From NCBI GenBank assembly GCA_030591525.1, contig JAUVAV010000003.1, forward strand, positions 17,582 to 81,581: a stretch of 64,000 bases of DNA, written 5' to 3'. This document shows positions 1-64,000 of the stretch, one piece after another. The position numbers and the translations under genes are program-made. This stretch comes from a candidate division FCPU426 bacterium (GTDB lineage: Bacteria; Oederibacteriota; JAAXVQ01; JAUVAV01). The stretch's first letter is position 1, and each line of letters starts with the position of its first letter. The notes under the pieces are model-generated. The model was not told where the DNA came from and did not search any database. It saw only the letters and a program-made list of their open reading frames with translations.

Positions 1-2
1 TA

Positions 3-3000
3 GATTCGGACCAGCTTTTCCAGGAACTGGATCTTCTGGATACAGCCATCCGCCAAAATCTTTATACCAACCAGGCTGAACGCGAACTGGATGAGCTATA
101 CCGCCGCCTGGATGTAATCGAGAAACTCCTGAATATTTCAGCCGCGTCCAAGGATTTAAACGAGTTCCGTGCCCACCGTCCGGACTTTAATGTCCGGGTT
201 TTCATGGATTTTATAAAACGCCAGGATACAACGGGTGAGTATCTCCTGGATCCCGCGGTGTATAGGCTGGATGAATACCTGGAAAGCGTAGAGAAATTTT
301 ATAGGCTCGCAGACGAACGCAGCCAACACTTTGTAGCGAATTTATACCAAAAGATGGAAGCGCGGAATGAAAAACTCGCGCTCATGATTACCGGTGGTTT
401 TCATACCCAGGAAGTATTGCAGGAGATGCAGAACCGGGATATCTCTTATGTTTCTATCACACCTTGCCTGACCCGCCGGGATATTGTTAACCCCTATTTC
501 TCACTCCTGCGAAACAAGCAGATGCCCCTAGAAAAGCTGCTGAGTAAAAACCAGGAAATCATGGCAGTGCAAACTGCGTGCCCTGATCTGCCCGGCATTG
601 AAACCAATCAGGTAGTGCCAATCTCCAGAATAAAGAGTATAACCCAGCGGACTTTTGCCAAGATGCTGGGCTTGCTTTTTAAAAATACTACTGTTGTAAC
701 CCTGCATGCCCAGGGGATTAAAACCGAAGACATTCCGGGAAATCTCGAGGAAATCCTTGGGATTTACCCGGCTAATGATCATACCCTGCGCCTGGATACC
801 GAAGCCTTTCTGAGGGAGAACACGAATATTCTGAACCGGCTGGGAAAACTGCCTTTCCTGGCTATTCCCATGCAGGCCGGCAACGAGGATTTAACCACCA
901 TAGCTTATCCGGAAGACAGCATTGCTCCCAGGCCTGATCTCATGGATCCGGCCATGCAGACCATGGATATTAATGGCTCAAAGTATTATTATTATAATAC
1001 CCGAAATATATCCGATTTGGTCGAACTCCTGGTAAAAAACCAAAAGAGTCCCTCGCTTTTATTTCTTCCGGAAATGAGCTGGTGGAACATGCTCGGGTTT
1101 TGGGGGCAGATAGCGCGACTGGCCTGGGGATTGGCAAAAGAGGGAAGAGTTTTTAAAATGCTCGCATCGGCGAGGGATGCAATAAAGCAAGTGAAATGGG
1201 CGCCAGCAATGAAATCCCTCAAAAATAAACACACTTCTCTAATGGTCCTGCTAATATCATCAACAATAATTCTCGCAGCAAACAAATATGAAACTTTGGA
1301 AGAAAAAATTAAACGGGCTGGGATGGAACCTACTGAGGAATTGATTAATAAGATAAAGCTGGAATTTACTCCGGACGAGGAATTGGAAGTTTTAAAAATT
1401 GCAGGAGAAATTAAGGAATTTATAAATGGGGGGAAGATTAAAGAAATAGGTGGAGAAAAAATAACGGATGAAATAATTATAGAAATCGCAGAATACAGAT
1501 TAAAGATCGAAAAACAAGGTAAAGACATGGGGTTAAATATTTCCGGGTTGGCTACGTATTTAGTGTTTATGTTTCCTCATGCGGGGCAATGTATAGAGGT
1601 TCTGCAATCAGCCAAGGGGATAAAAGATAAATATGGAATTCCAGAAGATGAAGCTTTAAATATCGTTGGTAGATATTCCGAAGCTAAATGGGAGCAAAAG
1701 ATCAAGCAGTGGATGCTACAAAATGCGAAATTTGAGAAAATACAGAAATATTTTCCTGAGGAAGCATTGAAAATCCAAGAAGCGGCTAATGAAATAGTAG
1801 AAAAACACGGATTGCCTTTTCAAAGTGCTCTTGACATTGCCGCCAGAACGCCTGTAGGTAAGCGTGAAAAGATAATTCGGACATTGGAAAGGTGGCAAAG
1901 GGGAACGATTTCCAAAGGCGTACTCCCTATTCCCGAAGAGTTTTTTGTTAAAAAGCTGAAGATTAACGCGTGGTTATACGATAATTATATCGCTCCGCTC
2001 TGGGAAGAGGTGGTCTTTACCGGAGTGCCGATAGTTATTGGCATGCTCTCTCCGCCCTTGTTTGTACCGGCATTCCTGGCCTTCAGGCTAGTGTTTATTC
2101 TGCTGCACTTGTTCGGCGCCCGGGCGCCGGATGGACAAGCTCTGGTGCAGAGTAACTGGCATAAATCCCGGACTGGTATCATGAAAGCTGCCAAAGCAAT
2201 TATCTCCCAATTAGCCCTGCCCACCCTTATCTCCACAGCTGTGATTATTTTAGTCAGCCCCACCCTGACCGGCCTGGCACTGGCAATAGTAATTCATCTT
2301 TTAGTTAATAACCTGCTCCAGCCTTTAATCAACTATGGGTTGGAAAAAGCAGGCACAGAGTTTCGCTTTGGAAAAGGGGCGCTTCCAGAATTGCCAGGGA
2401 TTGGGGATATTTGGAATTTACTATTTGGAAAATCTAAACCAGAGACAGTGGTATCTAAGCCAAGCTACCTAGGTGACCTATCAGAAGAAGAAATAAGCCT
2501 GGGTCCAACTCCGGAAAAAGTAAAGTTCAGCCCTAAAGCTTTTGAGTATCAGGATCCGGCACAGGACTTTCACGGCGTGGATATAGAGCACTTTGTCCGG
2601 GCGCAGGAGAAACTGGCAGCGAAGTCCCTTTCTGAGGAGCAAATTAGTAATATACTAGAACATCTCGGCATGAGCGCAAAAGATATCCAGGGAGAAAATT
2701 TATATGCATGGCTTTACCGGCAGATGGTGGCAGGAGTGAGAGGCTATTATAATAAGAGCATAATAGATACAATAAATGGGAATACATATTCTGATCCGCG
2801 GCTGGGAATTACCATTGCCGGACAGAATGAAGACCCCAAAGCCCAGGGAGTGTACGAGGCGGTTTCCAATGCGCTGGATGCTCTGGGCCTGGATATCGGG
2901 CAGTTTGGCAAGGGAGTAAAGCAGGCTGCGGATTGGCTGGAGTCTACAGGCCAAGACCGGATAGATGTTTATACCCGTTATGGCAGGGGAAATTGTCTGC

Positions 3001-6000
3001 AGCTTACGATTCTTCAAGATAAACAGGGCCAGAATTATATCCAGATAAGAACCACTACGCCTGAGAAGGTTGAAGCAGCTACGGGAAAATCCCTGAAGAA
3101 TAACAACGGGACTGTATTGAAAATAAGCGTGAAAAAGGAGATACCGGCCGAAGAAATCCCGGGCCAGATTTCCCAGGCTGAGATCGCGCAAGGGCTCAAG
3201 AAGAGATTTCCTTTTATAAGATCAGTGGAAATTTGGCTCAAGACTGCTGGCCAAAGTCACGAAAAAATAAACGGCTATAAAAATAAGAGAACTATTATTC
3301 CAGCCGGCCAGGCCGAGGCTGATAAATCCGTGTCTACCCAAGGCCGGAAGATTGAGGTTGAGTTGGATAACAATGAAATTATAGTATCTGACAATGGCAG
3401 CGGCATGGCAGCCGGCACGCTTTCCCGCATGTTCGTTCCCCAGCAGGGAAGCAAGCAGGCTGAACCTCTCAGTGGGCCGGAGGCAGAGTCCGAACTTGTC
3501 AAAGTCCAGGTAGTGCATGATGAAGACATGCCTGATGCCAGTTCCTTTTCACGCAACAAGGAGGTAATAAAGGCCATAGATATTCCTGAGCATATCCAGC
3601 CCCAAGCTGTGGTGCGCGGAGGGCTCATGCTGGAATTCGGCCGGTTACTGGATGTGCCTGAAGAACGAAACCAAATTATTATTCCCACAGGCTTGAAACT
3701 CGGGGAAGCGCTGAATTTCCAAATGGCTGTGAAATATGCTGTGAAGAAAATCATAGCCCATCCGGAACTGAGCGATGCGGACAAGCTTCGGTATATTAAT
3801 ACCATGGTAGTGGGTCTGGAAGAGCTTCCAGGCGGAAATGCGCATTACGAGCAAGCGATAAATGCCCTGCTCTCAGAGATAAAGACGAGCCTGGGTAAGA
3901 CGATAAAACGTCTGAAAAATGAAGGGTATGTAATTTTGCCGCATGACAAGTCCTTTGCCATGCTTAATCCGGGCCGGGAAAAAGTTCTTTATGCTCACGA
4001 AAAAATCTTTGACTGGCAGGGCGCTGTCAGCCTGCAGGAGATAGGAGGAGAGATTATACCGGGGATCAAACTGGGCAAAAACAATCTGCCTCTGGCCATG
4101 GCTCCATTTCGTCCGGACTTGGTTGGGAAAGTCAAGGAGTTTGACAAATCATGGCATACCTGGACGGAAGAAGAACGTCTGCCCGTGCTCGTGACCGATC
4201 GTTTCTACGCCATACCAATGGACCTGGGAGAGAGCCTGAATTACTTGATCCGCAAGCAAGCCTCCCAAGGGCTGACCGAAGAAGAGCAAAAAGACCTGGC
4301 ATCTCTGGCTGAGTGCGTGAAATATTTATTAGCCGAAAAAATACAAACCGACTACGAGGTGGGAGAGATTGAAAAAGATGTAAAAATAGAGATTTCTCCG
4401 GAGATCGAAATAAGCACCGGAAAGATTGATTCTGACGCGATTAATGCTTTTTTAACTGAGCTGCCAATGGAGGCGCAGGATGGTTTTCAAACTAAAGCTC
4501 TCATGGTTGAAAGACCCGCCGATGCTCCCTATAGAGAAGAAGTTTGTAAAACCAAGGATGGAGGATATCAACAAATACTTCCTGGTAGTTCCTTTCTGAA
4601 AAGTGAAATATATACAAGAGTTATCAAATCAAATAAAAGGGACGGGTTCCTTTTTCGGAGATCGGATGGATGGACAGATATGGGTATGGGAGTATTTGAT
4701 CGTCCGATATGGTTTGATGATATTGAATATACTGATCCAGAGGATGCGAGAAACATTATGATTCTCAAAAGCGCAGATGGCAGTAAACATTTAGTAAGCT
4801 TAATGAAAGATGAAGAGATTAAAGCCCAGGAAATACAGGTTTCCGCTTCCGGACGTTATACTGTGCATAAAAACATGGATGGTAATTTAGTATATTATGA
4901 CCATGAGCAAAAGGATTTGAAGGAAAATAAAATCCCGGATAGTTTAACCTCGTCATTAATAATAGAGGAATACCTGGCACACGACTATGCGGATGTTGTG
5001 ATAATAAAAAGCAAGGATGGCATGTATTCATTATTCGGTATGGGGGAAAGGGCATCATATGCTTCCGGGGATATAAAGCATATAGAAATCGACTCCTCCG
5101 GCCAAGTGGCGGTATTCACAGACAGTCGGGGAAGGATCACTGTATTGAATATAAAAACAGCGGAAGTGATATATAAAGATATGACCAAGAGCATAAAAAT
5201 AGCTGCTGATGACATGTATGTCTATATTAATGATGGTTCAGGTAAAATGGGAATGCTCGATAAAAAGACGGGCAAGTTTAGCAAGAAAGAGATGAAAGGG
5301 CTTTTAGATTGGAGCGCAAAATCGAGCATATTAAATTTGCCCCGGTATTGGGAAGAATATGATGGCGATAAGAAAGCAATATTAGAATGGGATGTTAATT
5401 CAGGCGATTTTACAGAAAAGATAAGCCTGAAGGCGGCCTCACCGACTTCTCCTAGAAATACTATAATGCTTCAAAAAGATAAATACTACATATCAATAAA
5501 TAGTACAATAAAGGCAGTACAAATAGAATGTCTGGAGAAAGATACCACCACAATTATGAGTTTTAAAGATGAACATAAAATGATAAAAAGCATGGATTTT
5601 CTGAAAGGGGATGAAGTTATTTACCTGGAAGACGATGATGTTTATGTGGTTGTTAATTTTCAAAGAAAAACGGGAGCGGCAGAATCAGTATTTGAAAATC
5701 TCTACAAAACCGCTGACAATGCGTTTCTAATCGGCACCAATACAAGAACCCTCAAATCTATACTTATAGATTCCAAAGGTCAAGAAACCGATATCAGCAA
5801 GCTGGCTCCGGGCTATGAGCCAGTGGATGTAAATGGCAATTATTTTGTTATGCAGAATTCGGCCGGAGAGGTTTCATACCTGGATCCGCGAAAAATCAGC
5901 GGGCCAACAACAGCGGACCTAACCAAGGACCGAGCTCCGCCTCATCCTGAGGAAATAGCACGAGCAAGGGAGGTATGGGAGAAGGAAGTTCTCAGCCACA

Positions 6001-9000
6001 GAGATGCTTTTATTGCCCAAGCCCGGACCGCGTTTCTGCCCCTGCTGGACTGTCTGGACCGGATTCCCGAGGAATACCAGGGAAAAATCCGAAACAGCAT
6101 TAAAACCGGGATTAAAAAATTATACCAGACACAAGATGCCCAAATCCGCCAAAAATATTCAGCCGCCTTAGCTGGGGAAGCGGAGTTTAACCAGCAGGAC
6201 AATTCCCTGCCTTTCAGCGTATTTGCCAAGAGAACAAATAAGCTCATGACCAGCCTGCCAGAGTTCCTGGAGCAAGTCAAGACCTGGGTGGAGCGGGAAA
6301 ATGATTATTCATGGGGAACGCTTTTTTATCAAAGTATCATGAATAATCTTATTAACCTGGCCAGGGATGATCAGATCAACCTGCCTGAATTTACCAGCGA
6401 TCATTTTCTGATCATGGGACTGGAGTATGATTTGCAAAGTCAAGAAGACCTGCAGTCCCTGGAAACAATGATGAAGTTCAGCCGTTTGCTAATATCTGAG
6501 AACCGCTTTTCCCTGGCAGCCGCGGCCGGGATAATCGGATTTCTCTCTGCAGCCATGAAGAGTGATCCGGAAAAGCGCGGCATAGTGGAAAAACAGATAG
6601 AGAAATTAATGGGATTTGAAAATGAGAATCAAAAAGTACTCTGGTCCTATTTGGAAGAAATGGCAGCCGCTTTCCAGGAAGTAGAGCCAGATATCCTAAT
6701 GCGGTACTCGGAGGATGAAGCCGCATACAGCCAATTGGGTCAAGCCAAAGAATGCGCCTTTTTTCTGACTCATGCCGTGGAAACGGTCAGGCAAAAGAGA
6801 GCATTTATCCCTAAAGGCGAGGATCTCTACAACGCATCTCCGGGAGAGGGAATACAAATATCTCAAATTAAGCAGTTGGAAGAGCAGAGACCAAAGCAAG
6901 GTCCGGACGACATAGTGATGGATATGGATTATCTAGTGGAGAATATCCAGGCGGGAAATCTGCCCGACTCATCCGATGTCCTGGAAAGGTCCATTCTCCG
7001 TGATATTGAGGTACAGCGTGAAGCAGGAGCCTATACGTCTGAGATTACCCAAAATAGTATGGACGCTACCTCGGGCAGAAAGGGAGAATTAGTTATTGAT
7101 TTTTATTGCCAAACCAACAGCCAGGGCCGGGAAGAATACGTGGAAGAGGCCACAGACAACGGTACTGGTGCGCTCCGGGAAGTGGCGCTGCTTATTCCCA
7201 AATCCACCAAGGCTGCAGGACAACAGATTGATCTGGGTGGATTTTTTGGAACTGGCAAATACACGATTTTTGATGGCGTGGATCGTTTGGAGATAATAAC
7301 CAAAAACGCGGAACGCGCTTACATGTTCTCTTTCATTGTGCGGAAAGATAAATCCGGCCAGGCCAGAACCCTGCTTTTAACAGGTATCAAGCAGGTACAG
7401 GATGAGCGGGTCGAACAGGGGGTTACCATCCGGCGCATTAAAAATAAAGAAAATACTATACCTGAGCTGGATCAAATGCTGGCGCAGAGGGCCTGGAAGA
7501 ATTTTGCCGGGCTCTCGCAGTACTTGTCCCAGCATCCGGATTTCCGGATATTCTTTATTGCCCATGAGGGTAAAAAGCAGGCCCTGCCCCTGGCAGAGCC
7601 GGAAATATTGAGCGAGGTGGAGTTCAAAGCGCTTAAACCGGAAAAAGCGGAGAAATCGTCCAGGCTGCGGATAGTAAGCACTGAGGATATACCTCTGCAG
7701 ATTGTGGACCGGGCCGGTTTGGGAGTAGGAAAAATTAAGGAAGATTATCTGGCCCTGGTGCCTTATAGTCTGCGCGGGCATTTCAAGGAACTGGGTATTA
7801 ATATCCAGATACCCCTGCCGCTCATCCGGGGCCGCAGCGCGTTTAAACATGAAAAGGAGTATCTTCCGGAGATTCGGAAATGCGTGGCCATTGGCATATA
7901 CCAGGCTCTGGCCTATAAGACTCTGACTCAAACCTCGCCCCAGTTCGTGTTTGAAGGCTTTCCGCTGGATTGGGAGACTAATGATGATTACTGGAAATCC
8001 ATTGATTTCTCAAAAGACCCGGAAGTGCAAGCGCTGGCCGAAAATATAAATGCCGGGCGCCATGAAAATATTTCCCTTCGTGATTTGGAAAAATTAATAG
8101 TGCCCAAAGGGGAAATGGACAAGGCCAAAAAGCTGGTCAAATTAATGCTCCTGCTTGAAGTGGGGATTGATCCAAAACAGCCGAATAAACGCCGAAGCCT
8201 TATAGGCCGCCGGGTCGCCATCCAGCAGGCCAAGGATAAAGCAGCTAAGGCCAGAGCCGGGGCCGAGGCTGCCCGCCTGGGTGTTTCCCAGGAAAGCATT
8301 CCAGAGCGGGATGAAATCGATAATTATGCAGCCAGAGTAAGGCAGGCAAAGGTTTTAGGAACCGCTAACCAGCAGATAGAACATCTGAAAGACTTTGAAG
8401 TCGAACCGGAAACTGAGCAGGAGCATGAATTGGTAGTACTGGCAGATAGGATGGGCGGATTATTTGGTTTGAAAAAAGTAGTGCTACTGGAAGAAAAATT
8501 TGCAATTCCGGGTTTTTTTAGCGGCAATACTATGTATCTTAATCGAAGCATTGCCCGGCAAATAGCCCGGATTGACCCGCAAGCAGGAGTTATTAATGAT
8601 GAAGCAACGCATATCATAATCCATGAACTGGCGCATTTACTAGAGCATCTGATGTTCTTGAAGATAGGACAACTGGGAAGTAAGGAGGTGTACGTGCCGG
8701 ATTCGGATTTCACGCATGATTCCATAGGCACTTTTGCCTCCTGCGTGAAATACGTGTCAGCAGTAGTTATGGCTAATAGTAAGGCTAAGATTTCGGAAGT
8801 AATAACGGATGCTCCAGCTATGGAAATCGGCAAGGGAGTGCTTCCCGCAGTACGAAAGCTGGCAGTGGAAAAATGGGGGATTAGAGGGGATATTTACGAT
8901 AATTATATCGCCCCGCTTTGGGAAGAGGGGGTCTTTACCGGTGTGCCGATAGTTATTGGGATGCTCTCTCCGCCCTTGTTTGTGCCGGCGTTTCTGGCTT

Positions 9001-12000
9001 TCCGGCTGGTATTTATTGTGCCGCACTTATTCGGTGCCCGGGCGCCGGACGGGGAAGCCCGGGTGCAGAGTAACTGGTATAAGTCCTGGACTGGAATACT
9101 GAGTAAGGCAAAAGAAATAATCTCCCAACTAACCTGGCCCACCATGATATCCATGACTCTGATTTTACTGGTCAGTCCGACCTGGCCCGGACTGGCACTG
9201 GCAATAGTAATTCATCTTTTAGTTAATAACCTGCTCCAGCCTTTAATCAACTATGGGTTGGAAAAAATAGGCACAGAGTTTCGCTTCGGCAAAGGGTTGC
9301 TTTTAACTGGTCGTGGTGTAAGCCAGGGTGGTGATTCTGGATTTCTTTCGGGAATAATAGATGAAGCTAAGAAATATGACGAGAAATCAGAAAATCAAAA
9401 TAATCCTATCCGGATATTTATGGAATTGTCGGGTTTGAAAGAAAGCCATGAAGAACTTGATGACAATCTGGCAGCGTTGTTGGAGGAGTATTTAATTACA
9501 ATATTTAATGTTCAAAATTTTGAAAAAAACACCCTCATCTATGCCAGTAAAATTAAAGAGCTCTTATACCAGCACAGCAGGGACTCTTACGGAATTAACC
9601 AAATTCAAGCCATACTTGTAAGGATGGCGGCCTGGAGAGTGAATTTAGGGAAGATCAATGTTAATGAATTTAAAGGATTTTCTGATCCTGTGAAAACCAA
9701 GGTCTCTTTGGTGCTGCTATCTGCAGCTCTTCCCGGCTTGGGCGATATAAGCAAAATAAACAGTTCTGTCCACGGCTTATACCGGGAATTCTCGCGAAGA
9801 GGTCTGGAGATTAGCATAAAAATTGTTCTCTTTGAAAAAGATAAAAAGAAATCCCGTCATATGATCGATAATCTTAAATCCAAATATCCGGCGCTGGAAT
9901 TTATTAATCTGGAGGAAAGAAGCAATAAAATTGCAGCGGGATCTGAGATAATTAAAAATACGGATATGATTATCTCGCTGGTTAGGCCGGCTGTAGAAGC
10001 AATGGAAATTGATGAAAAGCAGGCAATGCCCCGGGTAGGTATAATATTAGGCGAATATCAAGATCCGCTGAATATAGAGTCGAAAAACCGATCGATGCCG
10101 ATTTACAGAATTATTACCGGTTTTGGCGATAATGCCATGGGGTTTTTTATCAATCCATCTATAGAAAAATTATACCAATCAGTAACTAAGCTGGCCGGAG
10201 CAGAAAGATCCCGGGCCCGGAGAGAAATACTCGAAGCCATGTTAGGGGAGATCGGGTCGGCGGTTGATGGCCGGCAAGAAGTAGTTGCTCCCAAGATTAA
10301 GGACATCATTGCCCAAGCCGAATCCTCGTCCCGCTGGGGCTCAGTATATATGCATGATTTGGGAATGAAATATCTTGAAGCCCTGGATTATTATAATAAC
10401 CGGATTGCCCGGCAGAGAGAGTCATACACTATTTTTACTTCTTTCGGGAAAGAAACCCGGCTTTATTCAGATGAAAATGAATATACAAAATTAATAAAGT
10501 CAGTCAAAGAAAAAAAGTTAGACATAGAATTCATTGATCTTTCTGAAGACGTTAATAAAATAAATAAGGTTGATTTTGATAAAAAGGTTATACGCGTTGT
10601 CAATCTGGGAATGAGGTCTGAGGAGGTGTATAACCGCTTAAAGGCTTTGACTGATCTGCCGCTGGGAACTACGGGAGACGAAAGTCTATTAACCTCACTT
10701 ACTTTGCGGAAACCTTTTTTATATGAAACGGTGGATTGGAAGCTTGACTTTTTTAATGGCTTAATTGAGAGCATATTAAAATTGAAGGCTCCGCAAGATA
10801 AAAAAGACGAAATAGTAAAAATATTAACCGGTTTTACCAGCGGCGCCAATCCTGATGAAATCGCAGCGGTTTTTGATCCGGATTCTCCCTTGAAAGAATT
10901 GTTTGAACAAATGGGGGATTCTGTATCCCAAAACGACCTGTTTCCCATTCTGGGAGACCGGTTGTGGCAGTATCTTCGCGTGGCATTTCATTTCGAGAAA
11001 ATGTTAGAGGATTATCCTTTAGAAGAGAAGCATGAAAATATTCCAGCCGCTGCCCCGGATTCAAGTAGTGCCATAATTGATGCCGAGGAATTGCCGGATT
11101 CAGAAGTTCGGCTGGGCAAGCAATCGGCTTCGGTAATTAAAGCGAAAATTAGGCCGGTCCAGTGGAAAAAAATAGACGATCTTATTGAGTATATTTGGGC
11201 CGAGAATCAAAAAGGAAATTTCCCTGAGGGAATAAATTTATCGGCCTATCCAAAAAAACATGGAACTTTTGCGATTTATTATCTGATTAAAGATATCCGG
11301 GAAAAAATTGGCTATGCAGGAAAAATATCGCCGCGACATTTGTGTCCAAAAATAAATAATATTATAGGTCAACCTAAATATTATAAAAAGGAAATTGTCA
11401 CGCTAGATCGTTTTCTTATACTTGTAGCATTTTTAAATGACAAGCTAAACGCCGAAGAGTTAATAAATTATGGAAATTCGAGCGGAGAAGGATTAGCAAG
11501 ATTAGTGAGAGAAGTCGAAATGCCGGGAAGTATTTACGCGAATATGCAAGGCATCAATATCGGTCATCTTACCGGCTGGCTCAATTCCCCCAGCAAAGTC
11601 GCCGCGATTCTAAGAATCGATCCAGGGCATGCCCAATTGCTCAACTGGAATATGCCTTATATAAATATGACATGGAAGCAGTTTAAAGCGATCACGGCGA
11701 TACTAAAGGAGAAACTGAAGGCCGAAACCCTCGCCGGGTATGGCGATGAAGGCGGGGAAGGATTGGTCGCCCTGTTGGGCGAGATAGAAAGAGGAAAAAA
11801 GGCTTATGCGGATCTGCGGGGCATCAATATCAGCCATCTTACAAGCTTGCTCAATTCCCCAAGCAAAGTCGCCGGAATTCTGGGCATCGATCCATGGCAT
11901 AATCAATTAACCAACTGGAATATGCCGTATGTCAGTATGACGTGGAAGCAATTTCAGGCGATCCAGGCGATACTACATGAGAAACTAAAGGCCAAAACCC

Positions 12001-15000
12001 TCGCCGGATATGGCGATGAAGGCGGGGAAGGATTGGTCGCCCTGTTGGGCGAGATAGAAAGAGGAAAAAAGGCTTATGCGGATCTGCAAGGCATTCATAT
12101 CGGCCATCTTACCGGTTTGCTCAATTCTCCTAAAAAAGTTGCCGGAATTCTGGGAATCGATTCAGAGCATGCCCAATTGGCCAACTGGAATATGCCGTAT
12201 GTCAGTATGACGTGGAAGCAGTTTAAAGCGATCCAGGAGATACTAAAGGAGAAACTAGAAAGGGGCACCCTCGCCAGGTATGGCGATGAAGGCGGGGAAG
12301 GATTGGTTGCACTATTGAGCGAGATAGAAATAGGAAAAAAGGCTTATGCGGATTTGCGAGGCATCCATATCGGCCAGCTTACCAGCTGGCTCAATTCTCC
12401 TAAAAAAGTCGCCGGAATTCTGGGAATTGGAGAAGGGCATGCCCAATTGGCCGACTGGAATATGCCAAAAGTTGATATGACGTGGAAACAATTTCAGGCG
12501 ATCCAGGCGATACTACATGAGAAACTAAAGGCCAAAACTCTCGCCGGATATGGCGATGAAGGCGGGAAAGGATTAGTCGCACTGTTGAGAGAGATAGAAA
12601 GTAGAGACAACGCTTATGCTGATCTGAGAGGTATCCATATCGGGCAGCTTACCGGCTTGCTCAATTCTCCTAAAAAAGTCGCCGGAATTCTGGGAATTGG
12701 TGCCGGGGAGGCCCAATTGGCCGACTGGAATATGCCAAAAATTAATATGACGTGGAAGCAGTTTAAAGCGATCCAGGCGATGCTACATGAGAAACTAAAG
12801 GCCAAAACCCTCGCTAGGTATGGCGACGTAGGCGGGAAAGGATTGGTCGCCCTGGTGAGAGAGATAGAAAGTGGGGACAACGCTTATGCGGATCTGCGAG
12901 GCATCCATATTGGCCCGCTTACCGGCTTGCTCAATGATCCTAAAAAAGTCGCCGGAATTCTGGAAATTGGTGTCGAGCATGCCCAATTGACCGACTGGAA
13001 AATGCCTTATGTCGATATGCCGTGGGAGCAGTTTATTAGGGAAAACAAAATAAAACCAGACATGTCAGCCGTCTCTGAACCGGCAGATGCTGGCAATCTC
13101 CTGGCACGCGAGGGAGTTATGCCTTTTCTTGGGGCTTTAGTTCTGGCAAGTGCGGCATCCCTGGCAGCTGGCCCGGGCTTTACCACGGCGGCACTTATAC
13201 TGGCAGGCTTTTTAGGAATCCGCACCCTGATAACTGGTATATTGGAATGGCTGATTCACGGGCATCTGCTAAGAGGTGGGCCGGAGGAGCCCGGTTTAGT
13301 GCACGTGGTGGATGGAAAAATCCGCCTTAATTTGCAAATCCCGGCAGAATCTCCCTTCTGGCAAAAATCCCTGATTTATATCCTGGTCGGCCCGGCTCTG
13401 CTTGCCGGTTCAATCCATGAAGCAATACACAAGCAATTTTCCTCGGAAATCATGGCCTATGGCCTGGAATCCGCAATAATCCTGGCAGTCCTGACGCTGC
13501 TCTCCCCGGTCTTCTGGCTGCCGGCCTTGATGGGTCTGTTTATCACCGCTTCTGTAATAATGAGAGATGACGGAAAGGAAATGCAGGAGAGAAAAACAGA
13601 GATCAAGCCAAGAGACAGGGGCCGGGTTTTATACGGTCAGAATGAGCAAATAAATCAACGCAGTGAATATTTAGACAATCATCCTTTGATTCGCCAATGG
13701 GTTGTAATGCCGTTATTTGGCCTGTTGTTATCATTCGCCGGGATTATGTCCATCCACAAGGTTCAGGGTAAGCCGGATAGTTCATACGTCCAGGTTAAGA
13801 ATATAAATGCCTACCAAAAAATCATAAAAATAAAGATCAGCCATGGACATGAAAGCAGGTTGATCGACGTTGCCAACCTCAAGCCGGATCAGCTTGAAAA
13901 AATAGCGGACCGGATTATCTTGAAACCTTTCGCGACTACGGGATGGAGAAGCTGGCTCCAAAATATTCGGGGAATGCTTTGGGGATATTCACGGATACAG
14001 ATCAATGAGGAAGGAGAAATGGAGATCCATCTGGCAAGGCGTATTCTGGCCTCTTTGGATTTGACCGCAGAACAGCCAGGCCGCGCGCCTAAATACGGCT
14101 TAGAAGCACGGCTGGCAAAGCTGGCTGAGACTCAGTTAAAGCGAATAATAGAGCATCAGACCGCAGGGCATGTTAAGCGCATTAAGGCCGGGATAGCACG
14201 GCAGGCGGATGGGTTTGATCTTTTTGATGAGGTGCTCCTGAATACTATGGAGGAAAATCCCGAAAAAGAAGTTATTTTAAACCAAGGCCCGAGCATGCGC
14301 CAGGCCTTGGAGCGGAAGAAGATAATAGTGGGCCCGCAGGCCGTGCCATTGATTTTCATGAATTTTTTAAACCGTTTACCGGTCCGCGGCCGCAGGCCTG
14401 GAAATTTATTCAATAGTGAGAACTTGCCGGAGCAGCTCAGCCTGGACATGGCGAAAAACCGGGATGAGCTAAGAGAAAGAGCCCAAGCCGGGGAAGCGAA
14501 TCCGCTGGACTCCCACCCATTCTGGGCGATTATGCCGGGTATTGAAAAACTGTTAAAAGTATCGAATACGCTGGAGTCGCCGTTACGGACCTTTCTTCAG
14601 GAGTTCGGGCAGGTGGATAACCAGAATGTCCAAAGGTTGGCGGAAATAGGCGCGATGGAAATAGCGGCCAGGGAAGGAAGCGATCTTAGCTGGATGCAGC
14701 AATCCGGGGATGAGGCAGGTGTTTCCGAGTTGACTACCTTGGCTTGTCCTGAGACTGCCAAGTTTATGTTGGATAAACTTTATACAATTGACACAGCGGA
14801 TATGAAAACAGATATGCAGGACACGCATAAAACCTTGATAACGATTTTAGAGGCAATGACCGGATATCAAACGGGAGATGTTGTTCACATTGATGGAGAA
14901 ACCGGCCGGATTTTAGCCAGGAAACTTGCCGGACAGTACACTGATACTCCGGCAGGAGCGTCCAGCGCGGCAGTAATGGAAATTGGCAGGAAAGGTGCGG

Positions 15001-15869
15001 ATAAACAGCAGAAAGTTTATGCCCTAGTAACCTCTGGGATGCAAACCAACAGTGTGGAGATAAACGGCCGGACGCTGAGATTTACTATGCCCGAGGTTGC
15101 GGAAGTAACCAGCGAAGAAAACGTTGGAACAGTTGCTGTGCAGGCAGCAACCGGCATATTGCAGGGAAGAGTATTCCGGGGCAGAATTCGTCCGCTATTA
15201 CCCCAAGCGCGAAATCCGGAGGAGAAGCTGGGCTTCCTGGTATTGCCGATATTAAAACTGACGGATAAATTGCCGCTAAGAAGCAAGTATGGGATTCATG
15301 TTTGGGCGCAGCGCTCTAATCCGATTGGCTACTTAAATTATGTCCAGAGACTGCTTCCGGAAGTAGTCCAAGACTCGGGTCTTTATAAAGAACTCTTTAC
15401 GCCGGGAAGCCAATACCGTGAGTTATACCGCATCATGGCAGCAACGGATCCCAAAGACCGGAGAGCTTTTTACCGGGCCCAGAGTGATGTTATAAATTAT
15501 ATGCGTCTTTATATGCGAAATTATTATGAAATATACGGCCGGATTTCTGAAGAGGTGGGAGCTCAATATATTTCCCCAGAGCATAGACAGGCAAATATGC
15601 TGAATCTGAGATTTTTTAATGAGCTGGTTATTAGCATGGGTTCAATTATCGAGGTAGATGATTTCGCGGAAATGGAATTAAAAGCAGCAGCCGATAGCCG
15701 TGCTCCGGAAAAGATGTCCCTGGCAGCGGTTTTAATGGGCCCAGGACACCGCGGGGCCCTGGGCGGGTTTACCAAGTTTTTGGAAGAACATGGTTATGCG
15801 ATAAGCAAGGAGGTTGAGGATTTATTCAACCGCAAGCGGATACGCATGTCGCATGTTTCGTCAGTGTGA
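3..15869 (+). CDS. Giant multidomain membrane-associated protein, 5'-partial (>5,280 aa)
   Basis: The frame of ORF 204..15869 stays open back to nt 3 (DSDQLFQELDLL...), so the true start lies upstream of the window. Motifs: ITGGFHT (GGFH at 393-404), two CPBP-like modules, two GHKL-like modules, HELAH (8622), HEAIH (13416), a GT-B-like region, 90-aa repeats and several hydrophobic segments. Confidence 0.93.
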   Translation, partial: DSDQLFQELDLLDTAIRQNLYTNQAERELDELYRRLDVIEKLLNISAASKDLNEFRAHRPDFNVRVFMDFIKRQDTTGEYLLDPAVYRLDEYLESVEKFYRLADERSQHFVANLYQKMEARNEKLALMITGGFHTQEVLQEMQNRDISYVSITPCLTRRDIVNPYFSLLRNKQMPLEKLLSKNQEIMAVQTACPDLPGIETNQVVPISRIKSITQRTFAKMLGLLFKNTTVVTLHAQGIKTEDIPGNLEEILGIYPANDHTLRLDTEAFLRENTNILNRLGKLPFLAIPMQAGNEDLTTIAYPEDSIAPRPDLMDPAMQTMDINGSKYYYYNTRNISDLVELLVKNQKSPSLLFLPEMSWWNMLGFWGQIARLAWGLAKEGRVFKMLASARDAIKQVKWAPAMKSLKNKHTSLMVLLISSTIILAANKYETLEEKIKRAGMEPTEELINKIKLEFTPDEELEVLKIAGEIKEFINGGKIKEIGGEKITDEIIIEIAEYRLKIEKQGKDMGLNISGLATYLVFMFPHAGQCIEVLQSAKGIKDKYGIPEDEALNIVGRYSEAKWEQKIKQWMLQNAKFEKIQKYFPEEALKIQEAANEIVEKHGLPFQSALDIAARTPVGKREKIIRTLERWQRGTISKGVLPIPEEFFVKKLKINAWLYDNYIAPLWEEVVFTGVPIVIGMLSPPLFVPAFLAFRLVFILLHLFGARAPDGQALVQSNWHKSRTGIMKAAKAIISQLALPTLISTAVIILVSPTLTGLALAIVIHLLVNNLLQPLINYGLEKAGTEFRFGKGALPELPGIGDIWNLLFGKSKPETVVSKPSYLGDLSEEEISLGPTPEKVKFSPKAFEYQDPAQDFHGVDIEHFVRAQEKLAAKSLSEEQISNILEHLGMSAKDIQGENLYAWLYRQMVAGVRGYYNKSIIDTINGNTYSDPRLGITIAGQNEDPKAQGVYEAVSNALDALGLDIGQFGKGVKQAADWLESTGQDRIDVYTRYGRGNCLQLTILQDKQGQNYIQIRTTTPEKVEAATGKSLKNNNGTVLKISVKKEIPAEEIPGQISQAEIAQGLKKRFPFIRSVEIWLKTAGQSHEKINGYKNKRTIIPAGQAEADKSVSTQGRKIEVELDNNEIIVSDNGSGMAAGTLSRMFVPQQGSKQAEPLSGPEAESELVKVQVVHDEDMPDASSFSRNKEVIKAIDIPEHIQPQAVVRGGLMLEFGRLLDVPEERNQIIIPTGLKLGEALNFQMAVKYAVKKIIAHPELSDADKLRYINTMVVGLEELPGGNAHYEQAINALLSEIKTSLGKTIKRLKNEGYVILPHDKSFAMLNPGREKVLYAHEKIFDWQGAVSLQEIGGEIIPGIKLGKNNLPLAMAPFRPDLVGKVKEFDKSWHTWTEEERLPVLVTDRFYAIPMDLGESLNYLIRKQASQGLTEEEQKDLASLAECVKYLLAEKIQTDYEVGEIEKDVKIEISPEIEISTGKIDSDAINAFLTELPMEAQDGFQTKALMVERPADAPYREEVCKTKDGGYQQILPGSSFLKSEIYTRVIKSNKRDGFLFRRSDGWTDMGMGVFDRPIWFDDIEYTDPEDARNIMILKSADGSKHLVSLMKDEEIKAQEIQVSASGRYTVHKNMDGNLVYYDHEQKDLKENKIPDSLTSSLIIEEYLAHDYADVVIIKSKDGMYSLFGMGERASYASGDIKHIEIDSSGQVAVFTDSRGRITVLNIKTAEVIYKDMTKSIKIAADDMYVYINDGSGKMGMLDKKTGKFSKKEMKGLLDWSAKSSILNLPRYWEEYDGDKKAILEWDVNSGDFTEKISLKAASPTSPRNTIMLQKDKYYISINSTIKAVQIECLEKDTTTIMSFKDEHKMIKSMDFLKGDEVIYLEDDDVYVVVNFQRKTGAAESVFENLYKTADNAFLIGTNTRTLKSILIDSKGQETDISKLAPGYEPVDVNGNYFVMQNSAGEVSYLDPRKISGPTTADLTKDRAPPHPEEIARAREVWEKEVLSHRDAFIAQARTAFLPLLDCLDRIPEEYQGKIRNSIKTGIKKLYQTQDAQIRQKYSAALAGEAEFNQQDNSLPFSVFAKRTNKLMTSLPEFLEQVKTWVERENDYSWGTLFYQSIMNNLINLARDDQINLPEFTSDHFLIMGLEYDLQSQEDLQSLETMMKFSRLLISENRFSLAAAAGIIGFLSAAMKSDPEKRGIVEKQIEKLMGFENENQKVLWSYLEEMAAAFQEVEPDILMRYSEDEAAYSQLGQAKECAFFLTHAVETVRQKRAFIPKGEDLYNASPGEGIQISQIKQLEEQRPKQGPDDIVMDMDYLVENIQAGNLPDSSDVLERSILRDIEVQREAGAYTSEITQNSMDATSGRKGELVIDFYCQTNSQGREEYVEEATDNGTGALREVALLIPKSTKAAGQQIDLGGFFGTGKYTIFDGVDRLEIITKNAERAYMFSFIVRKDKSGQARTLLLTGIKQVQDERVEQGVTIRRIKNKENTIPELDQMLAQRAWKNFAGLSQYLSQHPDFRIFFIAHEGKKQALPLAEPEILSEVEFKALKPEKAEKSSRLRIVSTEDIPLQIVDRAGLGVGKIKEDYLALVPYSLRGHFKELGINIQIPLPLIRGRSAFKHEKEYLPEIRKCVAIGIYQALAYKTLTQTSPQFVFEGFPLDWETNDDYWKSIDFSKDPEVQALAENINAGRHENISLRDLEKLIVPKGEMDKAKKLVKLMLLLEVGIDPKQPNKRRSLIGRRVAIQQAKDKAAKARAGAEAARLGVSQESIPERDEIDNYAARVRQAKVLGTANQQIEHLKDFEVEPETEQEHELVVLADRMGGLFGLKKVVLLEEKFAIPGFFSGNTMYLNRSIARQIARIDPQAGVINDEATHIIIHELAHLLEHLMFLKIGQLGSKEVYVPDSDFTHDSIGTFASCVKYVSAVVMANSKAKISEVITDAPAMEIGKGVLPAVRKLAVEKWGIRGDIYDNYIAPLWEEGVFTGVPIVIGMLSPPLFVPAFLAFRLVFIVPHLFGARAPDGEARVQSNWYKSWTGILSKAKEIISQLTWPTMISMTLILLVSPTWPGLALAIVIHLLVNNLLQPLINYGLEKIGTEFRFGKGLLLTGRGVSQGGDSGFLSGIIDEAKKYDEKSENQNNPIRIFMELSGLKESHEELDDNLAALLEEYLITIFNVQNFEKNTLIYASKIKELLYQHSRDSYGINQIQAILVRMAAWRVNLGKINVNEFKGFSDPVKTKVSLVLLSAALPGLGDISKINSSVHGLYREFSRRGLEISIKIVLFEKDKKKSRHMIDNLKSKYPALEFINLEERSNKIAAGSEIIKNTDMIISLVRPAVEAMEIDEKQAMPRVGIILGEYQDPLNIESKNRSMPIYRIITGFGDNAMGFFINPSIEKLYQSVTKLAGAERSRARREILEAMLGEIGSAVDGRQEVVAPKIKDIIAQAESSSRWGSVYMHDLGMKYLEALDYYNNRIARQRESYTIFTSFGKETRLYSDENEYTKLIKSVKEKKLDIEFIDLSEDVNKINKVDFDKKVIRVVNLGMRSEEVYNRLKALTDLPLGTTGDESLLTSLTLRKPFLYETVDWKLDFFNGLIESILKLKAPQDKKDEIVKILTGFTSGANPDEIAAVFDPDSPLKELFEQMGDSVSQNDLFPILGDRLWQYLRVAFHFEKMLEDYPLEEKHENIPAAAPDSSSAIIDAEELPDSEVRLGKQSASVIKAKIRPVQWKKIDDLIEYIWAENQKGNFPEGINLSAYPKKHGTFAIYYLIKDIREKIGYAGKISPRHLCPKINNIIGQPKYYKKEIVTLDRFLILVAFLNDKLNAEELINYGNSSGEGLARLVREVEMPGSIYANMQGINIGHLTGWLNSPSKVAAILRIDPGHAQLLNWNMPYINMTWKQFKAITAILKEKLKAETLAGYGDEGGEGLVALLGEIERGKKAYADLRGINISHLTSLLNSPSKVAGILGIDPWHNQLTNWNMPYVSMTWKQFQAIQAILHEKLKAKTLAGYGDEGGEGLVALLGEIERGKKAYADLQGIHIGHLTGLLNSPKKVAGILGIDSEHAQLANWNMPYVSMTWKQFKAIQEILKEKLERGTLARYGDEGGEGLVALLSEIEIGKKAYADLRGIHIGQLTSWLNSPKKVAGILGIGEGHAQLADWNMPKVDMTWKQFQAIQAILHEKLKAKTLAGYGDEGGKGLVALLREIESRDNAYADLRGIHIGQLTGLLNSPKKVAGILGIGAGEAQLADWNMPKINMTWKQFKAIQAMLHEKLKAKTLARYGDVGGKGLVALVREIESGDNAYADLRGIHIGPLTGLLNDPKKVAGILEIGVEHAQLTDWKMPYVDMPWEQFIRENKIKPDMSAVSEPADAGNLLAREGVMPFLGALVLASAASLAAGPGFTTAALILAGFLGIRTLITGILEWLIHGHLLRGGPEEPGLVHVVDGKIRLNLQIPAESPFWQKSLIYILVGPALLAGSIHEAIHKQFSSEIMAYGLESAIILAVLTLLSPVFWLPALMGLFITASVIMRDDGKEMQERKTEIKPRDRGRVLYGQNEQINQRSEYLDNHPLIRQWVVMPLFGLLLSFAGIMSIHKVQGKPDSSYVQVKNINAYQKIIKIKISHGHESRLIDVANLKPDQLEKIADRIILKPFATTGWRSWLQNIRGMLWGYSRIQINEEGEMEIHLARRILASLDLTAEQPGRAPKYGLEARLAKLAETQLKRIIEHQTAGHVKRIKAGIARQADGFDLFDEVLLNTMEENPEKEVILNQGPSMRQALERKKIIVGPQAVPLIFMNFLNRLPVRGRRPGNLFNSENLPEQLSLDMAKNRDELRERAQAGEANPLDSHPFWAIMPGIEKLLKVSNTLESPLRTFLQEFGQVDNQNVQRLAEIGAMEIAAREGSDLSWMQQSGDEAGVSELTTLACPETAKFMLDKLYTIDTADMKTDMQDTHKTLITILEAMTGYQTGDVVHIDGETGRILARKLAGQYTDTPAGASSAAVMEIGRKGADKQQKVYALVTSGMQTNSVEINGRTLRFTMPEVAEVTSEENVGTVAVQAATGILQGRVFRGRIRPLLPQARNPEEKLGFLVLPILKLTDKLPLRSKYGIHVWAQRSNPIGYLNYVQRLLPEVVQDSGLYKELFTPGSQYRELYRIMAATDPKDRRAFYRAQSDVINYMRLYMRNYYEIYGRISEEVGAQYISPEHRQANMLNLRFFNELVISMGSIIEVDDFAEMELKAAADSRAPEKMSLAAVLMGPGHRGALGGFTKFLEEHGYAISKEVEDLFNRKRIRMSHVSSV
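1977..2378 (+). repeat. Duplicated CPBP-like (CAAX protease/Abi) membrane module, copy 1
   Basis: Colinear without indels with 8895-9296 (offset 6918); 75 bp are identical (2274-2348 = 9192-9266). Encodes APLWEEVVFTG ... FILLH ... IVIHLLVNN. Confidence 0.9.
8895..9296 (+). repeat. Duplicated CPBP-like membrane module, copy 2
   Basis: Encodes APLWEEGVFTG ... FIVPH ... IVIHLLVNN; near-identical DNA to 1977-2378. Confidence 0.9.
11439..13035 (+). repeat. Six tandem 270-bp (90-aa) coding repeats inside the giant ORF
   Basis: Units start at 11439, 11709, 11979, 12249, 12519 and 12789; GATGAAGGCGGG recurs at 11745, 12015, 12285 and 12555. Consensus is roughly EKLKAKTLAGYGDEGGEGLVALL.EIE.GKKAYADLRGIHIG.LTGLLNSPKKVAGILGI...HAQL.NWNMP.V.MTWKQFKAIQAILH. 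Confidence 0.95.
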
Positions 15870-15916
15870 TGAATGACTAATATTTTAGCCATGTCTGGAG
15901 CAGGCGTTCCGTTTTA

Positions 15917-18127
15917 CTAAAAATTAAAGGTATAGTCCGCGTTCAGACGGATAATTCTGCCTCCCGCAATGCGCTGGTTATTATACGAATCAAAAGCAAT
16001 ATAATTCTCGAAAAGATTAAATATGGTAAAGGTTAATCCCATCCCCTGGTATTTGCCGCCCAGACTTAAATCATATTGGCTGAGCCAGCTAAGATCAACT
16101 TGTGAAGTATGCATATGCGCCTTAACTAAATTCGGGCTGCGGCCGAGATGTGCGTAAAAATTAGCGAAGAAGATATTCTCGTAGTTAAATCCCAGTTGAC
16201 CGTTAAAAATAGAGGCAAAACCTTCCCCCCAAGTAGGATGGCGGGGAACTCCCCGGGAATACATTCGGAAACCGGCATAATTCAGTTTCAGCTTGAAATA
16301 GGAAGAGAACCGTAAAGCGGTTTCGAGTTCTAAGCCATGAGCGATTCGGTTACTAGATTTATTCCAGGTGAGACAGGTGGGTATGGAATGAAGCGCCAGG
16401 GGCTGATACAAACCCGGCGTGGCGGGCAGCGCCGGGTCAACCAGACTCATATCCGAAAAGAAAAGATAGAACGGGGAAGACAAGATGGTTGGCTGGATTT
16501 CTTCACGGGTTTCCCAGTAAAAATATCCGCCCTTGACCTGTAACCATTTTCCCATTTCATATTCAATCAGGGCCTCGCTTTGTTCAATCTTTTCCGGAGC
16601 TAAACCGGCATTGCCCTGAACCTTGTAAATTCCGTAGTCTTCCTGAGAGTGAAGTTCTATCATGGCCGGGGAGCGAAAAGCCCGGCCGTATAAGGTCTTC
16701 CAGCGCAAATTGGGAAGCAGGGAATAAATCAGGCTGCCGCGGGGGCTGAGACTGCCGCCGTACTGGGTATTGAAATCATAACGCACCCCCCCGAGGAGGA
16801 TCAGATTATCCCTCAGATGATACTCATCCTGAAGGTAGACCGCATAATTATATTCTGAAATGATATCGGTAGTAAAATAGTTGCTATGGGACCAATCGTA
16901 GGTGAAACTTAGACCGAGTATAAGATAGTTGTTGCCCGGCCAGGCTAAATCATACTGGATTTCAGCCAGGAATTCGTTCAGGGAACCACCGGAGAGTTTT
17001 ACAGCTTCAGAGCCGTCGAGCGAAGCAATGTCAATATAAAATCCCCCTATCGCATTTTCCGGCGGAGCGGACAGAGTTCCGTCCTCGTAGTAAATGCCAG
17101 TGAGGCCGGGAGGTAAATCAGCCGGGGAATCAATTTTGACCGGGTTGAAAATGGAATTAACCTGTCGCAGAAATCTGCGTGGATAATAGGTGTCTCCGGC
17201 GCGGAAGCTCAGCTGGGATAGCTCATCCAGCGTCAAGGTATAATTCGCGTCTAAATAAGCCGTCTCCTGAAAATTCTTGTTCCGGGGAGTGGGAATATAA
17301 AAATAACCCGGATACGGATACTCCATTTTATGGTAACCGCCGTGCAGCGTCAGCGCCTGCTGGTGGGATAGGGACAAATCAATCCGCTGACCCTGATACA
17401 GATTATTGGGCGTATTCCGGTTGATCACATCAATATCCCATTGGCGCCAGTAGCTGGTGCTTACCATATAATCCGTATCCCCTGATTTTTTTCCATAACT
17501 AAGCAGGTAATATTGCGAAAGCTCTTCGGCTTCGAAATTATATCCCGGGCTCAGCTTGAGGTTTAGTCCGTTAAGGTCTATGCCTTGCTTGGTAATGATG
17601 TTGATCACTCCGGCAAACGCATTGGCACCATAGAGCGGGGAACCCGGTCCTTTGATAATCTCGATCTGCTTGATATTGTCCAGATTGAAACCGAAATGAA
17701 GGGCATAATTATTCCAGTCCACAGTATTTATTTTCCGGCCGTTTAGCAAGACCAATATTTTATTATTGTAGGGAGACTGTATTCCGCGAAAGCGCATGAC
17801 TGCGAAGAGGCCCTCGTAGGCGAATTCCGCGGCCGTAAAATTTGCAAAACATTCTTTGAGGGTTAAACAGCCTTTTTCCTTGATGTCCTGTTCGGTAATT
17901 ATAGTTACGCTGCCGGGTACTTCGGTGAGTTTTTGCAAACGTTTAGTGGCGGTTACGACTAAGTTTTCCTCGTCTAAAAACATTAATTCCAAGGAGGTTT
18001 CCGAAGACGTAGGGGCGGCATCCGGCTCTTGCCGGGCCTGGATCGCGTTTCCCCCCAGTAAAAAACTAAGAAACATTAGGGTGACCAGACCAAGATTAGG
18101 CCCTGGATCTGGCCTTTTAATTTTCAT
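15917..18127 (-). CDS. TonB-dependent outer membrane receptor (array copy 4)
   Basis: Signal peptide, TonB-box-like ENLVVTAT, plug motif IEIIKGPGSPLYGANAFAGVINIITK, C-terminal ADYTFNF. Confidence 0.9.
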   Translation of the reverse strand: MKIKRPDPGPNLGLVTLMFLSFLLGGNAIQARQEPDAAPTSSETSLELMFLDEENLVVTATKRLQKLTEVPGSVTIITEQDIKEKGCLTLKECFANFTAAEFAYEGLFAVMRFRGIQSPYNNKILVLLNGRKINTVDWNNYALHFGFNLDNIKQIEIIKGPGSPLYGANAFAGVINIITKQGIDLNGLNLKLSPGYNFEAEELSQYYLLSYGKKSGDTDYMVSTSYWRQWDIDVINRNTPNNLYQGQRIDLSLSHQQALTLHGGYHKMEYPYPGYFYIPTPRNKNFQETAYLDANYTLTLDELSQLSFRAGDTYYPRRFLRQVNSIFNPVKIDSPADLPPGLTGIYYEDGTLSAPPENAIGGFYIDIASLDGSEAVKLSGGSLNEFLAEIQYDLAWPGNNYLILGLSFTYDWSHSNYFTTDIISEYNYAVYLQDEYHLRDNLILLGGVRYDFNTQYGGSLSPRGSLIYSLLPNLRWKTLYGRAFRSPAMIELHSQEDYGIYKVQGNAGLAPEKIEQSEALIEYEMGKWLQVKGGYFYWETREEIQPTILSSPFYLFFSDMSLVDPALPATPGLYQPLALHSIPTCLTWNKSSNRIAHGLELETALRFSSYFKLKLNYAGFRMYSRGVPRHPTWGEGFASIFNGQLGFNYENIFFANFYAHLGRSPNLVKAHMHTSQVDLSWLSQYDLSLGGKYQGMGLTFTIFNLFENYIAFDSYNNQRIAGGRIIRLNADYTFNF

Positions 18128-18308
18128 GAGAAAACTCCCAAGTCAGGACGCGATATTCCCAGGAAGCAGTTGAAATTTTGAACCCTTTCACCGCCGCGAC
18201 ATAGGCGGATAGGGAGCGGCTCAACATTACGGTTACTTCCTTGGTCTGGCCCGGCCCGGACGGCAGCAAGGTCAGTCCTAAAAAGAATATAAATACACGT
18301 AAGTTCAT
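18117..18308 (-). pseudogene. Internally deleted remnant of the periplasmic binding protein gene
   Basis: The first ~56 codons match the N-terminus of 20604..21500 up to WEYRVL. They then join at TGA (plus strand 18143-18145) to the paralog's 3' tail (GACTTGGGAGTTTT), out of frame. Confidence 0.85.
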
Positions 18309-18327
18309 ACAGGTTTTATTCCTCTAA

Positions 18328-20556
18328 CTAAAAATTATAGGTATAGTCCGCATTCAGACGGAAAATTCTATTTCCCGAAATGAGCTGGTTATGAAAAGAA
18401 TCATAAGCAATATGATTCTCGAAAAGATTAAATGTCGTAAAAGTTAATCCGATCCCCTGGTATTTGCCGCCCAGGCTTAAATCGTATTGGCTAAGCCAGC
18501 TAAGATTAACCGGTGAGGCAGTATGAATGTTTATCCTGACCAACTTGGGGCTGCGGCCGATATGTGCGTAAAAATTAGCAAAGAAGATATTTTCGTAATT
18601 AAATCCCAACTGGCCGTTAAAAATATCGGCGTGGCCGGGCGCCCAGGAAGGGTGGGCGGTAAGCCGGCCGGAATACAGATGGAAAGCGGCGTAATTCAAT
18701 TTCAGCTTAAAATAAGAGGAAAGCCGGAAAGTACTTTCGATTTCCCAGCCATGTCCGATGCGGCTGTTGTTCTGGGACCAGGTTACCAGGGAGGGGATTT
18801 CATTCAAATCCCGGAGTTGATACAAACCCGGCACAGCGGGCAGGCCCGGATCCACCAGGCTTATATCCGTAAAATAAAGATAGAGCGGAGCGCCAAAAAG
18901 TGAGGCTTGGATTTCCTCATCGGATTTCCAGTAAAAATATCCGCCCTTGACCTGTAACCATTTTCCCATTTCATATTCAATACTGGCTTCGCTTTGTTCG
19001 ATTTTTTCCGGAATTAAATCGGCATTGCCCCGAACCTTATAAATGCCGTAGTTTTCCTGAGAGTGAAGTTCCAGCATGGAGGGAGAGCGAAAAGCCTGGC
19101 CGTATAAGATTTTCCAGCGCAGATTGGGAAGCAGGGAATAAATCAGGCTGCCGCGGGGACTGAGACTGCCGCCGTATTGCGTATTGAAATCATAACGCAC
19201 CCCGCCGAGGAGGATCAGATTATCCGCCGGATAATACTCATCCTGAAGGTAGACCGCATAATTATATTCTGAAATGACATCGGTAATAAAATAGTTGCTA
19301 TTGGACCAATCGTGGGTGAAACTTAGACCGAGTATAAGATAGTTGTTGCCCGGCCAGGATAAATCATACTGGATTTCGGCCAGGAATTCGTTCAGGGGAC
19401 CACCGGAGAGTTTTACAGCTTCAGAGCCGTCGAGTGAAGCAACGTTAATATAAAATCCTCCTATCGCATTTTCCGGCGGGGCGGGCGGAGTCCCGTCCTC
19501 GTAGTAAATGCCAGTGAGGCCGGGTGGCAAATCAGCCGGGGAATCAATTTTGACCGGGTTTAAAATGTAATTGGCTTGTCGCACAAATCTGCGTGGATAA
19601 TAGGTGTCTTCGGCCCGGAAGCTCAGCTGAGATAGCTCATCCAGCGTCCAGGTATACTTCGCGTCTAAATAAGCCGTCTCCTGGAAGTTCTTGTTCCGGG
19701 GAGTAGGAGTATAATAATAGCCTGGATACGGATCCTCCATTTTATGGTAACCGCCGTGCAGTACCAGCGCCTGCCCATGGATTAGGGATAAATCAATCCG
19801 CTGACCCTGATATAGATTATTGGGCGTGATCTGGTTGATCACATCAATATCCCATTGCCGCCAGTAGCTGGTACTTACTGTATAATCCGTCTTTCCCGCT
19901 TTTTTTCCATAACTAAGCAGGTAGTATTGCGAAAGTTCTTCGGTCTCGGAAGTATACCCCGGGCTCACCTTGAGGTTAAGCCCGTTAAGGTCTACGCCTT
20001 GCTTGGTAATGATATTGATCACTCCGGCAAACGCATTGGCGCCGTAGAGCGAGGAACCCGGTCCTTTGATAATCTCGATCTGCTTGATACTGTCCAGATT
20101 GAAACCGAAATGAAGGGCATAATTATTCCAGTCCACAGTATTTATTTTCCGGCCGTTGATCAAGACTAATATTTTATTATTATAGGTAGACTGTATTCCG
20201 CGAAAACGCATGACTTCGAAAACGCCCTCGTAGGCGAATTCCGCAGCTGTGAAATTTAAAAAGCATTCTTTAAGGGTTAAACAGCCCTTTTCCTTGATTT
20301 CCTGTTCGGTAATAATAGTCACGCTGCCGGGTACTTCAGTGAGTTTCTGTAGACGTTTAGTAGCGGTTACTACTAAGTTTTCCTCGCCTAAAAACATTAA
20401 TTCCAGGGATGCTTCCGAAGCCGCAGGGGCGGCATCCGGCTCTTCCCGGGCCTGGATCGCATTTCCCCCCAGTAAAAAACTAAAAAAAATTAATGTGGCC
20501 AGGCCAAGGTTAGGCAGCCGCCGGCTTGTAAATTGACCTTTCGTATGTCTCTTCAT
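18328..20556 (-). CDS. TonB-dependent outer membrane receptor (array copy 3)
   Basis: ENLVVTAT, plug motif GPGSSLYGANAFAGVINIITK, C-terminal ADYTYNF; paralog of the other three. Confidence 0.9.
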   Translation of the reverse strand: MKRHTKGQFTSRRLPNLGLATLIFFSFLLGGNAIQAREEPDAAPAASEASLELMFLGEENLVVTATKRLQKLTEVPGSVTIITEQEIKEKGCLTLKECFLNFTAAEFAYEGVFEVMRFRGIQSTYNNKILVLINGRKINTVDWNNYALHFGFNLDSIKQIEIIKGPGSSLYGANAFAGVINIITKQGVDLNGLNLKVSPGYTSETEELSQYYLLSYGKKAGKTDYTVSTSYWRQWDIDVINQITPNNLYQGQRIDLSLIHGQALVLHGGYHKMEDPYPGYYYTPTPRNKNFQETAYLDAKYTWTLDELSQLSFRAEDTYYPRRFVRQANYILNPVKIDSPADLPPGLTGIYYEDGTPPAPPENAIGGFYINVASLDGSEAVKLSGGPLNEFLAEIQYDLSWPGNNYLILGLSFTHDWSNSNYFITDVISEYNYAVYLQDEYYPADNLILLGGVRYDFNTQYGGSLSPRGSLIYSLLPNLRWKILYGQAFRSPSMLELHSQENYGIYKVRGNADLIPEKIEQSEASIEYEMGKWLQVKGGYFYWKSDEEIQASLFGAPLYLYFTDISLVDPGLPAVPGLYQLRDLNEIPSLVTWSQNNSRIGHGWEIESTFRLSSYFKLKLNYAAFHLYSGRLTAHPSWAPGHADIFNGQLGFNYENIFFANFYAHIGRSPKLVRINIHTASPVNLSWLSQYDLSLGGKYQGIGLTFTTFNLFENHIAYDSFHNQLISGNRIFRLNADYTYNF

Positions 20557-20603
20557 GGTGATGCCTCACTTTACCTCTCTCCGGGGAAGAGGGTTAGGGG
20601 TTT

Positions 20604-21500
20604 TTATTGAATAAACCGCACCTCGGGAAATACTCCCAAGTCATTGATACCCAACATTTTTTGGGTTTTGGGATTCACGTAAATAATCAGCTTACGGGGA
20701 GATTCCCAATTGGTTTTTTTCTTGCCATCGAGGATTTTCGCTGCAAGCTGGGCGGTTTGCTTTCCGATGTCCTGGAAATCCACGTAAAAGGCGGCTAAGG
20801 CTCCGGCTTTCACATGCCGGGGCGATAGGCCGAATAAGGGCAGCTTTTCTTTGAAGGAGTGCTGAAGCAGGAGATCAAAAGCCGCCGGACGGGCCAGGGT
20901 TTTGTCAAGTACCATCCAAAGAATATCCACCCGGTCCTTGGTTAATTTTAATAAAACTTGAGGGATGTCTTCCTGTTTTTCAATCGCGATGGGAAGCAAA
21001 GTTAAGTCATGCGGGTCAACATGCTGACGGGCATCTCTTATACTCTCGCTGGAATAGCTGGGATCGTAAATTACGCCAATGCGATTTTTAGTTGGCAGTA
21101 ATTTATGAATGCGCTTTAATTGCGCATCTATCCCGGGTTTAATAATTACTCCCGTTGCCGGACGTTGGGGAAGATCAGGCGGGTTTAAAATCATGGTACA
21201 GATCAGGGGAAGGGAGCGGTTCAGGGTTTTGGCAGCGAACGCGGCTTCTGTTCCGACGGCTACCACCAGACTGGTTTTGCCAGGTTTGAGACGCTGCATA
21301 ATCCGGCGGCCCTTTTCCATGTCGCCTTCCATGTTCAGGACGCGGTACTCCCAGGAAGAAGCGGAAGCTCCAAAGCCTTTTACCGCCGCGGCATAGGCGG
21401 ATAGAGAGCGGCTTAACACTACTGCCACTTTCTTGGCCTGCCCCGGTCCGGGTAGCAGCAAGATCAGCCCAAAAAAGATTATAAATACACGAAAGTTCAT
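20604..21500 (-). CDS. Periplasmic substrate-binding-like protein (ABC_sub_bind/PF04392-like)
   Basis: Cleavable signal peptide (..GPGQA/KK). LVVAVGTEAA, KNRIGVIYDP, DILWMV.D and GALAAFYVDF..IGKQ.A motifs resemble this family. Confidence 0.75.
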   Translation of the reverse strand: MNFRVFIIFFGLILLLPGPGQAKKVAVVLSRSLSAYAAAVKGFGASASSWEYRVLNMEGDMEKGRRIMQRLKPGKTSLVVAVGTEAAFAAKTLNRSLPLICTMILNPPDLPQRPATGVIIKPGIDAQLKRIHKLLPTKNRIGVIYDPSYSSESIRDARQHVDPHDLTLLPIAIEKQEDIPQVLLKLTKDRVDILWMVLDKTLARPAAFDLLLQHSFKEKLPLFGLSPRHVKAGALAAFYVDFQDIGKQTAQLAAKILDGKKKTNWESPRKLIIYVNPKTQKMLGINDLGVFPEVRFIQ

Positions 21501-21520
21501 ACTGGGTTTTATTCCTCCGA

Positions 21521-23824
21521 CTAAAAATTATAGGTATATTCCGCAGTCAGGCGGAGAATCCGGTTTCCCGAAACACGCTGGTCATGAAAAGGATCATAGG
21601 AGATATAATTCTCGAAAAGATTCAATATTACAAAAGTAAAACCTAAGCCTTGATGTTTATAACCCAGGCTTAAATCATATTGGCTTAGCCAGCTGATATT
21701 AACCAGCGGCTTGGAAGTAGTTTGAATAGTTAAACTGGGCGCCTGGGGGCTGCGGCCGATATGCGCGTAAAAATTAGCGAAAAAAATGTTCTCGTAATTA
21801 AATCCCAGTATGCCGTTAAAAATATCGGCATGGCCTTCGGCCCAGGAAGGAAGCATGGGACACATCCGGGAATACAATTGGAAACCGGCGTAATTCAATC
21901 TTAGTTTAAAATATGAGGAGAACCGGATACTACTCTCGATTTCCAAGCCATGTCCGATGCGGCTATTGCGATTGGTCCAGGTTATACGGGAGGGAACAAT
22001 ATTTAAAGCCTGGGTGTGATACAATCCCGGCGCAGCGGACAGTGCCGGATTAATTTGGCTCATATCCGGAAAATAAAGATAGAGCGGGGAAGAGGTGTAG
22101 GACGGCTGGATTTCGTCACTGGTTTGCCAGTAAAAATACCCTCCCTTGACCTGAAACCATTTTCCTATTTCATATTCAATAATAGCCTCGCTCTGCTCAA
22201 TTTTTTCCGGGATTAAATCAGTCTGGCCCCGAATCTCGTAAATCCCAAAGTTTTCCTGAGAGTAAAGTTCCACCATGGCCGGGGAGCGAAAAGCCTGGCC
22301 GTATAAGGTCTTAAAGCGCAGATGGGGGAGTGGGGAATAAATCAGGCTGCCGCGGGGACTGAGACTGGTGCCGTATTGCGTATTGAAATCATAACGCAGC
22401 CCACCGAGGAGGATCAGATTATTCCCCCAATGATACTCGTCCTGCAGGTAGACCGCGTAATTATGGTCGAAAACAGTTTCAGTGGAAAAATAGTTGCCCT
22501 GGAACCAATCATGGGTAAAACTTGAACCAAGAATAAGATAATTATGATCCGGCCAGGCCAGGTCGTATTGGATTTCAGCCAGAAATTCATTCATGGAGCC
22601 GCCGGTAAATTTATCTTCTGCCGCACCGCCGAGAGCAGTAATGTCAATATAATAACCTCCCAGCGCGTTTTCCGGTGCGGTGGACAGGCTGCCATCGTCG
22701 TAATAAATGCCGGTGAGGCCGGTCGGTAAATCAGCCGGGGAATCAATTTTAATCCGGTTTAAATTATAATTTATCTGCCGGAGCCATCGGCCAGGATAGT
22801 AAGTGTCCTCGGCCCGGAAGCTCAGCTGGGAAAGCGCATCCAGCGTCCAGGTATACTTAGCGTCTAAATAGGCCGTCTCTTGAAAATTCTTGTTCCGGGG
22901 AGTGGGAGCATGAAAATGACCGGGGTAGGGATCCTCCATTCTATGATAGCCCCCATACAGCTTCAAAGCCTGCTGGTGGGTCAGGGACAAATCAATCCGC
23001 TGCCCCTGATAGAGATTATTGGGCGTATTCCGGTTGATCACATCCATATCCCATTGGCGCCAGTAGCTGGTACTTACCAGATAATCCGTCTCTCCGGTTT
23101 TTTTTCCATAACTAAGCAGGCAATATTGCGAAAGCGCTTCGGCCTCAAAATTAACCCCCGGGCTCAACTTGAGGTTGAGTCCGCTAAGGTCCGCGCCCTG
23201 CTTGGTAATGATATTGATCACGCCGGCATAAGCATTGGCGCCGTAGAGTGAGGACCCCGGTCCTTTGATAATCTCGATCTGCTTGATATTGTCCAGATTG
23301 AAACCGAAATGGTAGGGGTAACTGTTCCAGTCCACGGTATTTATTTTTCGGCCGTTGATCAAGAACAGAATTTTATTATTATAGGGAGACTGTATTCCGC
23401 GAAAGCGCATGACTTCGAAGATGCCTTCGAAGATAAATTCCACAGCGGTGAAATTGGTTAGAACTTCTTTCAGGGTTAAACAGCCTTTTTCCTTGATTTC
23501 CTGTTCGGTAATTATAGTTACACTTCCGGGTACTTCGGTGAGTTTCTGCAAACGTTTTGTGGCGGTCACTACAAACATTTCCTGGCCTAAAAGCATTAAA
23601 TCCATGGCGGCTTCCGGAGCCGTAGAGGGGGCGGCCGGCTCTTCCTGTACAGCCGTCTCGGTCCCGGGTTTTTCCAGAGTCGCGAAGGGGGCGTCAATGG
23701 CGGGTGGAACTTCCGGAGCCGGGTTTTCCCGGGCCTGGACCGCGTTTTTTCCAAGCAACAAAAGTAAAATCGTCAGGGCAGTAAGACCTATGCTGGAACA
23801 CCAGGTTAACTTTTTGGTTTTCAC
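21521..23824 (-). CDS. TonB-dependent outer membrane receptor (array copy 2)
   Basis: GTG start with GGAGG RBS, longer Pro/Ala/Glu-rich N-terminal linker, EMFVVTAT, plug motif, C-terminal AEYTYNF. Confidence 0.9.
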   Translation of the reverse strand: MKTKKLTWCSSIGLTALTILLLLLGKNAVQARENPAPEVPPAIDAPFATLEKPGTETAVQEEPAAPSTAPEAAMDLMLLGQEMFVVTATKRLQKLTEVPGSVTIITEQEIKEKGCLTLKEVLTNFTAVEFIFEGIFEVMRFRGIQSPYNNKILFLINGRKINTVDWNSYPYHFGFNLDNIKQIEIIKGPGSSLYGANAYAGVINIITKQGADLSGLNLKLSPGVNFEAEALSQYCLLSYGKKTGETDYLVSTSYWRQWDMDVINRNTPNNLYQGQRIDLSLTHQQALKLYGGYHRMEDPYPGHFHAPTPRNKNFQETAYLDAKYTWTLDALSQLSFRAEDTYYPGRWLRQINYNLNRIKIDSPADLPTGLTGIYYDDGSLSTAPENALGGYYIDITALGGAAEDKFTGGSMNEFLAEIQYDLAWPDHNYLILGSSFTHDWFQGNYFSTETVFDHNYAVYLQDEYHWGNNLILLGGLRYDFNTQYGTSLSPRGSLIYSPLPHLRFKTLYGQAFRSPAMVELYSQENFGIYEIRGQTDLIPEKIEQSEAIIEYEIGKWFQVKGGYFYWQTSDEIQPSYTSSPLYLYFPDMSQINPALSAAPGLYHTQALNIVPSRITWTNRNSRIGHGLEIESSIRFSSYFKLRLNYAGFQLYSRMCPMLPSWAEGHADIFNGILGFNYENIFFANFYAHIGRSPQAPSLTIQTTSKPLVNISWLSQYDLSLGYKHQGLGFTFVILNLFENYISYDPFHDQRVSGNRILRLTAEYTYNF

Positions 23825-23861
23825 GAGCAGCCTCCTGTGGCGGGTAGATATTCCGCGTAAT

Positions 23862-24758
23862 TTATTGAATAAACTGTACTTCCGGAAAAACTCCCAAGTC
23901 GTCTATGCCCAGCTGCTTTTGCGTTTTGGGATTCACATAAATAATCAGCTTGCGGGGAAATTCCAAAACATCTTTATTCTTACCCTCGAGTATTTTCTCC
24001 GCAAGTTGAGAGGTCTGGTTTCCGATGTCTGGAAAATCGACGCAAAAGGCGGCCAAAGCTCCGGCTTTAACCTGAAAGGACGATAGACCGAATAAAGGCA
24101 GACCTTCTTTGGAGGAATGCGCAAGCAAAAGATAGAAGACGGAAGGATGGGCCAGGGTTTTATCAATGACCATCCAAAGAATATCCACCCGGTCTCTGGT
24201 TAATTTTAATAAAACTTGCGGGATATCTTCCTGCTTTTCAATCGCGATGGGAAGCAAAATCAAGGCATGCCGGTCAGCGCTCAGGCGGGCTTTTTTTATA
24301 CTCCCGCTGGAATAGCGGGGATCGTAAATTACGCCGATGCGGTTTTTAGTTGGCAGTAATTTACGAATGCGCTTTAATTGCGCGTCGATCCCGGGTTTAA
24401 TAATTATTCCCGCGGCCTGGCGATGAAGAAAATCAGGCGGATTAAAAACCATGGTATAGAGCAGGGGAATAGTGCTGTTCAGGAGTTTAGCGGCGATAGC
24501 GGCTTCTGTCCCGACCGCTACCACCAGACTGGTTTTACCCGGCTTCAGACTCTGCATAATCCGGCGGCCCTTTTCCATGTCACCTTCCATATTCAGAACG
24601 CGATACTCCAAGGAAGCAGAGGAGACTTCAAACCCTTCCACCGCCGTAGTATAGGCGGTTAGAGAGCGGCTCAATATTACGGCCACTTTCATGGCATGGC
24701 CCGGCCTGGGCAGCATCAAGCATAGTCCGAAAAAAATTATTAATACGCGTATGTTCAT
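23862..24758 (-). CDS. Periplasmic substrate-binding-like protein (paralog of 20604..21500)
   Basis: The ATG at 24758 (MNIRVL...) aligns with the paralog start and follows a GGAGG RBS; same motifs. Confidence 0.75.
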   Translation of the reverse strand: MNIRVLIIFFGLCLMLPRPGHAMKVAVILSRSLTAYTTAVEGFEVSSASLEYRVLNMEGDMEKGRRIMQSLKPGKTSLVVAVGTEAAIAAKLLNSTIPLLYTMVFNPPDFLHRQAAGIIIKPGIDAQLKRIRKLLPTKNRIGVIYDPRYSSGSIKKARLSADRHALILLPIAIEKQEDIPQVLLKLTRDRVDILWMVIDKTLAHPSVFYLLLAHSSKEGLPLFGLSSFQVKAGALAAFCVDFPDIGNQTSQLAEKILEGKNKDVLEFPRKLIIYVNPKTQKQLGIDDLGVFPEVQFIQ

Positions 24759-24800
24759 ACAGCTTTCTTCCTCCAACTACTTCCTCATACGGAAAAAGCA

Positions 24801-24892
24801 AATTCCCTCCCCTGATGGGAGGGGATTAAGGGGAGGGTGAAATGACCTTTGAAAACACCCCCACCTAACCTCCTCCTTCAAGGGGAGGAATT
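24801..24892. repeat. CCCTCCCC/GGGAGGGG-type palindromic intergenic repeat
   Basis: TCCCTCCCCTGATGGGAGGGGA...CCCCCACCTAACCTCCTCCTTCAAGGGGAGGAA lengthens this spacer relative to the equivalent 20-bp spacers in other array units. A degenerate piece sits at ~20572-20600. Confidence 0.55.
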
Positions 24893-24919
24893 TTTTTGGT
24901 TTTCCGCAACAAATACTAA

Positions 24920-27139
24920 CTAAAAATTATAGGTGTATTCTACGTTCAGGCGGATAATCCGGTTTCCCGAAATGCGCCGGTTATGCAAAGTATCAAAAGC
25001 GATGTAATTCTCAAAAAGATTTAGTACCGCGAAGGTTAGGCCCCAACCCTGATACTTACATCCCAGGCTTAAATCATATTGACTTAGCCAGCTGAGATTA
25101 ACCGGCGGCGTGGAAGTGGTTTGAATAGACGTCCCGATGGATTTGGGGCTGCGGCCGATATGCGCGTAAAAATTAGCGAACCAGAGGTTCTCGTAATTGA
25201 ATCCCAGTATGGCGTTTAAAATATCAACATGGCCCTCTGCCCAGGAAGGATGTTCCGGCCACCGCCTGGCATATAATTGGAAACCGGCGTAATTCAGTTG
25301 CAGCTTTAAATAAGAGGAGAGCCGGAAACTACTTTCGATTTCCCAGCCATGTCCGATGCGGCTGTTGTGATTGGCCCAGGTAAGCAGGGAAGGCACAATA
25401 TTTAAAGCCTGGGTGTGATAAAGACCCGGCGCAGCGGGCAGCGCCGGGTCCAGCTGACTTATGTCCGAAAAGTAAAGATAGAGCGGGGAACAAGTGTAGC
25501 TCATCTGGATTTCATCCCGGGTTTGCCAGTAAAAATACCCGCCCTTGACCTGGAACCATTTTCCCGATTCATATTCAATACTGGCCTCACTCTGCTCGAT
25601 TTTTTCCAGGGTTAAATCGTCATTACCCCGGATCTCGTAAATCCCGAAGTTTTCCTGGCTGTTAAGTTCCATCATGGCCGGGGAGCGAAAAGCCTGACCG
25701 TATAAGGCCTTAAAGCGCAGATTGGGGAGCAGGGAATAAATCAGGCTGCCGCGGGGACTGAGGCTGCCGCCGTATTGCGTATTGAAATCATAACGCAACC
25801 CGCCGAGGAGGATCAGATTACCCCACAGATGGTACTCATCCTGCAGGTAGACCGCGTAATTATTGTCGGATACAGTTTTTACGGAAAAGTAGTTGCCCTG
25901 GAACCAATCATGGGTAAAACTTAAACCCAGGACAAGACAATTATGATCCGGCCAGGACAAGTCATACTGGATTTCGGCCAGAAATTCATTCATAGAACCA
26001 CCGGAGAATATTTCTTCTTCCGCGCCGCCGAAGGAAGCAATGTCAATATAATATCCTTCCAGCACGTTTTCCGGCGGGGCGCGCGGGGTTCCGTCATCGT
26101 AATAAATGCCGGTGAGGCCGGGAGGCAAATCAGCCGGGGAGTTAATTTTAGTCCGGATGATATTGTAATTAATCTGCCGGAGCCATCGGTAAGGATAATA
26201 AGTGTCCTCCGCCCGGAAGCTCAGCTGGGACAGCGCATCCAGCGTCCAGGTATATTTGGCGTCTAAATAGGCCGTCTCCTGAAAGTTCTTGTTCTGGGGA
26301 GTGGGAGTGAAAAAATAGCCCGGGTAGGGGTCCTCCATTTTATGGTAACCTCCGTGCAGCGTCAGCGCCTGCGGGTGCGTTAAGGAGAAATCAATCCGTT
26401 GGCCCTGATAGAGATTATTGGGCGTATTCCGATTGACTACATCCGTGTCCCATTGGCGCCAATAGCCGGCACTTACCAGATAATCCGTCTCTCCGTTTTT
26501 TTTCCCACAACTAAGCAGATAGTAATGGGAAAATTCTCCGGCGTCAGAGTTATACCCCGGGCTCAGCTTGAGGTTAAGCCCGTTAAGGTCAACGCCTTGC
26601 TTGGTGATGATATTGATCACTCCGGCATAGGCATTGGCGCCGTAGAGCGAGGAACCCGGTCCTTTGACAATCTCGATCTGCTTGATATTATCCAGATTGA
26701 AGCCGAAATGGTGGGCGAAATTATTCCAGTCCACGGTATTTATTTTCCGGCCGTTTATTAAAACCAGAATTTTATTATTTAAGGTAGATTGTATCCCCCG
26801 AAAGCGCATGACTTCGAAGACGCCCTCGTAGGCGAATTCCGTAGCCGTGAAATTTAACAAACATTCTTTAAGGGTTAAACAACCCTTTTCCTGGATATCC
26901 TGTCCGGTAATGATAGTTACGCTGCCGGGAACTTCGGTGAGTTTCTGCAAACGTTTAGTGGCGGTTACCACAAAATTTTCATCGCCTAAAAACATTAATT
27001 CCAGGGCGGTTTCCGGAGCCGCAGGGCAGGCGGCCGGGTTTTCCCGGGCCTGGATCGCAGTTGCCCCCAGCAACGAAAGAAAAAGTACCAGGGCTGCCGG
27101 GCCGGTACCGCACAAAGAGTTAAGCTTCTGCTTCAACAA
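24920..27139 (-). CDS. TonB-dependent outer membrane receptor (array copy 1)
   Basis: TTG start after GGGAGGA, ENFVVTAT, plug motif, C-terminal VEYTYNF. Confidence 0.9.
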   Translation of the reverse strand: MLKQKLNSLCGTGPAALVLFLSLLGATAIQARENPAACPAAPETALELMFLGDENFVVTATKRLQKLTEVPGSVTIITGQDIQEKGCLTLKECLLNFTATEFAYEGVFEVMRFRGIQSTLNNKILVLINGRKINTVDWNNFAHHFGFNLDNIKQIEIVKGPGSSLYGANAYAGVINIITKQGVDLNGLNLKLSPGYNSDAGEFSHYYLLSCGKKNGETDYLVSAGYWRQWDTDVVNRNTPNNLYQGQRIDFSLTHPQALTLHGGYHKMEDPYPGYFFTPTPQNKNFQETAYLDAKYTWTLDALSQLSFRAEDTYYPYRWLRQINYNIIRTKINSPADLPPGLTGIYYDDGTPRAPPENVLEGYYIDIASFGGAEEEIFSGGSMNEFLAEIQYDLSWPDHNCLVLGLSFTHDWFQGNYFSVKTVSDNNYAVYLQDEYHLWGNLILLGGLRYDFNTQYGGSLSPRGSLIYSLLPNLRFKALYGQAFRSPAMMELNSQENFGIYEIRGNDDLTLEKIEQSEASIEYESGKWFQVKGGYFYWQTRDEIQMSYTCSPLYLYFSDISQLDPALPAAPGLYHTQALNIVPSLLTWANHNSRIGHGWEIESSFRLSSYLKLQLNYAGFQLYARRWPEHPSWAEGHVDILNAILGFNYENLWFANFYAHIGRSPKSIGTSIQTTSTPPVNLSWLSQYDLSLGCKYQGWGLTFAVLNLFENYIAFDTLHNRRISGNRIIRLNVEYTYNF

Positions 27140-27276
27140 GGATCCTCCCGGTTTAAGAAAATATTCTAAGCGCTATTATTATAATTATATATTATGCGCA
27201 ATATAATAGCCATATATTTTCCGGCCGGGGGACCGGAGCTTCTGAAGGGAGGGTTACCGGGAAGTTGCTGAGTTGG

Positions 27277-27324
27277 TTTTAAAACCAAAAGCAGGCAGAG
27301 AAACAAAACCCTGCCTGCTTTTGG
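27277..27324 (-). terminator. Rho-independent terminator after the OMP gene
   Basis: Perfect 14-bp stem CCAAAAGCAGGCAG (27285-27298) / CTGCCTGCTTTTGG (27311-27324), followed by a T run on the minus strand. Confidence 0.7.
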
Positions 27325-27350
27325 GTGATCAATCTTCTGGATTCCGGGTA

Positions 27351-28130
27351 TTAAAAATACAACTTTGCGCCGCCCTTGATAATCAGGCCGCTGTAATCGA
27401 GTTCCATGTTTTCAACATTTCCATCCGCGTCCATTACTTCTATAACCTCGCCATCCTCGTCTTTAACTTCGGTGATTTTAAGTATGCGGTAGCCGAGGTC
27501 AGCACCTACTGAGATCATGGGATTAACAAACATTTCTCCGCCGACTAAAATTTTAAATCCAATACCTGAACCGCTGACCTTCTCATCTTCACTCACGATA
27601 GTAGTAGTGATGCCCATCATCTCATTCGTTACTTCCATCGTCATTGAACCGGCTACAGAGGCGTAGTCCAACCCGATGCCGCCGGTCAGCAGCATGGTGC
27701 CGCCTATGGGCATGGCGTATTTAATTACTGGACCGAAGCCCAATGCTCCGGCGCTGGCTTCCATTTTCATAATTGTAGAATAGGGGATACCCATAATGGT
27801 ACCACTGTCTTCTCCTTCCCCCTTGCTCACGGCCGTTAAATAATCGATTTCCAGTCCCACCAGGAGGTTAGACATAAGGCCGTACATGACTCCTCCGCCG
27901 AAAGTCAGACCGCCGTTGAGCTTACTAATGCCGTCACTCGTAAGGCCCATAAGCTCTATAAACTCATTTTGAAGATCCACTTGTTCATTATATTGATCCA
28001 TGGCATACATGCTGTAACCTAAGTTGCCGAAAAGACCTATTTTTCCCGCAATTGAGTTGGCACTTGCCATCTGTACAACCAGCAAACTTCCCGCCATTAG
28101 CATAAACAATCCTGTAAAAGTTCTTTTCAT
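27351..28130 (-). CDS. Outer membrane beta-barrel protein (8-stranded OmpA/OmpW-like)
   Basis: Signal peptide (..MASA), alternating amphipathic strands, C-terminal GGAKLYF. Confidence 0.8.
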   Translation of the reverse strand: MKRTFTGLFMLMAGSLLVVQMASANSIAGKIGLFGNLGYSMYAMDQYNEQVDLQNEFIELMGLTSDGISKLNGGLTFGGGVMYGLMSNLLVGLEIDYLTAVSKGEGEDSGTIMGIPYSTIMKMEASAGALGFGPVIKYAMPIGGTMLLTGGIGLDYASVAGSMTMEVTNEMMGITTTIVSEDEKVSGSGIGFKILVGGEMFVNPMISVGADLGYRILKITEVKDEDGEVIEVMDADGNVENMELDYSGLIIKGGAKLYF

Positions 28131-28463
28131 TTTTCCTCCTTGGAATATTGGGATATTTTATTTATTTAACCTATCTACACTTAGTTTTTTAAGCTCTCAC
28201 CCCCCTAAGATGTGTTATGGCGGTTTGTCGCCGCCAAGTGTATGTTTAAAGAAACCTTGGTTGCATAGGGCAAAAGGTTCCTTTGGCAATAGGGTGTTAG
28301 AAACCATCTAATTTTAAAAATTATGCTAAATCATAACAAAAACAAAATAGAAACGTCAATTAAAAAAAATCTTCCGTAATCGATTACTGAAGCAACATAA
28401 GTGCTGTCTAGTTGCCCTGCCTTTCTCGCGCTGTAAGTAATCGGGGACATTCTTCCCCTTAGC

Positions 28464-28492
28464 TTGACTTTTTCCGGCCCATTTGCTATTAT
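28464..28492 (+). promoter_or_regulatory. Sigma70-type promoter for guaB
   Basis: TTGACT-17 nt-TATTAT with an extended -10 TG. Confidence 0.6.
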
Positions 28493-28553
28493 CCGAATTT
28501 CCTCCGGAGTTATCAGACAGGCTCCGGTTACAGGTTGAGAGGAGGTTTTAGCC

Positions 28554-30026
28554 TTGCCCCCCACATCCCGAAAAGCTTTGATACCCGAGGGACTTACCTT
28601 TGATGATGTGCTTTTGAAGCCGGCCAAGTCCGAGGTTCTGCCGCGGCAGACCGAGGTTCGGACCCGGATTACCAAGCGTATCGAACTGAATATCCCGCTG
28701 CTTTCAGCCGCCATGGACACGGTTACCGAGGCGCGCCTGGCCATTGCTCTGGCCCAGGAAGGCGGTATGGGAATTATCCATAAAAATATGACTCCGGAGC
28801 GCCAGGCGGAAGAGGTTGACAGGGTTAAACGTTCGGAGAGCGGAATGATTCGCGATCCGATTACCCTGGGGCCGGAAAACCGGATTGCCGAGGCAGTGGA
28901 AGCCATGGAGCATTACGGCATTTCCGGCGTACCGATTATCCGGCACGGCCGGCTGGTAGGAATTCTAACTAATCGGGATCTGCGGTTTCAGAAAAATTTT
29001 GACCGCAAAATCTCCGAGGTAATGACCAGGAAAAACCTGGTTACTGCGCCCGTGGGCACTAGCCTTAAAACCGCGGGCGAAATTCTCTATCGCCATCGTA
29101 TTGAGAAACTGCCTGTCGTGGACAACAAGGGCATGCTGCGGGGTTTGATAACCATTAAGGATATAGAGAAGCGCCTGCGCTTTCCGCATGCCTGTAAAGA
29201 CAAGGACGGCCGCTTGCGGGTCGGGGCAGCCGTAGGGCCGGGTGAAGATTTTGAGAAGCGGGTGGGATTATTAATTCCCACCGGTGTGGATATTATCTGC
29301 GTGGATACCGCGCACGGTCATTCCCGGAGCGTGCTGCAAGCAGTCAAGCGCCTGAAAAGCCGGTACCCCGGCATGGAAGTGATGGCCGGCAATGTGGCTA
29401 CGGCCCAGGCTGCGCAAGACCTGATTTCCGCGGGAGCGGATGCTGTCAAGGTCGGTATTGGCCCGGGTTCAATCTGTACTACCCGGGTAGTAGCCGGTGT
29501 AGGGGTTCCCCAAATATCAGCTATTATGGAATGCGCCAGGGCGGCTAAAGGCCGGGCGCGCATAATATCGGACGGTGGGGTTAAATTTTCCGGGGATATT
29601 ACCAAAGCCCTGGCCGCCGGGGCGGATGCCGTGATGATCGGCAATTTATTCGCCGGAACCGATGAGAGTCCGGGGGATATTGTTATTCTCGAGGGCCGCA
29701 ACTTTAAAGTGTACCGGGGCATGGGCTCTCTGGGCTCAATGAAGCGGGGCAGCCGTGACCGGTATTTTCAGTATGAGGTCAAGGAAGAGAGCAAATTAGT
29801 GCCCGAAGGCATTGAAGGCCGGGTGCCGTATCGCGGGCCCTTGGCTGCCTCGGTTTATCAGCTGATAGGCGGACTCCGGGCCGGTATGGGCTATTGCGGC
29901 TGCCAGACCCTGGCGGAATTAAAAACCCGGACTAAATTCATACGCATAACCCACGCAGCCCTGCGCGAGAGCCATCCGCATGATGTTATAATTACCAATG
30001 AGGCGCCTAATTACCGAATGTCGTGA
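28554..30026 (+). CDS. guaB: IMP dehydrogenase
   Basis: [11 protein letters not shown] pair, catalytic loop [17 protein letters not shown] and VPEGIEG. Confidence 0.97.
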
Positions 30027-30030
30027 GCAA

Positions 30031-30164
30031 GGAGTCTGAGCATTTAGTCGATTTTTTGAGAGTAGATAGTAGAAAGTAGACCGCATTTGAGATGTTTTAT
30101 CTAATTTCTACTCTCGAATCTCAAATGCTCTGGAGCTTGAGCAACTAATTGCTCAGGCTCCTAG
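30031..30164 (+). mobile_element. Structured intergenic element (MITE/ERIC-like), copy A
   Basis: Near-identical to 51197-51333 and to the reverse complement of 63681-63810. Core TAGACCGCATTTGAG, terminal hairpin, ends in CTCCTAG. Confidence 0.8.
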
Positions 30165-30165
30165 G

Positions 30166-30189
30166 GGCGGCCCCGCGGGTCGCCTTTTT
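30166..30189 (+). terminator. Rho-independent terminator-like hairpin
   Basis: GGCGGCCC-CGC-GGGTCGCC followed by TTTTT. Confidence 0.55.
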
Positions 30190-30227
30190 GTGTTTAACGC
30201 GGGATTCGCGCAGTAGATCCGGCAGTT

Positions 30228-30296
30228 GTAGGGGCGACGCATGCGTCGCCCTGGTGAATTGGCAAGTAGTAGGAGCGTTTAATTAAACGCCCCTAC
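30228..30296. repeat. Pair of GTAG-family REP palindromes
   Basis: GTAGGGGCGACGCATGCGTCGCCC (30228-30251) and GTAGGAGCGTTTAATTAAACGCCCCTAC (30269-30296). Confidence 0.75.
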
Positions 30297-30345
30297 AACC
30301 CATAGATGGCATATCTCAGCAAATCACTAACCAGGAGCAGGACTT

Positions 30346-31896
30346 ATGACTATACCGTATCAGGAAGAGTTTGTTTTAATTCTCGACTTTGGTTCCCAGT
30401 ACACCCAGTTGATAGCCCGGCGGGTCCGGGAACTTAATATCTACTGTGAAATTCATCCGTATAATCTTTCCGGCGAGAGGATCAAAGCCATGGCCCCGCG
30501 GGGAATTATTTTGTCCGGCGGCCCGGCTTCGGTATATACGGAGGAAGCGCCAATCATGGCGGATGAGATACTGACCATGGGAATTCCGGTGCTCGGTATC
30601 TGTTACGGCATGCAATTGATCGGCCACCTGCTTGGGGGCAAGGTGGAACCTTCCACCCGGCGGGAGTATGGTTTTGCGGAATTGATGGTTTCCCGGGACT
30701 GTGGCCTGTTTAAAGGAATGGCCGGGAAAACCAAGGTCTGGATGAGCCATGGCGATGGTCTGGCGGCTTTGCCGGGCGGTTTCCAGGCCGTGGCCCGCAC
30801 CACGAACGCCCCTCTGGCCGCGATAGCGGATGAGCAGCGGTCGATTTACGGTCTCCAGTTTCACCCCGAGGTTGAACATACTGCCGAAGGCATGACCCTC
30901 TTGCGGAATTTTCTCATGGACATCTGCGGCTGTCGCGGCGACTGGACCCCGGCTTCCTTTGTGGAGGAAACTGTCAAGCGGATTAGGCGGCAAGTGGGCA
31001 CCGGCCGGGTGCTCTGCGGCTTGTCCGGGGGCGTGGATTCCGCCGTGGCCGCGGCTCTGATTCATAAAGCCGTGGGAGATCAACTGACCTGCATGCTGGT
31101 CAATAACGGCGTGCTACGCGCGGGAGAAGCGGAAAAAGTCATCGAGGTTTTCAGCCGGAATTATAATATCCATTTAGAGTATATTGACGTTGCGGAGGAA
31201 TTCTTAAAGGCCTTAAAGGGAGTAACTGATCCGGAAGAGAAGCGCAAGCGCATAGGTATCAAATTCATCGAGGTTTTTGAGCGCGAGTCCGCCAAGCTGG
31301 GGCATTTTGATTTTCTGGCCCAGGGAACCATTTATCCCGACGTGATAGAGAGCGTTTCAGTCAAGGGGCCTTCGGCTACGATCAAGTCTCATCATAATGT
31401 GGGCGGGCTTCCGGAGAATATGCGCTTCCAACTGGTGGAGCCTCTGCGCGAACTTTTTAAGGACGAGGTGCGCCGGGTGGGCCTGGCCCTGGAAATGCCC
31501 GAGGACATGGTATGGCGCCAGCCTTTTCCCGGGCCCGGACTGGCCATCAGGGTTATCGGCGAGGTAACCCCAGAGCGCCTGGAAATCCTTCGCCAGGCGG
31601 ATACAATTTTTATTCAGGAAATCAAACAGGCCGGTTATTACCGGAAACTCTGGCAGTCCTTTGCCGTGCTTCTGCCCATAAAGACCGTGGGCGTGATGGG
31701 CGATGAACGCACCTATGAGCATGTGATTGCCCTGCGGGCCGTGACCAGCGTGGATGCCATGACCGCCGACTGGGCCGACCTGCCCCGGGACCTGTTGGGC
31801 CGGGTCTCCAACCGGATTATTAATGAAATTCAGGGCGTGAACCGCGTAGTGCTGGACATTTCCTCCAAACCCCCGGCTACGATTGAGTGGGAGTAG
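30346..31896 (+). CDS. guaA: GMP synthase (glutamine-hydrolysing)
   Basis: [39 protein letters not shown] and C-terminal KPPATIEWE. Confidence 0.97.
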
Positions 31897-31899
31897 CAG

Positions 31900-32343
31900 A
31901 TGGAAGCCGGATGGAAGGTGTTATCCCGCCAACTGGAGGTTCAGACCCAAGGCCGCGACCAGATAATAGATGTAACCGAGTCTTTGAAAACCTTGCTTAG
32001 TGAAAGCCGGGTGCAGGCAGGACTAGCCACCGTGTTTACTCCCGGAGCCACGGCCTCAGTGACGACGGTGGAATATGAACCCGGACTGGTGGAGGATATC
32101 AAAATCCTGCTCGAAGAGCTTATACCCTGGAAACGCGATTGGGAGCATAATCGCACCTGGGGAGACGGTAACGGCGGCTCTCATCTGCGCGCCGCCCTGA
32201 TCGGTCCTTCGCTGACTGTTCCGGTTGTACAAGGAGAGCTTACCCTGGGCACCTGGCAGCAGATCGTGGTCATAGATCATGATACGCGTCCCCGTTCCCG
32301 TAAGGTCGTACTGCAAGTGATGGGAACACAGCATGCCGTTTAA
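31900..32343 (+). CDS. yjbQ: YjbQ/UPF0047 family protein
   Basis: GNGGSHLRAALIG and LGTWQQI...DHD motifs. Confidence 0.88.
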   Translation: MEAGWKVLSRQLEVQTQGRDQIIDVTESLKTLLSESRVQAGLATVFTPGATASVTTVEYEPGLVEDIKILLEELIPWKRDWEHNRTWGDGNGGSHLRAALIGPSLTVPVVQGELTLGTWQQIVVIDHDTRPRSRKVVLQVMGTQHAV

Positions 32344-35300
32344 GAATTTCGTTCATCTTCACGTCCATACCGACTATTCACTGCTGGACGGCGCCTGCCG
32401 CATAGATGCCCTGATTCAAAGAGCGCGTGAATTGAAAATGCCGGCCCTGGCCATTACCGATCACGGAGCAATGTACGGCGTGATTGAATTCTATTATGCC
32501 TGCTTGAAGCATGGTATCAAGCCGATTATCGGCATGGAAGCTTATGTGGCCCCGGGTTCCCGCAAGGATAGACGCAGTAGTCACGGCATGAAGGACGCCG
32601 CCTACCATTTAACCCTTTTGGCTCGCGATTTGGAAGGTTATCGCAATCTGGTCATGCTCTCAAGCATTGGTTTTCTCCAGGGATTCTACTATAGGCCCCG
32701 CATTGATAAAGAGGTTCTGGCCAAGCACAGCCAAGGTTTGATCGGTCTCTCAGCCTGTCTGCACGGCGAGATTCCCATGCTTATCCAAAAAGGCGAACTT
32801 CCCCTGGCGCGGCAGACAGCCGAAGAATACGAACAAATATTCGGCAAAGGTAATTTTTACCTGGAATTAATGAATCAAAACCTGACCGGTCAGGGAGAGG
32901 TGAACCGTGGGCTGATTGATCTCTCCCGGGAATTGAATATTCCCCTGGTGGCTACGAATGATGTTCATTACCTTCGCCGGGAAGATGCCCTGGCGCACGA
33001 GGCTTTGTTATGCCTGCAGACCGGCACCAACCTGAGCGATGAGCAGCGCATGCGCCTGCCTACCCATGAATTTTATTTAAAATCAGGCCCGGAGATGGAA
33101 TCCCTGTTTCATGAGCTTCCGGAAGCCGGCAGCAATGCCACGGAAATTGCCGGCCGTTGTAACCTCGAGATTCCGGCCGGCCGCATTCAACTGCCGCATT
33201 ATCCCATTCCCTCAGAAATCCTTCCCAAGTTGACGCAGATAATGGAGAAAGGCGCTCCCACGGAACTGGACGCGTATCTGACATGGCTGTGCCAAGAAGG
33301 GTTGAGGCGGCGCTATACCCAGCCTAATGAGGAGCAACAGCGGCGCATGGAGAGGGAATTGGCGGTTATTGGAAAAATGGGTTACGCAGCCTATTTCCTG
33401 ATTGTCTGGGATTTTATTCAGTACGCCCGCGGGCAGGGGATCCCGGTCGGGCCGGGCCGGGGATCAGTGGCCGGCTCGCTGGCAGCGTACCTTTTGGGTA
33501 TAACCGAGATCGATCCTCTGCGTTACGGATTGATCTTTGAACGTTTTCTGAATCCGGAACGCATCAGCATGCCGGATATTGACGTGGATTTCTCGGATAT
33601 TGGACGCGATAAAGTAATCCGCTACGTGACGCAAAAATACGGACAGGAAAACGTAGCCCAGATTATAACTTTTGGCACCATGGCGGCCCGCGCCGCGGTT
33701 CGGGACGTCGGCCGGGTTTTGAATTATTCCTATGGAGAAGTCGACCGCCTGGCCAAGCTGATTCCTCCGACCCTGGACATGAAGCTTGCCAAAGCTCTGG
33801 ATATGGTTCCGGAACTTAAGACCCAAATGAATACGGATGAAAAAGTCCGGCGCCTGCTGGATATCGCGCAAGTCCTGGAAGGGCAGGTACGCCACGCCTC
33901 GACGCATGCCGCGGGGGTGGTGATTTCACGTGATCCGCTCCTGGAAATGGTGCCCTTGTGCCAGACCAAAGCCCGGCGGGGTAAAGAAAAGGGGGAGGGG
34001 ACGGAGAAGGCATCAGCCGAGCGAAACAACGAAGATTCGAGTGTCACGCTCAGCACGCAATATTCCATGGAATCCCTGGAGCGCCTGGGCCTGTTGAAGA
34101 TGGATTTTCTGGGATTGCGTACGCTTACTATTATCGCGGACGCATTGGATGAGATTTCCTGGAAGAATGGAAAACGGCTGGAACTTGAGGACCTTAGTCT
34201 GGATGACGCAAAAACTTTTGACCTGCTGGGAGAGGGACAGACCATCGGTGTTTTTCAGTTGGAATCCATTGGCATGCGGGATTTACTCAGGCGGCTAAAA
34301 CCCCGAAGCCTGAAAGAGATCTGCGCGTTAATAGCGCTCTACCGACCGGGTCCCATGGCTATGATTGACGATTATATTCAGCGCAAGCAGGGCCGGGTCC
34401 AAGTTAAATATATTCATTCGGAACTTGAGAGTATTTTAGGCGAGACTTTTGGAACCATTGTCTACCAGGAACAAGTAATGCAGATCGCAGTACGGCTGGG
34501 AGGATTTTCTTTCAGCCAGGCGGATATTCTGCGGCGGGCTATGAGCAAGAAAAATCCCGAGATTATTGAACAGCAGCGGGATAATTTTATCCAGGGCGCC
34601 AAGGCCAAGGGTATTGAAGCTGATACGGGAGAGGCAATATTTAACCTCATGGCGCGCTTCGGCGAGTACGGATTTAATAAATCGCACAGCCTGGCCTATG
34701 CCTTGCTGGCCTATCAAACCGCCTGGTTAAAAGCCAATTATCCCCTGGCTTACATATCTGCCATGCTTTCCAATGAAATGCAGAATACCGATAAAGTGGC
34801 CTTGTATATTTCCGAATGCCGGCGAATGGGAATCGCGGTAGCTTTGCCGGATATAAATACCGGCCGGGAAAGATTTGGAGTGGATCAGGACCAAATTAGT
34901 TTTGGTTTGGCCGCCATACGTCACGTGGGAGTTAATGCCGCCCGGGCAGTCCGGCAGGAGAGGGAGGCCAAAGGAAATTATTCCGCCTTAACGGATTTCT
35001 GTAACCGGATTGATCTTAGAATTGTGAATGCCCGTGTAATCGAAAGCCTGATTAAGGCCGGCGCCCTGGACAGCCTGGGCCGATCCCGCTCCGCCATGCT
35101 GGCGAACCTGCCGCAATGCCTGGCTTCAGCCCAGAAATGGCAGGAAGAGAAAGAGCGGGGCCAGATGTCTATCTTCGGGGATGTGGGGCCGGATATTCCG
35201 GCCGATCCGGAAGCCGGCCGCGAGGAGCCGGAAAGAGTACGGCTGATGCATGAGAAAGAGGTCCTGGGTTTTTATTTAACCGGTCATCCCCTGGCCCAGC

Positions 35301-35875
35301 ACCAGGATTTGCTGGATACTTTTAGCACTGCTACCACCGGTACTTTAAATAAACTGGCCGAGGGCAGTCAGCTGGTAATCGGTGGAGAAGTAGTTGGCAT
35401 CCGGCACAGCGCTACCAAACGCCGGGAACCCATGCTGCGCTTTTCTCTGGAAGACACGGAAGGACTAACCGAGGTTATTGTCTGGCCGGACCTGCTGGGA
35501 AGCCACAAAGACTATCTGGTCAAGGATGCCATGCTGTTTGTAGTGGGCAAAATGGATTGCAGCGGGGATGAAAACCGGATTATTGCCACGGATATTATTC
35601 CCTTATCCGAAGCTTTTACCCGGCTGGCCAGGCGCCTGCATCTGCACTTACCACCGGCCATGGGCGAGGAACAGTTGGCAGGATTAAAAGAACTATTGGG
35701 AAGTCACTCGGGAGCTACGCCGGTCTATCTGCATCTTACCACCCGGAAGCATAATGAGGTTGTCACCCAACTGCCGGGCCGTTTTAACACTGCCGTGGAT
35801 ACCGGGCTGGTGACCAAGCTGAAAGAGATGGTGGGTCCGGACCGGGTGAAGATCCAAGGGCCGGTGGGAGGGTGA
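32333..35875 (+). CDS. dnaE: DNA polymerase III alpha subunit
   Basis: PHP domain (HLHVHTDYSLLDG), PGRGS, MPDIDVDF, LLKMDFLGL, YGFNKSH and a C-terminal OB fold. Confidence 0.97.
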   Translation: MPFKNFVHLHVHTDYSLLDGACRIDALIQRARELKMPALAITDHGAMYGVIEFYYACLKHGIKPIIGMEAYVAPGSRKDRRSSHGMKDAAYHLTLLARDLEGYRNLVMLSSIGFLQGFYYRPRIDKEVLAKHSQGLIGLSACLHGEIPMLIQKGELPLARQTAEEYEQIFGKGNFYLELMNQNLTGQGEVNRGLIDLSRELNIPLVATNDVHYLRREDALAHEALLCLQTGTNLSDEQRMRLPTHEFYLKSGPEMESLFHELPEAGSNATEIAGRCNLEIPAGRIQLPHYPIPSEILPKLTQIMEKGAPTELDAYLTWLCQEGLRRRYTQPNEEQQRRMERELAVIGKMGYAAYFLIVWDFIQYARGQGIPVGPGRGSVAGSLAAYLLGITEIDPLRYGLIFERFLNPERISMPDIDVDFSDIGRDKVIRYVTQKYGQENVAQIITFGTMAARAAVRDVGRVLNYSYGEVDRLAKLIPPTLDMKLAKALDMVPELKTQMNTDEKVRRLLDIAQVLEGQVRHASTHAAGVVISRDPLLEMVPLCQTKARRGKEKGEGTEKASAERNNEDSSVTLSTQYSMESLERLGLLKMDFLGLRTLTIIADALDEISWKNGKRLELEDLSLDDAKTFDLLGEGQTIGVFQLESIGMRDLLRRLKPRSLKEICALIALYRPGPMAMIDDYIQRKQGRVQVKYIHSELESILGETFGTIVYQEQVMQIAVRLGGFSFSQADILRRAMSKKNPEIIEQQRDNFIQGAKAKGIEADTGEAIFNLMARFGEYGFNKSHSLAYALLAYQTAWLKANYPLAYISAMLSNEMQNTDKVALYISECRRMGIAVALPDINTGRERFGVDQDQISFGLAAIRHVGVNAARAVRQEREAKGNYSALTDFCNRIDLRIVNARVIESLIKAGALDSLGRSRSAMLANLPQCLASAQKWQEEKERGQMSIFGDVGPDIPADPEAGREEPERVRLMHEKEVLGFYLTGHPLAQHQDLLDTFSTATTGTLNKLAEGSQLVIGGEVVGIRHSATKRREPMLRFSLEDTEGLTEVIVWPDLLGSHKDYLVKDAMLFVVGKMDCSGDENRIIATDIIPLSEAFTRLARRLHLHLPPAMGEEQLAGLKELLGSHSGATPVYLHLTTRKHNEVVTQLPGRFNTAVDTGLVTKLKEMVGPDRVKIQGPVGG
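35855..35875 (+). repeat. 21-bp direct repeat, left boundary (dnaE 3' end)
   Basis: CAAGGGCCGGTGGGAGGGTGA, ending exactly at the dnaE stop codon; identical to 43227-43247. Confidence 0.9.
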
Positions 35876-35889
35876 GGGAGAATAATAGA

Positions 35890-37344
35890 ATGTTTGAACA
35901 AATTTTTAAAAATATCGACGACATACTCCACAAAGACGCGGGCTGCTCAAGCGAGCTGGATTATGTGGAGCAGACCTCATGGATTCTCTTTCTGAAATAT
36001 TTGGACGATTTTGAAAAGGATAAAAAAACCGCGGCAGCGCTGTCGGGCAAGACCTACTCAGACATTATCAAACCGGAGTATAAATGGGAAACCTGGGCGG
36101 TGCCCAAAGGCAAAGACGGAAAAATCGATCATCATAAAGCGCTCACCGGTGATGATCTGAAAGACTTGGTTGATCATAAACTAATTCCCTACCTTAAAAA
36201 GTTCAAAGCGAACGCTGTAAGCGCTGACACGATCGAATACAAAATCGGCGAGATTTTCCACGAGCTGAAAAACAAGATACAAAGCGGCTACAACCTGCGC
36301 GAAGTCATTAACCGGATTGATGAACTACGCTTCCGCTCGCATAAAGAAAAGCACGAAATGTCTCACCTGTACGAAGACAAAATCAAGAATATGGGCAACG
36401 CCGGCAGGAACGGGGGCGAATACTATACGCCCCGTCCGCTTATTAAAACCATCGTAAAGGTGGTTGCGCCGGCAATCGGCAGCAAAGTGTATGATGGCGC
36501 GGCCGGTTCGGCGGGCTTTTTGGCGGAAGCTTTTGAATACTTAAAAAAGAGCAAAAATCTGACCACTAAAGACGCGGAAACGCTCCAGAAAAAAACCTTC
36601 TACGGTAAGGAAAAGAAGTCTCTGGCCTACATCATTGGCACAATGAACATGATTCTGCACGGCATCGAAGCGCCCAATATTGTGCATACCAATACCTTGG
36701 CCGAAAACCTGGCCGATATACAGGAAAAAGACCGATACGGTATTATTCTTGCCAATCCTCCCTTTGGCGGAAAAGAACGCGCCGAGGTACAGCAGAACTT
36801 CCCGATCAAAACCGGCGAAACCGCGTTTCTGTTCCTCCAGCATTTCATCAAAATCCTCAAAGCAGGCGGACGGGCTGGTGTGGTGATAAAAAACACGTTT
36901 TTGTCCAATACAGACAATGCCGCCGTCAGCTTGCGCAAACAGCTGCTGGAAAGCTGCAATCTGCATACAGTACTGGATTTGCCCGGCGGTACCTTCACCG
37001 GAGCAGGGGTTAAGACAGTGGTACTGTTTTTTGAAAAAGGCGTGCCTACGCGTAAGGTCTGGTTTTATCAATTAAACCTGGACCGCAACTTGGGCAAGAC
37101 CAATCCGCTGAATGAAAATGATCTGGCAGAATTTGTGAAATTGCAAAAAACCAAGGCCAATTCGGATAATTCCTGGACAGTGAAAGTTGCTGACATGGAT
37201 ACAGATGCCTTTGATCTTGCAGCGAAAAACCCGTATAAAAAGGATGAAGTAGCGCTAAGAGAACCAAAAAAGATATTGGACGAGATGAAGGCCCTGGATA
37301 AGGAAAGCGCAGAGATAATGAAAGCCATAAAGGGATTGGTGTGA
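35890..37344 (+). CDS. hsdM: Type I R-M methyltransferase subunit M (N6-adenine)
   Basis: GEYYTPR, motif I YDGAAGSAGFL, motif IV ANPPFGG. ATG at 35890 (MFEQ) follows a GGGAG RBS; the GTG at 35872 is an alternative start. Confidence 0.93.
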   Translation: MFEQIFKNIDDILHKDAGCSSELDYVEQTSWILFLKYLDDFEKDKKTAAALSGKTYSDIIKPEYKWETWAVPKGKDGKIDHHKALTGDDLKDLVDHKLIPYLKKFKANAVSADTIEYKIGEIFHELKNKIQSGYNLREVINRIDELRFRSHKEKHEMSHLYEDKIKNMGNAGRNGGEYYTPRPLIKTIVKVVAPAIGSKVYDGAAGSAGFLAEAFEYLKKSKNLTTKDAETLQKKTFYGKEKKSLAYIIGTMNMILHGIEAPNIVHTNTLAENLADIQEKDRYGIILANPPFGGKERAEVQQNFPIKTGETAFLFLQHFIKILKAGGRAGVVIKNTFLSNTDNAAVSLRKQLLESCNLHTVLDLPGGTFTGAGVKTVVLFFEKGVPTRKVWFYQLNLDRNLGKTNPLNENDLAEFVKLQKTKANSDNSWTVKVADMDTDAFDLAAKNPYKKDEVALREPKKILDEMKALDKESAEIMKAIKGLV

Positions 37345-37351
37345 ATGTGTT

Positions 37352-37549
37352 GTAGAGACGCGATTAATCGCGTCTCTACAAATGCAAACCCGAAAACAAA
37401 CGCAATGCCATGGGGCGGAGACGCAAAATTTTGCGTCTCTACGAATAATACGAATGTGAATAAATCATATTAAAAACCGGGAAATTCGGATATTGGATAT
37501 TGTGAAGGTGTGTGCATTGAATCCCGTAGGGGCGCGATTCATCGCGCCC
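37352..37549. repeat. GTAG-family REP cluster after hsdM
   Basis: GTAGAGACGCGATTAATCGCGTCTCTAC (37352-37379), GGGGCGGAGACGCAAAATTTTGCGTCTCTAC (37412-37442) and GTAGGGGCGCGATTCATCGCGCCC (37526-37549). Confidence 0.85.
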
Positions 37550-37601
37550 GAAGAAGACGTGAAAGACGGAAAAAATATGGGCGCGAAAGCAGAGAGTTAG
37601 C

Positions 37602-38813
37602 ATGAAAAATAATTGGCAAACAAAAAAACTCGGCGAGGTTTGTGATTTCAAGAGAGGTCTCACATATTCAAAAAGGGATGAGACGGATTTTTCAAGTAAT
37701 GTTGTCTTGAGAGCGAATAATATTGATTTTAAAACAAACTCACTAGAATTATCTGATTTGAGATACATAAAAGACAGCATTAAAATCTCAAAAGATAAAA
37801 AAGTAAGCAAAGGTTCTATTGTTATTTGCACCGCTAGTGGAAGCAAAAGTCATTTAGGAAAAGTGGCACTTATTGATGGTAACTATGATTTTGCTTTTGG
37901 CGGATTTATGGGGCAAATGATACCAGGACAAATCGTTGATTCGAAATATTTTTATTACACCTTAACCTCTGTAGCTTACAAGAAATTCATAGGGAAATTG
38001 ACTGATGGTGTAAATATAAACAATCTTAAGTTTGTTGATTTGAAGGAATATTCAATCTCCATCCCCCCGCTCCCCGAACAACGCCGCATTGTCGCAATCC
38101 TCGACAAAGCCTTCACCGCCATCGCCAAGGCAAAAGAAAACGCTAAAAAGAATCTTGCCAATAGCCGCGAACTTTTTGAGTCTTATTTGCAGAGCGTTTT
38201 TGCCAATCCGGGCGATGGGTGGGAAGAGAAGAAGTTGGGGGATGTGTGTGATATCACATCGAGCAAAAGAATTTTCAAGAAAGAATATGTAAATAGCGGA
38301 ATTCCTTTTTATCGTTCAAAAGAAATTAAGGAGTTAGCAAATAACAATAAAATATCACTAAAATATTTTATTTCTATAGAAAAATATAATGAGATCAAAA
38401 ACAAATATGGAGTACCACGCAAAGGAGACATATTATTAACCGCAGTTGGGACAATTGGCGAAATGTACGTGGTCAATGAAGGTGATGTGTTCTATTTCAA
38501 AGATGGAAATATTGTGTGGTTAAGGAATTTTAAAACAATAGATACTTATTATTTAAGATGTGCTTTGACAGCATTTGTTGAAAAAATCAAATCTCTTTCG
38601 ATAGGTTCTGCATATAACGCATTAACAATTGAAAAATTAGTAGAATATGCAATCCCCATCCCACCCCTCCCCGAACAACGTCGCATCGTCTCCAAACTTG
38701 ACTCCCTCTCCGCCGAAACCAGGAAGCTCGAAGCCATCTGCCGGCAAAAACTGGCCGGTCTTGAAGAGTTGAAAAAATCTGTTTTACAAAAAGCATTTAA
38801 CGGAGAATTGTAA
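37602..38813 (+). CDS. hsdS: Type I R-M specificity subunit S
   Basis: Two AT-rich TRDs, each starting KKLGEVCD/KKLGDVCD and each followed by IPPLPEQRRIV helices; ends QKAFNGEL. Confidence 0.93.
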   Translation: MKNNWQTKKLGEVCDFKRGLTYSKRDETDFSSNVVLRANNIDFKTNSLELSDLRYIKDSIKISKDKKVSKGSIVICTASGSKSHLGKVALIDGNYDFAFGGFMGQMIPGQIVDSKYFYYTLTSVAYKKFIGKLTDGVNINNLKFVDLKEYSISIPPLPEQRRIVAILDKAFTAIAKAKENAKKNLANSRELFESYLQSVFANPGDGWEEKKLGDVCDITSSKRIFKKEYVNSGIPFYRSKEIKELANNNKISLKYFISIEKYNEIKNKYGVPRKGDILLTAVGTIGEMYVVNEGDVFYFKDGNIVWLRNFKTIDTYYLRCALTAFVEKIKSLSIGSAYNALTIEKLVEYAIPIPPLPEQRRIVSKLDSLSAETRKLEAICRQKLAGLEELKKSVLQKAFNGEL

Positions 38814-38968
38814 TGCCAAATCATATGCATGGCATTATCATCATTGAAAGATTCGGGATTGTTGTAGAGACGAGATTAATCGCGTCTCTACAAATGCAAA
38901 CCCCAAAAACAAACGCAAATTCATGGGGCGGAGACGTGAAACGGGACGTGTTTGATTTAAGAACTTAA
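38813..38968 (+). pseudogene. HUH/Y1 (RAYT-like) transposase remnant with REP; 51-aa mini-ORF
   Basis: MPNHMHGIIIIE matches the MPNHvH HUH motif of IS200/RAYT transposases. It runs into a REP (38864-38891) and ends VKRDVFDLRT*. Confidence 0.65.
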
Positions 38969-39050
38969 GCATTTAAATGCAATTGAAAATTGACAATGGA
39001 TAATTGATAATGTGAGTCATTGCGCGTCAGGGAATTTAGGGGCATATAAT
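38935..39050 (+). repeat. ~120-bp direct repeat, copy 1
   Basis: CGTGAAACGGGACGTGTTTGATTTAAGAACTTAAGCATTTAAATGCAATTGAAAATTGACAAT...GTCATTGCGCGTCAGGGAA...TTTAGGGGCATATAAT; repeated at 39687-39810. Confidence 0.88.
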
Positions 39051-39171
39051 AAAAGGAAGTGAGGTCGTGACATTTTGTCACGGACTGAAATTGAACAATT
39101 GCTGGTGCCAGGCACCTGATTTCTGAATAATAGACATAGATGTGAATAGCATCAAACTATCGAGGTGAATC

Positions 39172-39720
39172 ATGTCTGAACACGAATTGGATATAGAAAA
39201 AATACGCGACCAAGCAGCAAACCGAACTCTTGGTAGTGTCCTTTTTAACTTGGCTAATGCATATAACATTGCCGAACAGAAGATTGGGGAGGAACTAGAT
39301 CAATCAAAGAACGCATATTTATCTGCGCCTGCTATTATGTGCAAAAGTTTTTCGATTGAATTATTATTAAAATTATTTATTGTCTATTCATATCCAAATA
39401 TTAAATCAAAGGATGATATTGATTCTTCTGGAGTTAGCTTGCATGGACATAAATATTCTGTATTGTATGATAGAATTAATCATCGGCTTAGGACAGAAAT
39501 TGCTAAATTATTTACTGCTGTTTTAGGCATAGAGACCGACGAGACGAAATTCAGGGAAAAGCTAATAGAAATAGGAGATGATCCATTTGTATATTGGAGA
39601 TACGTTTACGAAAAGGGTGAAAGCAAGTTTAATAGTGACCTGGCAGAAAAAATACTGCGGGCATTGGGAAGAGCAGCTGCAGAGTCCGTGAAACGGGACG
39701 TGTTTGATTTAAGAACTTAA
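39172..39720 (+). CDS. Hypothetical protein, HEPN-like
   Basis: AT-rich helical ORF with FSIELLLK and LHGHKYSVLY segments reminiscent of HEPN-family proteins; not confirmed by a profile search. Confidence 0.5.
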   Translation: MSEHELDIEKIRDQAANRTLGSVLFNLANAYNIAEQKIGEELDQSKNAYLSAPAIMCKSFSIELLLKLFIVYSYPNIKSKDDIDSSGVSLHGHKYSVLYDRINHRLRTEIAKLFTAVLGIETDETKFREKLIEIGDDPFVYWRYVYEKGESKFNSDLAEKILRALGRAAAESVKRDVFDLRT

Positions 39721-39837
39721 GCATTTAAATGCAATTGAAAATTGACAATTGATAATGTGAGTCATTGCGCGTCAGGGAAGCTGACGGGGCAATCTTTAGG
39801 GGCATATAATGAAATTACTTCGCTACGTTCGCAATGA
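39687..39837 (+). repeat. ~120-bp direct repeat, copy 2, continuing into a CGTC-family-like palindromic repeat
   Basis: Matches 38935-39050. GTCATTGCG...GCAATCT...ATTACTTCGCTACGTTCGCAATGA (39761-39837) has the GTCATTGCG/CGCAATGAC architecture. Confidence 0.75.
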
Positions 39838-39946
39838 TGAAATGTCAGGCAAGTAGAGTTGTAAGACAGAATTTCTGCAAGGGGATTTAAAAATGTTGGT
39901 CTAAGTGTGTAGAACTATTATTCTACACATAGGAGGAATAAGTAAC

Positions 39947-40296
39947 ATGTCTAAAGGTTTAACGATTTTTCAGGGTAAGGCGATCAGAAGGACATATTAT
40001 AACGATAAGTGGTGGTTTTCGGTTGTGGATATCGTTGCCGCTCTTACCGACAGTCCTACTCCCAGGCAATATTGGGGCAAGGTAAAACAGCGGGAATTTG
40101 TAAAATTTCAGTTGTCCCCAATTTGGGTACAACTGAAATTGTCCTCAAAAGACGGTAAAAGCTATAAAACAGACTGTGTAGACACAAGGTTGCCAGGCGC
40201 GGGGGTAAAGTTGCCGGAAATGCCAGGAAAGAGACTGAAAAAGAGCTGGACAGAAGCGTTATTTCGAAACAGAATTATCTGGAAAAAGGGGAATAA
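39947..40296 (+). pseudogene. Bro-N/antirepressor-like gene, internally deleted
   Basis: AGGAGG RBS, then MSKGLTIFQGKAIRR...KWWFSVVDIVAALTDS...YW...YKTDC. This joins out of frame (~40185) to a C-terminal segment VARRGGKVAGNARKETEKELDRSVISKQNYL*. Confidence 0.7.
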
Positions 40297-40350
40297 GCCT
40301 GTAAACGAGCCTGTAAATGAGCCTGTAAAAATCAACGAACGTGAAACGGG

Positions 40351-40522
40351 CGAATTATCAGGCTATACAAGTATTTGCAGAATAAAAAAGAATTTGTGCT
40401 TAGCAAGCAGCTTTTAAGAAGCGGAACAGCGGTGGGCGCAATTTTTAAGTATCAATACAGATTCTATAGAGATACTCAAATTATTAACAAGCATCATAAA
40501 AACATCAAAAAACAGGAAATGA
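40351..40522 (+). pseudogene. Four-helix-bundle protein gene remnant, internally deleted
   Basis: RIIRLYKYLQNKKEFVLSKQLLRSGTAVGA joined out of frame to SINTDSIEILKLLTSIIKTSKNRK*; these are the N- and C-terminal parts of the four-helix-bundle family. Confidence 0.7.
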
Positions 40523-40583
40523 AAGGAGTGCAATTGAGACGGAATAATTATCAATTATCTATTTTCAATTGTGCATTATAGAA

Positions 40584-42896
40584 ATGAACGAAGCGGAAAC
40601 CAGAGCAGAACTTATTGACCCCAAGCTGAAAGCCAGCGGCTGGGGCGTAATCGAGGGATCAAAAGTCCTGCGTGAATACCCTATCACTGCCGGTAAAATT
40701 CAGACCCACGGCGGACGCGCCAGGCCGCTGATTGCCGATTATGTGCTGGTGTATCAGGGCCGCAAACTTGCTGTTGTCGAGGCCAAAAGTGATGAGCTGG
40801 GAGTGGGCGAAGGGGTAGCGCAGGCGAAGAACTACGCTGAAAAAATGCGCCTGGACACGACCTTTGCCAGCAACGGCAAGGAGGTTTACCGGATATGTAT
40901 GAATACCGGCAATGAAGGTTTGATCGCAGCTTTTCCCACACCGGATGAACTCTGGAACAAGACTTTTGCCATTCAAAACCAGTGGCGGGAAAACTTTGAT
41001 CAAGTGCCATTTGAGGATGTAGGTGGAACCAAGGAGGTACGCTATTATCAGGAAATCGCGGTTAATAATACCATGGCCGCTATTGCCGAAGAAAAACCGC
41101 GCATTTTGCTTACTCTGGCAACCGGTACGGGTAAAACCTTTATTGCTTTTCAAATAGCCTGGAAACTTTTTCAGACCCGCTGGAACTTGAAGCGCGACGG
41201 TTCTCGCAGGCCGCGCATCTTGTTCTTAACCGATAGAAATATACTTGCAGATCAAGCGTTTAATGCTTTTTCCGCATTTTCTGAAGATGCGCTGGTCCGT
41301 ATTAACCCTAAAGAAATCAGAAAGAAGGGGAGCGTGTTGACCAATGGCAGCATTTTCTTTACCATCTTTCAGACCTTTATGAGCGGCCCGGATAATACGA
41401 CGTATTTTGGCGAATATCCTGCGGATTACTTTGATTTTATCATTATAGACGAGTGCCATCGCGGCGGCGCAAACGATGAGGGGAACTGGCGCGGTATTTT
41501 GGAATATTTTTCGCCGGCTGTTCAGCTTGGTTTGACCGCAACGCCCAAACGTAAGGACAATGTGGATACTTACCGCTATTTCGGCGAGCCGGTGTATATC
41601 TATTCGCTCAAGGAGGGGATCAACGACGGCTTTCTGACGCCGTTCAAGGTAAAGCGGATCAAAACCACGATAGATGACTATATCTATACTTCGGATGACC
41701 GGATTATCGAGGGTGAAATAGAAGAAGGCAAAATTTATACAGAACCGGATTTCAATAAAATTATCGAGATCAAAGAACGTGAAGCCAAGCGGGTGCGGAT
41801 ATTTCTCTCTGAAATCAATCAGAATGAAAAGGCTATTGTTTTCTGCGCCACCCAGGATCATGCGCTGGCGGTGCGGGATTTAGTCAACCAATATAAAAAA
41901 AGCCGGGAACCGAACTACTGCGTCCGCGTTACTGCCAATGACGGCGCGCTGGGCGAGCAATATTTGCGGGAATTTCAGGATAATGAAAAAACCATCCCGA
42001 CGATTCTCACTACCTCGCAAAAGCTCTCCACCGGCGTGGATGCCCGCAATATTCGCAGTATCGTACTAATGCGGCCGGTCAATAAAATAATCGAGTTCAA
42101 GCAGATCATCGGTCGAGGTACACGGCTGTTTGACGGCAAAGAGTATTTCACCCTCTATGATTTTGTCGATGCGTATCATCATTTTGCTGACCCGGAATGG
42201 GATGGCGAGCCTGTGGAGCCGTCTGGAAAACCAGATGAACCAGAAAAATTTTCATGGTCGGATGGCGGGGAAGAAGATGATGGAGATTATGCTATCAAAG
42301 AAAAAAGAAGGAAACTAAGAATAAAATTAGGCGATGGCAAAGCAAGAGAAATACAACATATGATTTCCACCTCTTTTTGGAGTGCGGACGGAAAACCGAT
42401 TTCAGCGGAAGAGTTTCTGCAAAATCTGTTTGGCGCGCTGCCGGCTTTTTTCAAATGCGAAGAAGAACTGCGCAAAATATGGTCTAACCCGATTACCCGC
42501 CAGGCATTTCTGGGAAAACTCGCTGCCGCCGGGTACGGCAAGGACGAATTAGCTGCTTTGCAGAAATTGATCGACGCTGAAAAAAGCGATCTATTTGATG
42601 TGCTCGAATATGTCTCTTTTGCGATGAAACCGATTACCCGGGAAATGCGGGTGGCACAGGCACAAGCAAAAATATTTGCCGGGTTGGATAATAATCAGAA
42701 AGATTTTTTGGAATTTGTACTCGGCAAATACATTGAGACCGGTGTCGAAGAACTTGGCCAGGAAAAACTACCCGGCCTGCTGACGCTGAAATACCAGGCC
42801 ATCAGCGATGCAGAAGAGATATTGGGCGGCGTTCAAAATATTCGCGCTACCTTTATTGATTTTCAAAAGTATTTATATGTCCAACAGGCCGCGTAA
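40584..42896 (+). CDS. hsdR: Type I R-M restriction subunit R (EcoEI-like architecture)
   Basis: MNEAETR start, nuclease motif ADYVL...VVEAK, Walker A LATGTGKT, DECHR, LTATP and QIIGRGTR. Confidence 0.92.
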   Translation: MNEAETRAELIDPKLKASGWGVIEGSKVLREYPITAGKIQTHGGRARPLIADYVLVYQGRKLAVVEAKSDELGVGEGVAQAKNYAEKMRLDTTFASNGKEVYRICMNTGNEGLIAAFPTPDELWNKTFAIQNQWRENFDQVPFEDVGGTKEVRYYQEIAVNNTMAAIAEEKPRILLTLATGTGKTFIAFQIAWKLFQTRWNLKRDGSRRPRILFLTDRNILADQAFNAFSAFSEDALVRINPKEIRKKGSVLTNGSIFFTIFQTFMSGPDNTTYFGEYPADYFDFIIIDECHRGGANDEGNWRGILEYFSPAVQLGLTATPKRKDNVDTYRYFGEPVYIYSLKEGINDGFLTPFKVKRIKTTIDDYIYTSDDRIIEGEIEEGKIYTEPDFNKIIEIKEREAKRVRIFLSEINQNEKAIVFCATQDHALAVRDLVNQYKKSREPNYCVRVTANDGALGEQYLREFQDNEKTIPTILTTSQKLSTGVDARNIRSIVLMRPVNKIIEFKQIIGRGTRLFDGKEYFTLYDFVDAYHHFADPEWDGEPVEPSGKPDEPEKFSWSDGGEEDDGDYAIKEKRRKLRIKLGDGKAREIQHMISTSFWSADGKPISAEEFLQNLFGALPAFFKCEEELRKIWSNPITRQAFLGKLAAAGYGKDELAALQKLIDAEKSDLFDVLEYVSFAMKPITREMRVAQAQAKIFAGLDNNQKDFLEFVLGKYIETGVEELGQEKLPGLLTLKYQAISDAEEILGGVQNIRATFIDFQKYLYVQQAA

Positions 42897-43198
42897 TTGC
42901 ATGGCATTTTGATATTATTCGATACAATTGCATTGGATAACGTAGGGGCGCGATTCATCGCGCCCCAAAAAGCCTTTAATGGGGAATTGGCATGTCAAAT
43001 CATGTGCATGGCATTATCATAATTGAAAAATCCGGAACCGATGTAGAGACGCCCAAATTGGGCGTCTCTACAAATGAAAACCCAAAAACAAACGCAATTG
43101 CATGGGGTAGAGACGCAAAATTTTGCGTCTCTACGACAAATGCCGTCACAACTATGCGTGAAATTTGGAAAAATGGGCGTGATAAATCACGCCCCTAC
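42897..43198 (+). pseudogene. Mosaic of HUH-transposase remnants, an hsdS 3'-end remnant and GTAG REPs
   Basis: LHGILILF...VGARFIAP (REP 42942-42966), QKAFNGELA (42966-42991), MSNHVHGIIIIE (42992), REPs at 43043-43071, 43107-43134 and 43175-43198. Confidence 0.75.
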
Positions 43199-43226
43199 GA
43201 AACCAAAACCGCAACGACCAAAATCG

Positions 43227-43247
43227 CAAGGGCCGGTGGGAGGGTGA
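43227..43247 (+). repeat. 21-bp direct repeat, right boundary
   Basis: CAAGGGCCGGTGGGAGGGTGA, identical to 35855-35875; supplies the GGAGG RBS for the next gene. Confidence 0.9.
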
Positions 43248-43255
43248 AGCAAAAC

Positions 43256-46200
43256 ATGAAAAATTATTTCGGACACTTGTTGGCAGTGGCAGCATTGCTC
43301 CTGGCCTGGCAATTGCCGGCCAACAGTTCTCTTTATCCGGAGCCCCAGGGAGCCGACCAGGCGATTAAAGCGCGGACCAGCCAGGCCAAGAGCCAGGGTT
43401 TACTTGAACGGGCATGGAGGGAACATTTGTACAAGGCTAACAATGCCAAAGCCGTCAAGTATGCCCGGGAAGTATTGTCGAAAGAGGCCGACAACTATGC
43501 GGCGCATGAATTGCTGCTGAATATTTATCAAATGCAGGGAGATTATGCCGGGATGTTTACGCATTTGCTGGCCATGCTCGAACAGGACCGGGCGGAAAAC
43601 TGCATTTATTTACCGGGCGTGATTTATTCAAAAAGCAACCGCGATGCCCTCTGGCTTACATCGCAGCAACAGGAACAACTGGAGGCGGTTTTAGCCAGGA
43701 AAATCGCGGACCCCAAGGTTCCGCCCCTGCAGCAATATTATCAATCCAGATTGCTCTCCGCCCTTTATCTGGAAACCGGCCGGTTGGACAAAGTTCGAGA
43801 GATTGCGGACCGGCTGGGATTTATCAGGAAATGGCTGGTGATCGGTCCGTTTGAGAACCAGGAAAAATTGGGTTTTGATGAAGCCTACGCGCCGGAAGAG
43901 GAGATTAATTTGAAGAAGGCGTACCCGGGCATGCGGGGCATAGTGAAATGGCAAAAACTCGGTGCTATGCGAAACAACGGGACCGTGGATTTAAATAGCG
44001 TATTTTACCCCCAGGAATGGACCGCCGGATATGCGCTGACTTATGTGTATTCGCCGAAGGACCGAATGGCTGCTATCAGGACCGGCAGCGATGATTCCCT
44101 GAAAATCTGGTTTAATGAAGAGTTGGTTTTAAACGATGCAACCTGCAAAGGCTATCAAGCCGAACAGCATGTGATTGGAATTAAACTCCGCTGGGGGTGG
44201 AATAAAATCCTGGTTAAAGTCTGTCAAGGGGGTGGAGCCTGGGAATTCGGTCTAAGGTTGACGGATCCCGCAGGAATGCCGCTGACGGACCTGAAATATA
44301 CCCTGGATCCCAAGCTTTATACCGGGTGGGAACAAGTATCCGGGCAAAAGGGGGCTGAGGTGACCGGGATGGAAAGATATCTCCTGGAGAGACTGGCAAA
44401 AACTCCGCAGGATGAAAGCAGCCTGTATTATCTGGCGCGTAATTATAAGAATGAAGACCAACGGGAGGAAGCAATCCGGGTGTATGAAAGATTGCTGAAA
44501 CAAAACCCGGCATGTGCGCGCTACTGGCTGGAAGCCGGGGAAGTTTATTTCCTGGGCGACCGGCCGACCCAGGGACTGGCCGCTTATCAAAAAGCAGTGG
44601 AAATGGATCCGGATTATTGTGAAGCACGTATCTGCCTGGCCAAATATTATTATGGAAAAAAAATGTATAAGAAATCCGAGATGGAATTGAAGCGGGTCTT
44701 AAAAAATAATCCGGCACAGGTAGAAGCTATCCTCTGGACCGGCCAGAATCACGAAGTTCAGACCCAATGGGAAGAAGCTTATAGGCAAGGCCAGTCTGCC
44801 TTGCAACAAAGGCCCGGGTTGAGCTGGGCCCTTAATGCAGCCGGTTACTGGGCTGCCCAGCGTGGTTTCCAGGAAGAAGCCCTGGGTTATTATCAGAAAG
44901 CTCTCAAAAAGCAATTTGCTTTCTCTGCGACATACTATAATTTGGCGCACATTTACAGAAACCAAGGTCAATACGAAAAAGTCGTCCAAACCTATCAAGC
45001 CCTTTTAAAGATTCAAGATCTGAACCTGGATCTGTATATGCAAATCGCCGCAACTTACCGGCAATGGAAAAAATATGACAAAGCTATACAGACCTGTAAG
45101 CAGGTATTGGAACTTTGTTCTACACACGCCGGGGCGTTTGAGTTGCTCGGCAGAATTAATTTTGATAAGGGGGACCGAGCGCAAGCCAGGAGCAATCTGG
45201 AAAAATCCCTGCAGTACCAGCCGAACAACATGTTGTTACGTGAATACATTAAAAAAATATTTTCCTTTCAGGACAAGATTTTTGAGCAATATGGCCTGAG
45301 TGAAAAAACCTGCGAAAAAATCCGGCAGAGGAAAGTAGAGCCTGGACAATTTCCCAAGTGTGCGGCTGCTTCCCTGTTGAACCAGGTGGTTACGCATGTA
45401 TTTGCAGACGGCTCCTATTCCCAAATGCAGCATGTGCTGGTAAAAATTCTCGCGGATTCCGGTCGTGATACTTTTGGCTCGGCTTATTTACCGGATGATC
45501 CTTCCGTGAAAATCCTTAAGGCCTATACCCTTAAACCCGATGGGAAAAAAGTGGAACCCACGGATATTCGCAACGGCAAAATTGTATTTGCTGCGGTAGA
45601 ACCAGGGGTGATAATTGAATACCAATATACCTATGATACGTATTACGGAGGATGGCTGAAAGGCTATTATTATTCCCATCTGCCTTTTCAAATTCTCGAT
45701 ACTCCAATGTTAAACTGTGAATGGGTTGTAGCCTTGCCGCGGGATCAGAAGCTGAACACTTACACTAACGGAAAAATAGCGCACCACACCAGGATCAGGG
45801 CGGATGAGCAAGTCCATATTTGGCGGGCGGAAAATCTGGAACCGATTTATTCCGAGCCTTTTCAGCCGGCTTATCAGGATCTGGCAGCGGGGGTATATAT
45901 TTCTACGATTCCTTCCTGGGAATTCATGGCCAAATGGGCGGCCAATTTGGTTAAGGACCAGATGGAACTGGACGAGGCGCTGAAAGCTAAACTGGCGGTT
46001 TTAACCGCCAACCAGCCTACTTTGCAGGATAAGATCCGCAGTATCTATAATTTTGTAGCTAAGGATATCCGTTATGAACGCCGGGGGGACACTAGGATCT
46101 TCGGTGTGAAACCTCAAAAAGCAGCGAATATCTATGCGGATGGTTATGGTGTCTGCAAGGACAAAGCTTTACTGCTGATCGCGCTTTTGAGAGCAATTGA

Positions 46201-47074
46201 TGTCCCGGCGTATTTTGCCCTCGTGGAAACCAATAATTTAGGACATCTGGTGAAAGACCTGCCTTTTTCATGGTTCAATCATGCGATTGTGTGTTTGGCC
46301 TGGGATAAAGAAAAACCCTTATTCCTGGATCCTACCTTCAATTACACAACATGCGGTGACATGTGGGATTATACCCAGGACAATGATGCTTTTGTATGCA
46401 AAGAAAGTGGTTATGAATTTATCCGCACGCCGGTCTTGCCGATGCCGGAACAGAACAGCCAGGATGATATCATCATTCTGCCTGACGGCCAAATTCAGGT
46501 GACCGGGTCATCGCAAATCAAGGGATATATTGCAGCTTTGCTGCGTCATGAATACAGCATCCCGGGTAAGCGTAAGGAGCTTTTAGAGAAGCAAATTAAT
46601 CAGGAACTTTCCGGCGCTAAAGTCGAAAAATGCGAGGTAAAAGACTGGGAAAATATCAATCTGCCGCTGGGTATTGACTACCAATTTAACGCACCGGCTT
46701 TTGCGCATTTGTCGAAGAATGAAATGCGATTTAAAGTGTTGGGAGTGTACACGCCCGGAGAAGTATACACTGAAAAGAGTGAGCGTTTGTATGATCTGAT
46801 TCTGGAATTTTCTGTAAACAATACGGATCAACAGACATATCAGTTGCCCGCGAATTATCAAGTGAACACTCTGCCCGGGAGTTTGGTTATTGACACAAAA
46901 TGGTTTAAATACGAACGGACCTGGATAAAGCAGAAAAATGCCTTGCAATGCAACCGGGCACTGGAATTCAAAGTAAAGCGGGTGAAAAAAGATGAGTATG
47001 CTAAATTCCGGGAAACCTGCACACGCGTGGATGCCGCGGAAAAAGAACAGGTTGTTTTATCGCTAAAGCCCTGA
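43256..47074 (+). CDS. Secreted TPR + DUF3857/transglutaminase-like domain protein
   Basis: Signal peptide MKNYFGHLLAVAALLLAW, a beta-sandwich insert (WLVIGPF...GSDDSLKIW...GWNKILVK), a TPR array, and the transglutaminase-like triad GVCKDKA / FNHAI / LDPT. Confidence 0.85.
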   Translation: MKNYFGHLLAVAALLLAWQLPANSSLYPEPQGADQAIKARTSQAKSQGLLERAWREHLYKANNAKAVKYAREVLSKEADNYAAHELLLNIYQMQGDYAGMFTHLLAMLEQDRAENCIYLPGVIYSKSNRDALWLTSQQQEQLEAVLARKIADPKVPPLQQYYQSRLLSALYLETGRLDKVREIADRLGFIRKWLVIGPFENQEKLGFDEAYAPEEEINLKKAYPGMRGIVKWQKLGAMRNNGTVDLNSVFYPQEWTAGYALTYVYSPKDRMAAIRTGSDDSLKIWFNEELVLNDATCKGYQAEQHVIGIKLRWGWNKILVKVCQGGGAWEFGLRLTDPAGMPLTDLKYTLDPKLYTGWEQVSGQKGAEVTGMERYLLERLAKTPQDESSLYYLARNYKNEDQREEAIRVYERLLKQNPACARYWLEAGEVYFLGDRPTQGLAAYQKAVEMDPDYCEARICLAKYYYGKKMYKKSEMELKRVLKNNPAQVEAILWTGQNHEVQTQWEEAYRQGQSALQQRPGLSWALNAAGYWAAQRGFQEEALGYYQKALKKQFAFSATYYNLAHIYRNQGQYEKVVQTYQALLKIQDLNLDLYMQIAATYRQWKKYDKAIQTCKQVLELCSTHAGAFELLGRINFDKGDRAQARSNLEKSLQYQPNNMLLREYIKKIFSFQDKIFEQYGLSEKTCEKIRQRKVEPGQFPKCAAASLLNQVVTHVFADGSYSQMQHVLVKILADSGRDTFGSAYLPDDPSVKILKAYTLKPDGKKVEPTDIRNGKIVFAAVEPGVIIEYQYTYDTYYGGWLKGYYYSHLPFQILDTPMLNCEWVVALPRDQKLNTYTNGKIAHHTRIRADEQVHIWRAENLEPIYSEPFQPAYQDLAAGVYISTIPSWEFMAKWAANLVKDQMELDEALKAKLAVLTANQPTLQDKIRSIYNFVAKDIRYERRGDTRIFGVKPQKAANIYADGYGVCKDKALLLIALLRAIDVPAYFALVETNNLGHLVKDLPFSWFNHAIVCLAWDKEKPLFLDPTFNYTTCGDMWDYTQDNDAFVCKESGYEFIRTPVLPMPEQNSQDDIIILPDGQIQVTGSSQIKGYIAALLRHEYSIPGKRKELLEKQINQELSGAKVEKCEVKDWENINLPLGIDYQFNAPAFAHLSKNEMRFKVLGVYTPGEVYTEKSERLYDLILEFSVNNTDQQTYQLPANYQVNTLPGSLVIDTKWFKYERTWIKQKNALQCNRALEFKVKRVKKDEYAKFRETCTRVDAAEKEQVVLSLKP

Positions 47075-47129
47075 AACCAGCTTGAACTCCAGGGCGTGCT
47101 GCCATTGCGGGATGGCCTGCGATCAAAAT

Positions 47130-49448
47130 CTAATTGATAATCATCTGGCCGGGCAGGGGCGAAGAGCTTGATTTGTAACGCTCCAGCATTTGCCGGGCCG
47201 GCCCGAAGTCAGGCTTGAGCTCCAAAGCGCGCTGCCATTGCGGGATAGCCTGGGCCGGGCCGAGGGTTTGAGCCAGGACCACGCCCAGATTAAAGTGAGC
47301 TTCCACATAATCAGGATTAAGCTGCACGGCTTTTTCATAAAATTCCCGGGCCTTGGCCAACCGGCGGAAATTATATAGATGATTCCCGGCGTTAAAGACG
47401 AGTTTCGCTCCGGCCTGGGAATCAAAGGCCGCCAGCCGCTCCAGTACTTCAAAGAAACCGGATTCATCGCCATGGCCCAAGTATGTCATGGCGAGGTTTT
47501 GATAAAAAAGCACGGTTACCGGAGCGTGTTCAATGGCCTTTTTAAAATAGGTGATCGATTTTTCATAGTATTCGGACGAGGCGGGGTTAAGATGAGCCGC
47601 GAATCCATAAGCCCGGCCTAAATTGCCCAGGTAGTACGCGTTGTGGGGGTTCATGCGCACGCCCTCCTGGTAGGCCTGGATGGCCAGGTTGATATTCTTT
47701 TGTTGCTGGTCGGCCGGGACGATTTTGGCTTTCTCCTCAAAGGCCAGGCCTTTATAGACCGCGTACTTGACCTCTGTGGGCGCCAGCCGGGCGGCTTCGG
47801 AAAAAGCCTGGATACCTTGATCCCACATCCGGTGCATCCGGTAAAAGGCTCCGCGGTTAAAAGCATAATCCGCCAAAGCGGTTCTGACGGCCAGCCAAGC
47901 CATCCACCCCGAACCCAGCAACGTGAGCAATATCACTACTTCCCGGAACCGGGAGAGGCGGGCCAGCACAAATCCCGGATGCGGGTCAGGGATTTGTGAG
48001 AGCGTTCTCGCGGTTTGGGATTGGGGACCGGCTTGCAGTAAAACTATCACCGCCAGTATCAACCAGTAGAAAGTGTCAATGCAGGCGACCCCGAAGGAAA
48101 AAATATTTTGAATCGAATAAGCGGTCCAGCTGCTTAGCAGGCCGACCAGGATCAAACGATCCTGCCAGCGGTTCTCGGTTTGGGCAAAGGCTTTGTACCA
48201 ATTTATAAGGATCATAATGGTCAACCAGGTTACGATCCCCAGCCCGATGAATCCCTGGGTGGCTAATACCTGCAGGATTTCGTTATGCGCGGTTCGCGAG
48301 GCTACATTAGCTCCGTCAATGGCTGCGAAATCCGGAGTGGCGTAACGCGGAAACACGGTTTTAAAAGTATCCAAGCCTGTGCCGAGAAACGGATGTTGCT
48401 TGATTATATTAAGCGACGGCCCCCAGATGTGCAGGCGGGAGATTTGGATGGCCTTGGGTAAATGCAGGATGGTATCGGCGAGACGGAGCATGTGGTTTCG
48501 TCCGAAAGTGGCCGAGATAACAACCAGAATAGCCAGGATTAATCCGATCAGAATCAGCCAGGGACGGTGCACGCGACCGGCCTGAAACAGATGGGTGCCG
48601 AGCCTAAGCTTCTGCTGTGGGGCCTGGTTTTGCGAGTGCTGCCAAAACCGGTGTATTCCGAAAGCTGCCAGGACTCCCAGGGCAAATACCAGGCCCAAAA
48701 AGCCGCCCCGGCTCCAGGTCCCCATCAGAGCGGAAAACATGAGCACAAAACTAATCAAGAGCAGGCAGCGCTTAAAAACTGAGGGGGTTTCTATAAAAAA
48801 AACCACCAGGAGAGGCATTACCATGGCCAGGTAGGCGGCCAGAAAATTGGGATTGCCCAAGGTAGAAAAGTAGCGGCCCGGAGAAATAGAAGCAGGGTTC
48901 CAGGCGATAAAATCAATCCCGAAGAATTGGGCTACGCCGTAACCGGTCACGATCAGCCCGGCCAGCAGAATTGTAAACAGCAAACGGTCGATCTGAACGC
49001 GGGAGCGGATAAAATTAACCATCAGGTAATACAGCACCACATAGTTAAAAACCGTCAGCAGTCCGCGAAAATTTTCATACTCTCCGCGCCAGGAGATATA
49101 GGGGGAGACCGATAGCAGGGTGGTGGCAATCTGGAGAACGCACCATGCCAGAATAGGCAGGTCCAGCGGAGTGGTCCGGAATTCCCAGCGCCGGGCCGCG
49201 ACGATCCGGATCAGCCAGACGCCCAGCATAGCGGTGGTAAGAATTCTCAGTATGGTTAATTTAGGCAGCTCAAATTGATCCCGGGTCAGGATAAGAAAAA
49301 AGACCGGGATAGAGAAAAAGACCAGGTATAAAAGAATCTCGTTGATGCGGTCGCAGATTTTGACGATCCGCGTATCAGTATTAAGAGCAATGGCCGGGGT
49401 AGACACGTTTAAACTCCTGGAGGATATTTTGCGGCATGAAGGTAACAT
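47130..49448 (-). CDS. O-antigen ligase (Wzy_C)-like membrane protein with C-terminal TPRs
   Basis: Many TM helices; RYFSTLGNPNFLAAYL, TWSRGGFLG, RLHIW, GTGLDTF and AHNEILQ motifs; TPR tail. Start moved to ATG 49448 to avoid overlapping yifB; start uncertain. Confidence 0.85.
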   Translation of the reverse strand: MLPSCRKISSRSLNVSTPAIALNTDTRIVKICDRINEILLYLVFFSIPVFFLILTRDQFELPKLTILRILTTAMLGVWLIRIVAARRWEFRTTPLDLPILAWCVLQIATTLLSVSPYISWRGEYENFRGLLTVFNYVVLYYLMVNFIRSRVQIDRLLFTILLAGLIVTGYGVAQFFGIDFIAWNPASISPGRYFSTLGNPNFLAAYLAMVMPLLVVFFIETPSVFKRCLLLISFVLMFSALMGTWSRGGFLGLVFALGVLAAFGIHRFWQHSQNQAPQQKLRLGTHLFQAGRVHRPWLILIGLILAILVVISATFGRNHMLRLADTILHLPKAIQISRLHIWGPSLNIIKQHPFLGTGLDTFKTVFPRYATPDFAAIDGANVASRTAHNEILQVLATQGFIGLGIVTWLTIMILINWYKAFAQTENRWQDRLILVGLLSSWTAYSIQNIFSFGVACIDTFYWLILAVIVLLQAGPQSQTARTLSQIPDPHPGFVLARLSRFREVVILLTLLGSGWMAWLAVRTALADYAFNRGAFYRMHRMWDQGIQAFSEAARLAPTEVKYAVYKGLAFEEKAKIVPADQQQKNINLAIQAYQEGVRMNPHNAYYLGNLGRAYGFAAHLNPASSEYYEKSITYFKKAIEHAPVTVLFYQNLAMTYLGHGDESGFFEVLERLAAFDSQAGAKLVFNAGNHLYNFRRLAKAREFYEKAVQLNPDYVEAHFNLGVVLAQTLGPAQAIPQWQRALELKPDFGPARQMLERYKSSSSPLPGQMIIN

Positions 49449-49494
49449 GATAAGGCAGGCGGAAAAACCTGTCAATAGGTGGAATTTGATTTTA

Positions 49495-51045
49495 TTATCC
49501 CCCCGGACGCCGGCCCCAATAATGCTTATCCAGCGCCCGGTATTGAATGGCTTCACTCACATGCATTGGTTGGATATTTTCCTCGCCTTCCAGATCCGCG
49601 ATAGTGCGGGCCACTTTTAAAATGCGGTGGTAGGCCCGGGCGGATAAACCCAGGCGGGTCATGGCGGCTTTGAGCAGGGAATGTCCTTCAGAGCCTAAAT
49701 GGCAATAACTGCGGATCAGACGCGGACCAAGATGGGCATTGACGAATACCCCGGGATCATTCCGGTATCGCCGGCTTTGATGTTGACGCGCTGCCTTTAT
49801 CTTTTCCCGGATAGAATGCGAAGTTTCGGAGGAACCATGCCCGATTAGGTCCTGGTACTTGACTGCCGGGACTTCGAGATGGATATCAAAACGGTCCAGC
49901 AAGGGGCCGGAAATTTTACCCAGATATTTATGGATCTGGGCCGGGTGACAGGTGCATGCTTTGGCAGGGTCAGTATAGTAACCGCAAGGACAGGGGTTCA
50001 TGGCTGCCACCAGCATGAAGCGGGAAGGAAAAGTTACTGCTGCGGCTGCGCGGGAAATTGTAACCTGGCCATCTTCCAGGGGCTGCCTTAAAACCTCCAG
50101 GGCATTTTTCGAAAATTCGGGAAGTTCATCCAGGAAAAGCACTCCATGGTGGGCCAGGGAAACCTCTCCGGGCCGGGGATAGGAACCGCCGCCGATTAAG
50201 GCGATATCACTTAGTGTGTGATGGGGCGCGCGGAAGGGGCGGGAATTGATTAAAGTCTGGTTGGCGGAAAGCCGGCCGCTGATGCTGTAGATGCGCGTAG
50301 TTTCAAGCGATTCTTCCAGCGTCAGTTCCGGCAGAATGCTGGGAAGCCTTTGGCTCAGCATGCTTTTACCGCTGCCCGGAGGACCTATCATGAGAATATT
50401 ATGACCGCCTGCGGCGGCCACTGCCAGGGCCCGCTTGGCATGCTCCTGACCTCGCACATCGGAAAAATCCGCGTCATAAATGTTGGAAGACTGGAAGAGC
50501 TGCTCAATATCAAGTATGAAAGGCTGGGGAGTGGTTTTTCCCGAGAAATAGTCGACCGCTTCCAGTAAACTCTTCATAGGCAGAATCTCGCAATCGCGGA
50601 TAGCCGCGGCTTCCATGGCGTTTTCCACCGGGCATACGATGCGCTTGATCTTGGCCGGTCGGGCGGCGGAAGCCAAAGATAGCGCACCGCGAACTGGACA
50701 GAGGCGGCCGTCCAGCGAAAGTTCGCCGAAAACCAGATGTCCGGACAGGGTTTCCGGCTTCAGCTGTCCGGTGGCCGCTAAAATGGATAAGGCTATGGGA
50801 AGATCATATGCCGGTCCTTCTTTACGCAAGTGAGCAGGTGCCAGATTAATAGTAATGCGGCGCGGGGGCAGGTCCAATTCGGAGTTTTTCAATGCCGCCA
50901 CTACGCGGTCGCGGCTTTCTTTAACAGCCGCGTCTGGAAGGCCTACCATACAAAATCCGGGTAATCCCAGACTGACGTCTACTTCCACCTGTACCAGCTT
51001 GGACGAGATTCCCCAAAGGGCGCTGCTCACGGTCTGCGAGAACAT
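49495..51045 (-). CDS. yifB: YifB/ComM family Mg-chelatase-like AAA+ ATPase
   Basis: VGLPDAAVKESRDRV, INLAPA, GPPGSGKS, RPFRAPHH, FLDELPEF and AAMNPCPCG; ATG 51045 with AGGAGG RBS. Confidence 0.92.
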   Translation of the reverse strand: MFSQTVSSALWGISSKLVQVEVDVSLGLPGFCMVGLPDAAVKESRDRVVAALKNSELDLPPRRITINLAPAHLRKEGPAYDLPIALSILAATGQLKPETLSGHLVFGELSLDGRLCPVRGALSLASAARPAKIKRIVCPVENAMEAAAIRDCEILPMKSLLEAVDYFSGKTTPQPFILDIEQLFQSSNIYDADFSDVRGQEHAKRALAVAAAGGHNILMIGPPGSGKSMLSQRLPSILPELTLEESLETTRIYSISGRLSANQTLINSRPFRAPHHTLSDIALIGGGSYPRPGEVSLAHHGVLFLDELPEFSKNALEVLRQPLEDGQVTISRAAAAVTFPSRFMLVAAMNPCPCGYYTDPAKACTCHPAQIHKYLGKISGPLLDRFDIHLEVPAVKYQDLIGHGSSETSHSIREKIKAARQHQSRRYRNDPGVFVNAHLGPRLIRSYCHLGSEGHSLLKAAMTRLGLSARAYHRILKVARTIADLEGEENIQPMHVSEAIQYRALDKHYWGRRPGG

Positions 51046-51196
51046 ATTTTTCCTCCTTCTTATTTTAAGATTTAGACCAGGGATACATATTTTTATTGCA
51101 AAAAAAATGCGGTAATGGAAAAAATCAAGACAAAGATAGAAAAAAGTCTTTGGTAGCGGCGTTTTGTGCTTTCTTGGAGGGGACATTTCTATTTTG

Positions 51197-51333
51197 CTAG
51201 GAGGCTGAGCAATTAGTCGGTTTTTTGAGAGTAGATAGTAGAAAGTAGACCGCATTTGAGATATTTTATCTAATTTCTACTATCGAATCTCAACTGCTCT
51301 GGAGCCTGAGCAATTAATTGCGCAGGCTCCTAG
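51197..51333 (+). mobile_element. Structured intergenic element, copy B
   Basis: CTAG-GAGGCTGAGCAATTAG ... TAATTGCGCAGGCTC-CTAG: inverted termini with CTAG at both ends. Confidence 0.85.
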
Positions 51334-51349
51334 GGGATGATTATTTCAC

Positions 51350-51378
51350 TTTACAAAGCATGGCTATGGTGTTATAAA
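51350..51378 (+). promoter_or_regulatory. Putative sigma70 promoter for parAB
   Basis: TTTACA-17 nt-TATAAA with an extended -10 TG. Confidence 0.45.
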
Positions 51379-51472
51379 AATAAATTCTGGTTTCATAAAG
51401 CCAAGGGAACTCCGCTCTTGATGGCGGAGATATTTACCAATGAAGAAAAATAATATTTAATTCGGGAATTCC

Positions 51473-52279
51473 ATGAGTAAGGTCATTGCGATTGTGAATC
51501 AAAAGGGCGGGGTGGGTAAGACTACAACTGCCATAAACCTTGCCGCCGGCCTGGCAGCGCTTGGCAAGAAAACTCTTCTAATCGATATTGATCCGCAAGG
51601 GAACTCTACCGTAGGCTTAGGTTTTGACAAGGAAAAATTGGAAAGCAGTGTTTATGACCTTTTAATCAACCGGAGAAAAACACACGAAGTAATCCTGCAG
51701 ACAGAAGTGGAAAACCTCTTTTTAGTGCCGGCTAATGTTCAATTATCCGGCGCTGAAATCGAACTGGTAAATGCCATCTCCCGCGAAACCAAACTACGGA
51801 TGGCTCTAACCCCGATTCGGGATGAATATGATTATCTTCTGGTGGATTGCCCGCCGTCTTTGGGTCTTCTGACGATCAATACTTTAACGGCGGCGGAAAC
51901 GATATTAATTCCCATTCAATGCGAATTTTTTGCGCTGGATGGGGTGGGGCAATTGCTGCGAACTATTATCTTAGTAAAAAACGGGCTTAATCCCACGCTG
52001 CATATTGAAGGCGTACTTTTAACCATGTGTGATCTCCGCACCAATCTGTCCGTCCAGGTGATGCAGGAAATAAAAAAAAGATTTCAGAATAAGGTTTATA
52101 ATACGGTTATTCCCCGTAATGTAAAGCTTTCCGAGGCTCCGAGTTTTGGGAAACCGATAGCCATATATGACGATCGGTGTTTAGGCGCTACGGCTTATCG
52201 GAATTTAGCCGGCGAGGTAATCGGGCGGCACGAAGTCGAGTCCTGCCGGGAACCCCAAACGGCCGGCGCGGCGGAGTGA
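51473..52279 (+). CDS. parA: ParA/Soj ATPase
   Basis: NQKGGVGKTTT, DIDPQGN, DCPPSLG and IPRNVKLSEAPS. Confidence 0.95.
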   Translation: MSKVIAIVNQKGGVGKTTTAINLAAGLAALGKKTLLIDIDPQGNSTVGLGFDKEKLESSVYDLLINRRKTHEVILQTEVENLFLVPANVQLSGAEIELVNAISRETKLRMALTPIRDEYDYLLVDCPPSLGLLTINTLTAAETILIPIQCEFFALDGVGQLLRTIILVKNGLNPTLHIEGVLLTMCDLRTNLSVQVMQEIKKRFQNKVYNTVIPRNVKLSEAPSFGKPIAIYDDRCLGATAYRNLAGEVIGRHEVESCREPQTAGAAE

Positions 52280-52347
52280 AATTTCCGGGGAACTAATCAG
52301 CGCCACCTTTAACGACAGCCTGATACTAGTAAAAGGGGTATACGCCA

Positions 52348-53217
52348 ATGAGTAGACAAGCATTAGGAAAAGGCTTAGAGGCACTGATTCCGGTTCATGG
52401 GGATACGGAAGAAATGCCATCGGTTTTAAAGGCGCCCACCGAGATATCCGTGGACCGGATTTCTTCCAATACCCTGCAGCCCCGTAAAGAATTTGATCCG
52501 TTGGCATTAGAAGAACTGGCAGTATCGATTCGTGAAAAAGGCGTGGTGCAACCACTCTTAGTCCGGCCGCTGTCCGGAGGCCGGTACGAATTGGTGGTGG
52601 GCGAGCGCCGGTTGCGCTCGGCTAAACTGGCGGGGTTGGCTCAAGTTCCGGTGGTGATCCGGGAAATCGACGATAATGAAAGCCTGCAAATAGCCTTGGT
52701 TGAGAATGTCCAGCGTTCGGATTTAAATCCCGTGGAAGAGGCCCATGCTTATCAGCAATTAATCACCCAGTTTAACCTGACCCAAGAGGGGATAGCGCAG
52801 AAAGTGGGCAAGGAGCGTTCTTCCATTGCCAACATCCTAAGATTGCTAAGGCTTCCGGAAAAAGTTTTAGGTTTTGTGCAAAGCGGCCGCTTGAGCGAAG
52901 GCCATGCCCGCGCCATACTTGGTCTTGATGACGAGGAAATAATGTTAAGGCTGGCGGAAAAAATATTACGGGATAAACTCTCGGTCCGGGAAACCGAGAG
53001 GATAGCCCAAGGTATAAAGCCGAATAAACCGGATAAAAGAAAAAATACCCAAAAAGTAGAAATAAAAGATCCGCATATCCGTAATTTGGAAGAAGAATTA
53101 AAGAGGAAACTAGGAACTCAGGTAAAGGTGCTTCCGCGGAATGCCCAAAAAGGCAAAATCGAAATTGAATACTATTCTCTGGAAGATTTAGACCGCATCA
53201 TTGCTATTATGGGATAA
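52348..53217 (+). CDS. parB: ParB/Spo0J partition protein
   Basis: ALGKGL.ALI, QPRKEF, GERRLR, ENVQRSDL, HTH and LSEGHARA. Confidence 0.95.
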   Translation: MSRQALGKGLEALIPVHGDTEEMPSVLKAPTEISVDRISSNTLQPRKEFDPLALEELAVSIREKGVVQPLLVRPLSGGRYELVVGERRLRSAKLAGLAQVPVVIREIDDNESLQIALVENVQRSDLNPVEEAHAYQQLITQFNLTQEGIAQKVGKERSSIANILRLLRLPEKVLGFVQSGRLSEGHARAILGLDDEEIMLRLAEKILRDKLSVRETERIAQGIKPNKPDKRKNTQKVEIKDPHIRNLEEELKRKLGTQVKVLPRNAQKGKIEIEYYSLEDLDRIIAIMG

Positions 53218-53244
53218 AACCTAACAAATATCATCCGAAAATAG

Positions 53245-53273
53245 TTGACAAATTTATGTAATGTTGATATATT
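53245..53273 (+). promoter_or_regulatory. Sigma70-type promoter upstream of the M23 peptidase
   Basis: TTGACA-17 nt-TATATT with an extended -10 TG. Confidence 0.6.
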
Positions 53274-53380
53274 ATAGATAATAGAGGTTGTAAGAAAAAA
53301 ACGATATTTATATTACAAAATTATTGGCAATATGTTAATTTAAAAATTTAAGTAATAGATTTACCAGACCGATAATTATT

Positions 53381-54301
53381 ATGGTGGATAAAATGGCAAA
53401 ATCATTCAAAAAACAAGGCAAATATTTTACCATGATGTTCATTCCTCATAATGAACAAAAGGTTTATTCCTACCGCATCTCTTCACCGCTTATGGTTTTT
53501 ATGGGTTTGATCTTTTTGGTTACTATAGGAATATGTTCATTTATTATAACCCGGCACATTAATTATGAACTTACTACCAGAGCCAATATTCATTTTGCTG
53601 AAAAAAACTCATTTTTTGTCCAGGAACTTAGCAAAACGCACACGGTTTTCCAGCGCGTAGCTAAGATTGAAGACGAATTGCGGGCCATGTTGAAAATGAA
53701 AAGCAAAAAGGAGCTTTTAAAATTCAAGGGCGCGGGAGGACCTACTCCTGCCGACCAGGCCCGGTTAATGCTGGCTTTAAGCAATCGTGCCACTCTGACG
53801 CCGAAGGAATTTGCGAAAAACCTGCTTTTTCTTCGTAAAACCGCCCAGGTTCGCATGGAAAGCTACCGGGAATTGCAAAAATATATTGTTACCCAGCGCT
53901 CACTTATGGCAGCCCGGCCTACCAGTTGGCCGGTACGGGGCTGGATTACCTCGCGTTTTGGGCCGCGCTGCTCGCCGTTTTTTAGAGGTACGACTTTCCA
54001 TCATGGGATAGACATTGCGAATGAAGAAGGAACATCCATCAAGGCGGTAGCTGATGGTATAGTAACTTACAGCGGATGGGAAGGCGGTTATGGGAAATTG
54101 ATGGTAATAGACCATGGTTATGGGTACTCCACGCGTTATGCTCATCTACAACGCTCGCTGGTCAATATCGGACAACGGGTACGGCGAGGACAGGTCATCG
54201 GTTTCATGGGGAATACCGGCCGGTCGACTGCGCCTCATCTGCATTTCGAGATCCGTGTCAACGGCATACCAGTTAATCCGCTAAAATACCTTAAACAATA
54301 A
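53381..54301 (+). CDS. M23 family metallopeptidase with N-terminal TM and coiled coil
   Basis: One TM segment, a helical stalk, and HHGIDIA (HxxxD), YAHL and PHLHFE (HxH) motifs. Confidence 0.92.
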   Translation: MVDKMAKSFKKQGKYFTMMFIPHNEQKVYSYRISSPLMVFMGLIFLVTIGICSFIITRHINYELTTRANIHFAEKNSFFVQELSKTHTVFQRVAKIEDELRAMLKMKSKKELLKFKGAGGPTPADQARLMLALSNRATLTPKEFAKNLLFLRKTAQVRMESYRELQKYIVTQRSLMAARPTSWPVRGWITSRFGPRCSPFFRGTTFHHGIDIANEEGTSIKAVADGIVTYSGWEGGYGKLMVIDHGYGYSTRYAHLQRSLVNIGQRVRRGQVIGFMGNTGRSTAPHLHFEIRVNGIPVNPLKYLKQ

Positions 54302-54318
54302 TAATTGGAGAAACCAAT

Positions 54319-54702
54319 ATGTCCAGCGAAAAAATCGGCAGCGTAGATACTATTTTAGGGGCAGGTTCGGATTTTAAAGGACAGATAATTGCCAAGGGAA
54401 CCATTAGAATAGACGGGAGAGTAGAAGGTAATGTCAGCAGTGAAGAGGGTATAATTATTGGGGAAAAAGGAACAGTCAAGGGCAATGTATCGGCCAAGAC
54501 CGTTTTGATAACCGGGAAAGTAAACGGAAATGTAAATGCTGCCAAGCGGCTGGAAATCATGCCGGTCGGACAACTTCAGGGGGACATCCGGACGCCCCGG
54601 CTGGCCATTGCTGAAGGAGTTATTTTTAAAGGAAATTGCGATATGGGATTTGAGAAGTTTGAGCCGGAACTGAAATTTGATCCCAACCGTCCCAGAAAGT
54701 AA
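54319..54702 (+). CDS. Bactofilin (polymer-forming cytoskeletal protein)
   Basis: TILGAGSDFKGQI...IRIDGRVEGNV...IIIGEKGTVKGNV...LAIAEGVIFKGNC beta-helix repeats. Confidence 0.92.
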   Translation: MSSEKIGSVDTILGAGSDFKGQIIAKGTIRIDGRVEGNVSSEEGIIIGEKGTVKGNVSAKTVLITGKVNGNVNAAKRLEIMPVGQLQGDIRTPRLAIAEGVIFKGNCDMGFEKFEPELKFDPNRPRK

Positions 54703-54754
54703 TACCCGTATCATTGCATATCAATATACCGGCCCTTCCCTGGAAATAACCACT

Positions 54755-54909
54755 CAGGAACTTGAGCAATTAGTCGTTTTTTTTAATTTTTGAGCAATTG
54801 AGTAATAGAAAATAGACCGCAATTGAGTTTTTTTATTGATCTATTGTTCAATTTTCAATTGCTCTGGAATTTGAGCATTTAGTCTATGACTAAATGCTCA
54901 AATTCCTAG
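54755..54909 (+). mobile_element. Structured intergenic element, diverged copy D
   Basis: Shares GAGCAATTAGTCGTTTT, core TAGACCGCAATTGAG and terminal CCTAG; perfect 19-bp hairpin at 54866-54906. Confidence 0.7.
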
Positions 54910-54917
54910 GAGGAAAA

Positions 54918-56393
54918 ATGTCGGAACAGGTTAGAGTCCGGTTTGCTCCATCTCCGACCGGGCATCTGCATATCGGGGGAGCCCGAACCGCGCTGTTTAA
55001 TTATCTTTATGCCCGCCGGCAAGCGGGTGTTTTAGTGCTGCGTTTAGAAGACACCGATGCTGAGCGCAGCACCGAAGATTCCGTGCGCATGATTCTGGAT
55101 GATATGAAATGGCTGGGGCTTGATTGGGACGAGGGGCCGGAAGTCGGCGGGCCTTATGCTCCGTATCGCCAGAGCGAGCGTCTGGATTTCTATCGCTCCC
55201 AACAGGAGCAATTACTGGAAACCGGTCACGCCTATTATTGTTTCTGTTCGCCGGAACTCCTGGAAACCAAGCGGAAGCAGGCCCAGGAGCGCGGGGACGC
55301 CCAGCCGAAATATGATGGCACCTGCCGCAATATACCCTTGGCGGAAGCCCGGGCCCGGGCCGCGGACGGGGAACCACATACCCTGCGGCTGAAAATTACG
55401 GAATCCGGCAGCACTGTGATCCACGACCGTATCCGCGGCACAGTGGTATTTGAAAATAAAATAATGGATGATTTCATTCTAGTCCGGACCAATGGTCTGC
55501 CCACCTACAATTTTGCCGCAGTGGCGGATGATGCGGCCATGAAAATTACGCATATTATCCGCGGCGATGATCATTTATCCAACACCCCGCGCCAGGTATG
55601 CCTGTATCAGGCCTTGGGAAAGCCGCTCCCGGTTTTTGCGCATATCCCCATGATAATGGGTCCGGACCGGTCACGCTTGTCCAAGCGGCACGGCGCCACT
55701 TCGGTCAACGCCTATGCAGGGGAAGGTTATCTGCCGGAAGCCATGATTAATTACCTGGCCCTGCTGGGCTGGGCTTTTGACGACAAAACCACCCTTTTCA
55801 CGCGCCAGTCGTTGATTGACAAATTCTCTCTTAAAAAGGTGAGTAAAAATGCGGCGATTTTTGATCCGGCAAAACTTCTCTGGATGAACGGGGTTTACAT
55901 CCGTGATCTGTGCCCGGAGGAATATGTCAAGCGGGCTCTGCCGGAACTGATTAAAGCCGGGCTCTTGCCCGAACCGCTGGACGAAGCCACGTGGGCCTGG
56001 GCGGAAAAAGCAGTGCTTTCGGTAAAAGACAAAATCAAACGCCTGGCAGAATTGCCCCAAAACATGGCCTTTTATTTCGGAGAAGAGATTGAATTAGACG
56101 AAGCCGCCCGCGCCAAGCTGGAACAGGCCAAAGAGTATCCGGAATTATTTAAAACTTTACATGATAAAATGGCCGTGCTAAAATCCTTTTCCACTCAGGA
56201 ACTTGAAGCCCTGATGAAGGATTTAATCACTGAAGCGGATATCAAATTCGGGGTGTTGGTGCATCCCTTACGCGCGGCAATCACCGGCCGGGCCAGTTCA
56301 CCGGGAATCTTTGAGGTCTTGGAACTTCTGGGGCAAGAGCGGACAATCAAGCGATTGGCAGCCGGACTAAAAAGCGTGGGGATAGAAGTATAA
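54918..56393 (+). CDS. gltX: Glutamate--tRNA ligase
   Basis: RFAPSPTG.LHIGG (HIGH), IRGDDHL.N and LSKRHG (KMSKS-like); ATG 54918 after AGGAGG. Confidence 0.96.
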   Translation: MSEQVRVRFAPSPTGHLHIGGARTALFNYLYARRQAGVLVLRLEDTDAERSTEDSVRMILDDMKWLGLDWDEGPEVGGPYAPYRQSERLDFYRSQQEQLLETGHAYYCFCSPELLETKRKQAQERGDAQPKYDGTCRNIPLAEARARAADGEPHTLRLKITESGSTVIHDRIRGTVVFENKIMDDFILVRTNGLPTYNFAAVADDAAMKITHIIRGDDHLSNTPRQVCLYQALGKPLPVFAHIPMIMGPDRSRLSKRHGATSVNAYAGEGYLPEAMINYLALLGWAFDDKTTLFTRQSLIDKFSLKKVSKNAAIFDPAKLLWMNGVYIRDLCPEEYVKRALPELIKAGLLPEPLDEATWAWAEKAVLSVKDKIKRLAELPQNMAFYFGEEIELDEAARAKLEQAKEYPELFKTLHDKMAVLKSFSTQELEALMKDLITEADIKFGVLVHPLRAAITGRASSPGIFEVLELLGQERTIKRLAAGLKSVGIEV

Positions 56394-56397
56394 ATAC

Positions 56398-56473
56398 TGC
56401 CGGCTAGTTCAATTGGTAGAGCGCCTGATTCTGGATCAGGAAGTTCCAGGTTCGAGTCCTGGGCCGGCAGCCA
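56398..56473 (+). tRNA. tRNA-Gln (anticodon CTG)
   Basis: 76-nt cloverleaf: TGCCGGC/GCCGGCA acceptor stem, CCTGA-TTCTGGA-TCAGG anticodon arm, TTCGA T-loop, encoded CCA. Confidence 0.95.
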
Positions 56474-56503
56474 AAATTTGCCGCAGGCAATATTCAAATA
56501 TAT

Positions 56504-56578
56504 GGCGCTATCGTCTAGCGGCTAGGACGGGTGATTCTCAGTCATCAAGCCGGGGTTCGATTCCCCGTAGCGCTACCA
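56504..56578 (+). tRNA. tRNA-Glu (anticodon CTC)
   Basis: GGCGCTA/TAGCGCT acceptor stem, GGTGA-TTCTCAG-TCATC anticodon arm, GGTTCGATTC T-arm, encoded CCA. Confidence 0.93.
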
Positions 56579-56581
56579 AAT

Positions 56582-56613
56582 AAAAAAAGACTGCCTTATG
56601 GCAGTCTTTTTTT
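56582..56613. terminator. Bidirectional rho-independent terminator after the tRNAs
   Basis: AAAAAAAGACTGCC-TTAT-GGCAGTCTTTTTTT. Confidence 0.85.
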
Positions 56614-56828
56614 ATTTGGTGAAGCAACTGAGCATGCATTTGCTCAGTTGCGGTCAACTATCGACTCTCAATTTTCATGCCCTTCCCAGTTCACGTTTTT
56701 TAAATTTCAATTATTGAGTTCCCCCTTTTAAAAAAGGGGGATTTTACAAATATGCAATCATTTCCTTCGCTAAATATGCTCTGCCTTTTGTAGGGGCGGG
56801 CCCCCGTGCCCGCCCATTGAAATCCAAG

Positions 56829-56881
56829 ATCAGGGGATACTGTACAAAATTGCTGGAATTTAGTAAGATGTCCCCGGAATT
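56829..56881 (+). repeat. 53-bp dispersed repeat, copy 1
   Basis: 7 mismatches versus 62023-62075; imperfect inverted ends CAGGGGATA/TGTCCCCGG. Confidence 0.7.
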
Positions 56882-56954
56882 TCAAATGGGATAGGAAATA
56901 TTAAATTGTTTGTTATCTTGAATGTGAATATTTAATAATTCTGAGGTTGAAAAA

Positions 56955-57128
56955 ATGGACAAGCAAAAGGTACTTGAGGTTTTCAAGAAATTTAGCCTTG
57001 AAACAGAAGGAAAAAGAAAAGATTTATTAAAGTACTACAATGATAAAGATAAAGAAAAGTTGTCGACTATTAGCTTTGAAGTGAAGTGTTCGACAAGACC
57101 TGAAGAGGAGGGCGAAAAAGATGCCTAA
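56955..57128 (+). CDS. 57-aa charged micro-ORF coupled to the SDH protease
   Basis: MDKQKVLEVFKKFSLE...EEGEKDA*. It follows GAGG, overlaps the downstream ATG (57121) by 8 nt and is below the ORF-track cutoff. Confidence 0.5.
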   Translation: MDKQKVLEVFKKFSLETEGKRKDLLKYYNDKDKEKLSTISFEVKCSTRPEEEGEKDA

Positions 57129-58041
57129 TTGGCAGGAGATACTGAATGAGTTAAATGGATATAAAGTTTCTGCAAACACTGCCTATGATATTGTTCGAAG
57201 AAAATATTTGGAGGAATTAAATCGACTTACAAACCGCAACATAATTCTATATTATTCTGGATGGCTGCAAAAATCAGATGTGCCGATGCCGATTATGGCA
57301 ATAAACGATGAAGATAAAAATGGTTTTATGACAGTTATCAATAATCTTGATAAATCAAAAGGATTAGATTTAATACTACATACACCTGGTGGTGAAATAG
57401 CTGCAACTGAATCATTGGTTAATTATCTCAGAGCATGTTTTGGGACAGACATCCGCGCGATAATACCACAGATTGCCATGTCTGCGGGTACTATGATTGC
57501 ATGTTCATGCAAAGAAATCATAATGGGTAAACAATCAAGTCTTGGACCATTTGATCCTCAATTTCAAGGATTACCAACGCATGGAATATTGGAAGAGTTT
57601 AGGAGAGCACATCAAGAAATATCTGTCGATTCATCAAAAATACCGGTATGGCAACCAATTATTGCAAAATATCATCCGACTCTAATAGGCGAGTGTGAAA
57701 AAGCGATTCAATGGTCAATAGAAATGCTTAAAGAGTGGCTTAAAACAGGAATGTTTAAGGGTCGTGAAAGTATTGATGAAGTGCTTAATAAAGTGATTTT
57801 AGAGCTTGGAGATCATGCTTTAACTAAATCTCACGCAAGACATCTTGATAAAGAATACTGTAGAAATGCTGGTCTGAATATTGTGGATTTGGAAGCCGAT
57901 CAGGGAATTCAGGATGCTATTTTATCGGTTCATCACGCTTGTATGCATACACTGTCAGCAACACCAGCAATAAAAATAATAGAAAATCAGAATGGAATTG
58001 CATTTATTAAGCAGGTAAAACAAGTACTGGTTCAGCAGTAA
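57121..58041 (+). CDS. SDH family Clp-fold serine proteinase (PF01972-like)
   Basis: LDLILHTPGG, AMSAGTMIA (nucleophile Ser), LGPFDPQ and a SH-containing C-terminal segment. Confidence 0.85.
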   Translation: MPNWQEILNELNGYKVSANTAYDIVRRKYLEELNRLTNRNIILYYSGWLQKSDVPMPIMAINDEDKNGFMTVINNLDKSKGLDLILHTPGGEIAATESLVNYLRACFGTDIRAIIPQIAMSAGTMIACSCKEIIMGKQSSLGPFDPQFQGLPTHGILEEFRRAHQEISVDSSKIPVWQPIIAKYHPTLIGECEKAIQWSIEMLKEWLKTGMFKGRESIDEVLNKVILELGDHALTKSHARHLDKEYCRNAGLNIVDLEADQGIQDAILSVHHACMHTLSATPAIKIIENQNGIAFIKQVKQVLVQQ

Positions 58042-58065
58042 AAAAATATAATATTTGGTGAAAAC

Positions 58066-59100
58066 ATGAAAATATTTTTAGCTCCTCGATCAAACGAAAC
58101 ATCCTACAAGGATTTTCTCAGCACTATAGAAAATGGTCTTGATTATTCCATTGTAGAACCCTATTTGCCCGCGGAAGGTAAAACCAAATTAAGCAGAGAT
58201 AAGCGTCTATTCGGTTGGGGATGCAAGGAAACAAAAAAATCCACATGGGATAAGATGGATGAAGGTGATTGGGTATTTTTTTATAAAGGACGCGAAGAAA
58301 AAGAAGTTGAGGGAAAGTTGGTATATGCAGGTCGTCTACTTTACAAACAGCATAGCAAGGAACTAAGCTTAGCGTTATGGCCACCAAAACCAGGAGAAGA
58401 ACCTTGGTCTTGCGTGTTCTTTTTAAATGAATTGAAACAAACAAATATTCCGATATCAGAAATTGCAAAACTAAGTGGATACAGCAAGAATTTCATTGTT
58501 CAAGGAATGATGCCACTAAATGAAAAAGGGCTGGAAAATATTCTTGAGAAATATGAGAATGTTGAAAAGTTTATTTCAGAGTTTTCTGAAGATGTTGAAG
58601 AAGCTGAAAGCGATTTAGAGGAATCAAATGAGATATCTGCGCATGAAGAGGCTGAGCTTCTGTTGTTGAAAATAGGCAGATTGTTAGGTTATGACACTTA
58701 TACACCTGACAAGAATAAGCAAGCGTATGGAGAGTTGTTATCTGATTATGTAAATATTGATAAAATTCCCACTCGTTTTTTAGGTCCAGATATTGAAAAG
58801 ATAGTTAGAGAAATTGATGTCATTTGGTTTGAAGATGAGGTTCCAAAGTATGCATTTGAAGTTGAGCATACCACGAAATTCGGGTCTGGTTTCCAGAGAT
58901 TGTGTCAGCTCGTTCCTTTGAATGCAAAGCTATTTATAGTATCCTCAGCGAAAAACTCTTATCTTTTTGATAAATTTATATCAACAGACCCTTACTATAA
59001 ATACAGCAGTAATTTTAAGTTCAAAGATTATAAGAAGGTCGAGAAATATTTCTCGGCGGTTTCAGAGTTCTCTGCTATTAAAGATGCTTTTTTAAAATAA
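58066..59100 (+). CDS. EVE/PUA-like domain fused to a PD-(D/E)xK-like nuclease; candidate modification-dependent restriction enzyme
   Basis: N-terminal FGWG...WDKMDEGDWVFFY...YAGR, an acidic linker, and C-terminal EIDVIWF...AFEVEHTT. Confidence 0.55.
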   Translation: MKIFLAPRSNETSYKDFLSTIENGLDYSIVEPYLPAEGKTKLSRDKRLFGWGCKETKKSTWDKMDEGDWVFFYKGREEKEVEGKLVYAGRLLYKQHSKELSLALWPPKPGEEPWSCVFFLNELKQTNIPISEIAKLSGYSKNFIVQGMMPLNEKGLENILEKYENVEKFISEFSEDVEEAESDLEESNEISAHEEAELLLLKIGRLLGYDTYTPDKNKQAYGELLSDYVNIDKIPTRFLGPDIEKIVREIDVIWFEDEVPKYAFEVEHTTKFGSGFQRLCQLVPLNAKLFIVSSAKNSYLFDKFISTDPYYKYSSNFKFKDYKKVEKYFSAVSEFSAIKDAFLK

Positions 59101-59280
59101 TTTTATGGGTGCCTATGGGCACCTATTATTGATTGACACCAGGTCAGCTTTTTTATCGGTCTCAATGCAGCCTCAACCGCCCTATTTTTAGTCATTGACA
59201 CACTATTTCGGATTTTGTTAAACTTTTTTGAAAAACAATTTCTTATCATCTTAGATATGGTCTTATTTAGGGAGTGTCAG

Positions 59281-61125
59281 GTGAACTTTTCTCGTAAATT
59301 TTTTTTCATGCCATTAATCGGATTGCTGGCTTTCCCGGGTTCATCCGCCGCTTTGTGGCAAATAACCACTGTCGGTGATGAGAGTGACGATTTCCTTTCC
59401 GTGGCAGTGGGCCAGGGCCGCAATAACACCATTAACGCGGTCTATGGTGGAAATAAAAATAATTTCGCTTATGAGTACATTTGGAACGGCGGTAGTTGGA
59501 ACCGTTTCGTTTTGACAGGAAATCATGATGATATTTTTGGCGTAGCAGTCGGTGATGCCCGGAATAACGGCGAATCGCGGGTCATGGCCGCCTGCAAGGA
59601 TAATGACCTGTATGAGTATTTTCATAACGGCACTTCCTGGAGCGAAACGAGCGCGGGCACGACCAATGATGAGATCAAGGCCGTGACAATTGGGAACGGC
59701 TGGAATGACGGCGTACAACGAGTCTATGCTGGAAACAAGAGCGGCGCTGTCGATGAATTCTTTTGGTCCAGCGGCTGGTCGCATACTTCGATTGTCACCA
59801 TGACCGATGAAGTGCATACCGTAGCTGTGGGGCCGGGGCGTAACGGCGACGGGGATAACTATTTATACAGCGGGCGCAAGGGCGGTATGTTGCGGGAATA
59901 TCATTACAACGGATTGAGCTGGGCGGCAACCGGCATGTCGATCAATTGCGGGGGAGACGTCTGGTCCATTGCAGTGGGCGCGGCTCAAGAGGGATCAGCC
60001 AATACATACCTATATGTCGGCGATGCGGACGGGGAAATCTACGAACAATACTACAACGGGACCAGTTGGGAAGCGGCAACCATGATCGCCAGCGGGCTGG
60101 ATCGGGTGCTGGGGCTTGCCATTGGCGACGGCCGCAACGACGGAGTCACACGCTTATATGCCGCCACCCGGGCCGATCACGTTTACGAACTGACCTGGCT
60201 GGGAGCGGCCTGGAGCGCGCCCCTGGATATCGGGAGCCCGTCACCCAATGATTTGTTTACAGTGGCCGTGGGGGCGGGCCGCAACGGCAGCGCGGAAAAC
60301 CAGGTTTACGTGGGTTCGGCGGACACCCTGCTCTACGAATACAAGTGGCTGAGTCCCACGCCGACCATCACCCCGACGGTCGCAGGCACGCCGACCGTGA
60401 CGCCGACTGCTACCGTGACGCCGACTGCTACCATGACGCCGACTGCTACCGTGACGCCGACCGTGACGCCGACTGCTACTGTGACGCTGACTGCTACTGT
60501 GACGCCGACCGTGACGTCGACTGCTACCATGACGCCGACTGCTACCGTGACGCCGACTGCTAGCGTGACGCTGACTGCTACCGTGACGCCCACCGTGACG
60601 CAGACCTACACGATCACTCTGACGTCCACGATAACGCCCACGCGCACGCATACGCCGCCCTATACGCCCACGCCTACGTTCACGATCACGCTTACTTCCA
60701 CGATTACCCCGACCTACACGGTTTCGCTGACCAGCACCATTACCCAGACCGCGACCATTTCGCCGACTCCGCCGCCCACGCGCACGGTGACTCCCACGCC
60801 CACAATCACGCAAACCTCCACCATTTCACCCACACACCTGCCGGTTACCGACGTCTCCCAAGTCCTGGTTTACCCCAATCCGTACCGGGGCATCAGCACT
60901 GCGCTGCCTAGGGTGACGTTTACCAATCTACCTCCTCAGGTGAAGATCCGTATTTACGACTTGACCGGAAAATTGGTCAGGGTGATCAAGAAGGATGATC
61001 CCGGCACGTCAGCTGTATGGGACCTGCAGAACCGGAGGGGGGCAAACGCGGCTTCGGGAACCTACATCTATATTGTGGAAGGGCAGGGCGGGGAAAAACG
61101 GGGCAAGATTGTATTGTTGCGTTAG
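59281..61125 (+). CDS. Secreted 7-bladed beta-propeller with Thr/Pro-rich linker and T9SS-type-A-like C-terminal domain
   Basis: GTG start 59281 after AGGGAG, signal peptide, seven (A/T)VAVG.GRN.G...VY.G repeats, TPTATV repeats, tail VYPNPY...IRIYDLTGKLVR...GTYIY...KIVLLR. Confidence 0.8.
   Translation: MNFSRKFFFMPLIGLLAFPGSSAALWQITTVGDESDDFLSVAVGQGRNNTINAVYGGNKNNFAYEYIWNGGSWNRFVLTGNHDDIFGVAVGDARNNGESRVMAACKDNDLYEYFHNGTSWSETSAGTTNDEIKAVTIGNGWNDGVQRVYAGNKSGAVDEFFWSSGWSHTSIVTMTDEVHTVAVGPGRNGDGDNYLYSGRKGGMLREYHYNGLSWAATGMSINCGGDVWSIAVGAAQEGSANTYLYVGDADGEIYEQYYNGTSWEAATMIASGLDRVLGLAIGDGRNDGVTRLYAATRADHVYELTWLGAAWSAPLDIGSPSPNDLFTVAVGAGRNGSAENQVYVGSADTLLYEYKWLSPTPTITPTVAGTPTVTPTATVTPTATMTPTATVTPTVTPTATVTLTATVTPTVTSTATMTPTATVTPTASVTLTATVTPTVTQTYTITLTSTITPTRTHTPPYTPTPTFTITLTSTITPTYTVSLTSTITQTATISPTPPPTRTVTPTPTITQTSTISPTHLPVTDVSQVLVYPNPYRGISTALPRVTFTNLPPQVKIRIYDLTGKLVRVIKKDDPGTSAVWDLQNRRGANAASGTYIYIVEGQGGEKRGKIVLLR
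60355..60830 (+). repeat. Thr/Pro-rich low-complexity coding repeat (18-bp ACGCCGACTGCTACCGTG units)
   Basis: Tandem TPTATV-type units, most regular at ~60385-60600. Confidence 0.9.
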
Positions 61126-61176
61126 CAGCCTGGCACCTATTACACCTATTTCCGGTGTTGCCATAAGGCGAATAGT

Positions 61177-62013
61177 ATGCTGTCGAAATCTTTCATTCAC
61201 ATAAATGGAATAGGTCCCCGCAAAGAACGATTACTTTGGGAGTGTGGGGCCACGTCATGGGATACCTTGCTGTTTTCTGAAGCGGCCATTTCTCTTCCGA
61301 AATCAATTAATAAACCAATTCACGAACCCCTGCAGGAATCAGTAGCTTCCTTGGAACGTCATGACGGCGGATTTTTTGAGGAACGCATGCCAGCATGTGA
61401 AATGTGGCGGCTCTACCCTGAGTTCAAGGAGAGAACGGTTTTTCTGGATATAGAAACGACCGGTTTATCTCCGGGAGCTGACGCAATTACGGTCATCTCA
61501 CTTTTTGACAGCAAGGGAGTCCGTGCCCTGGTTAAGGGCCAAGACCTGGCTGAGTTTCCACGGATTATCTCGCAATATTCCCTGCTGGTAACCTACAATG
61601 GGAAATGTTTTGATTTGCCCTTTTTGCATGCGCATTTTCCCCATTTTCAGAAGAAGTACGCACACCTCGATCTTCGATATCCGCTTGCTCGTCTCGGACT
61701 TAGAGGGGGGCTTAAGGGAGTTGAACGAAAAGTTAGTATTCAACGTGAAGGTGCGTTGTCTCTCGTGGACGGTTTCATGGCAGTCGCGCTCTGGAAAGAG
61801 CATCGAAAAGGGAACCGGCAAGCGCTGGATACTTTGAGGCGTTATGCCCTCGAAGATGTGGTTAATTTGAAACCTTTGTTGGAGTTGGTCTACAACCGCA
61901 ATATCAAAAAAATGCCCATCCGGATTGAGGAAATCCAGCCGGAACCATTACCCCGAATTGATATTCCTTATGACGCGGAACTTATCCAGCGGTTGGCGAG
62001 AGAATGGATATAA
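61177..62013 (+). CDS. RNase H-like (DEDD) exonuclease domain protein
   Basis: FLDIETTGL, TYNGKCFDLPFL, HLDL and YALEDV. Confidence 0.8.
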   Translation: MLSKSFIHINGIGPRKERLLWECGATSWDTLLFSEAAISLPKSINKPIHEPLQESVASLERHDGGFFEERMPACEMWRLYPEFKERTVFLDIETTGLSPGADAITVISLFDSKGVRALVKGQDLAEFPRIISQYSLLVTYNGKCFDLPFLHAHFPHFQKKYAHLDLRYPLARLGLRGGLKGVERKVSIQREGALSLVDGFMAVALWKEHRKGNRQALDTLRRYALEDVVNLKPLLELVYNRNIKKMPIRIEEIQPEPLPRIDIPYDAELIQRLAREWI

Positions 62014-62022
62014 GCCTGTGGA

Positions 62023-62075
62023 ATCAGGAGACACTATACAAAATTGCTGGAATCCAGTAAGATATCCCTGGAATT
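62023..62075 (+). repeat. 53-bp dispersed repeat, copy 2
   Basis: ATCAGGAGACACTATACAAAATTGCTGGAATCCAGTAAGATATCCCTGGAATT; same orientation as 56829-56881. Confidence 0.7.
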
Positions 62076-62161
62076 AAGGCAAAGGCCGGGCCAAGCGTAT
62101 TAACCAACTATGACGGTCTTTTCAGATTCTTTTTTGCTGGCAGTCGGTTCTTCGATCGTAA

Positions 62162-62479
62162 TCATTGCCCGAAAAACATATTCTGGTTTTTTTGCGCTGG
62201 CCGGGGTAATTCAGCAATCGCTTTTTGAATAGTCATAAGTCGTTGGTTTAATCCGTTTGCCATTTGATTAAAAGCATCCTCTACATCATGAAATTCATCC
62301 GAAGCTCGAAGTTTCATGGTTACAGTGAGATCGCCGTTACCAATTTTGTGCAGTACGCGTTTCAGATTAAAAATCGGGCCGGCAATTTTATGGGAATAGA
62401 GGAGGCCGAAAATCAGCATAAAGATTATTCCCGGCAGGGTCGTAATAAGAAGAGGTAACCAAAGCGCTTGCAAAATCAA
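62162..62479 (-). pseudogene. TM + HAMP domain fragment
   Basis: SHKIAGPIFNLKRVLHKIGNGDL...RASDEFHDVEDAFNQM is HAMP-like. No convincing start or RBS, and the 3' end runs through an A7 tract. Confidence 0.5.
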
Positions 62480-62578
62480 AGGGAAATTCAGTTTGCCGGA
62501 TTTGCATAAAAAATGTTGGGAGGGGTGAAGTGCTATTTCGCTCGGGACCAGCGGCTCATCCCCTCAGGAGAAGAATCA

Positions 62579-63700
62579 ATGAACGAAATTGCCCATATCA
62601 AGACTACTAAGCTGGCCATTAAAATTGCGAACCAAATTATAGGTCCCTGCTTTACCGGTCAGAAAGCGGCGCTGCTGGCCGCCGCCAGCGCCGATCCGGA
62701 CCATTTCCAGGACGTGGAATTTGTGCATGTCAAAGGAGGCCGGGATAACCCGCATCAAAGAGAATGGCTGGCGGTTGATGATAAGGCGCATTTTAGATCA
62801 GGGGGGATAAATCTTACAGCCTTTAATCACTATATTGACATTAAAAAGGGACCCGGTATATTTGATGATTATGACGGGTACAGTTATTACAGAGGGTCAG
62901 CGCATAAAGGGCAGTATCAAAAGGCCAGTCAGCTTACGCAGGGTTGGGCGTATATTAGCGCCAAGCTCATGGGATGGAAAGTCGATGAAGGTATAAGTTA
63001 CTGGTTAAATGATGAGTATGTTCACACGGCCGGCCGTCAATGGTACAAAGATTGTTCTCCAGCTTTAAAAAATTATTCCTATCCTCACGACCAAGGAGTT
63101 TATGCCAATAAGCAAGCAGAGTTGGCAGCCAGATTTCCCCTGGCCGGACGCCGGGGAAAACCAGGGCATGGTTTTCCCTACAGTGTTTTCATGCCGGTGG
63201 ATAACCTGGCGCGCTATTGGTTTGAGCAGTTCCGGAAATCCGGCCAAAAGCGGTGGGAATACTTAGGTCCGGTCATGCATGCCATTCAGGATGCCGGCAT
63301 CCCTCATCATGCCGCGGGGTATAGCGGCAATTGGCATGTGGAGTATGAAAAAGCGCTGGACAAACATATTAAAAGCGTGTACCGGGAACCGGATTTTCAT
63401 TTACAAGTAAAAAAACTAACAGAGAAGTGGTATCGAGAAGACCCGCGTCCGCCGTCAGGTAGACTGCGCTTGAGAGATCGGGGAAGAAAGCCGGCTATAA
63501 ATTGGGAAATCCGGCAGTTGATCACTTGGCTGGCTTTGCATGCTTATCACGCTTATGCGAAGGATTACAACCATTTTAGCAAGGGTTTTAAACCTAATAA
63601 CCAAAGCCTGGGACGGCTGTATATACTGGCTGCGGCCATGAGTGGGTTGGTGCTGTTAAAAGCCGTAACCAAGCATACACCTGGGAGCCTGAGCAATTAG
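62579..63700 (+). CDS. Zinc-dependent phospholipase C / S1-P1 nuclease fold protein
   Basis: N-terminal His, ADPD, NHY.D, HAIQDAGIPHH and HVEYE zinc-ligand pattern; ATG 62579 after AGGAG. Confidence 0.75.
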   Translation: MNEIAHIKTTKLAIKIANQIIGPCFTGQKAALLAAASADPDHFQDVEFVHVKGGRDNPHQREWLAVDDKAHFRSGGINLTAFNHYIDIKKGPGIFDDYDGYSYYRGSAHKGQYQKASQLTQGWAYISAKLMGWKVDEGISYWLNDEYVHTAGRQWYKDCSPALKNYSYPHDQGVYANKQAELAARFPLAGRRGKPGHGFPYSVFMPVDNLARYWFEQFRKSGQKRWEYLGPVMHAIQDAGIPHHAAGYSGNWHVEYEKALDKHIKSVYREPDFHLQVKKLTEKWYREDPRPPSGRLRLRDRGRKPAINWEIRQLITWLALHAYHAYAKDYNHFSKGFKPNNQSLGRLYILAAAMSGLVLLKAVTKHTPGSLSN

Positions 63701-63810
63701 TTGCTCAGGCTCCAGAGCATTTGAGGGTAGATAGTAGAAATTAGATAAAATATCTCAAATGCGGTCTACTATCTACTCTCAAAAAACCGACTAATTGCTT
63801 AGCCTCCTAG
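63681..63810 (-). mobile_element. Structured intergenic element, copy C (inverted)
   Basis: Reverse complement of copies A/B; contains the TAG stop codon of the upstream ORF. Confidence 0.85.
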
Positions 63811-63831
63811 GAAATAAAACAAAAAGAAAGT

Positions 63832-63860
63832 TTGACAAAAATTAGCCTTTGTGATAATTT
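63832..63860 (+). promoter_or_regulatory. Sigma70-type promoter for the cold-shock gene
   Basis: TTGACA-17 nt-TAATTT with an extended -10 TG. Confidence 0.6.
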
Positions 63861-63924
63861 TAATCTCTCATTTTGGTTGGTAAAACCGAAAGAGGGTATT
63901 TTAAAATTTGAAGGAGAAATATTT

Positions 63925-64000
63925 ATGTCAGTTCAAGGTAAGACGAAGTGGTTCAACGGATCAAAGGGATTTGGATTTTTGGAACAGGAAGATGGCGGGA
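63925..64000 (+). CDS. Cold-shock protein (CspA family), 3'-truncated by the window end
   Basis: AAGGAG RBS; MSVQGKTKWFNGSKGFGFLEQEDGG (KWFN and RNP1 KGFGF). Confidence 0.9.
   Translation, partial: MSVQGKTKWFNGSKGFGFLEQEDGG

What the first reader, a model, noticed from the sequence alone, without database searches (positions are those of the whole stretch)
1977..9296. Two recently duplicated CPBP-like intramembrane protease modules 6.9 kb apart in one protein
Seen: 1977-2378 and 8895-9296 are colinear with a 75-bp identical stretch. Each has EE (APLWEE), FxxxH and HxxxN (HLLVNN). Known: CPBP/CAAX/Abi proteases use EExxxR, FxxxH and HxxxB. Here the Arg position is Thr (EExxFT), so activity or specificity may differ. 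Inference: a mobile membrane cassette that could anchor or cleave the polyprotein next to each cargo block.
Basis: partly seen in the sequence, partly recalled or inferred. Interest (0 to 1): 0.62.

Follow-up and report, generated by a model that had tools for sequence, protein, structure and literature searches.

The report
Twin CPBP-like membrane modules, giant protein
A 5,561-residue membrane protein of an uncultured Firestonebacteria-type bacterium contains two copies of a small four-helix membrane module that looks like a stripped-down, arginine-less relative of the Rce1/CPBP membrane proteases; the modules bracket an exchangeable 2,150-residue enzyme block and may cut the giant into pieces, though no cutting is shown here.

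Summary
Window 1977-2378 and 8895-9296 are colinear, in frame in one ORF, 85% nt / 84% aa identical, and share a 75-nt identical run (2274-2348 = 9192-9266). The ORF begins 0.8 kb upstream of the window (5,561 aa, signal peptide).

"Recently duplicated" is only partly right. Overall dS is 0.43, and only the 3' third has been homogenised, which points to gene conversion.

Each copy has four predicted helices, with EE at the start of helix 1, FxxxH at the end of helix 2 and HxxxN in helix 4. These residues are invariant in the few relatives, which occur only in giant or truncated large proteins that share a signal peptide and an Ere/TIKI-like head but carry different cargo.

CPBP kinship is twilight-level but consistent: PF02517 scores 16 bits against a 22.4 cut-off, E 0.01 genome-wide, and is the top family for 4 of 9 members. 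Foldseek found nothing.

New points:
- The lost EExxxR arginine reappears seven residues before the motif-2 histidine.
- The same K-G-h-h (h = hydrophobic) tetrapeptide marks both boundaries of a module.
- A syntenic orthologue has one module and other cargo.
- A metagenome contig joins the two modules exactly in the identical run.

Best reading: a minimal CPBP-type protease cassette, probably self-processing. Catalysis is untested.

The parts
3..15869 (+). Giant ORF. The window holds 5,288 of its 5,561 codons; the true ATG is at contig C43:16765, 817 nt upstream of window base 1. It has an N-terminal signal-peptide-like segment ending SWA/FD.
   Evidence: A syntenic orthologue, P0008, lies between groES/groEL and TonB-receptor genes.
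3..1136 (+). Window part of the conserved head domain (motifs HIQDLHCN, GEEGA, TGGFHT at 390-407), ending in a Trp-rich helix (1080-1136). The head is shared with P0003, P0004, P0005, P0006 and P0008.
   Evidence: phmmer/blastp. The AF2 model has pLDDT 68.5. The Foldseek top hit is erythromycin esterase EreC, E 0.011, prob 0.87, TM only 0.2. The fold assignment is weak.
1914..2384 (+). Module 1, full unit: KGVL, amphipathic helix, YDN, four membrane helices, LEKxG..FRFG, KGAL.
8832..9302 (+). Module 2, full unit (KGVL ... KGLL). By both flanks it is orthologous to the single module of P0008.
1995..2021 (+). Motif 1 of module 1, PLWEEVVFT (EE invariant; Thr at the Arg position of EExxxR). The module 2 equivalent is at 8913-8939 (PLWEEGVFT).
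2085..2108 (+). Motif 2 of module 1, RLVFILLH (FxxxH plus an Arg 7 residues before the His). The module 2 equivalent is at 9003-9026 (RLVFIVPH).
   Evidence: Arg sits at -7 in 10 of 11 modules and in 0 of 29 true CPBP domains.
2295..2312 (+). Motif 3 of module 1, HLLVNN (HxxxN). The module 2 equivalent is at 9213-9230.
2274..2348 (+). 75-nt run identical to 9192-9266. It covers helix 4 and motif 3. It is a gene-conversion tract and the crossover point of the deletion form seen on contig L041.
1914..1925 (+). Boundary tetrapeptide K-G-h-h (KGVL). The other three are at 2373-2384 (KGAL), 8832-8843 (KGVL) and 9291-9302 (KGLL). These are candidate processing sites (inference).
   Evidence: Four of the five KG[VAL][LI] sites in 5,561 aa are module boundaries, and relatives have the motif at the same two positions.
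2385..8831 (+). Cargo block between the modules (about 2,150 aa). It holds two GHKL-ATPase-like regions (N-box/G1 at 2853-2882/3387-3407 and 7041-7067/7152-7172) and a soluble HExxH at 8622-8636. It is absent from the orthologue P0008 and from contig L041.
   Evidence: HATPase_c E 0.002, below the cut-off. Motifs read from the sequence. Absence shown.

Best explanation
Each repeat is a self-contained four-helix membrane module. It is a very divergent, minimal member of the CPBP/Rce1 superfamily, equivalent to helices TM4-TM7 only, and is built into a giant mosaic membrane protein.

The module forms two helical hairpins with almost no loop on the far side. Its N-flank, its central loop and its C-flank all lie on one face of the membrane. 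On that same face sit Glu-Glu (start of helix 1), His (end of helix 2) and His...Asn (helix 4). In CPBPs these residues activate water and form the oxyanion hole.

The Arg of EExxxR is missing. An Arg conserved two turns before the motif-2 His probably takes over its role.

The polar set is invariant at 25-30% identity and is under purifying selection in both copies. I therefore take the modules to be active glutamic-type intramembrane endopeptidases. Their most likely substrates are the juxtamembrane K-G-hydrophobic-hydrophobic linkers at their own two boundaries. Cutting there would free the enzyme blocks from the membrane, making the giant a bacterial membrane polyprotein.

At the DNA level the modules act as portable homology. 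They exchange sequence by gene conversion and allow cargo blocks to be gained or lost.

What is shown: the duplication, the four-helix architecture (predicted), the motif conservation, the selection, the family distribution and the cargo variability. What is inferred: CPBP homology (about 0.75), catalysis (about 0.45) and self-cleavage at K-G-h-h (about 0.25-0.3).
For: - Repeat and frame.
- dN/dS is 0.08 over helices 1-2 and 0.22 overall.
- PF02517 is the best Pfam family. It aligns over 7-91 of 93 profile positions at 16 bits. Four of 9 diverged members hit it, best E 4.4e-4.
- NCBIfam CPBP models MrtJ (E 0.0019) and MrtC are among the top hits.
- In the own genome, six-frame PF02517 finds two true CPBPs and then module 1, E 0.01.
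- hhalign of the module profile against 29 phylum CPBP domains gives local score 25, P 0.0017. Thirty column shuffles gave P >= 0.31. The global alignment pairs EE, FxxxH and HxxxN colinearly.
- The invariant columns are P24, E27, E28, F57, H61, P99 and H124.
- The pattern P..EE..[FYW] ... F...H ... H...[ND], searched in 1.55 million six-frame residues, hits only the two modules and a true CPBP.
- Arg swap: 28 of 29 CPBPs have the motif-1 Arg and none has Arg at -7 from the motif-2 His. No module has the motif-1 Arg and 10 of 11 have Arg at -7.
- AF2 predicts four long helices and a disordered C-flank.
- K and R lie only on the flanks and the central loop.
- K-G-h-h sits at -21 and +26 in 8 of 10 and 9 of 10 modules. 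Four of the five strict sites in the giant are module boundaries.
- Family: 6 hits among 1.84 billion representatives, all large proteins or fragments. No free-standing relatives were found.
- Only the head and the modules are shared. Cargo differs; for example P0004 has 4 protein-kinase domains, a metallophosphatase and an ABC1 domain.
- The syntenic orthologue has one module and different cargo.
- CPBP mechanism and the TM4-7 core: PMC11980579. Requirement for Glu and His in MroQ: 10.1101/516906.
Against: - No profile hit reaches a curated cut-off.
- My own 29-sequence CPBP HMM ranks module 1 only 2nd-3rd among non-CPBP windows, E 0.64.
- The module HMM does not retrieve the genome's full-length CPBPs.
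- hmmsearch against PDB found no Rce1.
- Foldseek with the pLDDT-64.8 model found nothing.
- The family-defining Arg of EExxxR is absent.
- The module lacks the three N-terminal helices of Rce1.
- Several bacterial CPBP proteins work without catalysis (SpdC and Abx1 per 10.1101/516906; CflP per PMC13692083).
- Topology is unresolved. The signal peptide puts the head outside. Relatives P0003 and P0004 have no helix between head and module. The positive-inside rule and the ATP-dependent cargo instead argue that the flanks are cytoplasmic.
- There is no evidence of cleavage of any kind.
Confidence: 0.48

Rival explanations
1. The module descends from CPBPs but is no longer a protease. It would be a membrane staple or regulatory domain that pins successive enzyme blocks to the membrane. 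It might also dock onto or gate the neighbouring ATPase and kinase blocks, much as the non-catalytic CPBP/Abi proteins SpdC, Abx1 and CflP act on sensor kinases. The conserved polar residues would then serve folding or binding.
For: - The motif-1 Arg is lost.
- Only a bare four-helix core remains.
- The modules sit next to GHKL-like ATPase blocks here and next to protein kinases in P0004.
- Published non-catalytic CPBP members exist (10.1101/516906; PMC13692083).
- Module 2 carries Pro and Trp substitutions next to the motif-2 His and in helices 3-4.
Against: - Known non-catalytic members usually lose the catalytic residues or do not need them. Here EE, His and His are invariant at 25-30% identity and dN/dS over helices 1-2 is 0.08.
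- The Arg looks relocated rather than lost.
- A plain anchor does not explain an identical K-G-h-h tetrapeptide at both boundaries.
Confidence: 0.28
2. The module is unrelated to CPBPs. It would be a lineage-specific four-helix membrane domain whose EE / FxxxH / HxxxN pattern is convergent, perhaps forming a metal-, proton- or lipid-binding site, and it would serve only to anchor the giant protein.
For: - All profile scores are below the curated thresholds.
- Reverse searches are not significant.
- There is no PDB sequence hit and no Foldseek hit.
- Hydrophobic helices inflate weak matches.
Against: - Independent CPBP models (Pfam PF02517, NCBIfam MrtJ and MrtC) are the recurring top hits for different diverged members.
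- The PF02517 alignment covers the profile end to end and is colinear.
- hhalign scores well above the shuffles.
- Three motifs occur in the right order on helices 1, 2 and 4 and on the same membrane face.
- The motif triad is specific genome-wide.
Confidence: 0.2
3. The second copy or the 6.9-kb spacing is an assembly artefact, that is, a chimeric join of two strains or loci at a shared repeat.
For: A JGI metagenome contig (L041) that is 99.8% identical upstream joins the left part of module 1 to the right part of module 2 inside the 75-nt identical run. At least one of the two assemblies therefore differs at this repeat.
Against: - The copies differ at 15% of bases and have unique flanks.
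- The 16.7-kb frame is open across both junctions.
- Substitutions show purifying selection.
- L041 has a second anomaly, a 120-nt skip in the 270-nt tandem repeats, which suggests L041 may be the collapsed assembly.
- Relatives P0004 and P0005 independently carry 2-3 modules in one protein.
Confidence: 0.03

Closest known systems
CPBP / Rce1-like type II CAAX prenyl endopeptidase family (Pfam PF02517; MmRce1, PDB 4CAD; bacterial MroQ and the myxosortases MrtX, MrtJ and MrtC)
   Same: Both have a four-helix core. Glu-Glu lies at the start of the first core helix, FxxxH at the end of the second and HxxxN in the fourth, in the same order and on the same membrane face. PF02517, MrtJ and MrtC are the best, though weak, profile hits. 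The TM4-TM7 core and the roles of the residues are as described in PMC11980579.
   Different: - Scores are below every curated cut-off.
- The EExxxR Arg is replaced by Thr, Ala or Gly, with an Arg instead at -7 from the motif-2 His.
- There are no extra N-terminal helices.
- The module is never free-standing. It is always embedded, often 2-3 times, in proteins of 3,500-5,600 aa.
- It has conserved K-G-h-h boundary motifs.
Non-catalytic Abi/CPBP regulators (S. aureus SpdC, GBS Abx1 and CflP)
   Same: These are CPBP-fold membrane proteins that act on kinases with GHKL ATPase domains. Here the modules adjoin GHKL-like blocks, and protein kinases in P0004.
   Different: Those regulators are separate small proteins whose catalytic residues are lost or dispensable. 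Here the residues are invariant and the module is fused in cis.
Self-processing multi-effector polyproteins (the cysteine protease domain of MARTX-type toxins; viral polyprotein proteases that excise themselves)
   Same: A protease-like domain is embedded in its presumed substrate chain, between interchangeable enzyme blocks. A shared short motif marks both of its own boundaries.
   Different: The fold and chemistry are unrelated (an intramembrane glutamic type against soluble Cys/Ser types). No cleavage has been shown. The giant is probably an inner-membrane protein rather than a secreted toxin. This is a resemblance in logic only.
Giant multi-enzyme membrane proteins of Omnitrophota ('Archaeovorins'; West-Roberts et al., bioRxiv 10.1101/2023.11.21.568195)
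   Same: These are very long bacterial proteins with many transmembrane regions and mosaic enzyme content. That paper explicitly leaves open whether they are cleaved.
   Different: The phylum differs (Firestonebacteria-type). That paper proposes C39 and S8 peptidase domains and has no mention of CAAX, CPBP or TIKI in its text. Here no SecA-like domain was detected.

Membership tests
CPBP / Rce1-like (PF02517) | Profile match at or above the curated gathering score (22.4 bits) | tested here: not met
   Module 1 scores 14.5-16.0 bits, E 0.016-0.045. Module 2 has no hit. Four of 9 family members hit, best E 4.4e-4. The genome-wide six-frame search gives 17.1 bits, E 0.01.
CPBP / Rce1-like (PF02517) | Motif 1: Glu-Glu at the start of the first core helix | tested here: met
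   PLWEE is present in both copies, and E27/E28 are invariant in 9 aligned modules.
CPBP / Rce1-like (PF02517) | Motif 1: Arg of EExxxR | tested here: not met
   The position holds Thr here and Thr, Ala, Gly or Tyr in all relatives. Twenty-eight of 29 true CPBP domains of the phylum have Arg. An Arg appears instead at -7 from the motif-2 His in 10 of 11 modules.
CPBP / Rce1-like (PF02517) | Motif 2: FxxxH at the end of the second core helix | tested here: met
   FILLH and FIVPH are present, and F57 and H61 are invariant.
CPBP / Rce1-like (PF02517) | Motif 3: HxxxN/D in the fourth core helix | tested here: met
   HLLVN is present in both copies. The His is invariant. Asn is present in all but one aligned module, which has Ser.
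CPBP / Rce1-like (PF02517) | Four-helix core fold superposable on MmRce1 TM4-TM7, with the four residues clustered | tested here: inconclusive
   AF2 predicts four long helices with the motifs on helices 1, 2 and 4, but pLDDT is 64.8. Foldseek against PDB gave no hit at E < 5.
CPBP / Rce1-like (PF02517) | Glu/His-dependent endopeptidase activity | not testable with these tools
   This needs expression and mutant assays.
Self-processing polyprotein | A common cleavage-site motif at domain boundaries | tested here: inconclusive
   K-G-h-h lies at both boundaries of 8-9 of 10 modules, and 4 of the 5 strict sites in the giant are module boundaries. That the motif is cut is pure inference.
Self-processing polyprotein | Observed cleavage products | not testable with these tools
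TIKI / TraB / ChaN / erythromycin-esterase superfamily (head domain) | Fold or profile similarity | tested here: inconclusive
   There is no Pfam or NCBIfam hit. The Foldseek top hits are EreC 6xcs/6xcq, E 0.011, prob 0.87, but TM about 0.2. The motifs HxQDxHxN ... GGFHT resemble the superfamily's paired His motifs, which I judge from memory.

The most novel reading that the evidence does not exclude
The modules are self-excising intramembrane protease cassettes. Each would cut the K-G-hydrophobic-hydrophobic linkers at its own two ends and so release ATP-dependent enzyme blocks (GHKL ATPases here, Ser/Thr kinases and a phosphatase in a relative) from a giant membrane precursor. The same module DNA would serve as the recombination joint through which cargo blocks are swapped, gained or looped out. 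Together this would be a bacterial membrane-polyprotein system with built-in maturation and modular evolution, spread across several uncultured phyla.
Probability: 0.22. Interest if true: 0.85.

Novelty: new variant of a known kind. Interest (0 to 1): 0.6.

Why it matters
Whether bacterial giant proteins act as single chains or are cut into working pieces is an open question, stated explicitly in the giant-gene literature (10.1101/2023.11.21.568195). That work considered only C39 and S8 peptidase domains.

A minimal, Arg-less CPBP-type module that occurs only inside giant proteins gives a concrete and cheap experiment. The module brackets interchangeable enzyme blocks and carries the same short motif at both of its boundaries. 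One can express a single 160-residue module with its flanks and look for Glu/His-dependent cleavage.

The finding would also extend the CPBP superfamily to a bare four-helix core with a relocated arginine. This is informative for the still-debated mechanism of these glutamic intramembrane proteases.

If the modules turn out to be inert, they still define an undescribed family of mosaic proteins (signal peptide, Ere/TIKI-like head, membrane modules, variable cargo), and they show how repeats inside a gene drive cargo turnover.

Tried and rejected
- Foldseek of the module model against PDB found nothing usable. The model has low confidence, and all-helical membrane bundles are hard for 3Di prefilters.
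- hmmsearch of the module profile against PDB sequences returned only a chance hit to an insect odorant receptor, E 5.3.
- The module HMM run against all genome ORFs did not pull out the true CPBPs.
- My small CPBP HMM run against 15,721 windows gave module 1 only E 0.64. I therefore do not claim significance from those two tests.
- hhalign in global mode gives meaningless probabilities, so I used the local score with shuffles.
With 4 sequences it found one genome locus (a Candidatus Firestonebacteria MAG) and one metagenome locus.
- The search for free-standing small homologues found none.
- I rejected 'simple recent tandem-like duplication': dS in the 5' two-thirds exceeds the dS to the orthologue.
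- I rejected 'metal site' as the test criterion, because CPBPs are now regarded as glutamic proteases.
- Topology could not be settled. A weak hydrophobic segment (window 1233-1280) could flip the chain, but it is absent in relatives.
- One search was a wasted frame test.

Full report
**1. The observation**

The window carries one very long ORF on the + strand (3..15869, open at the 5' end). In the whole genome the window is contig C43:17582-81581. The frame continues upstream to an ATG at C43:16765, giving a 5,561-residue protein. Its N-terminus (MKKITRPADF...LLISLAFLLPCLSWA/FD) looks like a Sec signal peptide.

The repeat finder reports a two-copy direct repeat at 1977 and 8895, 6,918 nt apart.
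- The longest identical run is 75 nt (2274-2348 = 9192-9266).
- Similarity vanishes within 30-60 nt outside.
- Only these two copies exist in the 2.7-Mb genome.

**2. How recent is the duplication?**

By Nei-Gojobori counts, dS is 0.43 and dN 0.095 (dN/dS 0.22). Over helices 1-2 with motifs 1 and 2, dN/dS is 0.08. Both copies have therefore been kept by selection for a long time.

A syntenic orthologue from a sister species, P0008, has 3,483 aa and 86-90% nt identity in the neighbouring groES/groEL and TonB-receptor genes. It has a single module.
- In the first 98 codons, module 1 is closer to that orthologue (dS 0.32) than to module 2 (0.585).
- In the last 36 codons, modules 1 and 2 are nearly identical (dS 0.12), while both are saturated against the orthologue (dS above 1.4).
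- By both flanks, the orthologue's module corresponds to module 2.

The history is mosaic: an old duplication or acquisition, followed by recent gene conversion of the 3' third. 'Recently duplicated' is thus only partly right.

**3. Anatomy of a module**

AlphaFold2 on a 9-sequence alignment predicts a short amphipathic helix followed by four long helices, with a disordered central loop and C-flank. Confidence is modest (mean pLDDT 64.8; 80-88 for helices 1-2).

Reading the sequence against this:
- EE opens helix 1 (PLWEE).
- FxxxH closes helix 2.
- HxxxN lies in helix 4.
- The two hairpin turns (SPP, SPT) carry no charge.
- All Lys and Arg lie in the N-flank, the central loop and the C-flank.
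- The three motifs, both termini and the loop therefore share one membrane face.

Across relatives of 25-32% identity the invariant columns are P24, E27, E28, F57, H61, P99 and H124. These include the CPBP catalytic Glu-Glu, His and His, the Phe of FxxxH, and two prolines.

**4. Is it a CPBP?**

Evidence for:
- PF02517 (Rce1-like) is the top Pfam family for module 1. It aligns over profile positions 7-91 of 93, at 14.5-16 bits (E 0.016-0.045) against a cut-off of 22.4.
- Four of 9 diverged members hit PF02517 (best E 4.4e-4). No other family recurs comparably.
- In NCBIfam, the CPBP models MrtJ (E 0.0019) and MrtC (0.066) are among the top hits.
- A six-frame PF02517 search of the whole genome returns two genuine CPBP genes and then module 1 (17.1 bits, E 0.01).
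- hhalign of the module profile against 29 CPBP domains harvested from the phylum gives a local score of 25 (P 0.0017). Thirty column-shuffled controls gave P 0.31 or higher. The global alignment pairs all three motifs colinearly.
- A regular expression for the triad hits only the two modules and one true CPBP in 1.55 million six-frame residues.

Evidence against:
- Nothing reaches a curated threshold.
- My own small CPBP HMM gives only E 0.64 over 15,721 windows.
- The reverse search fails.
- PDB sequence and Foldseek searches are empty.

I put CPBP-superfamily descent at about 0.75.

**5. The missing arginine**

In 28 of 29 true CPBP domains the EExxxR Arg is present. The residue seven positions before the motif-2 His is small (Gly, Ser or Ala in 26 of 29) and is never Arg.

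The modules show the reverse. No module has the motif-1 Arg (Thr in most), and 10 of 11 have Arg at -7 from the His (RxxFxxxH).

This reciprocal pattern suggests that the guanidinium moved to the neighbouring helix rather than being lost. That is an inference, testable on a structure.

**6. Boundaries**

In 8 of 10 modules K-[GA]-h-h lies 21-24 residues before YDN. In 9 of 10 it lies 20-28 residues after the motif-3 His. The background frequency is about 0.002 per residue.

In this protein the strict form KG[VAL][LI] occurs five times in 5,561 residues, and four of those are the four module boundaries (1914, 2373, 8832 and 9291).

Identical short motifs at both ends, on the active-site face and partly in a predicted disordered linker, are what one expects of a protease that excises itself. 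They could also be a structural clasp.

**7. The family and its cargo**

HMMER of the two-copy profile against 1.84 billion representatives found only six proteins:
- a deletion form of this same protein (P0002);
- P0003, 883 aa and cut by a contig end, from a Candidatus Firestonebacteria MAG;
- three giants: P0004 (4,720 aa, 3 modules), P0005 (3,537 aa, 2 modules) and P0006 (3,979 aa, 1 module);
- one 88-aa fragment.

No free-standing small relatives exist at E <= 0.01. Among 99 genomes of the phylum, only the window's own genus has the module.

The giants share only the signal peptide, a head domain of about 400-600 residues (HxQDxHxN ... GGFHT) and the modules. The cargo differs:
- Here it is two GHKL-like ATPase regions and HExxH motifs.
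- In P0004 it is four protein-kinase domains, a metallophosphatase and an ABC1 kinase.
- In P0006 it is TPR repeats.

The head has no Pfam or NCBIfam match. Its AF2 model (pLDDT 68.5) has erythromycin esterase EreC as top Foldseek hit (E 0.011, prob 0.87, TM about 0.2). That is weak support for an Ere/TIKI/ChaN-type fold.

The orthologue P0008 has other cargo between head and module. It also lacks window 9670-10989.

**8. The deletion form**

A 5,148-nt JGI metagenome contig (L041) is 99.8% identical upstream. It runs from module 1 into the sequence downstream of module 2. The switch falls exactly inside the 75-nt identical run.

This is either a natural loop-out of the 6.9-kb module-plus-cargo unit or a repeat collapse in that assembly. 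The contig also skips 120 nt in the 270-nt tandem repeats, which favours caution.

**9. Mechanism and its rivals**

My best reading is a minimal CPBP-type glutamic intramembrane protease cassette that probably cuts the K-G-h-h linkers at its own ends.

The main rival is a CPBP-derived but inert staple or regulator, as with SpdC, Abx1 and CflP. Invariance of the polar set and the relocated Arg argue against it. The sub-threshold scores and the lack of any cleavage evidence keep it alive.

A convergent non-CPBP anchor and an assembly artefact are less likely.

Topology is unresolved:
- The signal peptide places the head outside, and P0003 and P0004 have no helix between head and first module.
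- Charge distribution and the ATP-dependent cargo point to cytoplasmic flanks.

**10. Novelty**

The giant-gene papers in the library do not mention CAAX, CPBP, Rce1 or TIKI. One proposes C39 and S8 peptidases for possible processing. A literature search for CPBP modules in giant proteins found nothing.

Earlier AI notes of this scan describe similar Arg-less four-helix CPBP-like modules and a TIKI-like head in giants of Omnitrophota, Auribacterota, a Chlamydia-like bacterium and another Firestonebacteria-type genome. I treat these as leads that agree with my reading, not as evidence.

This is a new variant of a known kind. Its case-specific additions are the Arg relocation, the boundary tetrapeptide, the gene-conversion tract with a matching deletion form, and the syntenic one-module orthologue.

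Noticed in passing
L041 (JGI 3300040952, Ga0451423_074678), positions 2094-2495; window 2274-2348 / 9192-9266: This metagenome contig is 99.8% identical upstream and encodes the same protein without the 6.9-kb module-plus-cargo unit. The crossover lies exactly in the 75-nt identical run. The contig also skips 120 nt in the 270-nt tandem repeats. It may be a real loop-out variant or an assembly collapse.
   Followed up: partly
contig C43:16765-17581 and window 3-1136: The gene starts 817 nt before the window with a signal-peptide-like segment (..SWA/FD, conserved in P0003 and P0008). A head domain follows (HIQDLHCN, GEEGA, TGGFHT). Its weak best structural match is erythromycin esterase EreC, a member of the Ere/TIKI/ChaN-type superfamily.
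   Followed up: partly
window 13150-13900 (giant aa 4639-4860): A third, unrelated membrane cluster of about 5-6 helices carries HEAIH (13416-13430) inside a hydrophobic helix and EWLIHGH (13245-13265). Both are largely conserved in the orthologue P0008 (HETVH, EWLIHGQ). It could be a second, HExxH-type intramembrane protease-like module. There is no Pfam hit.
   Followed up: partly
window 8622-8636: A soluble HExxH (IIIHELAHLLEH) lies about 70 residues before the KGVL boundary of module 2. The orthologue P0008 has HEFGH at a comparable distance before its module, although the surrounding cargo is otherwise not alignable.
   Followed up: no
window 9670-10989: This stretch after module 2 is the region another first-stage note calls EarP-like glycosyltransferase. 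It is absent from the syntenic orthologue L042, so cargo varies on both sides of module 2.
   Followed up: partly
L036 (G001:C13:6721-7092): A same-genus genome has a much more divergent paralogous module (E 8e-4) in an ORF of at least 1,010 aa. Motif 1 reads WLEN (Glu-Asn instead of Glu-Glu), while FWIVH and HALVNN are kept.
   Followed up: no
P0005, aa 680-770: Directly after the head of this relative is a hydrophobic stretch with WEVVF ... LLFALPH ... VLHLIYE. It may be a degenerate single-Glu copy of the module that the profile does not detect.
   Followed up: no
window 1233-1280: A weakly hydrophobic segment, TSLMVLLISSTIILAA (Kyte-Doolittle 1.36), lies between the head and module 1. It could be an extra membrane pass that flips the topology. 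It is missing in P0003, P0004 and P0008.
   Followed up: partly
window 11457-13034: There are six 270-nt (90-aa) tandem repeats at 80-87% identity. The orthologue has a similar array.
   Followed up: no

What the first reader, a model, noticed from the sequence alone, without database searches (positions are those of the whole stretch)
35855..43247. Integrase-less defence island inserted at the dnaE stop codon with a perfect 21-bp direct repeat
Seen: CAAGGGCCGGTGGGAGGGTGA at 35855-35875 (last codons and stop of dnaE) and again at 43227-43247. Removing the 7,372 bp between them would put dnaE 8 nt from the ATG of the TPR/transglutaminase gene, with its GGAGG RBS intact. The insert holds hsdM-hsdS-hsdR and no recombinase; the only mobility traces are HUH remnants and REPs. 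Known: islands usually target tRNA/tmRNA or a few housekeeping 3' ends via tyrosine integrases. Inference: dnaE is used here as an attachment site, by a trans-acting integrase or an HUH/REP-dependent route. The repeat also places hsdM directly behind an essential replication gene.
Basis: partly seen in the sequence, partly recalled or inferred. Interest (0 to 1): 0.75.

Follow-up and report, generated by a model that had tools for sequence, protein, structure and literature searches.

The report
Restriction island flanked by duplicated dnaE tail
A 7.4-kb foreign block carrying a type I restriction-modification defence system sits just behind the essential polymerase gene dnaE between two perfect 21-base repeats, and a sister strain shows the exact empty site; this is a clear new example of an already described, recombinase-free-looking way such systems sit in genomes, at a spot where several different cargoes are swapped.

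Summary
CAAGGGCCGGTGGGAGGGTGA occurs exactly twice (35855-35875, 43227-43247; none expected by chance). It brackets a low-GC block holding an EcoAI-family type I R-M operon, two small ORFs and decayed copies of a RAYT-like HUH gene. No recombinase is present.

The predicted single-copy junction exists. A cold-seep strain 99.0-99.8% identical over most of dnaE reads dnaE, one 21-mer, 8 nt, then the TPR gene ATG.

The integrase or HUH attachment-site reading is not supported.
- The R-M genes are as diverged between ~90%-identity lineages as dnaE itself, so the block is old.
- The empty allele differs from the window by a ~10%-divergent 121-nt tract beside the junction, which fits old alleles exchanged by homologous recombination.
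- Outgroups and one genus member have dnaE running straight into a convergent Wzy-like gene, so both the R-M block and the TPR gene are cargo at one hotspot.
- Each cargo block is preceded by the same dnaE tail and followed by the same AAAATC remnant.

This suggests two cargo alleles were stacked by unequal, microhomology-mediated recombination. It is a new member of the known class "R-M insertion with target duplication". Interest is modest.

The parts
32333..35875 (+). dnaE (DNA polymerase III alpha, 1180 aa). Its last 17 nt before GTGA are ancestral. The GTGA that supplies the stop is shared by all cargo-bearing alleles and is absent from the bare allele.
   Evidence: Pfam domains; junction table against L023
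35855..35875 (+). Left copy of the 21-bp direct repeat (last 6 codons plus TGA of dnaE)
35890..37344 (+). hsdM, type I methyltransferase; ATG 14 nt after the dnaE stop, with GAGGGAG as the likely Shine-Dalgarno (SD) site
   Evidence: N6_Mtase and HsdM_N; PADLOC MTase_I 525 bits
37345..37563 (+). Decayed RAYT-gene fragment (two 'REP1' hairpins GTAGAGACG..CGTCTCTAC) plus a REP2 hairpin
   Evidence: repeat families D1, D3, D4, D7; translation VETRLIASLQ / ETQNFASLR
37602..38813 (+). hsdS, specificity subunit with two target-recognition domains. These differ from L002's, and only the conserved regions align.
   Evidence: Methylase_S x2; blastn against L002
38787..38967 (+). hsdS 3' tail followed by a truncated RAYT-like ORF (PNHMHGIIIIERFGIVVETRLIASLQ...KRDVFDLRT*)
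   Evidence: D2 repeat; alignment to L002's intact 176-aa gene
39172..39720 (+). 182-aa ORF of unknown function, bracketed by ~116-bp direct repeats (38935-39050 / 39687-39810)
   Evidence: no Pfam, PADLOC or NCBIfam hit; D5 and D8
39905..40417 (+). 170-aa remnant of a Bro-N-domain protein (intact at 276 aa in L002)
   Evidence: PADLOC PDC-S13 N-terminal match; L002 homologue hits Bro-N; blastn
40584..42896 (+). hsdR, EcoAI/FtnUII-family (type IB) restriction subunit
   Evidence: NF046051 796 bits against cut-off 550; Pfam ResIII and EcoEI_R_C
42929..43226 (+). Right-hand module: a REP2 hairpin, a second decayed hsdS 3' tail, an HUH stub (MSNHVHGIIII), two REP1 hairpins with more RAYT coding remnants, and a REP2 hairpin. 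It ends in AAAATC, the same 6 nt that precede the Wzy-like gene's stop.
   Evidence: D2, D4, D7; homologous to the dnaE-TPR spacer of L001/L011/L013; junction table
43227..43247 (+). Right copy of the 21-bp repeat; it carries the GGAGG Shine-Dalgarno (SD) site for the TPR gene
43256..47074 (+). TPR/DUF3857/transglutaminase-core protein with a signal-peptide-like N-terminus. It is itself accessory cargo, absent from L002, L023 and the outgroups.
   Evidence: Pfam; contexts
47130..49556 (-). Convergent Wzy_C/TPR membrane protein gene. This is the native right neighbour of dnaE in outgroups and in L023.
   Evidence: Pfam; L019, L020, L023

Best explanation
The repeat marks the ends of an old, non-autonomous cargo block: a type IB R-M operon plus decaying RAYT-like HUH gene copies. 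The block lies in a cargo hotspot between the convergent genes dnaE and a Wzy-like gene.

In the ancestral (bare) allele dnaE runs ...CAAGGGCCGGTGGGAGG|AAACAT|TAATT into the Wzy-like gene's stop. All cargo alleles share one opened junction (GGGAGG|GTGA...), and this junction supplies a new dnaE stop. Within the genus, single-cargo alleles exist (dnaE|TPR, and dnaE|R-M), as does the window's double allele.

In the window each cargo is preceded by the same 21 nt (17 native nt plus GTGA) and followed by the same native AAAATC. The middle joint reads AAAATC-G-CAAGGG. The simplest reading is that an R-M allele and a TPR allele were stacked in tandem. This would need one unequal, microhomology-mediated crossover, AAAATC against dnaE's AAGATC, with a 1-nt filler. 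Such an event duplicates the dnaE tail.

The duplicate is kept because the left copy ends dnaE and the right copy holds the TPR gene's Shine-Dalgarno sequence. Since then the alleles have been gained, lost and eroded by homologous recombination in the flanks and by microhomology deletions, not by a dedicated recombinase.

Shown: the repeat, the empty site, the bare allele, the age of the block, the absence of a recombinase in the island, in L002's island and in the 17 larger window ORFs scanned, and the joint sequences.
Inferred: the stacking event and its mechanism.
For: - The repeat is exact and non-random.
- The empty-site contig was seen from both sides.
- That strain is 99.0-99.8% identical to the window over dnaE 32.9-35.5 kb. 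It has 13 differences in 35713-35833 and 11 in 334 nt at the TPR start.
- R-M divergence equals core divergence between the window and L002.
- Bare alleles are present: L023 within the genus, and L019 and L020 as outgroups.
- The junction table shows native AAAATC before both the right 21-mer and the Wzy stop, and GTGA shared by all cargo alleles.
- An R-M-only allele exists (L002), and an X7 contig joins a 36-nt stretch (4 mismatches) resembling the module's end directly to the Wzy-like gene's stop.
- The L001 type keeps only the right module plus a degenerate copy of the 21-mer (alignment p about 0.02).
- There is no recombinase in the island, in L002's island or in the window ORFs scanned.
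- The same pattern is published for R-M units (PMC2853133).
Against: - The stacking event is inferred from sequence alone.
- The AAAATC match is only 6-7 nt and was noticed post hoc. The AAGATC/AAAATC similarity upstream of the repeats is not significant on its own.
- The X7 junction rests on a 36-nt match with 4 mismatches.
- R-M and TPR alleles share the GTGA junction, so they are not independent insertions into the bare allele, and extra steps are needed.
- Divergent patches also occur elsewhere in dnaE (32400-32870), so the patch beside the junction could be coincidental.
- Only contigs were available, not raw reads, so rare excision products could not be seen.
Confidence: 0.5

Rival explanations
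1. Site-specific integration. A tyrosine or serine recombinase, since lost from the island or encoded elsewhere, integrated a circular R-M element into a 21-bp attB at the dnaE 3' end of a dnaE|TPR genome. This would leave attL and attR, making the island a CIME-like remnant (an integrase-less island that keeps its att sites).
For: - A perfect 21-bp direct repeat overlaps a gene's 3' end and restores it, as in many integrase targets.
- The exact single-copy site exists in a sister strain.
- 21 bp falls in the range that Furuta et al. set aside as typical of site-specific recombination (<30 bp).
- Relatives of this R-M cassette can ride on islands with a large serine recombinase (L016).
Against: - No recombinase or remnant is present in the island, in L002's version or in the window. 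The intergenic gaps are too small to hide one.
- The empty and filled alleles differ in the flanking 121 nt by ~10%.
- The island is as old as the lineage split.
- The 21-mer is not found in viral contigs, and the island is not found in plasmids.
- The repeat ends exactly where the cargo alleles stop being alike, and AAAATC sits beside attR. The recombination model predicts both features; this model does not.
Confidence: 0.22
2. Direct recombinase-free 'insertion with target duplication' of the R-M unit into a dnaE|TPR genome, as proposed for R-M complexes (for example staggered breaks or break repair linked to restriction activity). No second allele would be involved.
For: - The pattern matches published cases. 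One is a Haemophilus influenzae type I M-S-R block, interrupted by other genes, with a 46-bp duplication overlapping a gene's 3' end (PMC2853133).
- There is no mobility gene, the GC is low, and an empty site is known.
- The hsdR family is 80-86% identical across phyla, including archaea, so it is highly transferable.
Against: - The repeat is shorter than that paper's 30-bp operational threshold.
- This model does not explain the AAAATC remnant next to the right repeat, or the existence of R-M-only alleles with the same left junction.
- The mechanism itself is undefined in the literature.
Confidence: 0.2
3. HUH/RAYT-driven mobilisation. The RAYT-like Y1 enzyme (intact in L002, decayed in the window) would move the block as single-stranded DNA using the flanking hairpins.
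For: - L002's island encodes a 176-aa protein with HUH (HVH) and Y (RFYDHII) motifs and a sub-threshold REP_Tyr_transpos match.
- Decayed copies lie after each hsd gene and at the island's right end, next to the right repeat.
- In run X3, a REP2-like sequence directly follows the stop of a dnaE that is 100% identical to the window.
Against: - IS200/IS605 and RAYT-type enzymes are not known to make target duplications or to carry 7-kb cargo (established knowledge).
- The 'REP1' hairpins are internal parts of the gene's own coding sequence (VETQxxASLQ), not terminal sites.
- No intact copy is present in the window.
- The match is below the curated cut-off (43 against 80 bits).
Confidence: 0.04

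Closest known systems
R-M gene complexes inserted with long target duplication (Nobusato et al. 2000; Furuta, Abe & Kobayashi 2010, PMC2853133)
   Same: R-M genes with no linked mobility gene, flanked by direct repeats of a sequence that is single-copy at the empty site of a related genome. The repeat overlaps the 3' end of a neighbouring gene. The published Haemophilus influenzae case is likewise a type I M-S-R block interrupted by other genes.
   Different: - The repeat is 21 bp, below the paper's 30-bp working threshold.
- Population data here suggest a concrete origin, the stacking of two alternative cargo alleles.
- The neighbouring 'host' gene on the right is itself cargo.
CIMEs (cis-mobilizable elements: islands that have lost integration and transfer genes but keep attL/attR; ICEberg 2.0, PMC6323972)
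   Same: Integrase-less island bounded by direct repeats, with a matching single-copy site in relatives.
   Different: - No related integrase-bearing element, attP or excision product was found.
- The flanks of the empty and filled alleles are divergent.
- The repeat boundaries coincide with the limits of allele homology.
Allelic defence hotspots exchanged by flanking homology (e.g. the E. coli hsd/immigration-control region, cited in PMC2853133)
   Same: One chromosomal position between conserved genes holds alternative cargo (R-M, other genes, or nothing) in related strains. hsdS target-recognition domains differ between alleles.
   Different: - Here two alleles appear stacked in tandem with a duplicated gene tail.
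- The hotspot is the overlap of two convergent genes, one of which is dnaE.
EcoAI/FtnUII (type IB) restriction-modification systems
   Same: HsdR matches the equivalog model well above its cut-off. The locus has the hsdM-hsdS-hsdR order with accessory genes between S and R.
   Different: The operon is interspersed with decayed RAYT-like gene fragments and a duplicated hsdS 3' tail. Activity is untested.

Membership tests
R-M insertion with long target duplication (Furuta et al. 2010) | R-M genes flanked by direct repeats | tested here: met
   Exact 21-bp repeats at 35855-35875 and 43227-43247 bracket hsdM-hsdS-hsdR
R-M insertion with long target duplication (Furuta et al. 2010) | The repeat is single-copy at an empty site in a related genome | tested here: met
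   The X15 807-nt contig reads dnaE end, one 21-mer, 8 nt, then the TPR ATG
R-M insertion with long target duplication (Furuta et al. 2010) | No linked integrase or transposase | tested here: inconclusive
   No recombinase domain was found. However, decayed RAYT-like HUH fragments are present in the window, and an intact-looking copy is present in L002.
R-M insertion with long target duplication (Furuta et al. 2010) | Repeat longer than 30 bp (the authors' operational cut-off) | tested here: not met
   The repeat is 21 bp, and extension beyond it is not significant
Integrase-mediated island / CIME | attL and attR direct repeats with a matching attB | tested here: met
Integrase-mediated island / CIME | A cognate recombinase in the element, a related element or the genome | tested here: not met
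   None is present in the island, in L002's island or in the window ORFs scanned. The 21-mer is absent from viral contigs.
Integrase-mediated island / CIME | Excised circle or precise excision joint in the same population | not testable with these tools
   Only Logan contigs were served, and they drop rare variants. No such joint was seen in X1-X4.
Type I R-M, EcoAI/FtnUII family (type IB) | HsdR matches the family equivalog above its cut-off, and HsdM and a two-TRD HsdS are present | tested here: met
   NF046051 796 bits (cut-off 550); N6_Mtase plus HsdM_N; Methylase_S x2
REP-associated tyrosine transposase (RAYT) | Y1 HUH protein matching the family model above its cut-off, with flanking REP hairpins | tested here: inconclusive
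   The L002 176-aa ORF scores 43 bits against cut-off 80 and has no Pfam hit. HUH and Y motifs are visible. The hairpin lies inside the ORF.

The most novel reading that the evidence does not exclude
Duplication of the 3' tail of the upstream gene may be the signature of a general, recombinase-free way of accumulating cargo. Alternative alleles of one hotspot would be stacked in tandem by microhomology crossovers, so that defence and other accessory genes pile up behind a conserved gene. The same locus shows the pattern three times: the dnaE tail (21 bp), the hsdS tail with the HUH stub (86 bp, 84% identity), and a 50-nt piece of the Wzy-like gene. If so, 'insertion with target duplication' would have a concrete population-level mechanism.
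Probability: 0.15. Interest if true: 0.65.

Novelty: new member of a known kind. Interest (0 to 1): 0.35.

Why it matters
The case gives an unusually complete set of natural alleles for one cargo hotspot: bare, TPR-only, R-M-only, double and eroded. The organism is an uncultured cold-seep bacterium. The record of the closest genome calls it Candidatus Firestonebacteria.

The alleles show that a repeat-flanked, integrase-less defence island need not be a mobile element with an attachment site. The repeat can be a by-product of recombination between alternative alleles. It can then be kept because it carries a stop codon on one side and a ribosome-binding site on the other. That warns against inferring attachment sites from direct repeats alone. 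It also suggests a testable mechanism for the long-unexplained 'insertion with target duplication' of R-M systems.

Tried and rejected
As a result I could not search the whole genome for integrases, other 21-mer copies or the genome-wide REP distribution.
- The metagenome-contig scan with the DnaE C-terminus found only distant relatives.
- More distant TPR/TGase homologues (54% and 30% identity) are not next to dnaE.
- No contig joint 35875 to 43248 and no circle joint was seen in the runs that hold the window's form. These are contigs only, so absence is weak evidence.
- The 21-mer is absent from viral contigs, and the island has no near match in plasmids.
- Rfam gave no family in 35500-43600.
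- An extension of the repeat upstream (AAGATC/AAAATC) was considered as evidence of a longer old duplication. It is not significant by shuffling.
- Recent homology-facilitated illegitimate recombination, with the right flank identical to the empty-site strain, was rejected. The TPR start differs at 11 of 334 nt.
- The idea that the REP1 hairpins are independent REP elements was rejected. They are internal parts of the RAYT-like coding sequence.
Full report
**Observation.** The 21-mer CAAGGGCCGGTGGGAGGGTGA occurs exactly twice in the window, at 35855-35875 and 43227-43247. No additional copy appears at up to 2 mismatches, and no matches occurred in 100 shuffles.

The left copy is the last six codons and the TGA of a complete DnaE. 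The right copy ends 8 nt before the ATG (43256) of a 1272-aa TPR/DUF3857/transglutaminase-core protein with a signal-peptide-like start. Between the copies lie:
- hsdM (35890-37344; ATG 14 nt after the dnaE stop)
- hsdS (37602-38813)
- a 182-aa ORF without any family match
- a 170-aa remnant of a Bro-N protein
- hsdR (40584-42896)

HsdR is an EcoAI/FtnUII-family (type IB) enzyme: NF046051 scores 796 bits against a cut-off of 550. GC falls to 35-49% inside the block, against 50-57% outside. Both junctions occur without differences in Logan contigs of cold-seep runs. A 21-bp repeat cannot create a false join at k=31.

**What the 'HUH stubs and REPs' are.** A relative, L002, has a larger version of the island. 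In it a 176-aa ORF lies between hsdS and hsdR, with an HUH motif (PNHVHGIV), a tyrosine motif (RFYDHII) and a sub-threshold match to REP-associated tyrosine transposases (43 bits, cut-off 80). Pfam gives no hit.

The palindrome I first called REP1 (GTAGAGACG..CGTCTCTAC) lies inside this ORF and encodes VETQDIASLQ. The window's three 'modules' (37345-37452, 38814-38967, 42992-43226) translate to pieces of this protein. They are therefore decayed gene copies, not independent REP elements. The copy after hsdR is preceded by a second, decayed hsdS 3' tail (42966-43051 is 84% identical to 38787-38872).

No integrase, resolvase or transposase domain was found in the island, in L002's island or in the 17 larger ORFs of the window that I scanned.

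**The predicted empty site exists.** In run X15, from a different cold-seep study, an 807-nt contig matches window 35675-35875 and then continues AGCAAAACATGAAAAAATATTTC. Seen from the other side, it matches 43227-43560, preceded by ...GGTCCGGACCGGGTGAAGATC. This is exactly dnaE, one 21-mer, 8 nt, then the TPR gene.

This strain is 99.0-99.8% identical to the window across dnaE 32.9-35.5 kb, so it is a sister strain. It carries 13 differences packed into 35713-35833, and 11 in the first 334 nt of the TPR gene. Run X5 holds the same haplotype.

A recent site-specific excision or integration would leave flanks identical up to the core. A divergent tract tightly linked to the junction is what old alleles moved by homologous recombination look like. 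One caution applies: similar divergent patches also occur at the 5' end of dnaE.

**Age and variety of the locus.** The window, L001 and L002 are about equidistant, at 88-92% nucleotide identity. Between the window and L002 the identities are dnaE 90.1%, hsdM 90.1%, hsdR 93.2% and the downstream Wzy-like gene 90.4%. The R-M genes have therefore sat behind dnaE since before these lineages split.

Downstream of the dnaE stop, related populations carry different sequences:
- hsdM directly (window, X11, and X7 at 91.6% identity)
- 28 extra nt, then hsdM (L002)
- the HUH stub and spacer, then the TPR gene with no R-M (L001, L011, L013, X17)
- a REP2-like sequence behind a dnaE 100% identical to the window (X3)
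- another REP-like sequence (X13, X14, L021, L022)
- a REP1-type hairpin (X16)
- the TPR gene directly (X15)

L002 lacks the TPR gene altogether; there hsdR is followed by the Wzy-like gene. L001's 350-nt spacer is homologous to the window's right-hand module. In place of the right 21-mer it has CATTGACCGGT-AAATTTATTTA-AGGAGCG. This aligns to the 21-mer better than 97.6% of shuffles, so it is plausibly a degenerate copy with an AT-rich insertion.

**The ancestral arrangement.** Two outgroups (DnaE 65-66% identical) share the guaB-guaA-yjbQ-dnaE ... ChlI-parA-parB synteny. In both, dnaE is followed directly by the convergent Wzy_C/TPR gene. One member of the genus, L023 (~90% nucleotide identity), has the same arrangement. 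There dnaE ends ...CAAGGGCCGGTGGGAGG AAACAT TAATTAA (GGNIN*) and overlaps the Wzy-like gene's end.

It follows that both the R-M block and the TPR/transglutaminase gene are cargo, inserted between GGGAGG and AAA(C/A)AT. The GTGA that ends dnaE in every cargo allele is not ancestral. It is shared by all cargo alleles, so the site was opened once and its contents have turned over since.

**How the repeat probably arose.** The junction table shows three things:
- The window's TPR cargo ends ...GCGATC AAAATC | TAATTGAT (Wzy stop).
- L002's R-M cargo ends ...TTG AAAATAC | TAATTAAT.
- The window's R-M block ends ...CGACC AAAATC G | CAAGGGCCGGTGGGAGG GTGA | AGCAAAAC ATG.

Each cargo in the window is thus preceded by the same 21 nt and followed by the same native remnant. 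The middle joint places native-right next to native-left. That is the layout of a tandem duplication whose two copies hold different cargo.

One unequal crossover would produce it. It would run between the AAAATC at the right end of an R-M allele and the AAGATC 21 nt before the stop of a dnaE|TPR allele, which is a 5-of-6 microhomology, with one filler base (G in the window, A in L001). This also explains why the repeat ends exactly at TGA, where the alleles cease to be alike. Both parental-type alleles exist: X15 for TPR-only, and L002 and probably X7 for R-M-only.

L001 shares the same joint, so the event predates the window-L001 split. L001 then lost the R-M genes, and its junction TGAGG|AGTTGG is compatible with a microhomology deletion between GGGAGAAT and the second hsdS tail GGGGAATT.

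This chain is inference. The AAAATC match is short and was noticed post hoc, the X7 evidence is a 36-nt match, and the upstream similarity alone is not significant.

**Rivals.**
- *A lost or trans-acting integrase (CIME-like island).* This remains possible. A 21-bp repeat that restores a gene end is typical of such events, and relatives of this cassette can lie on islands with a serine recombinase. Against it: I found no recombinase, no attP-like 21-mer in viral contigs and no plasmid relative. The divergent flanks, the age of the block and the AAAATC remnant are also not predicted.
- *Direct 'insertion with target duplication'.* This has been described for R-M units of all types. One published case is a Haemophilus influenzae type I M-S-R block with a 46-bp duplication overlapping a gene end (PMC2853133). 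It is the closest published pattern, and the present case may be one of its mechanisms.
- *An HUH/RAYT route.* This is unlikely. Such enzymes are not known to make target duplications, and the hairpins here are coding remnants.

**Function.** The cargo is a complete-looking type IB R-M operon placed 14 nt behind dnaE, so it is probably co-transcribed with it. This was not tested, because no RNA reads were laid. The hsdS recognition domains differ between the window and L002, as expected for diversifying specificity. HsdR relatives at 80-86% identity occur in Planctomycetota, Omnitrophota, Atribacterota and Methanosarcina, so the cassette family is highly transferable.

**Verdict.** The repeat and the empty site are real. 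The attachment-site interpretation is not supported. The case is a new, well-documented member of the known class of repeat-flanked, recombinase-less R-M insertions. It lies in a multi-allelic cargo hotspot, and there is a plausible recombinational origin for the duplication.

Earlier notes of this scan describe the same class in other genomes. I used them as leads only.

Noticed in passing
window 47070-47119 vs 47202-47252: Just after the TPR gene's stop lies a 50-nt direct copy (42 of 51 identical) of an internal 3' part of the convergent Wzy-like gene. It is present only in TPR-bearing alleles (window, L012). This is another duplicated gene-tail fragment at a cargo boundary.
   Followed up: partly
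window 42992-47074: The longest ORF, and the protein on record for the 101.7-kb contig (P0063, 1360 aa), start at the ATG of the decayed HUH stub and read through the right 21-mer into the TPR gene. The start conserved in relatives is 43256 (1272 aa; MKNYF...).
   Followed up: partly
window 38935-39050 / 39687-39810: Direct repeats of about 116 bp (94-99% identical) bracket the 182-aa ORF of unknown function. Each repeat starts with the RAYT C-terminus (..KRDVFDLRT*). L002 has one copy, downstream of its intact RAYT-like gene.
   Followed up: partly
window 39824-40451: The Bro-N-like remnant has word depths of 90-220x in four metagenome runs, where the rest of the island has about 5-10x. This sequence is therefore shared by many other organisms or elements in the samples.
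   Followed up: no
L002 14002-16197: A 731-aa ORF in L002's island has only a weak HSDR_N-like match (E 3e-5) and no other family. It is an uncharacterised accessory gene between hsdS and the RAYT-like gene, and it is absent from the window.
   Followed up: no
window 40292-40329: Three tandem 12-nt units (AATAAGCCTGTAAA-type) lie inside the Bro-N remnant ORF.
   Followed up: no
window 32400-32870: The X5/X15 strain is >99% identical to the window through most of dnaE. It shows 6-8% divergence at the 5' end of dnaE, which indicates frequent mosaic recombination in this population.
   Followed up: no
L001 9727-10853; L011 5900-6616; L014 2589-3032: In L001-type genomes the TPR gene is followed by a beta-helix (NosD-like) gene instead of the Wzy-like gene. 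The right side of the hotspot is therefore rearranged as well.
   Followed up: no
L016 1185-2951: An 84%-identical hsdR relative lies in an island next to a 588-aa large serine recombinase. A near-identical locus, L015, lacks that gene.
   Followed up: no
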